A stretch of 64,000 nucleotides of DNA from Balanoglossus misakiensis (lineage: Eukaryota > Animalia > Hemichordata): positions 7,641,097 through 7,705,096 of the forward strand of contig CM082598.2 in assembly GCA_040954595.2 (NCBI GenBank), given 5' to 3'. The position numbers and the translations under genes are program-made. Shown here one piece after another: positions 1 to 64,000 of this stretch. The notes beneath the pieces are model-generated. The model made no database searches and was not told where the DNA came from. It saw nothing but the letters and a program-made list of their open reading frames with translations. How positions within the stretch are numbered: position 1 is the stretch's first letter; the number at the start of each line of letters is the position of its first letter.

Positions 1-1449
1 CATGCAGTCATAATCGGGCATCGATAAGATGTTTATGTATACCTAAGTAAGCTTATTTAGATGGACTAATTTAAGTTGGAAATTAATGTAATAGTTTATA
101 TATTTTAGGCTAATGTGGGTTGATTCTGTCTGTCTCAAACATTCAAGGAAAATTTGTTTGTAAAGTCATTTCAATGCCTGTCTATTAAAGCCTGTATAGC
201 TGCCAAATTTTAACATTTTTCAACAATAAAATACTTCAAATATATTCCCTATCCTCTAAATCCCCAACTTAAGCCATATTACTTGCATTTGCATCAGTTT
301 GTCATCTTTTGGCGACGCCTACCACGATAGCTGCATACTGTTTGTATGGAGGCTGATGAAATGGGTACGGCACCGTTTTAATACAAAAGTGTTCAAATTG
401 CAACATGCAGTCATAATCGGGCATCGATAAGCTTATTTAGATGGACTAATTTAAGTTGGAAATTAATGCTAAAAAGTGGCAGCTCTAGAGGCTTTCATTT
501 CCACATCTTGCTGACAATAGATGTAGATGTATTTGAAATATGTGCTTTGATTGGATTATATGACATGAATTTATTTGAAGGGTGTGTTTGGATTAGATTA
601 TGTGACCATTGGATTTTGGATTTGTGTTCAAGAAGTGTTTGGAAATATTGAAGGGATCTGATGAAAAATGTTCAGGCAATTATTTTACCTTGGTCTGGAG
701 TTTTTAAAAAAGGGTGCGTGATTTTCATGTTGTTTGGGTATTGATACTATGTTCACTTCCAGTTCTATATTTGCAAATTGAGATATGTTTAAAATGTCCC
801 GTATTCAGCTTATCATCTCAAACAGTATTTTCATTAATAACAATAAAATTTATGCGTTTATTGTTTGTGTATTTTGGATTATTAAGTCAAATGAGGGACA
901 GTTCTTAATGTACACCTTGTAATGAATCAATCAACAACATAATAGATAGGTGAATATTTTTCCTCTATTTTGATGTGAACTTTGCTCAATCCTATTTATC
1001 ATTTCAACAGGAGATGAGACTTCAAGATGTCTGCAAAGATTTCAATGAGAGTGTATCAAATAAACCGGAAAAGCTCAACCAGAAAAGTGTGTATGATGAC
1101 AGCAGCTGATCACAGTCCCCAAGATATCCTTTGATGTCAATCTCTTGAAGTCATCTGTGCAAATTTAGGTGCAGTGACCAATTGGAGAGTTGACTTCTAG
1201 CCAATCACAGATTTTCAGTGGATGGCCATGGAAAAAACAATGCCACAGACTAAAACACACCATTTTACCATATATGGACATATGTAAATAAGGGGTGACT
1301 TTATTTCAGAACTTTGGGCTTTTGAAAATGACACACAAAATGCTCGCATTTTTGGCAATATATGTCATTTTTTGCATTATTTTCATGAGTTTACTTTCAA
1401 ACTAGGAATGGTTCATATATATGACCTAACTGATGGGTATCTACAAAAC

Positions 1450-3450
1450 ATATTATCAACCCCTGATTGTGGTTGTATATTTAGATAATTAACAGGTGTG
1501 GCACATGTTTATTCAGTTGTCTGATGCAAGAGTACACAACTATCTGCACATGGGTGTTAGAAACTCCACAAATTCAAAATGGTATCACCTGTGGACTTCA
1601 GATTAGAAAAAGATTGAAATACAAAATGTATGTTGTTGAATGAAATACGTGTAAACAGTGGCAGCTATTGGAGCTTTAAAAGGGATCTGACTTTGCAAAG
1701 TTCTCTTACAGATTCAAATAATTACAGGGGAATAACGCTTTTGGATGTATTCGGTAAAATATTTTGTGGTATTTTAAATTAAAGGTTGTACAAATGAGCT
1801 GAAAATACCAATGCTATTTGTAATGCACAAGCGGGATTTCGTAAAGGGTTTTCAACAACGGATAATATATTTACTTTGCATGCCATCATAAAATATTACA
1901 TCAGAGAAGGAAGGTGAAATTTTACTGTCTTTTTGTAAATTTTGCCAAAGCATTAGATTCTGTGGATCACAGATGTCTTTTTTTTCAAACTGCAGTCGAT
2001 TGGCTTATCTGGCAAGAAGTATAACACTGTGAAATCTATGTATAGTGATGTGAAATCTTGTGTTCGTCTAGATGGGGGCGTTTCAGAATATTTTAACTGT
2101 AACAGCGGTGTAAGGCAAGGGAGTGTATTAAGCCCAGTGTTGTTCTCCCTCTTCATTGATGAGTTGTATCACATGATTATTTCCACAGGTGCCAGAGGCA
2201 TCCAACTTACGCAACTAATGTATGATTTCTTTCTTTTACTTTATGCCGACGATACTATTATATTTGCAGACTCTGTAATAGGGTTACAAAGGTTAATTAA
2301 CATTACTCAGCGATTTCTGCAACAGATGGAAACTTCAAGTTAACATAGACAAAACCAAGATCGTAGTATTCCGTAAACAGGGGCATAATGCTAAGAGTGA
2401 AGTGTGGAAAATGAATGGAAATACTCTAGAGGTTGTGACGTCATATAAGTATCTTGCTTTATTGTTATCCTGAAGAAACACGTGGGGCAAAGCCGTATGT
2501 AATCTGGTTGCACAAGCACGGAAAGTTATGTTTTCAATTTTTAAATTTGAACATAAAGTTGGTACGATAAAAAGGGATGTATATTTTAAACTTTTTGATA
2601 CACTGATACTGCCAATATTATTGTATGGAGCTGATATTTGGAAGCACTTTCTGGGAGTGGGTCAGAGTACTACAAACGAAGCAGTATATGGCGAATGTGG
2701 TAGATATCCACTTTATTTAAATTCAGTCATAAAATGTGTTAAATACTGGTTGCGTCTCACTGATGACAGGATGGCTGCTGTTTACAATGGATGAAAATGG
2801 GCACACATCATGGGCTACAGAGATTAAGCATGTTCTTTATTCATGTGGGTTTGGCATTGTCTGGTTATCAAAAGGGGTGGGAGATATTTCATCTTTTATA
2901 AGTGAGTTTAAACAACGACTTTCCGATGTTTACAAACAAGAGTGGTACAGTGATGTACAAAAGACAGGCTTCGTACATATCGTAATTTTAAAAGCATGCT
3001 TGAACCAGAAAAATGTCTTTGTGAAATTACAGAGCCAAAATATAGACACTAGCTCGATTGAGATGTTCATGTCTTGCTTTAAGAGTCCAGGAAGACAGCT
3101 ATGCCAACATTGACTTTGAAGATAGAATCTGTAAAATATGTACAGGAGGTGTGGAGGATGAATTTCACGTAATATGTTTATGCCCATTGTATCAAAGCTT
3201 AAGATATATATTACCACATGACAACTCTGAGTCTTTTTATGAAGAGAAATTTTTAACACTGATGAGGTCAAAGTTGCCAACAGTGTTAAGAAATCTTGGC
3301 AAATTTGTCCATAAACCCATGATTTTGAGAAAGCTTGAACTTGAAGGTGACCTAATGTTTCTTTTTGTTGTTGCTGTATTTCGGTTTGTAATTTATCTTA
3401 TCATGCAGTTGTCATATTGGCCGGTGGCCTAAGAGACAATAAACATTATT
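1450..3450 (+). mobile_element. Decayed, 5'-truncated non-LTR retrotransposon (L2/Crack/RTEX-like RT ORF)
   Basis: Frameshifted RT pieces: NYRGITLL..GKIF and QAGFRKGFSTTDNIF (~1720-1870), GVRQGSVLSPVLF, LLYADD (ORF 2029-2343). C-terminal RICKIC..EDEFH..LCPLY zinc motif (ORF 3058-3432), then AATAAA at ~3438. Left boundary approximate. Confidence 0.9.
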
Positions 3451-4829
3451 ATCGATTAAATCCTTTCCTAAACATAGGCCTAAAGAAAATATACCCGGTG
3501 AAGCCTGGTTGGTTTAAGGGGAGTTTGACTATGAGTATGACTCGTTTGAAACATCATATATACAACTGGTAACGCCTATCTCAAAATTAATTACCAGAAT
3601 TGCACTAAGAACAAATTGCACTAAGAACAACGCGCTCAGCTTGCAAACATTCTTATATCAATAACACTGTATCCAGGACAATTTTGATTATGCCTATATA
3701 AGAGATCGTCTCTAAAGTTTTCGTTTTGTAGATTTCGCGGTCAAAACAATAAAATGAAGACTATTTCAGGTAGTGCTCTACTCACAATCGAAAATACAAT
3801 CTGATAGAGAGAAAATTTCACACTGCAGATAACTTAAACTGTTATTTCCTAGATGATATCTTTAATATTTATGAGATTGTATTTTCCCCCAACGCAAACT
3901 GAAATTTTGGTGGAAGCAACTGTAATTTTGACGGACAATTTTTTTATTTTGATAGACTTTTTAACTTTTTTATTTTGATATTTAGCACGAAATTTATTCC
4001 CCCAAACAAAAATTTCACTTCTGTACGACAATTTATTTAATGAATATTGTAAATTATTTTTTTTTACAAGAACAAACTTTAACCTTTTCAAATGAACTTG
4101 AACATCGACGAACACATCTTTAACACATCATTTTCTCTTTATTTTGTAGAACAGAAGTAAAATGTTCTTGGAGAAGCAAATTTAAATTGTTTTCAGTTAT
4201 TTTCACAATTTAAAAAAAATTGATATATGACAAGTTGACTATAGAAACGGACGGTTTGGGGTACTTTAGCACATCACATATAAATAAACACGAAACGCGT
4301 TAATTTTTGAGCTGGAAAACTAAAGACCTAGGCCTGCCCATCAGTTTCCTCCCAATGAGACACCCCCTCCCAGGTGGGCGTCAAGGGGACGTCTAGAATG
4401 CATTAAGGGGGGCTAGTGACAATTAAAACGCAATCGACTTCTCCCTGTATTATTTTGTAATACTTTCACGGAATCTGAGATTGAAAATTAAGTATTCTAA
4501 CCATAGGCAAGAATTTAATTTCAAAAAGTGTAACCATTGAGAGCTATTTATAGAATAGAGTACTTTTGACATTAAGGCTGAACCCTGTTGTTGACTATTA
4601 AGATTTAATTTTAATTTTTCGATCAGTGATCTATTTCTTATGCATGAGTGAAAAAAAAATTGACAGATCACAGTCTTACAGATGTTTATTTTATCACCAT
4701 GGTAACAACTTCTTATCGGTATATAGAGGGTTGTTTGTCTCGTGTCGCGCTATTGATATTGAAAAGTAACCTTCCTAATTTCAACAAGCTGTATATTTTA
4801 CAGACGTGTAACTCGTGTTCATCATCATC

Positions 4830-5320
4830 ATCTTCTTCGACAGCTTCACTGCCCAACGTTCGATTCTGGGAGGGGGTTTCGAACATGGATTGTTGTATAT
4901 GTGGACTAATGGCTTGTGGTCTGTCACAATGGTGAATTTCTGACCATATACACACAAGTGGAATCATTCGCATGCCTATTCAACAAGGGCTTCTCTCTCT
5001 GTGCGAGAATATTGTTGTTCGACTGGTGTGAGTGATCTGCTTCCGTCCGTAGAAAAGAACTCGTGCTGTGTCGTCGACGCGTCACTTTTGCTTTTCTGGG
5101 TTAACATGGCTGCTAAACCTACTGGGCTGGCATCTACCACTATTTCGGTTTCTTTCTTCGGATCGAAGTATGCCATGATTGTGTCACTCATTAGTCGGTT
5201 CTTGATGGTGTTAAACACGTCTTCTTGTTTATCCGTCCACCCAAGGTGCGTCTTTTACGGTGAGTTGTTTGAAATTGTCCGTAGACTTACTGTTGCAAAT
5301 GGCGAAAAAAATGTCTGTTG
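4830..5320 (-). mobile_element. Gypsy LTR retrotransposon RNase H fragment
   Basis: YFDPKKETEIVVDASPVGLAAMLTQ...SRSLTPVEQQYSRTEREAL in ORF 4976-5218, with frameshifted continuation FTIVTDHKPL..PPPRIERW. No LTRs seen. Confidence 0.85.
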
Positions 5321-5679
5321 AATTGAAAGTCTGTGAAAGTCCTAAAAGGAGATGAGCAAGAAGACAAATCAGAAGAGCCCCAGAAAAGGATAGAGTATGA
5401 ACTACTTTTTACAAACCAAACATTGCCATAGTCCTGGTATATATTATATAACGTTGGTAGTAGTTTGAACCCTTGTCATAGCAACACACAGCCTCCCCAC
5501 GCCATACAGGAATGCTATCTGTTGTAGGGCCTAAACGGGGTCTGCAGCACGTCCCTTCATAAATTTAAGAGTGGACCATTTTGTATCCTGGCGAGAAGTG
5601 GCGGCCTGCTAGATTGCGTGGCAATGACAGATTTGCTTTTGCCCGCGTCGTATCCATTGGATCTGTTAATGGTTAGCTG

Positions 5680-5905
5680 AGGGAACCTTCAGTAATTACG
5701 ATGGGGTGGGCCGGAAGAAATGGGGAGGGGGGGGGGGTCATACTTTAGAAATCTGTCCTTTAGGGAGGGTCACATTGTGCAAAACTGACTCTAGGGGAGG
5801 CCTGGAGTCCGATTTTAGAAAGGGGTGTTGGGGCAGGGTCACCTTTACATGATGGACCGTCCCCAATTTCCCCAAACCCACAGCTGTAATTACTGAAGCC
5901 TCCCT
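5680..5905. mobile_element. MITE (possibly PIF/Harbinger-like)
   Basis: 20-bp imperfect TIR agggaaccttcagtaattac / gtaattactgaagcctccct. TSD not clear. Confidence 0.55.
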
Positions 5906-7743
5906 TTAAAGCATCAATTTGGGATTTTGAGAATCATAGTCTATTTGGACAGTGTTCATGTACAGTGTATACGGAATTTGGGTGTATTCCTGGGAACTTC
6001 AAAACTATATTTTTATTCGTTGATTCATGAAAACGTTGCTAATATCAGTTGCTACAAAAATCAATACTGTATATATACCATTTACAGGATATATTTATGA
6101 CAAAATTATCGTCTTATTATTGCCATAGAAAACAATGGACTTCAAATTGAATTGTTTCATCAAATTCTGGATATGTTTATTATTTAGCACCATCCAAAAA
6201 TGGTAAATGATGATGTTTTTTTAAGTTGTTTTATTTATTTAATTCATCCATATCAAACACAGACATTTTGTCTACCTAGGATAAGGTGACTAGAACAATC
6301 ACCTATACAAAGCTAGTCCCCAGGCAGAGCATTGAGAATAAAAGTGTCTTGCTCTAGGGTACAACATCATTGAAGTTTACGCCATTTCCACTCAAGCTGG
6401 GCCGGAAGTCAAATATGAAGAAATTTGTTGAAATTTCTCTTCTCTCATATACTTATCTGCATCCTGATTGTGTGCTGAAATGTTATGAGGGATTTTATTC
6501 TGAAAATGACAAGATGCCAAAACTTTGCTTTATAATCTTCTTGGCACTATGGTCAATTTATGTTCATAGTGTCAAATTCCACTGGAATGAATTGTCTCTC
6601 TCCCCCCAGAAAACAGCATCTAGACCCCCACCCCTGGGGATACAAAATGATGACTCCCTGAGTACTTAACTCACTCCAAAATAAACTCAACCCAGTGCCA
6701 ATTCTTCAAATATTCCAAGTAAAATTTGCCTGATAGAAGTTTCTCTTGATGAAAATCACTTGTGGCTGTGAACTGTTGCACAGAAAAGAACTTTCTTCTT
6801 TTTTTCTTTCTTCAAACGGTGGACGGTGAACCAGTCACAAATCAACAATGTAACCAGGGTAACTATCAATTTGATGTCAAAGTTCATACCTGCTATCCTC
6901 TGCTCGCATTAATAGCGATGTTTTGGGCGATTTCTGAGGGAGACTACACTTTCTACATGCTCAATCATGAAGGTAGCTGTGTTGTGATTGGTTATCTACA
7001 CATTTGTCTCAGTAGGCAACCAATCAAAGCATAGCTTACTTTCCAGTAGTTGAGTGAATAGAATTGGGCTTGGTTTCATTACGTGGGTTATTTTCACAAA
7101 AATCAGTCCTCCAAACTCTTCGATGCTTTTTGTATGAAAGTGTATATGAAGTCTATTTGAAAACAAAAAAGGATTTTCATCACCTTGGTTTCCTAAAAAA
7201 AATCAATAAAGTTCACCATGGAGTTAACACAGAGATAAGCGGCCATTTTGAATTTCAAATTAGAGACACTTTTTGTCATTCAAATTTTTACAGTGAATAA
7301 TTAATCTGTATTCTTAGTTTTAAGCAAGGATAATCTAAAGTTGTATTGAGGAAAGTATGAACTCTATTTAAGGACTGATTTTGAAGGTGCATGTTAAAAC
7401 CAAACATGAGAAGCTAGTGGGAATAGTTCATGTCTTGCCTTGCAATAATTTGGCATCCCATGTTCATCCCATGTTCAACTCGGGGGGGGGGGGGGGGGGA
7501 TGCCAACAAAGGACACACACATACACAAAAGATTGTAAAAGTAAAAGATTTATTTTGAACACATCAAGAATTTTAAAAACCTATAAAGAATCTTTCTGGC
7601 TGTGAAGAAGCAGTAAATAACTCATTTCTCAAGTCCTCATGAAAAAGAGCTGTAAAAATTGCAGTTATGGAAACTGCATTGCAAGGATTGGTAACATATA
7701 ATATTCATATCAAAGACGAGGTCCTACATGGAATTACATTTAA

Positions 7744-7950
7744 AGGGACAAAGTCTCTCTCTCGCTGCCCTTTTTCTGTTAATTATGTTAGATACAAGAC
7801 AGTTATTCTACATGTGGATATGTAATGAATCAACATTTGACCACACACAACTTCCACCCCATTTGTAGACACGAGAGTAAAACACTCGTCAAAATGAATA
7901 ATTGGTCTCTACCGTTTATTCATTTTGGCGAGATTTTTACTCTTATATCC
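7744..7950. mobile_element. Truncated Kolobok-like MITE (same family as 38767-39109)
   Basis: TTAA followed by agggacaaagtctctctctcgctgcccttttt, near-identical to the left end of the element at 38767. Confidence 0.65.
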
Positions 7951-9281
7951 TTTAAACAAGCATAATTTTGAATGATTAGCGAAACTGATTCAAATTTTAA
8001 AATCAAGATGGCCGCCATTCAATGTGTATTGAGAAAATTTGAAGTATTTTTATTTTTGAGAAAGCAAGTTTTTTTCTGGTTTCAAAGTGACTCTTCCCAA
8101 ATTGTAATACTAGAAAAATAAAGATATGTCGACCACCTAAATAGCATGTCTGCAAAATGTGAATGGTGATGTCTGTATTAGTTTATAATTCAAAATTAAG
8201 AAAATAGTTTCTCAATCCTAATATGGATGATCTTGAAGTGACAACTTGTGTACATAGAAAAAAGATGTTGAGAGTGTGTTCAATATGATTGAAAGCAAGA
8301 AGTTTATGACAACCTCTCTTAAATTGCATATTCTTGGTTAGTCATTTGCTTTTGGGAAATAGTATAGCTCAAAACTGAAGTCCAGAACATTACACAAAAT
8401 CATTGTGAACATTAACAAGTGTTTCAGATTTCTGCTAAAACTTATTGGAATTATTGTTAGTGCAATTTGAAACAAACTAACTGTTTACAAACTAATTTGG
8501 CTTTACAAATCAGAGACATTGTATACTGACAGGATACATATGTTTAAGCTTTTTTGGCTCGAAATGAACATCTGCAAAACATTGAGTGAATTTCTTAAAT
8601 CCGTCAACAAACTAAATTACTGTTTCTAGTACTGAAGATGTCGATGATTAGGATTACAAATATTGCTGTACAGCTTTTTGGTGTAAACAATAATTTGAAG
8701 AAAAAAAATGATGCAACAAATCACAAAAATCACTAGAATTAAAAAAAAATCAACTTTATTTTGCTATAATGGTCATTGATGGCATTAGCTGCAGCTTGTA
8801 AACTCAACATGACAATTTCTAATTGTCACTTTCTCATAATTGTAACTGACCCACTTTATTTGCATGTGGCTCCATCGTGTGAAGCTGACATGACATCATG
8901 TTCATCAGAGTGGTTTAATTTGTAATTAACCATTACATACACTTCAAATAGGTCAGTGTCTGCAGGATGGTCTTATACCGTACTTGGGTAGTTCATTTTC
9001 TGTTATCTCATGCTAGATCCTATACATTTATCTTTAGTTGTGTCACCTGTTGGTAGCTGTTTCTGCAATCACCATCTCCTCGTTGTACAGCCTGGTTATT
9101 GAGAAGACAGTCATGGTGGAGGGTGGTTTGGTGTATTGGCTTTGATTTCTCTGCATGGCTAATAACAGGACGGTATGTGTGTTCGGAACCTTTTCCTTGC
9201 ACACACCCATTACGTTACTCAGTTAAATTCTCAGACATTGTAACAAGTTCCATGGAAATACTACCATCATTTGCCATACTA

Positions 9282-9658
9282 CCGTACTTGCCCGGGTAAG
9301 AGCCCCGGGTGCTGGGCCCATAGATTAGCAAAAAAACAGGGGGGGGGGCATTAGCCCGGACGCAACCTCGACATTTATGCAAATGAGGCCCTAGGGACAC
9401 GAGGAAGGGGTGAATAATGATGCAAATAACATGGCCAAACATTTCACGGTCAAACAATGTATTTATTAAATAATGAAAAGTTTTTTACCCATAAATCAAA
9501 TACAGAAAACATATTACAGTCGCCGCCGTTTAATCGGGACACCATGGGCGCAGACAAAACATGGGGGCTTTAGACCGGATATGACCTTGATCTTCAAATG
9601 GGCCCTAAAACCAGGGGGGCGTTTGTCCGAGCAGGGGTTCTTACCCGGGCAAGTACGG
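9282..9658. mobile_element. Tc1/mariner-pogo-type MITE, TA TSD
   Basis: TIR ccgtacttgcccgggtaag / cttacccgggcaagtacgg, flanked by TA. The empty site (ccatacTAatcag) is visible in the duplicate copy at ~10712. Internally deleted, inverted relative of 43454-44318. Confidence 0.92.
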
Positions 9659-9720
9659 TAGTCAGAAATTGTTATACTGACGTCACAATGGTCTTCTTCG
9701 GAGATGTTGACGTCATCATC

Positions 9721-10332
9721 TTAGGACGTTAGATGTAGATTAGCCATGTCACCTTCGACATCATGATGGGCAGCTGACACACCAAGTTTTCGGAACATCT
9801 CATGTATTTCTTCTCTGGCAGCGTAGACATCACAACTTTCTTGCTCAAGAATTTTAACCAGGTTGGCAAAATTGCTCTTACAGAATTTCTTATCTGCAGT
9901 TGGCTGTTGGCCTGCACGTTGTTGTCCTCCACAGCCCTTGGACCAAACAGATAAAGCATGTTGTGTGGGGGATTGAATTGATGCACTGTGTTGCCATGAA
10001 TCCACCTCCATGCGAGGGATCCCCATCAAGTCTGCCATAGCCCTGTAGTCATAGGCGGGTAAACGGATGATATCCATGATATTAGAAAATATCTTGAGGG
10101 CATCCTTCAGCATCCACTTGACATCACTTTCATATCCACTGTGTCGGAGGATGGTTGTATCATACCCAGCACAAAGCAAGTCAGTAGCTGCTTCTGAAAT
10201 CACCATCTCCTTGTTGTACACCTTCTCATTCCTCTCTTCTGCTTCCCGAATTTGCTCCAATGTATAGAATGTGACATCTTCAGGGTTGCGATGTGGCTCC
10301 ATCCTGTGAAGCTGACATGACATCATGTTCAT
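9721..10332 (-). CDS. Duplicated Roco C-terminus (death-domain-like region) as a stand-alone 203-aa ORF; expression unknown
   Basis: About 190 aa align with the end of ORF 10777-12036 with 16 aa differences and no stop. The N-terminal residues derive from non-coding sequence across the duplication junction. Confidence 0.5.
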   Translation of the reverse strand: MNMMSCQLHRMEPHRNPEDVTFYTLEQIREAEERNEKVYNKEMVISEAATDLLCAGYDTTILRHSGYESDVKWMLKDALKIFSNIMDIIRLPAYDYRAMADLMGIPRMEVDSWQHSASIQSPTQHALSVWSKGCGGQQRAGQQPTADKKFCKSNFANLVKILEQESCDVYAAREEIHEMFRKLGVSAAHHDVEGDMANLHLTS

Positions 10333-10776
10333 CAGAGTGGTTTAATTTGTAATTAACCATTACATACACTTCAGATAGGTCAGTATCTGCAGGATGGTCT
10401 TATACTGTATTTGGGTAATTCACTTTCTGTTATCTCATGCTAGATCTATGTCACAGATTCCATTCATTTATCTTTAGTTGTGTCACCTGTTGGTAGCCGT
10501 TTCTGCAATCACCATCTCCTCGTTGTACAGCCTGGTTATTGAGAAGACAGTAATGGTGGAGGGTGGTTTGGTGTATTGGCTTTGATTTCTCTGCAGGGCT
10601 TATAACAGTATGTGTGTACGGAACCTTTTCCTTGCACACACACATTACGTTACTCAGTTAAATTCTCAGACATTGCAACAAGTTCCATGGAAATACTGCC
10701 ATCGTTTGCCATACTAATCAGAAATTGTTATACTGATGTCACAATGGTCTGCTTCTGAGATGTTGATGTCATCATC

Positions 10777-12036
10777 TTAGGACGTTAGATGTAGATTAGC
10801 CATGTCACTTTCAACATCATGATGATCAGATGACACACCAAGTTTTCGGAACATTTCATGTATTTCTTCTCTGGCAGCGTAGACATCACAACTTTCTTGC
10901 TCAAGAATTTTAACCAGGTTGGAAAAATTGCTCTTACAGAATGTGTTATCTGCAGTTGGCTGTTGGCCTGCACTTTGTTGTCCTCCACAGCCCTTGGACC
11001 AAACAGATAAAGCATGTTGTGTGGGGGATTGAATCGATGCACTGTATTGCCATGAATCCACCTCCATGCGAGGGATCCCCATCAAGTCTGCCATAGCCCT
11101 GTAGTCATTGCCGGAAAAACGGATGATATCCATGATATTACAAAATATCTTGAGGGCATCCTTCAGCATCCACTTGACATCACTTTCATATCCACTGTGT
11201 CGGAGGATGGTTGTATCATACCCAGCACAAAGCAAGTCAGTAGCTGCTTCTGAAATCACCATCTCCTCGTTGTACACCTTCTCATTCCTCTCTTCTGCTT
11301 CCCAAATTTGCTTCAATGTATAGAATGTGACATCTTCAGGGTTGCGATGGTTTCGAAGAGAATCTGAACTCAAGACGTGGATGTCAAGTCTTGTGCCAGG
11401 ACAGCAGATGTCTAACACTTCATAGACAATATCAGTTATTGTCTCTAATAATTTGTAGCATTCCCCGATTTCCTCTTCTTTCTCTGCTCTAACACAAACA
11501 TGGATAGCTCTCCAACCTTTTGTCATATACACCAAGCATTCTGCATTGTGACACACTTTAATGCCATTTTTCCATATACCAGTTGTGTGTTGGTTGATCT
11601 TTCGGAAACGGCGTTCTATTCGGGTCTGAAGTCGCGGGAAAAATCCTGGCGAGAAACTATCAGCATCATCTCTGCATTGGAACCGTCTACCATAGTAAAT
11701 CTTCTTAGTAGCATCCTGTTTCCACTGATTTGCAGGCATATCTGTGTCCAACAACCCAGGTATTACATACCCAGCTACAGTATTGAATTCAGACATGACC
11801 TCGTAGAGAAGGTCAAACTCTTTGAGAAGATTTATCAGCAAATCAATATCTGCCAGACCATGGAACACTTTCTCAATTTCGCTTCTCATATGTAAGGACT
11901 TCCGCGGCAAGCGGTTTGCAAACTGCTCAAATATTTCAGGAGCCAGCATGGGACCGAATATTCTAGAACATAACCATTGGGGATCAAGAACAATGACGTC
12001 ATCTGAATTTGGTAGGGTACTCTCGATTTGGAGCAT
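10777..12036 (-). CDS. Roco last exon: COR domain plus death-domain-like C-terminus
   Basis: Acceptor ttattcacag|ATG; DDVIVLDPQWLCSRIFG, GRRFQC..DSFSPGFFPRLQ, IWKNGI, DYRAMADLMGI..SPTQHALSVW. Confidence 0.9.
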   Translation of the reverse strand: MLQIESTLPNSDDVIVLDPQWLCSRIFGPMLAPEIFEQFANRLPRKSLHMRSEIEKVFHGLADIDLLINLLKEFDLLYEVMSEFNTVAGYVIPGLLDTDMPANQWKQDATKKIYYGRRFQCRDDADSFSPGFFPRLQTRIERRFRKINQHTTGIWKNGIKVCHNAECLVYMTKGWRAIHVCVRAEKEEEIGECYKLLETITDIVYEVLDICCPGTRLDIHVLSSDSLRNHRNPEDVTFYTLKQIWEAEERNEKVYNEEMVISEAATDLLCAGYDTTILRHSGYESDVKWMLKDALKIFCNIMDIIRFSGNDYRAMADLMGIPRMEVDSWQYSASIQSPTQHALSVWSKGCGGQQSAGQQPTADNTFCKSNFSNLVKILEQESCDVYAAREEIHEMFRKLGVSSDHHDVESDMANLHLTS

Positions 12037-15000
12037 CTGTGAATAAACAATGGAACATTTCTTTTATAATGGGGAAAAAAATACTTATGTTTTGAGACAC
12101 AATTTCATTTGAATAAATATCTTACTGACACACATACCATTATGTAGATGTGTGCATGGCTGATCATACATGGGGAAACCGCGAAACCCAGGCCAAGTCT
12201 AGCCTTGCCTGGCCAAACCATCTCAGCTATAGTGATCGAAAACAACCTCATCAGAAACGCCACAATATTACCACTGGTAGTTTAGGGACAATGTCGGGCT
12301 ATACCCACACTAGTGATACACATGGACCACAAAAACATGTTTATAGCAGAGGGCATGTTCTGTTTTTTTCTCAGTCTTGAATCCCTGTCTAGATCCTCAG
12401 CAAAAGGCTATGTCAACCCTTTCACCCCAGATCCCTCTTAAGGGTTAAATTTGTATGACACCGATCATGACCAAACTAACAGAGCACTTAACGGTTGACA
12501 CAGCACACCCCCTGTCAACAAATTTTCCAGCTTTATTTATGGTTTCTATATTAGTACTTGCTTTTCATATCCCATGGTTTATATGTTCAAGTCAATGATG
12601 CCCTCTATTTTTGATGAACCCTGGCATTGTTAGGTTTTAAAGAATTTCTAGAAAACTTTCAGAACTCCTATTGGTCTTTGGAAAGGTTTTATCAGTAATT
12701 GTTCTGTGATAAACACAATTGCAGTACTGTACTTTCTCCAAACTTTGCTAGAACATTTTCCTGTAGTATGACTTCATACTGTAAAACAGGTTATTTTTGT
12801 GACATGAAATTTCGCGATATCAAAAGAAGCACCTGTTATGCATGGAGTAATTTTGGCTTTCTCGTATTTCACTAGCTGCTTCACTATCCCCGAAAAAACA
12901 TTTTAGACGACTTTTTATTTTCACATCTTTTGGGGCTCTCGCGTATTTCACGAAAATTTATTGCTCGCGAAAATAACACATTTTACAGTATCCTTCATGG
13001 ATTTCTTAACCTATTGATCAAGTGGGGTAATGTCATCAGCAATAACTTCTATAATAAACTTACCTCCCCAAGGTAGTGAAGATATCTTGTAGCTTTCTTT
13101 AGAAACTCTTCATCAATGATCAGATCTAACTCTTTTACTCTTTCTACATATGTTTTCCATTTGATGACCGGGAAATTGCTCACAATCCATTCGCTTTTTT
13201 TATCAAGTATCTTATCACACAACTTTGGTATGTATTCTTCTCTCTGTAACATTAACACACCAACATATACCAGGTTCAGGCAGGGTGAAATTCGAAACGT
13301 TTCAGCGACACTATTTGCCTATAGTAAACACAGAGCATTAATCTTTTCAGTTGCATTGTGTCCACACACACACAAAGTTTATGTATAGGTGCTGAGGCTC
13401 AGCCCTGTAGACAATTGGGTTGCGGAGAGGTGTTAATCCTTACACTGGCTCAGGTCTGACCAAAGCCGTCTCAAATCTGAGAAGTTTCAGGACCACTGAA
13501 ACCCTTCAAACTTATTCATTTATGCCAGTATTTGATCTGAGATGTTTCAGAAACGTCATAATGATCCCTGTGTGACCCCATAATACTGTTGTTTGGTGAA
13601 ATGAACATTCAGAAAGATCAACTCGAACAATACTGGCAACAGTGATATTCACCCTGTACAGACACAGCCCATTATTTTAGACAGTTCTGATACCCAGTAA
13701 GTCAAAAGTATACAACCTTGACTTATTTCCCACTGATTAGAGTTCAGTTATTGCTATCTGATGGTTGGCTGTCTTGGACTCTATGCATTACATGACATTA
13801 AAATGTGATGTAAGCATGCCTTTGTCAAATATGGCCCTAATGAATTGACATGTTCAATCCTGTCACACATTACAGAATATTGATATAACCATACCTTTGC
13901 ACTTCGTAGGCATTCACGCAATCTGTGCATATCATTATGCCGTGAGTTGTGACAATTCAGTATGAATGTCTCATCAAGAATATTCAGGTATTTGCCAAAG
14001 GTCTTCTGAGCTGTCTGGAGTATTTCCCTCATCACCAATTCAGCTATCAAGAAAAAGTAATAACCTTTCTGATAGGTTTTTATTTACAAAGTATGGACAT
14101 GTACACAGAATAGGCCACTTTACTGTTTTGTATAAAGCATCCGGTGAAATTCTACATCAATCACACTATCTGAATAGGTAAAATGTTGAATATGAACTTG
14201 ACTTGTTAGTTTATTGTTTGTAAAAGCAAGTACAGATATCTGGAGATTTAGGTTCTTACAGGAATGAGGTAAGACTTGGATAAATTGGGCTCGGTTAGCT
14301 TCGTAAAAAGTCACCCAGCTTCAACCCTTTCAGCAAATGGATCCATTCGACCAATCATAGAGTGGCTTTCCAAATGTTACGGAACTGTCCATGCATTTCT
14401 AATGTTCAAGTTAGTTTGTTTTGTCACAACTCCAGTTTTCTGACTGGCTTGAGTGTAATATATGCATGTATTCATGATGACGTAGAGTGCGCATGCGTAG
14501 TAATAAACTGTACTACAAGTCTCCCTGAAGTTTAATGAACAACTAGCTGCTGTGTCCTCTTGTGCTCTCATTGAATATATCCCAGATATATCACATTGAG
14601 AAAGGGTGAGAACGAAACATAGATCTCCTATGACATAGGTTCAGATGTAGTGTGGGTGTCCCTTCCGAACAGAACAGCCAAGAATCAGCAAAGGTAAAGA
14701 CGGCGCCCAACACTACATCTTATTTTAATCAGATTGACTGTACTCCCACACCAGGCTCCCAATTGTGTGAATACCCTCGCTCTTGTCACCTATTATCTAA
14801 ACATGTACTGAACATACCTTCTTTCTTGTGTTCTGCTTTCAACAAATCAGCCTTGCTTCCAATCAATATCACTTTCGGTTTACTCCCACCCTCATCCATA
14901 TCTTGTGGTATGATTGCCTTAAGGAATGCAAGCCATGATGTCACCTATTAAAGAAAGACATGAAGAAGAATATAAAGTCATCAATCATATTATCTTCAAT

Positions 15001-18000
15001 CAGTCCCTAAATCTGGATAAAAACAAAAAGAGATAAATGTTTCACAAATATATATACTGTGCCATTCATCTTTACTTTAATTTCATTCACAATATTGCAC
15101 CACCTAATTCACTGATGCACTGCTTAGTAATATAAAAAACATTGTAATATATGCACTGTGCCCTTCCTGAGTTTCATCTTTACCTTAATTCCATAATTGC
15201 CCAAAATAATAATATCACTTATCATCAGTAACAAAAAAACAACGACCCACCTCTTGTCTCTGCTGTTGCATAAGTTTTCTTGGTGTCCAAACTACATCCT
15301 GCTTGTCATCAGCCATTTTGAAGACCAATAAAACCACTGCATTCTCTACTCTTAAGAACATATTATGTGTGACATAGTATTCGGTTTGTCCTGCAAAGTC
15401 CCACACACTGAACTTGCCAATCTTGGGTATGGACAATGTGGCTACATCTATACCGGGTGTCGGTGTGTACTGCATGTTCCCTGGTAAAGGTGCTTTCTCT
15501 TCTGACCGTCGAGTCAGTTTTGCTTGCACAAAGTTCTGCATTGTAATATATGGACATAAGTGACGATTGTCTCACAATTTAGAGGTTGTAAACTTATAAA
15601 CGGCAAGCGAGAGAATTTGGTTGCAGATCTAAGACCTCCCAGGTGAAACTTAGCATATTTTGCAGGAAATAATCACTGAGCAAGGCGAGGCGTTCTGTTC
15701 TACATGACCCATTTCGGTTATTTTTTAGTTATTCACTGTTCAGGGTCCAGGTCTTCTTGTCGAGGATATAAACCGCAACTCGAGCCAATCAGCGAGCTGG
15801 ATTAATGCCAATCATATTGTAATAATATAAAATATTTGAAGAATTGGTTGGTCAACAAAATATGTACCCTGATTTCCACTGAAATGTAGTCTTGATGAAA
15901 ACTTTGATATTTGCACAAATCCTTCACTCCTCACAAACAGCAATAATTGGTATTTATCATTAAAAGATTTCTACACACCCGCTGCAATGATTCTTTGAGT
16001 GTAGTTTTGCCATTCCCACCGTATCCAGCTAACACAATCTTTGTAGTATTACGTTTGACACCAGGTTGTCTCATGAGCATAGTGAATTCTTGTTGGCAGG
16101 AAAACACCTGTCAGAATTTGAACAGATATGTTATGTGTTATATATATGGGAAATTTTTACACTGAATTTACATGCCTTTCAATTAAACACCATGTCTTCA
16201 AAGATGTCACATGACATTTTGCTTCAGAAAAGATATTGATAAAAACGCTAGTATAAAAAACATAATTTACATTGTTAACTACACTATTATGATGTGCTTA
16301 TGATGTGGAAGCTATCATTAACACTATAGAAATAATGCATAGTTAAAGCCTCATGAGCTGCCAAATTTAACATATTTTTCCCATAACTTGTATTTGCATA
16401 AGTTTGTCATCTCTTTGTGACGCATACCTCGATAGTTGTGTACTCTTTGTGTATATTCAACATTGTTATTTTGCAAAATTTGAATTGAAGTCTGGATTAG
16501 AATTCATGAGTCAACAATAACAATTGTTGTTACAGAGACAGGCAATATACACAAGCTGAGTACTGGGCATATTAGCATGCAGTTTGGAGAAGAACATGAA
16601 ATTGCATTTTGTACACAAAAGGAAACAAATCTGGAAATAAAGCCAAAACTTATAGCTAATGTCCCTTTAATGCCTTCCTAGCTGGCACAATAGAATAAGT
16701 ATGTAGTTAACAATTTATATGACTGTCTGGTTTTATGTTTTCCATGTTATAAATATAGAAGATAAATTCAAATACACTAGTGCTATGATATTTTGCACAG
16801 CCGTTCATTATCAACATTATGACATACCTTATGATGGTTGATCAGGTCTCTTTTGACATCTCTGTCATACACTGAGTTTATAACTGCCTGTATTTTCATT
16901 GATGAAAACAGAACATATATGATTGAATGAACAAGCTGTAAAGTACATTTGATATATGACAATTTTACAACACCATGCATATTACGGACACTATTGTTAA
17001 ATAATTTTGGTAAAAAATAAATGGATTTAAATATCCATGTGTCAGGTGGGAGTTGCTGGTAAGCTTTAAAATCTGGTCAATGAGCATCTTTTAGAACAAC
17101 AGAAAGAGCGAATTGGCAAATAACTGAAATACAGTCAAGTCTCACAGTCCAAATTGGCCAGTCATTAGTGACTTTCCTTAACTGGCCTTAATAGACAGGT
17201 CAATAAATGCCCATGTTAACTGAACAGAGACTATAACAAAGTGGCCACTATATAGAGGTGGTAACTTTGACTGAATTATCAAAAGTGAGTAACTTTGCCC
17301 TTTTAAATCTAACTCAAGACTTGCCTGATATACTTTCTCATTGTCAAAATGACATTCCACAAAAGCTCTTGCAATATTGATGCCTGCAACCCTGTGAATG
17401 TTTCTTCCTGCCTCTTTACAAGGAGTCACTCCTTTCTGAAAATGGATCACAAATTTTCATAGATGAATTCATGAATCACATGATTAAAGCATGCACACCT
17501 ATAAGTCAAATTTTATCAGTTTTTTTTTTTAATTAATGGATGTATTGCTATAGTTCTTGTTTATTATATCACCAAATCGTTTTAAAGAACTACTATATTG
17601 ACTACTACCGGTACAATGAAAGAATGAGGTTATGTTATGCCAATGGAGATAGGCACATGTGTCTCTATATACCAGTTTCATTTTCACAGCAATAAGCAAC
17701 ATATAGAACATCACATACACTTCTACGACTATTGGCACTGCTGATCTGCATCTTATCTGAAACCACAAGCAGGATGTGGTTTTCGTACCTGCTAGTATTC
17801 TTTAAATATTCGGCACAACAATAATTTATTCAATATCAAATGATGTCAGATGCAGTAACGTTGGCATTCAAATTTCCAGATGACGGGCAACTTCAGCAAC
17901 GTGGTGCAGACAAAGACTGTGCAGACGAAACGCCATGACGCTGATGAGGCACCATGTCTAATACATGTACATGTTAGGTGTCTGGCGGTTCTAAAGTATA

Positions 18001-21000
18001 AATGTAGCCAGAAAAAACTTTTACTATATTTAGAAATATTGCTTCCATCACCTGGATGTGGTCAGAACACGTGATTGATATCAAAGAATATTTTGGGATG
18101 AAAACCTGGTAGGAGGGTATACTCCTCAATGAATATCAACCAACACATCCACTTGATGTATTTGTAAATATGTGGAGTATGATGAAGACTTCCAATTAAT
18201 TTCCTTCAATACAATGATTGTTCAAAATTGATCAACAATAACCACATCAAAGTCACAGCCCTTATTGCGAGGTTTACAATAGTTTTCTGCATACTATTGG
18301 GTCATTGTCTGACAGATAATTCTGATTCATTGATTGACAAAGAAAGAAAGGAATGAAAATTGTTTCCACACCTGCCTGTATAACACCTGACCGGATAGAG
18401 GGAGCAGTTTTGATTCAAAGGACAATGACAAATTATATGGCATATGCTGCATAATGCAAAGGGGTCTCCTTTATGTTAGTCATGAAGGAGGAGCATGATA
18501 ACAATGTCACAAAAATTGAAATGTACTGTGAAATTTCCTTAAACAAACAAAAAAAACAAATGAATGAATACATGTTTCCATACTGATAGAGTTAATCTAC
18601 ATAAGTCAGGTTGGTATTTACCTTGTTTTGTATGGTCACATCAGCGTTGTGTTCCAATAACAATTTGACATGGCCTTCATCACAATCCCTTAATGCATAA
18701 TGCAAAGGGGTGTCTCCATCCTGTAAGTAATGAAGGAGGAGCATGAGAACAAAAATTGAAATGTAATGTTAAATTTCCTTAAACAAACAAACAAACAATC
18801 AAAACAAATAAATGAATAAATCTTTCCAAATTGATAGATTAACCTTAAGAAGTCAAGTTGGTATTTACAGACTGGACGATGTTGATCAAAGGGGAAATAA
18901 AACAGAAAATTGAGAGATGTGAAGATTTATGTAGTAACAGATCAAACATCTGTGCTAATCAAACTATGTTTATTTCCTATAAGAGGGCATCAGACTGTTT
19001 GCAGCACAAAGTAGCCAAGCTGTGCAGACTGGACGATGTCGATCAAAGGGGGAAATAAAAGAGAAATTTTAGAGATGTGAAGATTAATGTAGAAACAGAT
19101 CAAACATCTGTGCTAATCAAACTATGTTTATTTCCTATAAGAGGGCATCAGACTGTTTGCAGCACAAAGTAGCCAAGCTGTGCAGACTGGACGATGTCGA
19201 TCAAAGGGGGAAATAAAAGAGAACTTTTATAGATGTGAAGATTAATGTGGAAACAGATCAAACATCTGTGCTAACCAAACTATGTTTATTTCCTGTAAGA
19301 GGGCATCAGACTGTTCTCAGCACAAAGTATTCAAGCTGTGCAGACTGGACGCTGTCGATCAAAGGGGAAATAAACGAGAAATTTTAGAGATGTGAAGATT
19401 TATGTAGAAACAGATCAAACATCTGTGCTAACCAAACTATGTTTATTTCCTGTAAGAGGGCATCAGACTGTTCTCAGCACAAAGTAGTCAAGCTGTGCAG
19501 ACTGGACGCTGTCGATCAAAGGGGAAATAAAAGAGAAATTGTGGAGATGTGAAGATTTATGTAGAAACAGATCAAACATCTGTGCTAACCAAACTATGTT
19601 TAATTCCTGTAAGAGGGCATCAGACTGTTCTCAGCACAAAGTAGCCAAGCTGTGCAGACTGGATGGTGTCAATCAAAGGGGAAATTGAAGAGAAATTAGA
19701 GAGATGTGAAGATTTATGTAGAAACAGATCAAACATCTGTGCTAACCAAACAATGTTTATTTCCTGTAGGAGGGCATCAGACTGTTCTCAGCACAAAGTA
19801 GCCAAGCTGTGCAGACTGGACGATGTTGATCAAAGGGGAAATAAAAGAGAAATTTGAGAGATGTGAAGATTTACGTAGAAACAGATCAAACATCTGTGCT
19901 AACCAAACTATGTTTAATTCCTGTAAGAGGGCATCAGACTGTTTGCAGCACAAAGTACTAAGCTGTGCAGACTGGACGCTGTCGATCAAAGGGGAAATAA
20001 AAGAGAAATTTTAGAGATGTGAAGATTTATGTAGAAACAGATCAAACATCTGTGCTAACCAAACTATGTTTATTTCCTGTAGGAGGGCATCAGACTGTTC
20101 TCAGCACAAAGTAGCCAAGCTGTGCAGACTAGACTGTGGTATCCGTCAACACATCAGACAGACCAAAATATCTGTCAAACTAAACGGATTTATTCACGAA
20201 ACTCGCACACACAACACATGTGCTTAGCGCCTCATAAACGCTATACAAACGTAATACAACACACTGCGCATGCTCAAAGCTGCAGAGGAATGTGGGAGTG
20301 TCAGTACACTACATCCCTCCTTTCTTCAAACCTGAGATCTATCTCAATGCAAACAGATGCATAACAATTGAAGAGTCTCTAAATCTCAGACAATAAAATA
20401 TCATCAGTGTCCTCGGTAAAATGTCATGTGAAACAAACATCTGAACAGTGTTCTTTCATATTGTCCGATCCATACTGAAACACTAAAAATGAACAAAGTT
20501 TTGTTAAGCATGGATGACTGAAAAGTGAACCAAAACTCAGAAGTTCAACAAACAGTTTTCAAAACAGTTTTCAATGGGCACATCAGTTTGTGGTGAGTCC
20601 GCGGCTACCCATTGGACATAACAAAGTCTTCATATCGCTGGGGCATCCTGGTGACTCTCACTGGTCTGGAGCTGCTAGCTTGCCTGGCTGGACTGTTGAC
20701 AACTTCTCCTGGCTGTTCTGATGGCTGCGGGTCGGCATTCAGCTCTCTATCCACACTGATACATCCATCTTGTTCACTTCCATCATCTTTCTGTTTGTAC
20801 TTCTTAAGAAATGTGACGTTTCTTCTGTACTCGGATCCTCCTTTTCCTTGTATGGTTACTTCTGCTCCTTCTTTCTTCACCACCTTGTACGTGCTCGGCT
20901 CGAAGTTAGGTGACATCTTGTTGGCTTTGGTGTTTTCCAACAACAGTTTGTCACCAACTCCTATTTGACTGTCTGTTGCTCGTCTCTTCGCATCTGCATA

Positions 21001-24000
21001 TTCCTTTCCAATCAGCTTTCTGGACCGATCCCTGTCACGAATTACTTCGTCCTCAATGGATTGTTCTCTTCGCAGTTCTGGCAGTTTGGACTTCATTTCA
21101 CGGCCAAACGTCAGGTAGTACGGCGTACATCCTGTAGTCACCTGAGGTGTTGATCGGTAAGCTGTCAGGAATTTTGACAGTTCAACACGCCAGTTCTTCT
21201 TCTAGATCTGCGCTATATGTAGTGCTTTCATCAATGACCAGTTCTGTCTCTTGACTTCACCATTTGCCTGTGACCACAAAGTTGTAGTCATTCTATGTTC
21301 AATTCCGTGTTCTTTGAGAAAGTTCTCAAATTCATCTGAGACAAGCTGTGGTCCGTTGTCTGTTCTCAGTGAACGTGGTACTCCGAATCGTGCGAATATA
21401 GGCAACAGTGCTTCGATGATCTTCGCACTCGTTGTAGACTTCATCACTACCGCTTCATAGAATCTGCTGTAGTAGTCCACTACTACCAATATACTTTTGC
21501 CACAGGGTAGAGGACCTAACAGATCAGCGCTGCAGTCTTGCCAAGGACCACTGGGGGAGTCACTCGTGCCATAGGTTCAGGTGCTGAATATTCACCAACA
21601 ACTTGACAACCGTGGCAAGATTTACAAATCTGCTCTGCGCTCTTGTCCATCTTGGGCGACCATACTTTCGTACGGAGTCGATTTTTCATTTTCACAATAC
21701 CTTGGTGCCCTTCGTGCGCCAACTGTAGCACTTGCTGTCTCAGTGTCTGTGGGATCACAATTCTTGTGCCTCTGAGTAACAGCTCGCCATACGAACATAA
21801 CTCGTCCTTCACATGAATGTAGCTGGGAATACTGCATTCCTGCGAGTTTCCTGTACGGATGCATTCTTTGACATGGTTCAGCTCAGGGTCATCCGCCGAC
21901 GCCCTTTCTATCTCACGTGGTGTCAGAGCAACTGGAGTACTGTTCTCTGCAATCTGATGAACGATGTCGTACTTCTCGCCCATATCACGCTGTGTACTGG
22001 AGTTCAGTCGCGATAATGCATCAGCAATATTAGTCTTACCGGGTCGGTAGACTACTGTGAAATCATAGGCTTGCAGGCGCAACACCCATCTCTCTACACG
22101 TGCAGACGGTTCGGACTTTCTTGTGTATATATATTCCAACGGCTTGTGATAAGTTTCGAGTTCAAACTGTCTACCAAATATATAGAGGTTGAACCGCTTA
22201 CAGGACCAAACAAGAGTTTCTATTTCGGTCTGGCTATACCGCTGCTCAACATCTGAAAGTCTTCGGGAAGCATACGAAATTGCTCGCCACTCACCATCCT
22301 GCAACTGCATCAATACTGCTCCCAGAGCAAATGGGGAGGCATCTGCTACAATCCTCGTCTGGCAGTCTACTCTGAAATATCCCAGTGTGTCAGCTTGGGT
22401 GATCAGCTTCTTCAGCTTCTCAAATGCTGTCTGGTGGTCGTCGCCCCATACAAACTGAACATCTTTCCTAATAAGTCTCTGAATAGGTTCTGCCACTGTC
22501 GATAGGTGTGGCATAAACTTCGCCACAAACTGAACTAGACCCATGAAAGATCTCGCTTCTGCTGCATTCTTTGGCGGCTCTGCGTCCTGTATTGCTGCAA
22601 CTTTCTCTTCACTTGGCTCAATTCCTCGCTGGGTAACTTGATGACCAAAGAAAGTTAGCCTGGAAAGTCGAAATTGACACTTTTTGCATTCAGCGTCAAT
22701 CTCACTTATCTGAGTCGATCCAACACTGCTCTCAGTCTTTTGTCGTGTTCCTCAAGACCATCACCGTGCACTATCAGATCATCTGCGATGTTGTTTACCC
22801 CTTCACATCCTCGAAGGACATCTTTGATGATTTTCTGGTATTTCTCCGGTGCAGAGGAAAGACCAAACATTAGCCTGGTATACCTATACAGGCCTCGATG
22901 TGTTGCAAATGTTGTGATGTGTCGACTCTCATCGCTCAGTTGGATTTGATGGAAACCCCATTTCAGATCCAAACACGAAATACTGTTCTGCCTTTCAGAT
23001 CATGCAACAATTCTTCCACTATAGGAATAGGCTGGCGTTCTCTGACAATCGCCTCATTGGCACGTCTCATATCAACACAGATACGTACGTCACCATCTGC
23101 TTTTGGTATCACCACCAGTGGGGAAACCCATCCCGTCGGTCCCTCTGGTACTTCCTCAATGAAACCAATTTCCAACAGTTCATCCATTTTTTTCATCTAC
23201 TTTCTCTCTCAGGCCGTAGGGGACTCTTCTCACGGGCTGTGCAACTGGCTTTACCGACTCATCTATGTTTAACTTCAACTCATAGTCTTTCAGAAGACCC
23301 ATGCCGCTCAGCACATCTCCATAATCTTCCCGTATGTCACTGCCTGAATTTCCACCAACATTCAAGTTATGTGTATCAACTTGATCTGGCCCAACACGAA
23401 TTAGATTCACCGTCTCAGCTGTCTCTTTACACAGAAAACTTTTCCCTTTGCCCTCGATGACAATATAAAGTCTGCTCGGCATGATGTTCCATTCGGTGTC
23501 ACTATATCAGCTGTAACAGTACCTAAAGTTGGTAATGGCTTCGTGCTGCCATATGCATACAGCACTTTTGTGTCCCTGCGTGATGTACACTAGATACTTT
23601 TAGACTTCAACCATTCCCAGGTCGGCTGGCTGATCAAGTTACATGTCGCCCCAGAGTCTATCAGGACATCAGGTAAGTCTACTCCACCCACCTGTAGTGT
23701 GACGTTACCGTTGTGACCGCATGCAACATCTTTGACAGTGAAAGCATAATGATGGTGTGCATATTCACCTGGCATATCATTCTGTGGCTTGGCAGAATAA
23801 CTCACATCAACGTAGTTTGTACTTGCACTGTTTTCTGTCTTGCTTTTCTGGCTAGACTTCACTTTACCCCTGCCCATCTGTTTTTGTTGATGTTGTTTAC
23901 CAGGAAGCAGCCTTGGACATCTCACCTTGAAATGACCACCTTCATAACTGGAAGCGTTAAAATGCGGGTTGCGGTCTGCGGGTTGCGGGCCGCGGGTTGC

Positions 24001-27000
24001 CGATTGCGGGTCGTAAAATATGGTTGTGTTTTGATAATGAAAGAATAATAATATTATAATGTCAACAGAAACGATCAAATGATTGCTTCCCAGAAGTTAA
24101 ATTTACACAATTTGCGCCATAACTCCAGCAGCGGACTTTGACCCTCACACTCACTACTTTGTGCGAGGTCTCATTAGCATAATCCCAGTCACTTCCAGCG
24201 GGTAGTACTCACTGAAATACGTAAACAGTTCGTGAGTTTTTCACGAAAGGAGTTTTGGGACCAGAAATAATCAGAGTTCAGGCTTGTATAGGTCGTTTTA
24301 TTGAATTACGCTCACTTTGCTTTCTGTTGCCGTTCAAATGTTCCTACACGAGTCGGGTCGTTGCAACTACACGATTAGAATGGGGTTGGCCCGCAGCTAG
24401 CTGTCCATGGGAGTAATGAGCCCCTGCATGGGAACCATGTCGATCCGAACATAGCAGCATTATATCAGATCATTTCACAACCACAACGTGACACAGAGAT
24501 GCATTCGATCTTCGCTGCGATTTTTATTCTGATTTTTATTTATTGTCAACCCGCAGCCCGCACATTAATCACTTTCCTTCATCACACAATCTGCACTTTT
24601 GGCCTCTCGCTGGGCACTTCTCATCTCTTGCAAAGTGTCCTGTACGTCCACATTTGTAGCAACATTTCTTACTGCTGTGTGGTTTCCGGTTACCAGACTG
24701 TACACTGCTTTTACTATTACCACCAATAGCATTGACATGACCATGGGTTTTGCTTTCACCAATCATTGTTTTCATCTGACAGTCAACAGCTTCTTGTGCT
24801 CGGGCAATCAGTGTCACATTGCCTTCTTTTACAAGGAATTCACGGCGTAAATTCGGAGAATAGCACTTATCTATCAGTTGATCTCTGATGCAATCGTCTT
24901 TCTTTGCACTAAAATCACACGTTGCTGCTCGCTGTCTTAGCTTGCGCACGAACTGATCAATGGTGTCATCGCTAGACTGGCTGATTTGTCTGAACAAATG
25001 TCTCTCTAAGGGTACGTTCGCTTTCGGTATAAAGTATTCGTCAAGTACCTTCATCGTGTCCTTATAATTGTTTTTCACGTCCTCGCCCACGAGCGTGTAG
25101 TACACGTCTTGTACACCGAGTCCGGCTGTGTGCAACAGGAGTGCTTGCTTCTGTACGTCAGCTGTCACACCCTTCCCTATCAAGTACAGTTCAAAAGCTC
25201 GTTTCCACTTTCCATCGCTGAGAAGCAGAATTGGGATCGTCGCTGACGTCAAACGGTTGGAGACTGCGGATTTGCGTCGACAAAGGAACCACATTTCCAG
25301 CACCTATACCGGCGTTTTCAGCTTGCGACATCACAGCAACTGAAATTGGGTGTACTCACAGAGAGAAAAATTGGCTTCTTTACGGACTTTCGGGACGATA
25401 ATCTCCTTCCTAACAGCCGTTATCCTCGTCGCCAGATGTGGTATCCGTTAACACATCAGACAGACCAAAATCTCTGTCAAACTAAACGGATTTATTCACG
25501 AAACTCGCACACACAACACATATGTGCTTAGCGCCTCATAAACGCTATACAAAACGTAATACAACACACTGCACATGCTCAAAGCTGCAGAGGACTGTGG
25601 GAGTGTCAGTACACTACAACTCGGGTCAAAGGTCAACAGTGTTCAGGATACTACAATACTTTAAATGTGTCAACTGCTCAATCTAATATTCATTTCTTTT
25701 TAACAACAAGAAATGAATATTCACAAACTCCTAGCAGAAAAAGAAAGATCGAATCGACTCTAATCTTTTTATATGATTTCCATCTGACTGTTAATAAAAG
25801 AATCATCCAAAATTTCCACTGTTTTTATGAAGTTGTAAGTACACGTGTAACCATGTTATCCATAATGAAGTAATAAGTCAGTTAACGTACCCCATCCTTC
25901 GCGTTGACATCTGCACCATGGCTAATCAACACCCTTACAGCATCCAATCGACCTTCCCTGGACGCTGCATGCAATGCTGTCCAACCATACTGGAATGAAG
26001 ACGTTTAGAGTTGGAATATAAATGACATCACAAATCTGATACTTGAAATGTGTGTCAACTGCTTGGTCTTTTGATGAAGAAACTCTAGGAATTTCATCAC
26101 AATGAGCTTCAGTCACTCTTGTAATTATGTTTTTGATTTAAGATGGTGTGCTATTTCAGTAATAGACTGAGATCGATTTGAAACTGATAGATCATAATAA
26201 TGGTATTTTTTTCTGAGGTTGAGTGACAATTCTCTATGACCGAAATACATGTATACAGTAAAACCTGTCTAAACCGAACACCAAAGGGACAGAAGAAATT
26301 GTTCAGTTTACAGACATTTCCGGTTTGTAAAGGTTCTTTTAACACATGGTTCTATGTCAAAGGGACAGGAAAATGTGTAATTCATTACAGACAGTTTTCC
26401 ATATAAGACATTTCGACCGTTTTTACTGCATGTGGTTGAACCACATTGAACAAAACTGTAGACTGATACCATAATCATGCTGGGTAAAACTGGAATTATT
26501 GATGAAAACGTCTGTGCTGAATTGAGATTATTTATATTTGTGGGCAAGTTTAGGTCTGTTTTTGCACAATCTAAATGTTATGTTTCGATATCACTTGGGG
26601 AGTGTGTGGTATTTTGGGAGTTCATAGATATCTAGTTGATTCAGTATTATTGTTGTGTGAAAAGCCAGTCAATCATATGGCGTTCACACAGTGACTATTG
26701 AAATGTTTCTGAAACGTATCTGCTCAAATTCTGGCATAAAATATTACATGTGAACAGTTAAAGTGGTCCTAGAACGTTTCAGATTTGAGACGGTTTTGGC
26801 TGGCCACACCTGTGGTGTAAAGGATTAACATCTCTCCACAACACATTGTCTATGTGGCGATCTAGTTCCAGGGTCTATGCTTTAACTTTGTGTGTGTGTG
26901 AGTGTGTGTGTGTATGTGTGTGTGTATGTTTGTTTATGTGTGTGTGTGAGAGAGAGAGAGAGAGAGTTTGTGCTTGCGTGAGGACACAAACCAGCACAAA

Positions 27001-27737
27001 ATATTCATCATATGTGATTACAAATGACATACAGTGTCTCTGAAATGTTTCTAGTCTCACCCAGTGTGACAATGGTGTCAGTCTACAGTATTTCTTTTGT
27101 TCAATGTGGTTCAGCTAGTGCTATTACAGTAACAGCATCAGGGGTGCTATAGAAAGCGGTGTGGCAAACTGCATTGATGTATTTGCAAACAGGAAAGTGT
27201 GATGGACCTTAAAAAATGCCCCAGTTGAGAATTAATTCCTGCCACAGAGAACATGAAATGCCATAGTTGACACCTTAAAAGACCTAGAAAATATTGGTTG
27301 AGGGCGCATTCAACATGGTGCAAACTGTTTGCAGCAGACATCTCAGTGTCTGTAAGTTTATCTTTCGTGGAAGAATTGACATTAGGAATATCTTGTTTGC
27401 ATCAAGAATCCACTTTATTTCAACAAAATTTGTTGTTTTTAAAAGATATTTCTATAATTAAACGTTTTTACTTACAAGAAACCCGACTGTCTTAAGTTAT
27501 TTTGTTGCACGTAATTGAAATACAGTTTCACGCAAAAATTTTTAAGCTCTCGTGTGCACTGCATGTGAAAAATGATATATCAAACGCTAGCCCTGAGCGA
27601 TGACTCTGCATCAAACATTGGTCAATACGAACACTTACCCATCCTAGGAAGTTAACCCTTGCATTGACATCATATCCATTAGCTATCCGCGACTGAATCT
27701 CTGCAATTGTACCAGCCGCTGCGGCATAGATTAGATC
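10777..27737 (-). CDS. Roco family protein (ankyrin-ROC-COR-death-domain-like; DAPK1-like, no kinase seen), multi-exon, start exon not found
   Basis: Phase-compatible GT-AG exons 27737-27639, 25989-25891, 18720-18622, 17435-17334 (or 17325), 16887-16828, 16107-15979, 15535-15251, 14944-14818, 14043-13895, 13243-13064, 12036-10777 give ~860 aa. Motifs: ANK, P-loop GYGGNGKTT, PTPGID, WDFAGQ, IGSKAD, COR LDPQWLC and FSPGFFPRLQ. Confidence 0.88.
12779..12988. mobile_element. Tc1/mariner-type MITE in Roco intron
   Basis: TA-ctgtaaaa...ttttacag-TA termini with internal cgcgaaa-type motifs. Confidence 0.6.
13064..13243 (-). CDS. Roco exon (COR N-terminal part)
   Basis: cag|REEYIPKLC...ATRYLHYLGE|gtaagt, 180 bp. 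Confidence 0.88.
13895..14043 (-). CDS. Roco exon (ROC end)
   Basis: tag|..ELVMREIL..ETFILNCHNS..RLRECLRSAK|gtatgg; phase 1 in, phase 0 out. Confidence 0.85.
14818..14944 (-). CDS. Roco exon (ROC G4 motif)
   Basis: tag|VTSWLAFLKA..PKVILIGSKADLL..|gtatgt. Confidence 0.88.
15251..15535 (-). CDS. Roco exon (ROC G2/G3 motifs)
   Basis: cag|NFVQ..TPTPGIDV..FSVWDFAGQTEYYVTH..RQE|gtgggt, 285 bp. Confidence 0.92.
15979..16107 (-). CDS. Roco exon (ROC P-loop)
   Basis: cag|VFSCQQ..KIVLAGYGGNGKTTLKESLQR|gtgtgt, 129 bp. Confidence 0.9.
16828..16887 (-). CDS. Probable Roco linker exon
   Basis: cag|AVINSVYDRDVKRDLINHHK|gtatgt, 60 bp, phase 0. Confidence 0.6.
17334..17435 (-). CDS. Probable Roco exon (degenerate terminal ankyrin repeat)
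   Basis: ttttcag|KGVTPCKEA...FDNEK; donor either gtatat (17334) or CAG|gcaagt (17325), both phase 0. Confidence 0.55.
18372..18475 (-). pseudogene. Degenerate ankyrin pseudo-exon
   Basis: ETPLHYAAYAI followed by in-frame stops. It and its upstream intron (18445-18620) are paralogous to 18695-18868. Confidence 0.6.
18622..18720 (-). CDS. Roco ankyrin-repeat exon (99 bp)
   Basis: cag|DGDTPLHYALRDCDEGHVKLLLEHNADVTIQNK|gtaaat. Confidence 0.92.
18869..20134. repeat. Tandem repeat, ~157-bp unit x8
   Basis: Units begin agactgga at 18869, 19026, 19184, 19342, 19499, 19656, 19813, 19969. A ninth starts at 20126 and is cut by the LTR. Confidence 0.95.
20135..25618 (-). mobile_element. Full-length but frameshifted Gypsy (Mag-like) LTR retrotransposon
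   Basis: TG..CA LTRs 20135-20313 and 25437-25618 (4 substitutions, 2 indels). PBS 25422-25434 matches the tRNA-Ser(GCT) 3' end ATCCTCGTCGCCA; PPT at 20314-20327. gag with CCHC knuckles, protease DSGA, RT IADD, RNase H, integrase (HEGH/C-C, DYYS, TDNG). Confidence 0.96.
23950..24577. mobile_element. Non-autonomous Mutator-like insertion in Gypsy gag
   Basis: GG..CC termini with imperfect TIR rich in tgcggg repeats; 9-bp TSD ttcataact / ttcatcaca (7/9). Removal restores the knuckle CRLCDEGGHFKVRC. Confidence 0.75.
25891..25989 (-). CDS. Roco ankyrin-repeat exon (99 bp)
   Basis: cag|YGWTALHAASREGRLDAVRVLISHGADVNAKDG|gtacgt. Confidence 0.93.
26256..26429. mobile_element. Degenerate pogo/Tigger-like MITE
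   Basis: TA-cagtaaaacctgtc...cgtttttactg termini. Confidence 0.45.
26888..26966. repeat. (TG)n(AG)n compound microsatellite
   Basis: Directly visible. Confidence 0.95.
27639..27737 (-). CDS. Roco ankyrin-repeat exon (99 bp)
   Basis: cag|DLIYAAAAGTIAEIQSRIANGYDVNARVNFLGW|gtaagt. Confidence 0.85.
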
Positions 27738-29120
27738 CTGTAACATTCAACAAGCAAAACTTCTTTCATCAAAATATTCTCAAAATGCAATCATAAACAA
27801 CAGTAATATAAAAGGAAAACATTGAAATCTTCATTAATGAAAATTTATGAAGACAAAACATGATCATGTACGTCAATTTGAATACAAAATGATGACATCA
27901 TGTTGTGAGAAAACAAAGACAACACAATCACTCTTCTCTAAGACAAAACAGCAAGATCTCCAAAGGGCAACAGGAAAAAAGAAATACAAAACCGGTGGTG
28001 GCACTCTCAGGGAAAATAGACATTGCTTCTCCATAAAATTTCAAGACGCATATCATTTCCAGGAATTATCAATAACAAAAAGACACTTTGCAAAATATTA
28101 GTGTTTCATCTAGATGGGCGGATGGGGATTCACCCCATATTGATGTGTTGGCACCCCCTAGCAATTTAATTGTCAAAGGGGGACCAGTGTCCTTTTAAAT
28201 GATGTCACACACATGTTGAGGATATTACAGTCCCCCCTATGACAGAGTGGAATCCCCCTCAAATATTTTGGCAAAACCCTTACGAAAAAATATTTTTGCT
28301 GGGAGGTGGTTATGAGTTTGCTGCCAATACCCAGCAGGCATATAGTTTGCAGATTGGCTGATAAGAGGGTTTGCAGAAGTTTGCAGGATTCTGCAAACTC
28401 AATGCAAAGTGAACAATCCCCAAACATGTTGTGCAGAGAATTCACAGCAAATCAAACTTGTGCAGTGAATTTACAGCAAATAAAAACTGTTGCTGTGAAG
28501 TCACTGCAACTTGTTAATTGTCAGAATGAGCTTGTGATTTCCAAGCAATCTATAGGTTAAAGGTCACAACTGCACTGTACAAAGAGATTGTCTGGGCCCA
28601 GTGTTAGTACCGGGTACATGGCTATGCTGTCCTATGGTCTCCAGCCACACATTCAGCAAATGTGATCTACCATTGCTGACAATGAGGGGTGAGCAAAACA
28701 AGCACATTGGATAATAGTTTTTTATAAATTAAATGTTGACCAGGTTAGATTTTTGGCTCTGATTCCAGGATAGACCAGCAAATTATTTGATATTTAACTA
28801 TTCAAATTGAACTTGTGGATTAGTTACGAAAGTCACCAAGATGTCACAACCTTGTACAAGCTTGCTGCAAGGATGACACAACTTTGAAATGCTAGCTCTT
28901 AGCTTGTATAAAGGTTATACAAGCTTGGATAAGATTACGGCTTAAAATTACAAGCTTGAATATAGCTTGTGAACCACCCCAGACAAGCTTGTATAATACA
29001 AACTTGCAAACTTGAGGACTGCAGGTTCTAAAAAAACTTCGGTTCCATGCATAGTGTACATGGTCCAGTGTGATTTAGATATATAGACATTCTAAACACT
29101 GGTCCGGGGCCAGGCAAGGT

Positions 29121-29185
29121 GGCTAGTTATACTTTGCGAAACAACGAAACAGCGAAACAGTGAGACGACGAAACCATTATTAAAA
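29121..29185 (+). mobile_element. Candidate left terminus of a large Mutator-like DNA transposon
   Basis: ggctagttatactttgcgaaac followed by repeated cgaaac motifs, ~760 bp upstream of the plus-strand gene. No partner end in the window. Confidence 0.4.
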
Positions 29186-29881
29186 TAGGGGCCAGTCATC
29201 AAGACGGTGGCGTATGATTTTTTTAAAAGTTTCCAAATTAAAACGTAAGCGAGCTAAGAAAACTACAAGTCAGATAAATTGTTTTCTCGGAAATTCAACA
29301 TTAGAATCAAATTTGGCGTTGGAAACAAACGGCGGGTCGCCAGTTCCTGGTCTGCGGCCTGGTACTATGTAGTGGTAGAGTCGACGTCGTGTGCGCGCAA
29401 ACGATTCATGCCAAACTGCAAACGATTCATGCCAAACTGCTACATATACACAGTGAATATACGCGCGCGCACAACGAAACCACAAAAGATCGAAACCTCA
29501 AAATGCGGCAGCAACTGACACTATTTCCTTAAATACCACAAGGCGGGGGAGGCATGAATTGTAATTAAGATAATAAAGAAATTTCGACAATGATACTGTG
29601 TTGTGTGAGTTACATGTGTTTCTATATATAACTACTACTCTTACTCCCCCATCAGTGTTTGACCCTCGAAAGCTTACGGACACTACTGCTTTGTTTCAAC
29701 TAATCCTTCGCCCTGATACTCGTACATTGACCTGTTGGGGCGGGATTCTTTTTCGGCGGACAATCGCTAGCGGGCGTATGCATCGCCTTGTCAACACGAA
29801 CTGCGTCACCATATAGTTACGTCATTACGTCCGTTGCATGCTGTCAGTGTCGACGTCAGTGCAGAATTAGAAGAAACCACG

Positions 29882-31985
29882 ATGTCTTTCGAAGACGCTT
29901 TCATTTCATTTTTCGCGTAAGTTAAACCCGGTTAATGTATTTCTACAACCATTTGTTTGTGAGGCAAGCCTTTCCCTTTACCTTTAGACATTAGTATGGC
30001 ATGGATCAATTTGAAAGGGGGGGGGGGGGGGTCTGGGCAAGCGCCCACCCATATAAACGCCCGGGCGCTAACGCCGTCTCGAGTACGGGTAGTACATGGG
30101 AATACTTCGCAGGAGTTTCTTAAAAAGTATTAGTATACAAGAGTACGATTAACTATTGTGAAAATCAAAATATACACATATTATTAACATGATAATAATG
30201 GTTTAGATATTGTTAATGTCTCTTTCTCTTGATTGTCAGGAACCATGAAAATGACTGGACATGCAAGGAGTGCAGTTTCCTTAATGATGCCAATGCAGAA
30301 TGTTGCCGTGTTTGTCATGCAATCAGGTAAGATACCTTCTAGTAAATGTTATTTCTTCTAAAATACTTTCTAGTAAATGTATGGGAGTGTAATTTAGAGT
30401 CGTCGCCAGTGTATTCTGCCCAGAATACACTGGGGAAGACTGTAAACACTCTTGCCTGTTGTTACTTTGTGTCACGATTAATTTCGAATACAGTGGAGCA
30501 ATTTACAACTACAAAATAATACTTAATTTTGAAAAAGAATACATTTCAGTGAAAGTCATTACTGCCCTATATTGGTATAATCCAAGTTATGGCAACAATT
30601 ACTTCTGGAAGTGGCTGGCTGAACATGGCTGGCACAAGCGAAGCTAAAAACAAGCATACTATTTGTGTTATTATGGAGAAGCCCATATCACTCCAATATT
30701 TAAGTTATTCATAAATCTGAAGCACTGAATAATTAATATACATGTACATGGTTTGGAAAAATTAACTTGTTTTATATTACTTGTATTGTAATATATGCTT
30801 CAGAACACATTTGGCTGTGTGTGTAAAGTCATCCCTCCGTTGCAGTAGACACAGTTGGAAACAGAGTGAGAGACACTGATATTTTTGTATTAGGGGAAAC
30901 CCTAAATCTGGAGTCATGCTGTGTTCAGTGTAGTTGGTCCTTGCTATCAAAGAGTAATTAGAGAGGAAGTTCCTGAAGTTTTCAAAGTAGTTGATGAACA
31001 TTTACAGCAAGTTCATGTAATGTAATTTAGTAACTAGTTCCTCAAGTGTGTCATTATTTACATGTATGTGGGTGTCAAGATAATGATCGAGTTGCTCCAA
31101 TGTCTCCCACACTGAAGCTATACAATGAATTGCAATGTGTAATTACCTCACATTTATACTACCCTGGTATAGTTTTCTGTTTGAATATTTCTCAGTCATT
31201 TTATGCCTAAGTAGCTGGGGAAGCATGATATTTGAAACTACAACAGCAACAACAAAAAACATGATTTAAATATTGTAAACATATTTTGTCTTGATTGTCA
31301 GGAACCAGGAAAATGACTGCCCTGGGTGGACGTGCGAGAAGTGCACTTTCCTAAATGATGCCAAAGCGGAATGTTGTCTCATTTGTCATGCAATCAGGTA
31401 AGATACCTTTTAGTAAATATATGGGGGTGTAATTTAAATACTCTTGCCTGTTGTTACTTGGTGTATAAATTTGGAGATTTTTGTCTGCTACGCCGAAGAT
31501 ACTATTTTACATGTAAATGACAATGTATAATTACCACATATTAATACTACCATGGTGAAGTTTTGTTTTTGAATATTTTCTTAGTCATTTTATGCCAAAG
31601 TGGTTGATGCAGCCTGATATTTGCAATAATAGTAGCAACAACAAAAACATGATTTAAATATTGTAAACATTTTTTGTCTTGATTGTCAGGAACCAGGAAA
31701 ATGACTGGACGTGCAAGAAGTGCACTTTCCTCAATGATGCCAAAGCGGAATGTTGCCTCATTTGTCAGACAATCAGGTAAGATACCTTTTAGTAAATCTA
31801 TGGGGGGGGATTTATTGAATACTCTTGCCTATTATGACATTACTTACTGTTGGTGTATACAAGAAGTTTCAAAATCAAATGGACTTTATTCTTCAATTTG
31901 TGTTAGGAAACGAGATACATCTAAAGATGATGAGGAATGGCGGTGCATTGGAAAGGAAAAGGTAAGCATGAGTGACACATGTACC

Positions 31986-32026
<41 letters not shown>

Positions 32027-35000
32027 GTTAAGGGGTTTAAAGAATTATATAAACAATCTATCAATTTAATAAGCACGGGTGGATTTCCTGTACAATCATT
32101 CGTGATACTTCAGATTCATAAAGACAACATTTTTCAAAGTGGCCTATGTATCTAAAATTGCAGACGACGTTTCAACGCTTTCGGTTGGAGATTTTCTACC
32201 TAATATTCACAAAAAGACCTCGGGTATTGTTAAACACTATTTAAAACCTTGTTACCCAGTGAGTCTGGTGGCGTGTGTACGACAGATCTGAGGTACAAAA
32301 CTTCGCTCGAAACCCAACACGAGTTGGAGACCGAGTTTATTTACGTACAACATGTAGCAATTTTTCGTATGTTTGCGCGCGCTCTGAAATCACGCGATGT
32401 CAACTGAGTGTGAACGAGCTGTTTCGCGTCGTGTCGTCTGCCCAGTTTTCGTGGCTAAAACGACAGGAATAATACCCCAGTTGGCTTTAGAATTGCACAT
32501 ATCATGAGATTTGAGCGCCATAGAAACCGCAGATATCGTGGAACAGGAAGGTTAGTGTTAAAATTATTGTTTTTAATCAAAGTATTGACCTCTGAGTTAT
32601 GCTACGTTTGTGTCGGTGTCAAACGGACGCAATGTTTACAATACAAGGCAGCCAAATAGAATCAGAGAAATGAAGAAATGTTATCACGATATTTTGGATT
32701 TCGTGTTATTATTTCTCGGGAATTTTATTGTTTTCTCAGACGAGGTGACAGGACAGACACACGAGGCATCTCGCGGTTCCGTTTTCAATGTTGAATTTTA
32801 TGTTTTGGCTGTATTTGCGTGTCAGCTGACAGGTCTTCGCATTCATCAGAAGCTATCGTGCGTCGCTGAGATTTGATTCTTCATAGACGAAAATTATTTC
32901 ATAACCATACCAAATAAAACATTTCCAGAAATTTAGAAGTTTGCAGAGTTTTCTGCTAGTTGTCTATTTAGTGTTGAAGTCACGCTGAACTGCCAAATTT
33001 AACACAGACTCGCTGTCAATACTCAAACAGTGTACTTCTACGAGTGTGTCCTGTAACTGCCTTCCTTCAATAACCCATGTCATACAACAACAAATAGACG
33101 GTAAACGTTTATGCAATACCAATGAATTTATGTTTTAAAACTGGTCGACAGTCTGGAAATGCATGAACAATCGATTGATTGGATTCCTTAACGATACTAT
33201 TGTATCTTGTATTTTTTTGTAGTTACACTGTGGAAATCGGCAGGCAGCATTGCCAGTTTTTCTGCACATGCGCAGTTCCTCTGTCTTGAAAGAAAAGTCA
33301 AATTTCACCAACTTATTATTGTGCATTCGGAAAAAAACCCAAAATATTTTCTTTGTGAACAAAAATACTGCTAGTGTGATTTTGTGTTCAAATCCAACCA
33401 ATTATTATGTAAATTGACTTGTGATACCCTCTCTTAGCACAAAAAGCATAATTTCAGCCCCAAAATGGTTGCCATAGAAACATGTGATCACTAAACGGAT
33501 ATCATTTTTGTTCTTATTGAGCCAAGAAACCCCTATGGTGAAATTTTTGTGGAAATCGGTCCTATTATTATTAAAATTATTATTTTTATATAATTCTTTA
33601 TTTAATTATTATTATTATTATTACCAGTTAAGGGGTTTAAAGAATTATATAAACAATCTATCAATTTAATAAGCACGGGTGGATTTCCTGTACAATCATT
33701 CGTGATACTTCAGATTCATAAAGACAACATTTTTCAAAGTGGCCTATGTATCTAAAATTGCAGACGACGTTTCAACGCTTTCGGTTGGAGATTTTCTACC
33801 TAATATTCACAAAAAGACCTCGGGTATTGTTAAACACTATTTAAAACCTTGTTACCCGGTGAGTCGAGTAGCGTGTGTACGACAGAGATGAGGTACAAAA
33901 CTTCGCTCGAAACCCAACGCGAGTTGGAACCGAGTTTATTTACGTACAACATTGTAGCAATTTTTCGTATGTTTGCGCGCGCTCTGAAATCACGCGATGT
34001 CAACTGAGTGTGAACGAGCTGTTTCGCGTTGTGTCGTCTGCCCAGTTTTCGTGGCTAAAACGACAGGAATAATACCCCAGTTGGCTTAAGAATTGCACAT
34101 ATCGTGAGATTTGAGCGCCATAGAAACTGCAGATATCGTGGAACAGGAAGGTTAGTGTTTAAATCATTGATTTTAATCGAAGAATTGACCTCTGAGTTAT
34201 GCTACGTTTGTGTCGGTGTCAAACGGACGCAATGTTTACACGGCAGCAAAATAAAATCGGAGAAATGAAGAAATGTTATCACGATACTTTGGATTTCGTG
34301 TTATTATTTCTCGGGAATTTTATTGTTTTCTCAGACGAGGTGACAGGACAGACACACGAGGCATCTCGCGGTTTCGTTTTCAATTTTATGTTTTGACTGC
34401 ATTTGCGTGTCAGCTGACAGGTCTTCGCATTCATCAGAAGGTATCGTGCGTCACTGAGATTTGATTCTTCCTAAACGAAAATTATTTCATAACCATACCA
34501 AATAAAACATTTCCAGAAATTTAGAAGTTTGCAGAGTTTTCTGCTAGTTGTCTACTTAGTGTTGAAGTCACGCTGAACTGCCAAATTTAACAGACTCGCC
34601 GTCAACACTCAAAAAGTGTGTACTTCTACGAGTGTGTCCTGTAACTGCCTTCCTTCGATAACCATACAACAACAGATAGACGGTAAACGTTTATGCAATA
34701 CCAATGGATTTATGTTTTAAAACTGGTCGACAGTCAGGAAATATGCGTGAACAATCGATTGATTGGATTCCCCAGCGATACTATTGTATCTTGTGATTTT
34801 TTGTAGTGAAACTGTGGAAATCGGCAGGCTGCATTGCCAGTTGTTCTGCACATGTGCAGTTCCTCTGTCTTGAAAGAAAAGTCAAATTTCACCAACTTAT
34901 AAATGTGCATTCGGAAAATAAACCACAAATGTTTCCTTTGTGACCAAAAATACTGCCAGTGCGATTTTGTGTTCAAATCCAACCTATTATTATTTAAAGT

Positions 35001-38000
35001 GACTTGTGATACCCTCTCTTAGCACAAAAAGCATAATTTCAGCCCAAAAATGGTTGCCATAGAAACATGGGATCACTAAACGGATATCATTTTTGTTCTT
35101 TTCGAGCCAAGATACCCCTATGGTGAATTTTTTGTGGAAATCGGACCTATTATTATTAAAATTATTATTTTTATATAATTCTTTATTTAATTATTATTAT
35201 TATTATTACCAGTTTAGGGGTTTAAAGAATTATATAAACAATTTATAAATTTAATAAGCACGGGTGGATTTTCTGTACAATCATTCCTGATTCTTCAGAT
35301 TCATAATTTAGCGCTAAAGACATCATTTTTCAAAGTGGCCTATATCTAAAATTGCCGACGTTTCAACGCTTTCGTTGGAGATTTTCTACATATTCACAAA
35401 AAGACCACGGGTATTGTTAACACTATTTAAAACCTTGTTACCCGGTGAGTCTGGTGAGGTCATCGTCGTAAAACCACGACCTGTTTACGGCAACTGCTAC
35501 GCGCTACCGCCAACAGGCCGTGGTGGATTTGGAAGGTTTTCGCGGATCCCAGCGTCAGTTCCAGCAGCCAGACAAAGGAACCAATCAGAGAGCCCGTCTC
35601 ATAAAACTGCATAACTTATTTAAATGACAGTGCAAAATGGCGGATTTAAAGCTGACAGCAGCCGAAGAGCTCGCGATAAAACGACTACTGATTGGCTAAT
35701 TCCAATGTCGTTTCTCATGAATAATTCATTAGTCTACGTCCTAAATTCCGGGGTTCCCTACTGTAATCTGCCAGAGCCCGTTTTTTGCGTAGCTCCGCAG
35801 AGCGGAAACACGGTCGGCTCTGGCTTGCGAGAATGGGTGAGGTAAAAAACTTTACTCTAAACCCAACGCAAGTTTATTTACGTACAACATTGTAGCAATT
35901 TTTCGAGTGTACGCGCGCGCTCTGAAATCGTGCGATGTCAACTGAGTGTGAACGAGCTGTTTCGCGTCGTGTCGTCTGTCCAGTTTTCGTGGCTAAAACG
36001 ACAGGAATACTACCCCAGTTGGCTTTAGAATTGCACATATCGTGAGATTTGAGCGCCATAGAAACCGCAGATATCGTGGAACAGGAAGGTTAGTGTTAAA
36101 ATCATTGTTTTTAATCGAAATATTGACCTCTGAGTTATGCTGTGTTTGTGTCAGTGTCAAACGGACGCAATGTTTACACGGCAGCCAAATAGAATCGGGG
36201 AAATGAAGACATGTTAGCACAATACTTTGGATTCCGTGTTATTATTTCTCGGGAATTTTATTGTTTTCTCAGACGAGGTGACAGGAAAGACACACGAGGC
36301 ATCTCGCGGTTTCGTTTTCAATGTTGAATTTTATGTTTTGACTGTATAGCACAGTTCAGGGTTTACGTCATCAAAATCTAATGAATATTCATGAGTTCGA
36401 AAATGCGGACAAAGTCGCGGGTACGCGTCGATTGCCCCCAGGACCGCCCCATCAGCTGGCTGCGCTGAGCGAGCTTTGTTTGTTTACATTATGATGCCGG
36501 CGTCGACCGAACCAATTTCACTGGAAGAAAATGATGTTCCTGGTGCAAAGCTTGCATATGCATCTATTGAGAAGCACTCTGTTGAGCAACTTAAAAGGTG
36601 GCTGAAATGTAGAGGTATAAAAACAAGTGGGAAAAAAGTGGAGCTGATAGCGAGGTGAGTTCATTCAAGTTCATCATCGTAATTATTGTTTACTTCCGCA
36701 TTGACCGGCTTCTTCGGAAGCAGGCATACTAAATATTGATGTGAAATGCGTTTGAGGCAATAGAATTTCAAGAAAAAAATCGTTAAGCTTATTATTTCTT
36801 GTGAGATTATTTTGCTGTTCAATATTTCCCCACTTGTGTTTGTGTCGTCGGCACGTATGTATGCGCGCGAACGATGTTGTGCACCGCAACCCCGGTTTAT
36901 AGGTCCACTGTTAATGTTTTCGTCGTTCTTCGAAACGTTGTTGTTATGCTCTGGTGTGTTTTTTATTTATGTTCTCAGATCAAGTGTCGAATAGGCGATA
37001 AAAATATCGACGGAAATAAACTACGTGCTACGCTGTGTGGGCGATGGGGGGGGGGGGGGGACTGCCACAGGTCCTTACTGATAAAAGTAGTGTTGTTGAC
37101 ATGACTATACGAGAGATATTTGCAATATTGATATGATGAACGACTTGATATTGACAGGAAAAATGTTACTAACTTGTTATGAGTCAATATTGTTACCATT
37201 GTTTACCATCGTTTTGATATATTTTCAGGTGCCAAAACTGTATAGACAGTGGGAATGCAAGTGACATTGACCCAGCTGTTGATAATGGGCACTGGTTGCT
37301 GTTGAAGGAGAGAGTTCATTCTCACAATACTGGTGGTTGTGGTGTTATACTTCCAGTTACTGGTTGGAAGCCTCTTGGTGAGCTGGAAGGCAATGTCCCT
37401 GTCATAACAGATGGCCACATTTACCATCACATCATAGAAAGTCATCCCGCAAGCCAAAGTGATGAAAACTCTCCAGAACATTGTCACACAGCTAAGCCTC
37501 TAAGACGAGGAGAACAATTTTACAAATCTGGACATGTGACAGAGGTTCACGCAGTAAAAAAAAGTGGTGTATTTTATGTAAAATCAAAAGTTCATGCCAG
37601 CATGCGTAGTGCTTCTTATTTTGTAACAGTTGCTGTGTCTGTTCATTCAGGTTTTGTTAAGGGAGCAAGTTGTGAATGTAAGGCCTCTGCTCTGGGCAGG
37701 TGCAGTCATGTTGCAGCACTTTTACTATATCTTTCAAAGTATGGGAATATGTCATGTACAAGTCAACCAGCTGAATGGGGTAGGGGGGCTAAATATAATA
37801 AAAACCCCTCTAAAGTAACTGATGTAAATTATGATAATCGAAAGGTTTTGCCAGATGTCATCAATTTTGATCCTCGTCCCCTGTCATTAAGAAATAATGA
37901 AATGAGTATAGAGGAAAGAAATGAATTTATCATAAGCCAACAGTCCTGCCATAGTGCACTGTCTTCTATGTGGGAAACTATAATACCTGTTCATTATGAT

Positions 38001-41000
38001 GATTACACACCAACAGATGAACATGTATCCCAACTGCAGACAAAATGCAATCTGTTGGTTGAAACTCTAAATATGGATGGGATAAATCAATTAACAGATG
38101 GACAAGGAAATAGAAATTGGCAAAATGAAAGACGCCTCCGAGTGACTGCTTCTCAGTGTAAACAAATATTCACTTGTAAAACTGATAATACAGCTGAGAA
38201 TATTGTATATAATAAATTATGGGGGAAACCAGTAACTACGGCAGCTTTGGAATGGGGAAATGAAAATGAAAAAAAGGCACGGGAACAGTTTGAAGATAAA
38301 TATCCAAATTTGATGGTTAGGGATACAGGGATGTGGATCAACAGCAGTTATCCTGGTTTGGGAGCGTCACCTGATGGTGTCATCACCGACACACAAGGAA
38401 ACAGGTGTGGTGTACTAGAAATAAAGTGCCCATATGTGCTGAAGGCAGGAAATCCTCAGTCATTTGAGAAAGATTTGGGTGTAAAGCAACGAAATAATTT
38501 TTGTTTGGATTCTAATTTGAGATTGAAAAGAAATCATGCTTATTATTTCCAGTGCCAGATGCAAATGGGTGTGTTGGGTGTTGATATCTGCTATTTTGTT
38601 GTCTGGTCACCAAAGGGGATGGCATGTGATATAATTAAATTTGATGCAGTATTTTTCAGAGCAATAGCTAAACGCCTTGTAAACTTCCACAGAAGTAAGC
38701 TAATACCTGAATTTTTTTATAATGAGACTACCACGAAGATTGCCTTTGCTATCTGTTGACTATTAAAGGGACAAAGTCTCTCTCTCACTGCCCTTTTTCC
38801 ATTATGTTTTATACAAGACACCGTTTATGTCATTCTATATGCGGATATACAGTGAATCAACGTTTGACCACACACAACTTCCATTCCATTTGTAGGATAT
38901 GAGAGTAAAAATCTCGCCAAAATGAATAAATGGTAAACACCGATTATTCATTGTGGCAAGTTTTTCACTCTCGTGTCTGCAAGTGGGATGAAAGTTGTGT
39001 GTGGTTGAATGTAGATTCACTATATGTCCACATGTAGAATAACATAAACGGTGTCTTGTATCAAACATAATCAATGGAAAAAGGGCAGCGAGATAGAGAC
39101 TTTATTCCTTTAAGGGATATAATCATGGAAAATGTCTGCTGTTCTCCAAGTCATGTGTGTCATTTGTCACTTTTGTGTATGTATGTTTTAATGCGATGTG
39201 AAATGAAACCACCGAGTTCAAGGGACTTGTAAATATTATATTTGAAATAATTGTATATGAATTTTAATACAAGTGTACAGTAATTAAATATTTTATAATT
39301 TATTTGAAACAAGTGTTAAGTAAAAATGTTATATGGAATATTATACATTATGAATGATTAATTGTATTACTGATAATTTTACAGCAAATCTTTTATGGCT
39401 GTGTAAGATATCTATATATAAATTCACAATTTACTGGTATTGCCAAGTGTTTAAAAAATGTTTTTGGCAGCTTATTTACAGATATTTAAGAACTTTACAT
39501 TTCATTTGTATTCCACTTTTGATGACAAAATATAATACATAACAATGTATAAGGAACCTGTGTCCTCAAGTGAACATTCATGTGTGACAAACTTTCTTTA
39601 TCTTATCAGTCAGTCTGATAATTTCTTCTGCAGAACATGACATAAATGGATAGAAAGACACACACATATATGTATATGTATATGTACATAAATATGTTAA
39701 CACACATATATTTACAGGCAGACAATGGATGCTGATTGCAACCCATGACATCTCATTTTACAATAGGCTCTTGGAAATTGACTAAACAACCCGCCACAAA
39801 CACCATCTGTTAAAACACAGGCTGCAGAGATAATGGAATGGTTTTCTTTAATAACCGGAATTTTTTAATACGTTCAATAGCACGCTCCACATGTATTCTT
39901 ACTCTAGCAATTTGTTTTGTTTTGATTTCTTCAGTCGCTGATAATTTGACTCTGCCTCCTAAAAATGGAGGTATGTTTAAGTCTACCTTTTTTTCATACA
40001 GTAAATCCCTGATTGTAAAACCCCGATCAGCTAGGATAAGATCCCCTTCTTCGAGATGTTCTAGAAACCCTGACTGCTTTACAATTTCTTGGTCAGAAAT
40101 AGAGCCTTCAAATGCATCTGATACATATGTTATGGCACCTGATGGAGCTATACCGATCAACACTTTGTATGTAACATGGTGCTTATAATTTGAAAACATA
40201 TTGCCCTGTTGTCGGAAATGTGTGGAATGTTCAACAAAAAATTCAGAGCAGTCAATGATGGCACGAATGTTCTTAAATTTGGAGAAGCACGGAGGAAGAT
40301 GTTGCCTTATTGTGTCTCGTGAAGGAAACATATCTACTCTTAGTCTAGCAAACTGCACATACAAGAATTGAATCCAGGTAATTACAACAGTGGACACGTA
40401 ACTTTTTGATACACCAAACCTATATGCTATATCCTGTTGCAGCAATCCAGCACGGAGTCTCACCAGAGTTAAAAATAGTTGATTGATTGGTTTTAATTTA
40501 CGTTCTGGTCCACGGCGTTTGTTTTGATTCCCATTATCAACGATGTTACGTTTCCAAAATAATAATTTGTCACGTGCTGGACCTAGAAAATTAAACACAC
40601 ACATAAACTGAATCCAAGTCAGGCCACAATAAAATTTACATTTTGCATCATCATTCTTTACATCTTCAACACTGAATTTGCCAGTGGCTTCCTGGTTCAA
40701 ACAGTGAGAACATTCACGTTTAACATCATTTTTTAACAACACTAACTCATTTTTCAGAATTGCATTTTCAGCTTTCAAATGAATAAGTAGGTCGATGTTT
40801 TGAAGCTTGAAGTCTGTTTGTGTCCCCACAGTAGCTGTTTCCTTGCTGTCCTTGAGGGGTGATGAACAGTTTTCATCCGGCTGGGTTTTAGGCACTGAAA
40901 AATAAATAAATAAAGATAAAGCGGTATACTCATGTGCAATCAATGATTTCTGACAGGTACAACAGTTACACAGCGCTATGAAGTTTTAGTACTGTTTTTG

Positions 41001-44000
41001 TTCAATGAGAAAACATTATAGATAGCACACAAATGTGAACATTAATACTTATTGGTGTCAGTGATACCAAACCAATAACCACATGACACAGTAATAATAT
41101 AATTGAGCATAATAGGCAGTAAAAATTATACCTGTCACATGATCTTTACTGAAAGCTTGTTCTTCAAACTCTGCATCTTGTCTCACTCTCTTCTGTTGTT
41201 TCATGGGAATCGGTATGTCTCTCAGTACTGGTCCCTTTCTCTTTCTTGACAATCTCTGTGCCTAACAAGTAACAAATATGAACAAGATTTTAATACTGAT
41301 CTGAATTTACGTGCAGGGTTGGGGTCACCGTGACCCGGTTTTGGATCAAAACATCCGACATTCCAACAGTGTTTCTAAACTCCCGAACACATTACATACA
41401 AAGTTACAGCCAAGCATTGTGTATGTGAATCCAACTACGGCCATTAACGCGCGTACAGTCCAACATTTATTCCTACTTCGTGTGTTCTCATCTTGGGTAA
41501 TTACAGTTACTAGTTACAATTTACACAATATCCATACAATACCCAAGTTAAATGGACTAAAAGTGAATGTTTATCAACAGCGACAACGCGACGAGCTCCG
41601 AAAAGCTGCTCTAGTATATGTGTCGTCTGCACACTTGTCATGGCGCCAAAGTTGACTACATCATACATGGTATATCGTGTATATGGAGTAGACCGAGACT
41701 CATTTCTGTTCAACGTTCTTACCTGTTCTGCCGTATACGTCGCCGGTATGGGGTCGGGATGGTCGCTTGTTGGTCCCTTCCTGCCTACGAAGTGGAGGCT
41801 ACAAATATAGGTGTCCTTTTTGACATTGTCGACGCCGAAACCCTGTCTCCCGCAAGCATAAATCCATTTTTGACATTTCAAAATATTTCGATGTGGCTTC
41901 GGAAATCGGATGAAGAAAACATCTTTCATTTCAACACGATCGGTGTACCTTGAGTCACTCGTGCAATGTCCGTAACAGCAATGTTTAGTAGCGCCCATCG
42001 CGGAAGTAAACCAAAACAAAGTTTTTAAAAAGTAAAAAGCGCAACGCTATCGCTACGTGCTTCGCTCAGTCGATGCTAATGTCCGCTTTTGTCCGCATTT
42101 CACTGTTGCCAGACCCTTGCGCACTCGCGCAAATCTATTTTTAGCGACATTGATAAAACCCTGGACTGTGCTATATTTGCGTGTCAGCTGACAGGTCTTC
42201 GCATTCATCAGAAGCTATCGTGCGTCGCTGAGATTTGATTCTTCATAAATGAAAATTATTTCATAACCATACCAAATAAAACATTTCCAGAAATTTAGAA
42301 GTTTGTAGACATTTCTGCTAGTTGTCTATTTAGTGTTGAGTCACGCTGAACTGCCAAATTTAACACAGACTCGCCGCCAGCACTCGAACAGTGTGTACTT
42401 CTTCTGCGAGTGTGTCCTGTAACTGCCTTATTTCGATAACCATTCAACAACAAATAGACGGTAAACGTTTATGCAATACCAATGGATTTATGTTTTAAAA
42501 TTGGTCGACAGTCAGGAAATATGCATGAACAATCGATTGATTGGATTCCCCAGCGATACTATTGTATCTTGTGATTTTTTGTAGTGAAACTGTGGAAATC
42601 GGCAGGCTGCATTGCCAGGTGTTCTGCACATGTGCAGTTCCTCTGTCTTGAAAGAAAAGTCAAATTTCACCAACTTATAAATGTGCATTCAGAAAATAAA
42701 CCCCAGATGTTTTCTTTGTGACCCAAAAAACTGCCAGTGTGATTTTGTGTTCAAATCCAAGCTATTATTATTTAAATTGACTTGTGATACCCTCTCTTAG
42801 CACAAAAAGCATAATTTCAGCCCCAAAATGGTTGCCATAAAAACATGTGATCACTAAATGGATATCATTTTTGTTCTTATTGAGCCAAAATACCCCTATG
42901 GTGAAATTTTTCTGGAAATCGGACCTATTATTATTAAAATTATTATTTTTATATAATTCTTTATTTAATTATTATTATTTAATCATTATTAACTTTATTG
43001 GGCCCTTATCACAACTTGGATATTGGTTTAATACCCAATAAAGTACATGGCACAACAAAAAAATTCGTCAAGAATCAAATTGAATATTCAATAAAACAGT
43101 ACAGAGACCATTCAACCCACATCACAAAATGAAGAAAAATAATTCTATACACAAACTCGTCCAGACTGCGGTACAGAACAAAGCAAAACAACAAGGCTTG
43201 TTACCAATGGGGCAGTGGGTCGCATTCTACTATTTGGAGTTCTTGTCATGACAGTTTAACCCCCCACCGCACCCCACCCACAAAACATTGGTTAAAATTG
43301 CCACCTTGCTCTCCGCCATGTAGGTCTGTGCCATTATCATAATCTTCAGTGTTTATCTTTAGTCCACAGTTGACAGGGCGTGGAAGGCTGGCTACAGAAA
43401 TGCTTGTTTGTAAGTTTATAAATTATATCTTGTAAATTACAACTTGATATTTACCGTACTTGCCCGGGTAAGAACCCCTGCTCGGACAAACGCCCCCCCC
43501 CCCTGGTTTTAGGGCCCATTTGAAGATCGAGGTCATATCCGGTCTAAAGCCCCCCCCCCCCCCCCGGGCCGAATATCCATTAAATTCTTGGAAATTTAAT
43601 AAAGTGCAATGCAAAAAAGGCGGATTTTCATCCCCAAAGTCACTAAAAGTGAAAAAAAAATGTATGATGATTTACTTTCGCGCTGAGTTACTAGTATATA
43701 TAGCCGCTCTAGAAAACATGACCTCAGACAGGTCCCTCGGGACCGTGCCTCGAATTCAACGATCATGTAGATGGACGCGCTGCCGCGTATGAGGTCACCG
43801 GGGAGCTTTCCAAAGCGGCCGCGTGGAGCTGCTTCAGTCCGTCCTCGACGCGAAACACCCAACATTGGAAGATCCCGACTTGGACTCGGAGAATGAACCA
43901 CTCAAAAATTCCGGTAGAGAAAGGCATGATTGCCACGATTAAGATAGATGTATTTACGTGCGTCCGTCCGTCGACGTCTAAGTATTAAATGCATGTGTGG

Positions 44001-47000
44001 GATCGACCATTTACCAATGTCCCGGTTAAACGGGATGTTTTGTCTGCGCCCATGGTGTCCCGATTAAACGGCGGCGACTGTAATATGTTTTCTGTATTTG
44101 ATTTATGGGTAAAAAACTTTTTATTATTTAATAAATACATTGTTTGACCGTGAAATGTTTGGCCATGTTATTTGCATTATTATTCACCCCTTCCTCGTGT
44201 CCCTAGGCCCTCATTTGCATAAATGTCGAGGTTGCGTCCGGGCTAAAGCCCCCCCCCCCCCCTGTTTTTTGCTAATCTATGGGCCCAGCACCAGGGGCTC
44301 TTACCCGGGCAAGTACGGTAATCTATTTTTATTATCTTATTTATAAGGTAAAGTGCTATAGTACCTTGCATATTCCATTTTCATGTCTGTGTCATTTCTG
44401 TCAAAGAATATGAATGTAGGGTTGCAAAACAAAATGTTCGTCATCAAACATAAATTTAAGTGCTTCGATAGTTTGCTATGCAGTATTACATTACTGACAA
44501 ATTAATTGATATCCCAAAAAAGTGTTACCACATCAATAGCATTAGTAGGTTCCTTTTTTGCCACCACCCCCCTCCCCCCCCCCCAAAAAAAAAAAAATCT
44601 GTCACAATTGTTTTAGATAGCTAACTTTGTTTGGTACAAGTATCTGTTTGAGAAGCCAAAATGTTTACTCTTCAAAACTACATTCGTCACAGGGTATATG
44701 ATAGTGAAGAAGATTCATACACCATGCCAGTGTTTGATGGGAGTGGCAGTTTCAGCTACCAAACTGTGTACTCATCTGATTCGGGATCTGTAAGTCTAGA
44801 TTTGAGATACGTTTATAACTCATAATTTTACACTTAGTCTAGTGAAACAATAGGTGATTCTAATGTATTAATATAGCTATTAATCAATGACACTTGCACT
44901 AACAGTAGCAAGTTTGATTTCCAGTAGTCGGAGGAAATGTTTAGAATTTGACATATTTTAAATAATGCATTTGTGCATAATTAGGGGTTATTACACGGAT
45001 TTTGGTCGTGATGTCCGTATTTCGACTCGTTGCGAAGCGCAACTCATCAAAATACTGACACACTCGAATACGACGCGTTATCGACCAAAATCCGTGTAAT
45101 AACCCCTTTATCATACATGCCTACCTATAAAACAGTACGATTTGCGAAAATGCGCCGAGAAAAACAATTTCAAATTTGAACTAGGCGCTGGGATCACGGC
45201 AGTAGCCATGTTGTGACGTATGATGTGTGGGCCGTAGTATAATTTTAAGGGGGTTGGCAGCTTTCATTACGATGGGCACATCCACATTCTAAATAAACTT
45301 GTCTACGTTCTCTTTCAAAATATCATGTTAACAATTATTTTGCATTGAGAATTTCGAAGAAGTAAAAATGAAACATTCAACATGGCAAAACCGCCAGCTT
45401 TGCAAACGTTATTTCAGCTTCTAATAACCGAATTTTACAACACCCCTCTCCACTAGCGTCCTATGCCCCGTACGTCGCTCGCACGCGCAGCGAACTGTCG
45501 TGCCGCGCATTCTCAAAAATTGTTCGAGACGCGGAGTGAAGATATATTGCACTCAGTGTAATACCGTAAAATATCGCGCTCAGTGTAATACCGTAAAATA
45601 TCTTCGGGGCGAGAACAATAGAAAGTGTTAAATACAGGCGTTGCATGTATGATAAAGCTGTAAACAATCAAGTGGTCAGGTGTTTCACTCAATGTAGTAC
45701 ACACACATACACACACACACATTGCACATGCAGAAAATTAATAAATTTTCCATAGGCTGATATGTGGCTGACATGAAGTGTTAGTGACATGTATTGATTA
45801 GGTAGGGGATTAGAACAGGTACCCCGATCCTTGTATGCTCTGTATGTGAGATCAGTGACAAAGTTGCTGATTGAGTTTGGTATGTGTGATCGTGGTCAGT
45901 GTTTTGTACATACTTTAATGAACAAACATAAAATTCTCATAACAGTACCTGCTGTTAATGCTGTTACAACAACTCGAACAGACAATAGTAATAGAAATAC
46001 CAGGCAATTTTGCTTTTGAGTAGCTTAAAATGATGTCATTGCGAATCCTGACTTCTGTCATAGCTTGTATTTACTCTAATCATGTGCAAAATCAATCAAA
46101 AGTTTTTTTCCCATAAATATTTTCTGACACTTTTTTTTGCTTTTTGCAGGTGTCCTCATCAGATCATCAGCATATGACAAAAAAGAAAATTAAAAAGTGA
46201 GTATAAGAGTAATCATAGACAGTGATCAACTTGTAGTACCTTTGACATCAAAAATTTGTTAAACTTGTAGGTTGATCACATGATACCCAGTTGTCAAATA
46301 ATTAACCACTAAAGAGTGTATTATTTAGCATTGACAGAACATTATACTCAAGATGTGTCTTATTTTGTCATGTTGATTTTTATTTTATAAAGATGAAAAA
46401 ATAATGTTTGATAACTGTTGTCAAATATCTGTTTGTACAGATTATGTCTTATAAATGCTATCAGTATCAATTACAAGATTACACAAATGTGGTAGACTCA
46501 TTCAAAAATATTTTGGGAAGCATTGACATTAGGCCTTTGCTATTTGATGTGTGTGTACCTCTTGAAAGTAAGTTTATCCTAGGCAAAATAAAGTGGATAT
46601 GATCAGCAATCATATGCAAATTATATGCTTCAGTTGGGCTATAGCAATAATGGTGCTATATTACACTTATATGTACATGTATAAGGTCATGAAAATGTTG
46701 TTGTAATGTTATTAGGGCCCAAGCGCAAGCCAGCGCTTGGGCCCTATTGGTTTCGTTGGGGTTTTTTAGGGCCCAAGCGCAAGCCAGCGCTTGGGCCCTA
46801 TTGGTTTCGTTGGGGTTTTTCTGTCTTTCCTTCTTTCTTTAGGGCCCAAGCGCTTGCTTGCGCTTGGGCCCTATTGGTTTCGTTGGGGTTTTTAGGGCCC
46901 AAGCGCTTGCTTGCGCTTGGGCCCTATTGGTTTCGTTGGGGTTTTTAGGGCCCAAGCGCGCAGCAGCGCTTGGGCCCTATTGGTTTCGTTGGAATTTTTC

Positions 47001-50000
47001 TTTCTTTCCGTCTTTATTCTCCTGTCAATTCTTCGGCCAACGAGATCTCTGAAACTACTGCAGGTACACTGCTCAAACTTGCTACAGTGGTCAAGGTCTA
47101 TGAGTAGATGTGCAGTGACTTGTGAATACTTAATTAGTCACGTGACCTGGCGGCCATATTGGATTTTCTGAAAAAATTAAAATCTCAGATCTCAGAAACT
47201 ACAAGTCAGATCGACTTCAAATTTGGCATGCAGGTAGACTACCTTCTACCCATCATTTTTGTAATTGGAAATTTTGCTACAGTGTTGCAGTTTTTTTGCT
47301 ACAATTTTTTTTCTGAAATCTGGCTTAAATTTCAAAAATCTTCTTCTCCAGAACCGGTGATAACCGAGACACGGGGTTTGGGGTATGTGGTCACCTAACT
47401 GATGTCTATCAAGTTTGCGAAGATCATTGTGATTGGTCGAAGATTATGGCGGCCATATTGGATTTTCGAAAAACCATAGTTAAACTCCAAAAATCTTCTT
47501 CTCCAGAACGGGCGATGACTGAGTCGCAAGATTCAGGGAGTATGGTCACTACACTGATGTCTATCAAGTTTGCAAAGAACATTGTGATTGGTCGAAGATT
47601 ATGGTGGCCATATTGGATTTTGTAAAAAGCAGTGAAAAATTGAAATTCCTTTTTCTAGTCTAAAAATTGATAGCATACAAATTCTTTTTATGGATATCAA
47701 TCGTCATGTGACTAAAATATGTTACAATTTTTTGGCGATTTTTCACATGACCTTTGACCTACTTATCACGCGTTATTATTTCTGCATATCTAATTCCAGG
47801 TTAAACTATAGGGCTAGACGTTTGGTTTTTGATGAATGTGGATTAGTGTGTGATCAAAATATTTTGCTACTTTTCATGACCCCTTTGACCTCTGCTGACC
47901 TCATTAATTATGTGCATAGCTAATTACAGGCGAACCAATAGAGCTAGAGGTTTGGTTTTGTTGGACATGGACCAGTATGGGATCAACATTTTTTGCCCAA
48001 ATGTTGGGTGACCTCTGGTGACATTTGACCTACTTTCGCATATCTCAGCATCCAGAGCAGATACAGCCATGGCATTTGGTAGGATGGGACCAAAATGTAA
48101 AGCCACATTTTTGGGTCACCTGTGACACCTGCTGACCTCATTAAATATGCACATACCTAATTACAGGCGAACCAATAGAGCTAGAGTTTTGGTTTTTGTT
48201 GGACATGGACCAGTATGGGTAAAAAAAAATTGCCCAAATGTTGGGTGACCTCAGGTGACCTTTGACCTACTTCACCCTATTTCAGCAGCAAAAATACACA
48301 CATCCTCGTTATGTCATGAGATAATACATCCGATAGAAAATTCTGTTTCTTCTCATTCATACTGTGCATATATAATTCAAGATCAGCGCTTGGGCCCGAC
48401 AATGCTGCTCGCAGCTTTAATTCTTTCTTTCTTTCTTTTTTCTTGTGTCAATTCTTCGGCCAACTAAATCTCAGAAACTACTGCAGGTACACTGCTCAAA
48501 CTTGCTACAGTGGTCAAGGTCAATGAGTAGATGTGCAGTGACTTGTGAATACGTAATTAGTCACGTGACCTGGCGGCCATATTGGATTTTCTGAAAAAAT
48601 GCAAATCTCAGATCTCAGAAACTACAAGTCAGATCGACTTCAGATTTGGTGTGCAGGTAGTGTACCTTCTGCCCATCATTTTTGTAATTGGATATTTTGC
48701 TGTCAATGTTGCAGTTTTTTTGCTACAGTTGTTTTTCTGAAATCTGGTCAAAATTTCAAAAATCTTCTTCTCCAGAACCGGTGATAACCGAGACACGAGG
48801 TTTGGGGTATGTGGTCACCTAACTGATGTCTATCAAGTTTGCGAAGATCATTGTGATTGGTCGAAGATTATGGCGGCCATATTGGATTTACGAAAAACCA
48901 TAGTTAAACTCCAAAAATCTTCTTCTCCAGAACGGGCGATGACTGAGTTGCAAGATTCGGGGAGTATGGTCACTACACTGATGTCTATCAAGTTTGCAAA
49001 GAGCATTGTGATTGGTCGAAGATTATGGCGGCCATATTGGATTTTGTAAAAAGCAGTGAAAATTTGAAATTCCTTTTTCTAGTCTAAAATTTGATAGCAT
49101 ACAAATTGTTTTTATGGATATCAATCGTCATGTGACTAAAATATGTTACAATTTTTTTGTGATTTTTCACATGACCTTTGACCTACTTATCACGCGTTAT
49201 TATTTCTGCATATCTAATTCCAGGCTAACCTATAGGGCTAGACGTTTGGTTTTTGATGAATGTGAATTAGTGTGTGATCAAAATATTTTGCTACTTTTCA
49301 TGACCCCTTTGACCTCAGCTGACCTCATTAATTATGTACATAGCTAATTACAGGCGAACCAATAGAGCTAGAGGTTTTGTTTTTGTTGGACATGGACCAG
49401 TATGGGATCAAATTTTTTTGCCCAAATGTTGGGTGACCTCTGGTGACCTTTGACCTACTTTCTCATATCTCAGCATCCAGAGCAGATACAGCCATTGCAT
49501 TTGGTAGGATGGGACCAAAATGTAAAGCCAAATTTTTGGGTCACCTGTGACACCTGCTGACCTCATTAAATATGCACATACCTAATTACAGGTGAACCAA
49601 TAGAGCTAGAGTTTTGGTTTTTGTTGGACATGGACCAGTAAGGGTAAAAAAAAATTGCCCAAATGTTGGGTGACCTCAGGTGACCTTTGACCTACTTCAC
49701 CCTATTTCAGCAGCAAAAATACCCACATCCTTGTTATGTCATGAGATAATACATCCGATAGAAAATTCTGTTTCTTCTAATTCATACTGTGCATATATAA
49801 TTCAAGATCAGCGCTTGGGCCCGACAATGCTGCTCGCAGCTTTAATTCTTTCTTTCTTTCTTTCTTTCTTTCTTTTTTCTTGTGTCAATTCTTCGGCCAA
49901 CTAAATCTCTGAAACTACTGCAGGTACACTGCTCAAACTTGCTACAGTGGTCAAGGTCTATGAGTAGATGTGCAGTGACTTGTGAATACTTAATTAGTCA

Positions 50001-53000
50001 CGTGACCAGGCGGCCATATTGGATTTTCTGAAAAAATGCAAATCTCAGATCTCAGAAACTACAAGTCAGATTTACTTCAAATTTGGTGTGCTGGTAGTGT
50101 ACCTTCTGCCCATCATTTTTGTAATTTGATATTTTGCTGTCAATGTTGCAGTTTTTTTGCTACAGTTGTTTTTCTGAAATCTGGTCAAAATTTCAAAAAT
50201 CTTCTTCTCCAGAACCGGCGATAACTGAGACACAGGGTTTGGGGTATGTGGTCACCTAACTGATGTCTATCAAGTTTGCGAAGATCATTGTGATTGGTCG
50301 AAGATTATGGCGGCCATATTGGATTTTCGAAAAACCATAGTTAAACTGCAAAAATGTTCTTCTCCAGAACGGGCAATGACTGAGCCGCAAGATTCGAGGA
50401 GTATGGTCACTACACTGATGTCTATCAAGTTTGCAAAGAGCATTGTGATTGGTCGAAGATTATGGCGGCCATATTGGATTTTGTAAAAAGCAGTGAAAAA
50501 TTGAAATTCCTTTTTCTAGTCTAAAAATTGATAGCATACAAATTCTTTTATGGATATCAATCGTCATGTGACTAAAATGTGCTACAATTTTTGGGCGATT
50601 TTTCACATGACCTTTGACCTACTTATCACGCGTTATTATTTCTGCATATCTAATTCCAGGCTAACCTGTAGGGCTAGACGTTTGGTTTTTGATGAATGTG
50701 GATTAGTGTGTGATCAAAATATTTTGCTACTTTTCATGACCCCTTTGACCTCTGCTGACCTCATTAATTATGTGCATAGCTAATTACAGGCGAACCAATA
50801 GAGCTAGAGGTTTGGTTTTTGATGGACATGGACCAGAATGGGATCAAAATTTTTTGCCCAAATGTTGCATGACCTCTGGTGACCTTTGACCTACTTTCGC
50901 ATATCTCAGCATCCAGAGCAGATACAGCCATGGCATTTGGTAGGATGGGACCAAAATGTAAAGCCACATTTTTGGGTCACCTGTGACACCTGCTGACCTC
51001 ATTAAATATGCACATACCTAATTACACGCAAACCAATAGAGCTAGAGTTTCGGTTTTTGTTGGACATGGACCAGTATGGGTAAAAAAAAATTACCCAAAT
51101 GTTGGGTGACCTCAGGTGACCTTTGACCTACTTCACCCTATTTCAGCAGCAAAAATACACACATCCTTGTTATGTCATGAGATAATACATCCGATAGAAA
51201 ATTCTGTTTCTTCTCATTCACACTGTGCATATATAATTCAAGATCAGCGCTTGGGCCCGACAATGCTGCTTGCAGCTTTAATTCTTTCTTTCTTCTTTCT
51301 TTATTCTTATGTCAATTCTTTGTCGCTCTAGATCTCAGACACCACTGCAGGTACACTTCTCAAACTTGCTACAGTGGTCAAGGTCAATGGGTAGTCGTGC
51401 ATTGAACTCTTGAATTTTTAATTAGTCACGTGACATGGCGGCCATATTGGATTTTCTGAAAAAATGCAAATCTCAGATCTCAGAAACTACAAGTCAGATT
51501 TACTTCAAATTTGGTGTGCTGGTAGTGTACCTTCTGCTCATCATTTTTGTAATTTGATATTTTGCTGTCAATGTTGCAGTTTTTTTGCTACAGTTGTTTT
51601 TCTGAAATCTGGTCAAAATTTCAAAAATCTTCTTCTCCAGAACCGGCAATAACCGAGTCACGCGGTTTGGGGTATGTGGTCACCAAACTGGGGTCTATCA
51701 AGTTTGCGAAGATCATTGTGATTGGTCGAAGATTATGGCGGCCATATTGGATTTTCGAAAAACCCTAGTAAAATTTCAAAAATCTTCTTCTCAAGAACCG
51801 GCGATAATTGAGTCACAAGATTTGGTGTGTGTGGTCATGAAACAGATGTCTATCAAGTTTGCGAAGAGGAATGTGATTGGTCGAAGATTATGGCGGCCAT
51901 ATTGGATTTTATGAAAAACAATTAAAAAGTAAAAATTCCCTTTCTAGCCTAAAAATTGATAGCACAGAAATTCTTTTTATGGATATGAATCATCATATGC
52001 CAAGAATAAGCTATAAATATTTTGGTAATTTTGGCAATGACCTTTGACCTACTTTTGACGCATCATTTTTCTGCATATCTAATTCCAGGCTAACCAATAC
52101 GACTATAAGTTTGGTTTTTGATGTATGTGGATTTGTATGTGATCAAAAAATTTTGCTACTTTTCATGACCCCTTTGACCTCTGCTGGCCTCATTAAATAT
52201 GCACATACCTAATTACAGATGAACCAATAGACCTGGAGGTTTTGTTTTTGTTATACATGGACCAGTATGGAGTCAAAATATTTTGCCCAAATGTTGGGTG
52301 ACCTCGGGTGACCTTTGACCTACTTTAGCTTATCTCAACATCCACAGCAGATACAGCCTTGGCATTTTGGAGGTATGGGGCCATAATGAAAAGCCAAAGT
52401 TTTGGGTCACCTGTGACACCTGCTTAACTCATTAATTATGTGCATACCTAATTCCAGGCTAACCAAAAGGGCTAGAGGTCTGGTTTTTGTTGGACATGGA
52501 CCACTATGGGTCAAAATATTCTGCCCAAATTTTGGATGACCTCAGATGACCTTTGACCTACTTTTACATATCTTGGCATCCAAAGCAGGTACAGCCTTGG
52601 CATTTAGAGGTATGGGGCCATAATGAAAAGCCAAAGTTTTGGGTAACCTGTGACACCTGCTTACTCATTATTTATGTGTATACCTAATTCTGGGCTAACC
52701 AAAAGGGCTAGATATCTGGTTTTTGTTGGACATGGACTACTATGGGTCACAATTTTCTGCCCAAATTGTGGGTGACCTCTGGGTGACCTTTGACCTACTT
52801 AACACTTTATCAACACCAAGCATAGTTATAACCTTGATATTTTATGGGGTAAAACACAGCATTATGTTTCTACTCATTAATTATGTGCATATCTAATAAT
52901 CAGATCAGATAATAGAGCTTGGGCCCGGACAATGCTGCTTGCAGCTTTAATCTGTCTTTCCTTCTTTCTTTAGGGCCCAAGCGCATACCAGCGCTTGGGC

Positions 53001-56000
53001 CCTATTGGTTTCGTTGGGGTTTTTCTGTCTTTAGGGCCCAAGCCAAGCCAGGCTTGGGCCCTATTGGTTTCGTTGGTATTTTTCAGTCTTTCTTTCTTTC
53101 TTTATTCTTATGTCAATTCTTTGTCGCTCTAGATCTCAGACACCACTGCAGGTACAGTTTTCAAACTTGCTACAGTGGTCAAGGTCAATGAGTAGTCGTG
53201 CATTGAACCCATGAATTTTTAATTAGTCACGAGACCTGGCGGCCATATTGGATTTTCTGAAAAAATGCAAATCTCAGATCTCAGAAACTACAAGTCAGAT
53301 CGACTTCAAATTTGGCGTGCAGGTAGACTACCTTCTGTCAATCATTTTTGTAATTGGAAATTATGCTGACAAAGTTGCAGTTTTTTTGCTACAATTTTTT
53401 TTCTGAAATCTGGTCAAAATTTCAAAAATCTTCTTCTCCAGAACCGGCGATAACTGAGTCACGCGGTTTGGGGTATGTGGTCACCAAACTGGGGTCTATC
53501 AAGTTTGCGAAGATCATTGTGATTAGTTGAAGATTATGGCGGCCATATTGGATTTTCGAAAAACCCTAGTAAAATTTCAAAAATCTTCTTCTCAAGAACC
53601 GGCAATAACTGAGTCACAAGATTTGGTGTGTGTGGTCATTAAACATATGTATATCAAGTTTGTGAAGAGGAATGTGATTGGTCGAAGATTATGGCGGCCA
53701 TATTGGATTTTGTGAAAAACGATTAAAAAGTAAAAATTCCCTTTCTAGCCTAAAAATTGATAGCACAGAAATTCTTTGTATGCATATGAATCATCATATG
53801 CCAAGAATAAGCTACAAATATTTTGGTAATTTTGGCAATGACCTTTGACCTACTTTTGACGCATCATTTTTCTGCATATCTAATTCCAGGCTAACCTTTA
53901 AGGCTATCATTTTGGTTTTTGATGTATGTGGATTTGTATGTGATCAAAAAATTTTGCTACTTTTCATGACCCCTTTGACCTCTGCTGACCTCATTAAATA
54001 TGCACATACCTAATTACAGATGAACCAATAGACCTAGAGGTTTTGTTTTTGTTATACATGGACCAGTATGGGGTCAAAATATTTTGCCCAAATGTTGGGT
54101 GACCTCGGATGACCTTTGACCTACTTTGGCATATCTTGACATCCACAGCAGATACAGCCTTGGCGTTTGGAGGTATAGGGCCATAATGAAAAGCCAAAGT
54201 TTTGGGTCACCTGTGACACCTGCTTAACTCATTATTTATGTGCATACCTAATTCCGGGCTAACCAAAAGGGCTAGAGATCTGGTTTTTGTTGGACATGGA
54301 CCACTATGGGTCAAAATATTCTGCCCAAATTTGGGGTGACCTCTGGGTGACTTTTGACCTACTTTACACTATGTCAACACCAAACCTAGATATAACCTTG
54401 ATATTTCATGGGATAAAACACAACATTATGTTTCTACTCATTAATAATGTGCATAACTAATAATCAGATCAGATAATAGAGCTTGGGCCCGGACAATGCT
54501 GCTTGCAGCTTTAATTCTTTCTTTCTTCTTTCTTTATTCTTCTGTCATTTCTTTGTCGCTCTAGATCTCAGACACCACTGCAGGTACAGTTCTCAAACTT
54601 GCTACAGTGGTCAAGGTCAATGAGTAGTCGTGCATTGAACCCATGAATTTTTAATTAGTCACATGACCTGGCGGCCATCTTGGATTTTCTGAAAAAATGC
54701 AAATCTCAGATCTCAGAAACTACAAGTCAGATCGACTTCAAATTTGGCGTGCAGGTAGACTACCTTCTGGCAAACATTTTTGTAATTGGAAATTATGCTG
54801 TCAATGTTGCAGTTTTTTTGCTACAGTTGGTTTTCTGAAATCTGGTCAAAATTTCAAAAATCTTCTTCTCCAGAACCGGCAATAACCGAGTCACGCGGTT
54901 TGGGGTATGTGGTCACCAAACTGAGGTCTATCAAGTTTGCGAAGATCATTGTGATTGGTCGAAGATTTTGGCGGCCATATTGGATTTTCGAAAAACCCTA
55001 GTAAAATTTCAAAAATCTTCTTCTCAAGAACCGGCGATAACTGAGTCACAAGATTTGGTGTGTGTGGTCATTAAACAGATGTCTATCAAGTTTGCGAAGA
55101 TGAATGTGATTGGTCGAAGATTATGGCGGCCATATTGGATTTTGTGAAAAACGATTAAAAAGTAAAAATTCCCTTTCTAGCCTAAAAATTGATAGCACAG
55201 AAATTCTTTTTATGGATATGAATCATCATATGCCAAGAATAAGCTATAAATATTTTGGTAATTTTGGCAATGACCTTTGACCTACTTTTGACGCATCATT
55301 TTTCTGCATATCTAATTCCAGGCTAACCAATAGGGCTATAAGTTTGGTTTTTGATGTATGTGGATTTGTATGCGATCAAAAAATTACGCTACTTTTCATG
55401 ACCCCTTTGACCTCTGCTGACCTCATTAAATATGCGCATACCTAATTACAGATGAACCAATAGACCTAGAGGTTTGGTTTTTGTTGGACATGAACCAGTA
55501 TTGGGTCAAATTTTTTGCCCAAATGTTGGGTGACCTCGGATGACCTTTGACCTACTTTTGCATATCTCGACATCCACAGCAGATACAGCCTTGGCGTTTG
55601 GAGGTATGGGGCCATAATGAAAAGCCAAAGTTTTGGGTCACCTGTGACACCTGCTTAACTCATTATTTATGTGCATACCTAATTCCGGGCTAACCAAAAG
55701 GGATAGAGGTCTGGTTTTTGTTGGACATGGACCACTATGGGTCAAAATTTTCTGCCCAAATTGTGGGTGACCTCTGGGTGACCTTTGACCTACTTAACAC
55801 TATATCAACACCAAACATAGATATAACCTTGATATTTCATGGGATAAAACACAGCATTATGTTTCTACTCATTAATTATGTGCATATCTAATAATCTGAT
55901 CAGATAATACAGCTTGGGCCCGGACAATGCTGCTTGCAGCTTTAATTCTTTCTTTCTTCTTTCTTTATTCTTATGTCAATTCTTTGTCGCTCTAGATCTC

Positions 56001-59000
56001 AGACACCACTGCAGGTACACTTCTCAAACTTGCTACAGTGGTCAAGGTCAATGGGTAGTCGTGCATTGAACTCTTGAATTTTTAATTAGTCACGTGACAT
56101 GGCGTCCATATTGGATTTTCTGAAAAAATGCAAATCTCAGATCTCAGAAACTACAAGTCAGATTTACTTCAAATTTGGTGTGCTGGTAGTGTACCTTCTG
56201 CCCATCATTTTTGTAATTTGATATTTTGCTGTCAATGTTGCAGTTTTTTTGCTACAGTTGTTTTTCTGAAATCTGGTCAAAATTTCAAAAATCTTCTTCT
56301 CCAGAACCGGCGATAACCGAGTCACGCGGTTTGGGGTATGTGGTCACCAAACTGGGGTCTATCAAGTTTGCGAAGATCATTGTGATTGGTCGAAGATTAT
56401 GGCGGCCATATTGGATTTTCGAAAAACCCTAGTAAAATTTCAAAAATCTTCTTCTCAAGAACCGGCGATAACTGAGTCACAAGATTTGGTGTGTGTGGTC
56501 ATTAAACAGATGTCTATCAAGTTTGCGAAGAGGAATGTGATTGGTCGAAGATTATGGCGGCCATATTGGATTTTATGAAAAACAATTAAAAAGTAAAAAT
56601 TCCCTTTCTAGCCTAAAAATTGATAGCACAGAAATTCTTTTTATGGATATGAATCATCATATGCCAAGAATAAGCTATAAATATTTTGGTAATTTTGGCA
56701 ATGACCTTTGACCTACTTTTGACGCATCATTTTTCTGCATATCTAATTCCAGGCTAACCAATACGACTATAAGTTTGGTTTTTGATGTATGTGGATTTGT
56801 ATGTGATCAAAAAATTTTGCTACTTTTCATGACCCCTTTGACCTCTGCTGGCCTCATTAAATATGCACATACCTAATTACAGATGAACCAATAGACCTGG
56901 AGGTTTTGTTTTTGTTATACATGGACCAGTAAGGAGTCAAAATATTTTGCCCAAATGTTGGGTGACCTCGGGTGACCTTTGACCTACTTTAGCTTATCTC
57001 AACATCCACAGCAGATACAGCCTTGGCATTTTGGAGGTATGGGGCCATAATGAAAAGCCAAAGTTTTGGGTCACCTGTGACACCTGCTTAACTCATTAAT
57101 TATGTGCATACCTAATTCCAGGCTAACCAAAAGGGCTAGAGGTCTGGTTTTTGTTGGACATGGATCACTATGGGTCAAAATATTCTGCCCAAATTTTGGA
57201 TGACCTCAGATGACCTTTGACCTACTTTTACATATCTTGGCATCCAAAGCAGGTACAGCCTTGGCATTTAGAGGTATGGGGCCATAATGAAAAGCCAAAG
57301 TTTTGGGTAACCTGTGACACCTGCTTACTCATTATTTATGTGTATACCTAATTCTGGGCTAACCAAAAGGGCTAGATATCTGGTTTTTGTTGGACATGGA
57401 CTACTATGGGTCACAATTTTCTGCCCAAATTGTGGGTGACCTCTGGGTGACCTTTGACCTACTTAACACTTTATCAACACCAAGCATAGTTATAACCTTG
57501 ATATTTTATGGGGTAAAACACAGCATTATGTTTCTACTCATTAATTATGTGCATATCTAATAATCAGATCAGATAATAGAGCTTGGGCCCGGACAATGCT
57601 GCTTGCAGCTTTAATTTATAATCTATTTCTAATGTCAAACTTTTCTTTGTCATATATTTTGCATAGAAGAAAGATCAATGCAATCAGAAGACCAAACATG
57701 TGCTCCATGGTAACTGAATCTGACTCTGAGGTAGGTTTATTTTATTTTCTTCTATGTGATTATTGAAATTAACTTCTCAACCTGGAGAATGATGCTTAGT
57801 GATTGACACATGGTTTGTGTCTGGTCAGGATGACATTGGCCTAGCATATGTAGTCTAGATATTCTTATGAAACTGGAGGTTAATTTTATCCATTAAAACT
57901 TTTACTTTCTTACAGATTGAAAATCTTGTAAGTAGTCTTGAGAATACACCAGTGAAGAAAAACTGGAAGCACCAGACTGAGAAAAGTGAAGGACAAAGAA
58001 GGCCAAGGTATTTCTCAAAAAACTGTGATTTTGAAGATCTAAGTCAGACATATCACAATATCAGTAGTGCGGACCCCACCAAATAGCCATTATCTTAAGC
58101 TTGTTGTATGTGGAGATGTTGAGGCTTATTTATGTGGGTATCTCCCATGAAAGTTATTTACAGATATGTGCCGTCTGGATGGTTTCATAAGAAATTTAAA
58201 TCTCTAAACCTGATGGGTCCTCTGTTTTCCTTAAAACCCAGAAGTCATGGGTTTCTACGTGATTGTTTTTATTACTCAGGGATGTTACGTGTAATGTCAT
58301 GTGAAAAGAAGCAACTTATTTGCATACAATTATGGAATAATTTTAGTATAATATTGTGTTTTGGTACCAAATGATTGTACGCAGACCCCAGTTCTCTGTG
58401 TTTTATGAAGAACTCAGCTGTACACATATATATTTAATATTGAATGCAGGGTTTTCGCTAAGCGCCGGCCACCGGCCATTTGGCCGGCTACTTGCACTGA
58501 ACTGGCCGTCTACTTTTCCTTAACCCATTAGGGTTATTTTTATTTTTATACTCTTTCACGCTCATTGTAAGCAGATATTTATCAATCGCTCGAGTGAAAA
58601 AAAGTTCAATTCGAATGTTTCCTATTTAAAATCAACAATCTTGTAGAGAAAATGGTCATTGCCGATCGAACGTGGCCAAATATATAGCGTTGCGTCGCGT
58701 CACCAGGTCACCTCGATCGAACGGAACGCACGATGCGTTGGCGTGATTATATCACATCCGGGACATACTAAGTAATTATAATTATGACGTCAGGGTAATG
58801 AGTCACACTTTCAAACAGATTCCGTTATGGCGTCCTCGAGGCGGACGGGAAGTGGGGGTCCGCCTAAATGGCGAAAAATTGAAGAGTTCCTGTTAAAAGG
58901 TAAGCTTTGAGTTGAGTTTGGAAGTCATGGACCCTTTTGAAAGAGTTTTGACGAGGGTTTCATTGATTTTTTTAACAAAAACTAAGCAAAGAACTTCATC

Positions 59001-62000
59001 ATCGGGCATCATTTTGGTCGACGATCACTGCATGCAACTTGCCAGCGATCGAGAGATAGACGTTGATTTTGTGGTATTACTAACCTGAATTTTATTTTGC
59101 ATGTACATGTGACTTTTAAAGAACTTAGTTTGTATCACTATCTACCAATAATTTAATTTATATATGATTTCAGTCGATGAATAGCAGTGCGCAGTTTACC
59201 TCACAGCCTGAAACTCGGGGGGGGGGGGGGGTGACGTCAGCGTATAATAAGTTTATGTGCGCCAGCTGATTGGTTACAATCAGTTGAGGATTGATATTTT
59301 CTTTTTAATTGTTTAGTTTTTCTGATATTTTTCTGTTCCATTGTTTTTCAGGATAAGTTTTCTAAAGACAGTGTAAGTAATAAAATTTTGCCTGTCACTG
59401 TCTAATGTAATTGTTGTTTTAGTTGCACCTACTACTAGTAATTTCTCTTTTCTTTGTAAACTTCCTTGTACTAGTCTAGTCTAGTTGCCTATTTAGTACC
59501 AATAGCTACCTAAGTCAAAGATAATATGCATGTTTTTCAAGTGTTGCTTAGTTGCCAAAGACTAGCTATTTGCTTCGCCATTCACAGTTATACTTGCATC
59601 AGTATTTTCGATTGCCTATCAAATTTTTAAGTAAATAACTTGGGTAATTTGCTCCCTAAGTGTTATTGTATTGGTAGAGTCTAGTGGTGATCTTGATAAT
59701 TATGTTGGCATTTCAATGATTTGTCCGGATTCTTCATCTTCCAATATCAATCTCTTTATTTTTCAGATGGCGCATCATGTGAAACGTCCGAGTCCTCAGG
59801 CTCATGTACATCTTCAGTTGAAAAGGACACACAGGTGACGCCCACGACTACTAGTACGAGTGAAAATACTTGTAGTATGACAAAACCACCAGATGAAGAC
59901 AAAACAAAGATGCCACATGACATGTAAGTTAATTGTGTAGTTTTGATATGTAGTCATGGGGATGATAAACCTTTTATTCTACCAGGAATGAGGATGGTAC
60001 AGTAGTTGAATCCCGAAACCCGTTTCAAATGTTTTATTCAATGTATTCCTATTCAATTTAATCAATGTAAATGTATTCCGATTTCTTTTCTTTCTAGGAG
60101 TGCAACAAGTGGAGGATGCCGGTGCCCTTTTGCCCCTGATGATGCTGTCAATATCATTTCTGAACTTTTTGCTGCAGACAGAGACACTAAAATCCATAAC
60201 TACTTCATATGTAACAAAAACATGTGTAATGCTGTCACACAATGTTGTAAATCTGTTCTTGGTAGCAAGAAGTTTCATCATGATAAGTTTATTACTGCCA
60301 AGTATTGGTGGTTAGTTTTCAAAGAGGATCAGTGTGCTGAAAATTGTGGGATGTATTGTTTTGTTTGTAAAAAACATCAGATGGCGAACCCCCAAAACAA
60401 AAGTGAGAAATTCTGCAGTAAGCCAAGTATCCGCTTCAAGTATGATGCAGTAAATACCCATGCAACTGGAGGAGTTCATACAGCTGCAATGCAGAATGAA
60501 ATCCTCCAGCATATGTCACCATTCCACCAGGAAAATTTCCAGAGAAAGGCAGTTCGAAACTCTGTCTACAACAAAGCTTTTGGCACTGCCTATTTCATAA
60601 TGTCTAATTACATAGCCAATAGAGTATTTGTTCCATTGATAGAGTTTGCAGAAACTGTGTTACATGTCCCAGACTTAAAATACTTTGACCACAAGTCAGT
60701 TGCATCATATCGAGAAATACTTGTCTTACTAGGCAGGACCCTGAAACAGAAAATAACTGACAGTGTGGGATGCCGTGACAGTTTTGGATTAATGACAGAT
60801 GAAGTCACTGACATATCTGTTAGCCAACAGTTGGTGACATTCATTCAGTATTTTGATAAAGCAATAGGTTCTGTGCAAACAAAATTCTTGTCCAGTCAAG
60901 ATATCTTAGTCGAATATAATTCAGCTAATGCTAATGCTATATATTCCTTGCTGAAAAAAGAAATAGAATCTAATGATCTGTCAGTGAAAAACTGTAAGGG
61001 GTTGTCAACAGATGGGGCTGCTGTCATGGTTGGCAGTAGAAATGGTGTTGCAAGCAAATTTAAGTCTGACAATAATTTGATCATAAGTGTGCATTGTGTT
61101 TGCCACAGGTTAGCATTGGCTTGTACTGACAGTAACACAAACTTAAAGTATGTGAAGGATGTGTCCACAATACTTCGGCAGCTTTGGCAGTTCTTCGAAA
61201 ATTCCCCAAAGAGGTTAGCAGCATACCTGAAAATGCAAGAAAAGCTTGCAAAAATAAAGTTAACCTCTGACAAGAGTCAGAAAATTGTCATGCACAGACT
61301 TAAAAAAGCTTGCAGCACCAGGTGGTTGAGTTTCAATCTAGCTGTAGAGGCAACTCTGAGGGATTTTGAGGCATTGCTCCTTACTCTGAATGACTTTGAA
61401 GATGATGCACTTGCCTGTGGCCTGCTAAAGAATATAAAGTCGGTTAAATTTGTTGGCACATTGTATATATTGCAGTCTGTATTGCCCATTTTGTCAGAGC
61501 TTTCTCTTGTGTTTCAAAGAGATCAAGTTAACTTCTCCCTCATTGCAAGCATGGTTTCAGCAACTAAAGATAAACTGAAACAGATTCTCAGTGATAATGT
61601 GCCAATAAATAAGTTTGTGTCTGATATTGACTCATTCACAAATATATCTTCTGAGCTATGTTTCCAGGGCAGCGGCAAGCTTGATCTTGAAAGTCTGATG
61701 AGAAAGTACATTGATGCTCTCATAGAGAATATAGATAGTAGGTTTGCTGAGTCATCTCCAGTGCTCACTGCACTGTCTGTCTTTGACCCATTGAGTATGC
61801 CAAGTAAAGAAAATGCAACTTTTAGTTCATATGGGGAAGCACATATCAAAGTACTAGCTGATCACTTTTACCAAAATGAGGAAGTTCCTGTAAAAGAAAA
61901 CAAAACACAGAAATTAGTGAATGAGTTTACACAACTTAAATACTACTATGTAGATTACATGAAGGCAAATATGCCTATTGATGTTGGAGAATGTAAAGGC

Positions 62001-64000
62001 ACTGTTACACCAACTCAGTGGCTCTTGACTGAGTTAGTGAGATGTGACAGCTTAACCCCATTTTTCCCTGAGATAACTAAAATAGCTGAAGCTGCACTGT
62101 GTGTTCCTGTGAGTAATGCTTGGCCTGAAAGGGGTGCAAGCACTTTGAAGAATGTCAAAACTAGATTAAGAAGTAGACTGTCAAGTGAAATGTTAGAATC
62201 TATAATGCATATCAGCATAAATGGTCCCCCAGTTGCCAGTGCTGAGGCAGAACAGATAATATCTCTAGCTGTTGAAAAGTGGGAAAAAGCCAAAAGTAGA
62301 AGATACCGCACAAAAGTACAGGCATCATCATGTGTAGACAGTGACTCAGGTGGGGCAACAGGTGGGGCCATTTATGCTGATGCTGCAGTGCAGGTGGATA
62401 TTGAGGTTGAGGAGGAAAGTGTTTCCATGATGATACAACATGAAGTAACACAAGTGTCATGTGCTTTGGGTTTACCATCAGAGGATTCAGACCCTGATAG
62501 TGACTTTGAATTTGGTTGACTAGTGCTGTAATAAAAGGTGGCTGAAGTAAAATCATATGAGTTTGTGTGTATGTGTTTGTGTGTAGAATGAGGGGGAGGG
62601 GGGGTCAAAGGTCAACATGATTTGGGGGGGGGGGTCAAAGGTCAACATGTCCCGGCCCCGTGTAATTGTCCCCCTACTTTGCCAATATGGCCCTCTATTT
62701 CTAATTTTAGTGAAATCCCTGGAATGTTTTTGCACGTTTGTCTGTGCTTGCAGATTCCCATCATTGGACATGCCTGTAGATGAATCAGTGGATTTGACTT
62801 TGGGGAGTGACACAGAAGATATGGGCAGAATTCCTCCTTTGCAGATGGAAGTTAATTCAGACAGTGACAGAGAAGATGAGCATTGCAGAACCCCACCATT
62901 GCTCAGTGAGAAGTCAGATTCTATTAATATGTCCAAAGGTTCTCTGGATGCAACACTAGACAGTGATAAAAAAACGTGGCCACTGCTTCGCAACATCAGC
63001 TAAGCCACTGGTGACAGTGGACCTGACACTAGACAGTGATACAAGGTTTGTAAGAATATTTTAAGGGGACATTTTGTTTGCCAAACTGAATTCTCAATTA
63101 TATATCAACTTCAGTCATATTGCACCAAATTTGACACAAATTAACAAATAATTATATGACATTTGTACAGTTAAAAAGACATTAACATTGTACATTAAAG
63201 GGTTGCAGAGTGTCTATGCTAGCTGTGATGGCTCCAGTTGTGAACTTTCTGAACAGGTCAACCATTGATTTTTAAGTTTAAGAATGATTAAAACTGGATT
63301 TGTGTGTCAATTGCAATTGCTTTTGACTACGTGTTTATGAAAGATTGATTTTTTGTCATTTATCAAGATGGCTTTATTAAATTAGCACTCAATATTTCAC
63401 AAAATTGACTGGGATTGAAGAAACTAAACCATAATTACAGAAAGTGTATACGTGACTACATTTTTGGTAAATGTGTTTTATATTTGTGAGGTACATATTA
63501 ACTTGATTAATTTGAAATAATCTGTTCTTGTATTCACAGTGAAGATAGCCCCACCACAACTGACACCACCAGAGAGCAACTAAGTAGCCATAATGGAAAT
63601 TTTCCTGTGTACTCAACTGTTCATCAAGGGCTTAGCAGGAAGGACATACTTGACATAATCATATGTAAAACTGTCGATTCAAATATGGTGTGTCACGTAA
63701 TTCCCACTGGCATAAAAAAAATGTCACATATGTTATTGATACTAGAAAAGTTAATGTGAAAGACCTTACTGCAGATGACAATGGTATCTGGAAAGGGGGC
63801 CATGCTTGCCCATCTCGGCATGTGGCAATCATAATAGAAGATGACACAGTAGCAACTGTTAAAACTGTACCAAAGCAACACAGCAGAGCAGACAATGTGT
63901 ACAAATACCAAAGACAATACAGCACACATGCTACATCAACATTCAAGCGTATTATCCACAAAGTTTTTGATCGCAGTCATGTCCTTCTTCCTTATGTTGT
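29882..64000 (+). CDS. Intron-rich gene: 3 RanBP2-type zinc fingers, acidic SIM-like VDLT motifs, DDNG-W domain; possible Mutator-type transposase N-terminus; runs off window
   Basis: Phase-compatible GT-AG exons 29882-29916, 30240-30326, 31302-31397, 31690-31776, 31907-31961, 46150-46196, 57667-57730, 57916-58007, 62754-63045, 63540-end. Two single-base frameshifts in A runs (62968-62974, 63714-63721). Confidence 0.65.
30240..30326 (+). CDS. RanBP2-type zinc finger exon 1
   Basis: WTCKECSFLNDANAECCRVC matches W-x-C-x2-C-x3-N-x6-C-x2-C; cag|...|gtaag. Confidence 0.85.
31302..31397 (+). CDS. RanBP2-type zinc finger exon 2
   Basis: WTCEKCTFLNDAKAECCLIC; splice flanks duplicated from exon 1. 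Confidence 0.85.
31690..31776 (+). CDS. RanBP2-type zinc finger exon 3
   Basis: WTCKKCTFLNDAKAECCLIC; upstream intron paralogous to that of exon 2. Confidence 0.85.
35461..35835. mobile_element. hAT-type MITE
   Basis: Perfect 8-bp TSD ggtgaggt (35453-35460, 35836-35843); CAT...ATG termini with imperfect TIR. Absent from units 1 and 2. Confidence 0.8.
36491..38759 (+). CDS. SAP - SWIM - YqaJ (lambda-exonuclease-like) protein of ISL2EU
   Basis: Exons 36491-36654 (VEQLKRWLKCRGIKTSGKKVELIAR, SAP-like) and 37229-38759. SWIM CECKA...CSHVAALL; YqaJ RVTAS, WGNENE, LGASPDG, LEIKCP, YYFQCQMQM. Confidence 0.92.
38767..39109. mobile_element. Kolobok-like MITE with TTAA TSD nested in ISL2EU
   Basis: TTAA-agggacaaagtctc...gagactttattcct-TTAA; long imperfect inverted arms. 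Confidence 0.85.
39753..41998 (-). CDS. ISL2EU transposase (THAP, HTH, DDE_Tnp_4-type) with premature stop near C-terminus
   Basis: Exons 41998-41723 (THAP CCYGHC..FPKP..W..C..ICSLHF), 41261-41132, 40894-39753. Catalytic IIDCSE, LADRGF, RIHVERAI. In-frame TAA at 39810-39812 precedes QMVFVAGCLVNFQEPIVK. Confidence 0.9.
43454..44318. mobile_element. Tc1/mariner-pogo-type non-autonomous element, TA TSD
   Basis: Same TIR as 9282-9658 (ccgtacttgcccgggtaaga), TA on both sides, 865 bp. Confidence 0.9.
44983..45656. mobile_element. Non-autonomous element with two abutting inverted-repeat pairs (Crypton-like)
   Basis: 26-bp perfect IR aggggttattacacggattttggtcg (44983) / 45082-45107, immediately followed by a 14-bp IR tttatcatacatgc (45107) / gcatgtatgataaa (45643-45656). 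Family assignment is inference. Confidence 0.5.
46711..57617 (+). mobile_element. Array of seven nested Helentron-associated (HINE/DINE-like) non-autonomous elements
   Basis: Seven 5' hairpin heads tagggcccaagc..gcttgggcccta and seven 1.43-1.67-kb bodies. Each body ends in subTIR gcttgggccc, stem-loop gctgc(t/c)..gcagc and tttaat. T-rich microsatellite after each head; no TSD. Confidence 0.85.
58447..62721 (+). mobile_element. Autonomous hAT transposon with 5-bp TSD (hAT5-type)
   Basis: TIR cagggttttcgctaa / ttagtgaaatccctg (13/15); gaatg duplicated on both sides. Confidence 0.9.
58827..62519 (+). CDS. hAT transposase (ZNF862-like), ~883 aa, intact
   Basis: Exons 58827-58899, 59767-59923, 60098-62519. 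Motifs WL..MYCFVC, MTDEVTD, STDGAAVMVG, HCVCHRLALA, TRWLS, VPVSNAWPERGAS. Confidence 0.93.

Follow-up and report, generated by a model that had tools for sequence, protein, structure and literature searches.

A nest of seven likely Helitron2/Helentron-type elements in the hemichordate Balanoglossus misakiensis

Known elements and known nests

The closest described systems are the non-autonomous Helitron2 (HLE2) elements and the HINE/DINE-1 group. In the passages on their structure, Helitron2 elements begin with T and have a 5' ATIR that lies 0-2 bp from the end and is part of a 5' hairpin; one of them, Helitron-1N1_CRe, inserts between TTTT and T/C with no target site duplication (TSD) (PMC3627910). 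The target of HINE/DINE-1 elements is given as TT, also without a TSD (PMC4067079). The nest described here has features of both. As in non-autonomous Helitron2/HLE2 (Bao and Jurka 2013, PMC3627910; HELIANO, PMC11417382), its elements have a 5' T, a 5' ATIR 2 bp from the end within a hairpin and a 3' ATIR 24-25 bp from the end upstream of a hairpin, with ATIRs of 10-13 bp. Like Helitron-1N1_CRe, they are inserted between two Ts or between T and C without a TSD (PMC3627910). They differ in that deep nests, or a hot spot carried by the element itself, are absent from the structural passages of these two papers.

With HINE/DINE-1 (PMC4067079, PMC2374699) and the oyster Cg_HINE (PMC7492417), as outlined in those papers, the nest elements share a 5' subTIR, an inverted repeat, a 4-base microsatellite, central tandem repeats, a 3' subTIR and a 3' stem-loop, as well as a TT or T-rich target and a non-coding body. 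Unlike in HINE/DINE-1, the microsatellite consists of (TCTT)n instead of GTCY and is used as a landing site, and in one clade of the nest (clade B) the subTIRs match over only 10 bp. The words 'nest' and 'inserted' do not occur in the main text of the oyster paper (PMC7492417), nor does 'nested' in the main text of the DINE-1 paper. Among the matches listed in a literature search on three terminal motifs, none was on transposons.

Is insertion of such elements into their own kind known? Self-insertion of Helitron2 elements has already been proposed. In Fusarium, insertion of FoHeli (Helitron2-type) into itself near the 5' end was put forward as the origin of copies with several 5' termini, the duplicated 5' pieces being shorter than 200 bp (PMC5148889), and self-insertion was also proposed for nested maize Helitrons (PMC3288121). 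In the relevant passages of these papers, it was deduced for the most part from end products that have a single 3' end, and from single nested cases. By contrast, the intermediate is intact here, with five layers on one arm; what is new is its 14 intact termini and its exact empty site. MITE multimers in rice and maize (Jiang and Wessler 2001, as summarised in PMC5172404) and TE dimers formed by site preference (10.1101/158386) offer a further parallel, since independent insertions into or beside relatives build multimers and seed satellite-like arrays. In those accounts, however, the target is mostly renewed by the TSD, giving tandem dimers or shallow nests, whereas the elements of the present nest have no TSD and renew the target by bringing it with them.

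Structure of the nest

The nest occupies positions 46713-57615 (+ strand; 10,903 bp) of the window, the whole 64-kb stretch of DNA that was analysed. Its seven heads start at 46713, 46767, 46840, 46893, 46946, 52971 and 53032, and its seven tails end at 48421, 49846, 51282, 52951, 54515, 55946 and 57615; the window holds no further heads or tails outside it. A preliminary description had placed the tail ends at the same sites or up to two bases further on, which is within the ambiguity of the terminal T, and had proposed that heads and tails balance like nested brackets. The parse is exact. Read last-in-first-out, it recovers all seven predicted pairs (H5-B1, H4-B2, H3-B3, H2-B4, H7-B5, H6-B6 and H1-B7), and the seven rebuilt elements, of 1476-1742 bp each, sum to 10,903 bp. 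All 14 termini are intact, and all six guests have the orientation of their host and exactly the ends of the outermost element.

The outermost element, E1 (clade B, 1742 bp rebuilt), is in three pieces. The first (46713-46766) comprises the 5' T, a hairpin with the 5' subTIR, a spacer and a 5-T run; the hairpin is 34 bp long, with a 14-bp stem and a 6-base loop (DNA fold -18.7 kcal/mol). At offset 54, between T and C, E1 is interrupted by E2 (clade B), whose head and first part of the pyrimidine tract fill 46767-46839. The kinship noted earlier between H1 and H2 and between B4 and B7 extends to the whole elements: H1-B7 and H2-B4 each rebuild to 1742 bp and differ by 7 substitutions and no indels. 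E3 (clade A, 1489 bp rebuilt; head 46840-46892) lies between two Ts at offset 73 of E2, and its loop is almost an inversion of the one in E1 and E2. E4 (clade A, 1478 bp rebuilt), with a head identical to that of E3 (46893-46945), lies in E3 at offset 53, and E5 (clade A, 1476 bp) in E4, also at offset 53, both between two Ts. E5 is unbroken, with head, tract, body B1 and tail at 46946-48421. Its central tandem repeat, two units of 155 bp (47325-47628), has an equivalent pair in all seven bodies. Its 3' end (48388-48421) has a subTIR ending 24 bases from the terminus, a short GC stem-loop and a terminal T, a layout that recurs at the six other tails, from 49846 to 57615.

Behind E5 follow the remainders of E4 (48422-49846: (TCTT)n tract, B2, tail), of E3 (49847-51282: (TCTT)n tract, B3 with a 212-base run identical to B7, tail) and of E2 (51283-52951: tract, long body B4, tail); B4 has one extra repeat unit of ~237 bp (array 52189-52819). 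The tract of E1 then resumes, as had been noticed, for 19 bases between guests E2 and E6 (52952-52970), in exact agreement with the corresponding stretch of E2. E6 (clade B, 1492 bp rebuilt; head 52971-53031) lies between two Ts at offset 73 of E1, the offset of E3 in E2, in agreement with the earlier observation; its loop variant is common in a public run (places 46782-46783). E7 (clade B, 1484 bp), unbroken at 53032-54515, lies between two Ts at offset 61 of E6 and has a stem one pair shorter on both arms. The remainder of E6 (54516-55946: tract, B6, tail) is followed by the third piece of E1 (55947-57615), with its tract, the long body B7 (~237-bp array 56853-57483) and the outermost tail, whose boundary is fixed by the empty allele described below.

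Class of the elements

To which class do the elements belong? By their termini, all seven are likely to be of the non-autonomous Helitron2/Helentron (HINE) type. Each starts with T and has its subTIR from base 3, with stems of 13-14 bp (-16.1 to -18.7 kcal/mol). At all seven 3' ends, an ATIR match of 10-13 bp ends 24-25 bases from the terminus and is followed by a 5-bp GC inverted repeat; the short 3' hairpin is present in the lowest-energy fold of five of the seven tails. Insertion follows the Helitron2/HLE2 rule, between two Ts or between T and C with no TSD at the empty site, and once guests are removed a run of five Ts stands behind the head in all seven elements (four intact, three rebuilt). 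The order of modules, with a (TCTT)n tract, internal repeats of 155 bp and ~237 bp and no coding sequence, is HINE/DINE-1-like. The 5' arm is identical over at least 11 bases in six of seven heads, and 5' and 3' subTIRs match over 12-13 bp in clade A and 10 bp in clade B; a published threshold for one family is an identical subTIR of at least 11 bp (Thomas et al. 2014).

The longest stop-free frames in the bodies reach about 100 codons; none of the five scanned had a Pfam match, and they are taken as chance and not as genes. No RepHel domain was found in the 38 frames scanned of the 81 listed for the window.

Canonical Helitron1 (HLE1) elements have 5'-TC and 3'-CTRR ends and insert between A and T. 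This class was rejected, as the ends here are 5'-TA and AAT-3' and the targets lie between two Ts or between T and C. Cut-and-paste MITEs, which start and end with inverted repeats and are flanked by a TSD, were rejected as well: the 3' repeat lies 24-25 bases inside the end and the empty site shows no duplication.

Relationships among heads and bodies

Could the array have formed by local tandem duplication or as a rolling-circle concatemer? Bodies (a unit of ~1.43 kb) and heads (a unit of 53 bp) would then have multiplied separately, and the seven-to-seven balance would be chance; of the 3432 possible orders of seven heads and seven tails, 429 are balanced. Clustering of bodies by adjacency, which the preliminary description had named as the mark of such an origin, is found in part: the bodies group as B1-3 and B4-7, with B5 next to B6 in kinship, and the two larger groups are contiguous (2 of 35 arrangements). 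The identical heads H3 and H4, and likewise H1 and H2, resemble tandem copies of 53-54 bp. However, satellites and rolling-circle arrays consist of head-to-tail units with neighbours most alike; here, contiguous clades notwithstanding, the closest bodies, B4 and B7 (99.57%), lie apart while adjacent pairs differ by 3.5-5% or 14%, and none of the six inner tails directly precedes a head. The resumed 19-base tract and the seven 5-T runs are exact under nesting only. If the two unbroken pairs are kept as they are, H1 and H2 fall on B4 and B7, and H3 and H4 on clade-A bodies, in 4 of 120 assignments. Serial pairing would place H1 and H2 on clade-A bodies, contrary to a solo contig that joins an H2-type head tract to the start of a clade-B body, as nesting predicts. 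Duplication is thus largely refuted as an explanation, and we regard it as highly improbable. Parse, empty allele and solo contig agree with the earlier proposal of successive nested insertion, and the nesting of seven elements is well supported.

Other claims of kinship fared less evenly. B2 and B3 start alike, as had been stated, but overall (96.4%) they are no closer than B1 and B2 (96.5%) or B1 and B3 (96.3%). The idea that the hairpin loop marks each subfamily is true only in part: H7 has the 6-base loop of H1 and H2, but B5, the body that belongs to it, is closest in grouping to B6, and the loop in the head of B6 is a different one. The bodies are also mosaic: besides the identical run in B3 and B7, columns ~110-345 lose the clade split. 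Recombination or conversion has thus acted, and the clock given by the 0.4% between E1 and E2 may have been reset.

Some inner layers may have arrived as pre-built blocks. The clustering by adjacency, together with the fact that five of six guests share the clade of their host, is also compatible with a real nest that was partly assembled elsewhere, E3-E4-E5 or E6-E7 having come whole, so that few local targeting events would be needed. Such a block could have arrived by read-through of an inner 3' end, or through ectopic gene conversion in which the donor was a homologous copy with a block at the same offset. Clade A does form one contiguous inner block, end branches are 0.015-0.025 for inner bodies versus 0.002-0.003 for B4 and B7, the mosaic tracts speak for exchange between copies, and composite Helitrons moving with several termini have been proposed in passages of the Fusarium and maize papers (PMC5148889, PMC3288121). 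However, read-through from H3 to T3 must cross two 3' ends that are intact. Under the published model, copies should have many heads but a single tail; in this nest the two balance. E1 and E2 hold different guests at offset 73, which a single conversion would not give, and insertion into a 5' tract somewhere is still needed to build the blocks. Partial assembly elsewhere is on these points unlikely.

Insertion sites and target choice

All six inner insertions lie 19-39 bp behind the 5' hairpin of the host, on the same strand; among all seven insertions, six targets are between two Ts and one is between T and C. If every TT were equally likely to be used, six guests would all fall within a tract of 28-51 bp with a probability of ~3e-8 when both strands are counted and 8e-7 when only the top strand is; both figures are post hoc, the pattern being the reason why the locus was chosen. 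All six guests are in the 5' tract although each element offers, elsewhere, 8-13 runs of at least five Ts and 7-9 of at least five As. As this tract is the longest pyrimidine run in every element, a plain preference for T-rich DNA could also explain its use. The outermost insertion lies in ordinary AT-rich DNA, which indicates that a tract of its own is not essential to the family.

Do the elements home to themselves? It had been claimed that they insert just downstream of their own hairpin, into their own microsatellite. Use of the T-rich tract stands in all six cases, but homing as a dedicated mechanism is not established, and three of the six guests are in the microsatellite while the other three are in the 5-T run in front of it. 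We think that the tract is chosen as a long T-rich run adjoining a stable hairpin that the transposase recognises; choice by base composition alone and binding to the resident end are about evenly balanced. True self-homing is possible, though less likely than not: the transposase would be tethered by the 5' hairpin of the resident copy and insert 19-39 bases behind it, each insertion would supply the next target, and nests would grow autocatalytically, within the lifetime of one segregating allele, into satellite-like blocks of at least 10 kb with a readable order of arrival.

Empty allele and public sequencing runs

One 3327-base contig of public run X1 joins both flanks, skipping exactly 10,903 bp. 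Its positions 1-501 correspond to 46211-46713 and its positions 499-1331 to 57614-58446, with a 3-letter overlap. The skipped length equals the sum of the seven elements and there is no target duplication; at the three sites inside the microsatellite, duplication of one unit is possible. Bridging both flanks without the nest, this contig represents an empty allele, on the basis of one contig from one sample. In run X2, a contig of 180 bases departs from the left flank at 46713 and is absent from the listed right-flank pieces. As a clock, the flanks are soft (22/1334 overall, 14/501 on the left piece alone), their divergence being not clearly below 3.6%. An allele with only some of the layers was not seen among the run contigs, which prove nothing on this point. 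Loose ends behind the tail in the public runs show mixed AT-rich flanks, with an agreement of ~0.5; one X2 consensus starts microsatellite-like, too weakly to count.

A misjoin of near-identical copies or of two haplotypes during assembly is scarcely credible. E1 and E2 are 99.6% alike, and the single sample compared, with flank haplotypes that differ from those of the window, did not show the filled allele. However, six of the seven bodies are at least 3.5% away from those next to them, all junctions coincide precisely with element ends, and the gap to an independent empty allele has the length of the seven elements together. Head-in-head junctions also occur in a public run.

Such junctions are frequent. 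A head-in-head junction shorter by one T accounts for 20,886 of the summed depth of 113,831 at its position in X1 (4 contigs) and for 45,166 of 217,908 in X2 (11 contigs), compared with single-locus contig depths of 41-62 and 112-347, respectively; such sums do not give copy number and would be inflated by many-headed copies that move as units. One loose end carries, at the offset-61 site, a head whose stem differs from that of H7; in another, an H2-type tract leads into a clade-B body. The many further head-in-head junctions in the same run indicate that the nesting habit is not local. Public run X3 contained next to no matching words, and exact head and tail patterns had no match in metagenome contigs, prokaryote genomes or viral contigs.

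A model for growth of the nest

How did the nest form? The seven complete, non-coding Helitron2/Helentron-type elements were probably brought together by successive insertions made by a transposase, each at a T in the host's own pyrimidine tract behind the 5' hairpin. A RepHel transposase encoded elsewhere would mobilise the copies in trans by rolling-circle transfer and insert them between two Ts or between T and C on the T-rich strand, which would fix their orientation. Each new copy would carry a fresh tract and thereby renew the target, with heads stacking on the left and headless bodies on the right. The donors would be several diverged copies and not one local master, since the guests differ by 3.5-5%, compared with 0.4% for the two outer layers.

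Significance

For annotation, such nests mimic satellites of 1.4 kb and 53 bp, and repeat finders would missplit them. To our knowledge, nothing more specific than 'TT in T-rich DNA' has been established for target choice by the Helitron2/Helentron transposase; a hot spot that lies 19-39 bases behind an element's own hairpin is a defined substrate on which composition, DNA structure and the resident end can be set against each other. The nest is the intact intermediate predicted by the Fusarium and maize models of many-headed Helitrons. The empty allele means that a block of seven elements and 10.9 kb can be a presence/absence difference between copies of a chromosome. Nesting of this kind is a route from dispersed elements to satellite-like arrays without TSDs or unequal exchange.

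Structure of the nest and its empty allele

Scanned for motifs, the entire window yields seven element heads (5' hairpin ends), H1 to H7, starting at 46713, 46767, 46840, 46893, 46946, 52971, and 53032, and seven tails, T1 to T7, ending at 48421, 49846, 51282, 52951, 54515, 55946, and 57615. All are on the + strand, and the rest of the window contains no head or tail outside this block (46713-57615). The pairs that the preliminary description had predicted are those returned by a stack parse: H5-T1, H4-T2, H3-T3, H2-T4, H7-T5, H6-T6, and H1-T7. The rebuilt elements, E1 (outermost) to E7, are 1742, 1742, 1489, 1478, 1476, 1492, and 1484 bp long; together they add up to 10,903 bp, which is the block span. 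E1 and E2 differ by seven substitutions and no indels. When the guests (inserted elements) are removed, an identical run of five Ts follows the head in seven of seven elements (four intact, three rebuilt); thus, the joints at these runs are precise. Under nesting, E1 would have arrived first, followed by E2 and E6 in either order, with E3 after E2, then E4 and E5, and E7 after E6.

Is there a chromosome without the nest? A run search with 57400-60000 returned three runs of one sample, with the stretch present in two (shares 0.73 and 0.62). The data of the two runs, X1 and X2, are assembled contigs; they probably come from another individual, since their haplotypes at the flanks are unlike that of the window. 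Letters 1-501 of an X1 contig (3327 bases, depth 61.9) fit 46211-46713 with 14 other letters and a 2-base gap, and letters 499-1331 of an X1 record of equal length, depth, and strand fit 57614-58446 with eight other letters and no gap. Three contig letters match both flanks, and the skipped length (57614 - 46711 = 10,903) is the sum of the seven elements. The nest is thus missing to the base from one allele, with no duplication, in one contig of one sample, and the boundaries of this empty allele fix the outer termini independently of the stack parse. Bridging of the empty site is absent among the X2 pieces listed, and no partly filled allele was seen among the run contigs. The filled allele is that of the window, and it is highly improbable that the nest is an assembly artefact. 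At 58446, the empty-allele contig departs from the window, which makes a further presence/absence difference nearby (58447-58565).

Element anatomy and subfamilies

Every element starts with a T, followed by a stem of 13-14 bp with a six-base loop. These 5' hairpins (-16.1 to -18.7 kcal/mol, DNA parameters) contain the 5' subterminal repeat and are followed by a short spacer, the run of five Ts, and a (TCTT)n-type tract. Within the body, a 155-bp unit occurs twice and a unit of ~237 bp two or three times. The subterminal repeat on the 3' side matches over 10-13 bp and ends 24-25 bases before the terminus, followed by a short GC stem-loop. Stop-free frames in the block reach ~100 codons. The five in-block frames scanned have no Pfam match, and no domain of RepHel, the transposase of the putative autonomous partner, was found in the 38 frames scanned of the window's 81 listed.

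Bodies B1-3 (clade A) are 96.3-96.5% identical to each other and B4-7 (clade B) 95-96%, but B4 and B7 reach 99.57%; identity across the clades is 85-86.5%. Tree support is 100/100 for the A/B split, 100/99 for B4+B7, and 95/96 for B5+B6. The bodies are mosaic, and the split disappears at alignment columns ~110-345, where B2 is near B4/B7, B1 shares variants with B5/B6, and B3 (49847-51282) and B7 are identical over a run of 212 bases. This segment points to exchange between subfamilies.

Does the hairpin loop mark each subfamily, as had been proposed? Only imperfectly. H1 and H2 are alike in loop, but H7 has the same loop although its body, B5, groups with B6. Likewise, B2 and B3 have a common loop (that of H3/H4) but are no closer to each other than to B1. 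Apart from one base, the H3/H4 loop (46840-46926) matches the reverse complement of the H1/H2 loop (46713-46800); across the whole hairpin, 33 of 34 bases are complementary. The loop appears to have flipped between the hairpin arms. In H7, one pair has been lost, on both stem arms simultaneously.

Genomic surroundings

With a GC content of 38.6%, a Roc-COR gene, retroelement remnants, and DNA transposases, the window looks like repeat-rich animal DNA. The Roc and COR-B domain gene (9721-15571, -) has its last ~200 codons twice in tandem (9721-10341 and 10777-12063). Retroelements include a non-LTR reverse-transcriptase fragment (1957-3432, +), an LTR retrotransposon broken into several frames with zinc knuckle, RNase H, and integrase (20605-25303, -), and a second RNase H fragment (4976-5254, -). 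A YqaJ-domain frame (+) faces a THAP frame and a DDE_Tnp_4 frame (both -) at 37218-42046, a layout that recalls ISL2EU-type Harbinger relatives. An apparently unbroken open frame of 837 codons (60006-62519) encodes a hAT-type transposase (Dimer_Tnp_hAT, DUF4371, zf-C17orf113). Further repeats are a 157-bp tandem unit in 8.1 copies (18868-20134) and a dispersed repeat with G/C runs, in two copies of opposite orientation (~9300-9620 and 43500-44290).

A 65-base stretch that is AG-bounded and precedes a GT lies ~50 bases downstream of the nest end (57617-57731); a branch-point-like motif is present near 57628, and another acceptor-like site at 57916 (57917 onward). The nest may be inside an intron, near a small exon.

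A self-carried insertion hot spot

The six guests lie at host offsets 54, 73, 73, 53, 53, and 61, which is 19-39 bases behind the host hairpin, three in the run of five Ts and three in the microsatellite. Five of these insertions are at T|T and the remaining one at T|C. Counting both strands, 16-22 of a host's 315-383 TT sites are within the tract, and the post hoc probability that all six guests fall there is ~3e-8 (8e-7 for the top strand alone). None of the 8-13 further T-runs and 7-9 A-runs of at least five per element was used. Since the tract is also the longest pyrimidine run of each element (15-39 bases), a preference for pyrimidine runs and a pull by the hairpin give the same prediction here; the remaining 53 kb of the window has one pyrimidine run of at least 20. 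The outermost element inserted into ordinary AT-rich DNA, and the flanks of family tails elsewhere in the run are mixed. Within one-by-one insertion, composition and hairpin tethering are about even as the target cue, and hairpin-guided homing is judged less likely than not. A Helitron-like family of Coates et al. 2010 reportedly disrupts (GAAA)n microsatellites, the same repeat as (TCTT)n on the other strand, and may be close prior art.

Head-in-head junctions are also spanned by X1 and X2 contigs, although the traced allele of that sample lacks the nest. A form of the junction with one T fewer than H1|H2, as at H3|H4 and H4|H5, reaches a summed depth of 20,886 over 4 X1 contigs and 45,166 over 11 X2 contigs, with single-locus contigs at 41-62 and 112-347, respectively. 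At the two head places, this junction contributes ~6.5% of the depth in X1 and in X2 alike; summed contig depth is not copy number, and we take the figure to mean no more than tens to hundreds of these junctions. If TT sites were used at random, ~1e-5 to 4e-4 would be expected (assuming 1000-5000 copies and a 0.3-1 Gb genome). The depth could be inflated by local head arrays or by many-headed copies that moved as units. At one loose end, a head occupies the offset-61 site, and its stem is unlike that of H7. A second loose end passes from an H2-type tract directly into a clade-B body start, the pairing that nesting, but not serial pairing, predicts for H1/H2. At its two variant positions in the run, 28-38% of the depth carries the H6 loop, which is therefore a family variant rather than a local change.

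At loose ends before 57581, 21 X1 and 16 X2 contigs are alike only in their last ~35 bases (upstream agreement 0.48-0.64). Other families share this 3' end, and one of them may be the autonomous partner. In another contig, 57614 is joined to 58540 (ends TT..TT); the tail of the nest's family abuts the repeat at 58540, placing a family member inside another copy of that repeat.

How was the nest built?

The nested order, intact ends, single orientation, lack of a TSD, empty allele, and junctions elsewhere are all observed, and the nest was probably built mostly by one-by-one insertion. A RepHel enzyme, supplied in trans, would copy diverse donors and insert at a T on the T-rich strand; every new copy would carry its own tract, renewing the target.

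Alternatively, the inner layers may have arrived by block transfer, which is unlikely, with body clustering by adjacency and the match of five of six guests to the host clade (2 of 35 arrangements) in its favor. Such clustering, named beforehand as a sign against nesting, is present (B1-3 and B4-7), while the near-identical B4 and B7 are not neighbors. Activity waves, local re-insertion (E2 alone fits), or pre-built blocks may each account for it. Duplication or a concatemer is very unlikely. Guests differ by 3.5-5.0%, above the allele flanks (22/1334, 1.65%; Fisher P 0.0025 to 1e-6) and far above E1/E2 (0.40%). This divergence argues for donors that had probably already diverged, and not for duplication in place. 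However, the left flank alone has 14/501 differences, the right flank may contain exons, and conversion could have levelled E1 and E2.

Relation to known elements

The termini agree with the Helitron2 definition in excerpts of PMC3627910 and PMC11417382; in the former excerpt, Helitron-1N1_CRe inserts between TTTT and T/C without a TSD. The modules are arranged as in HINE/DINE-1 and oyster Cg_HINE, as far as excerpts of PMC4067079, PMC2374699, and PMC7492417 describe them. On the basis of termini and target, and not of a partner, the block is best classified as a nest of non-autonomous Helitron2/Helentron elements.

Several short 5' termini in FoHelis have been attributed to self-insertion (PMC5148889), as likewise proposed for maize Helitrons (PMC3288121, in excerpt). 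Excerpts of other sources report MITE self-insertion second-hand (PMC5172404), TE dimers arising through site preference (10.1101/158386), oyster Helitron loci that are shuffled, along with rolling-circle arrays from Xiong et al. 2016 (both in a review, PMC12628747), and HINEs as a main source of 2-4-kb structural variants in bivalves (a preprint, 10.64898/2026.02.10.705023). Among the openly accessible main texts searched, no listed paper describes intact nests of this depth whose hot spot lies behind the 5' hairpin. Self-insertion is already known in outline; what this locus adds is depth, a narrow hot spot carried by the elements themselves, and an exact empty site.
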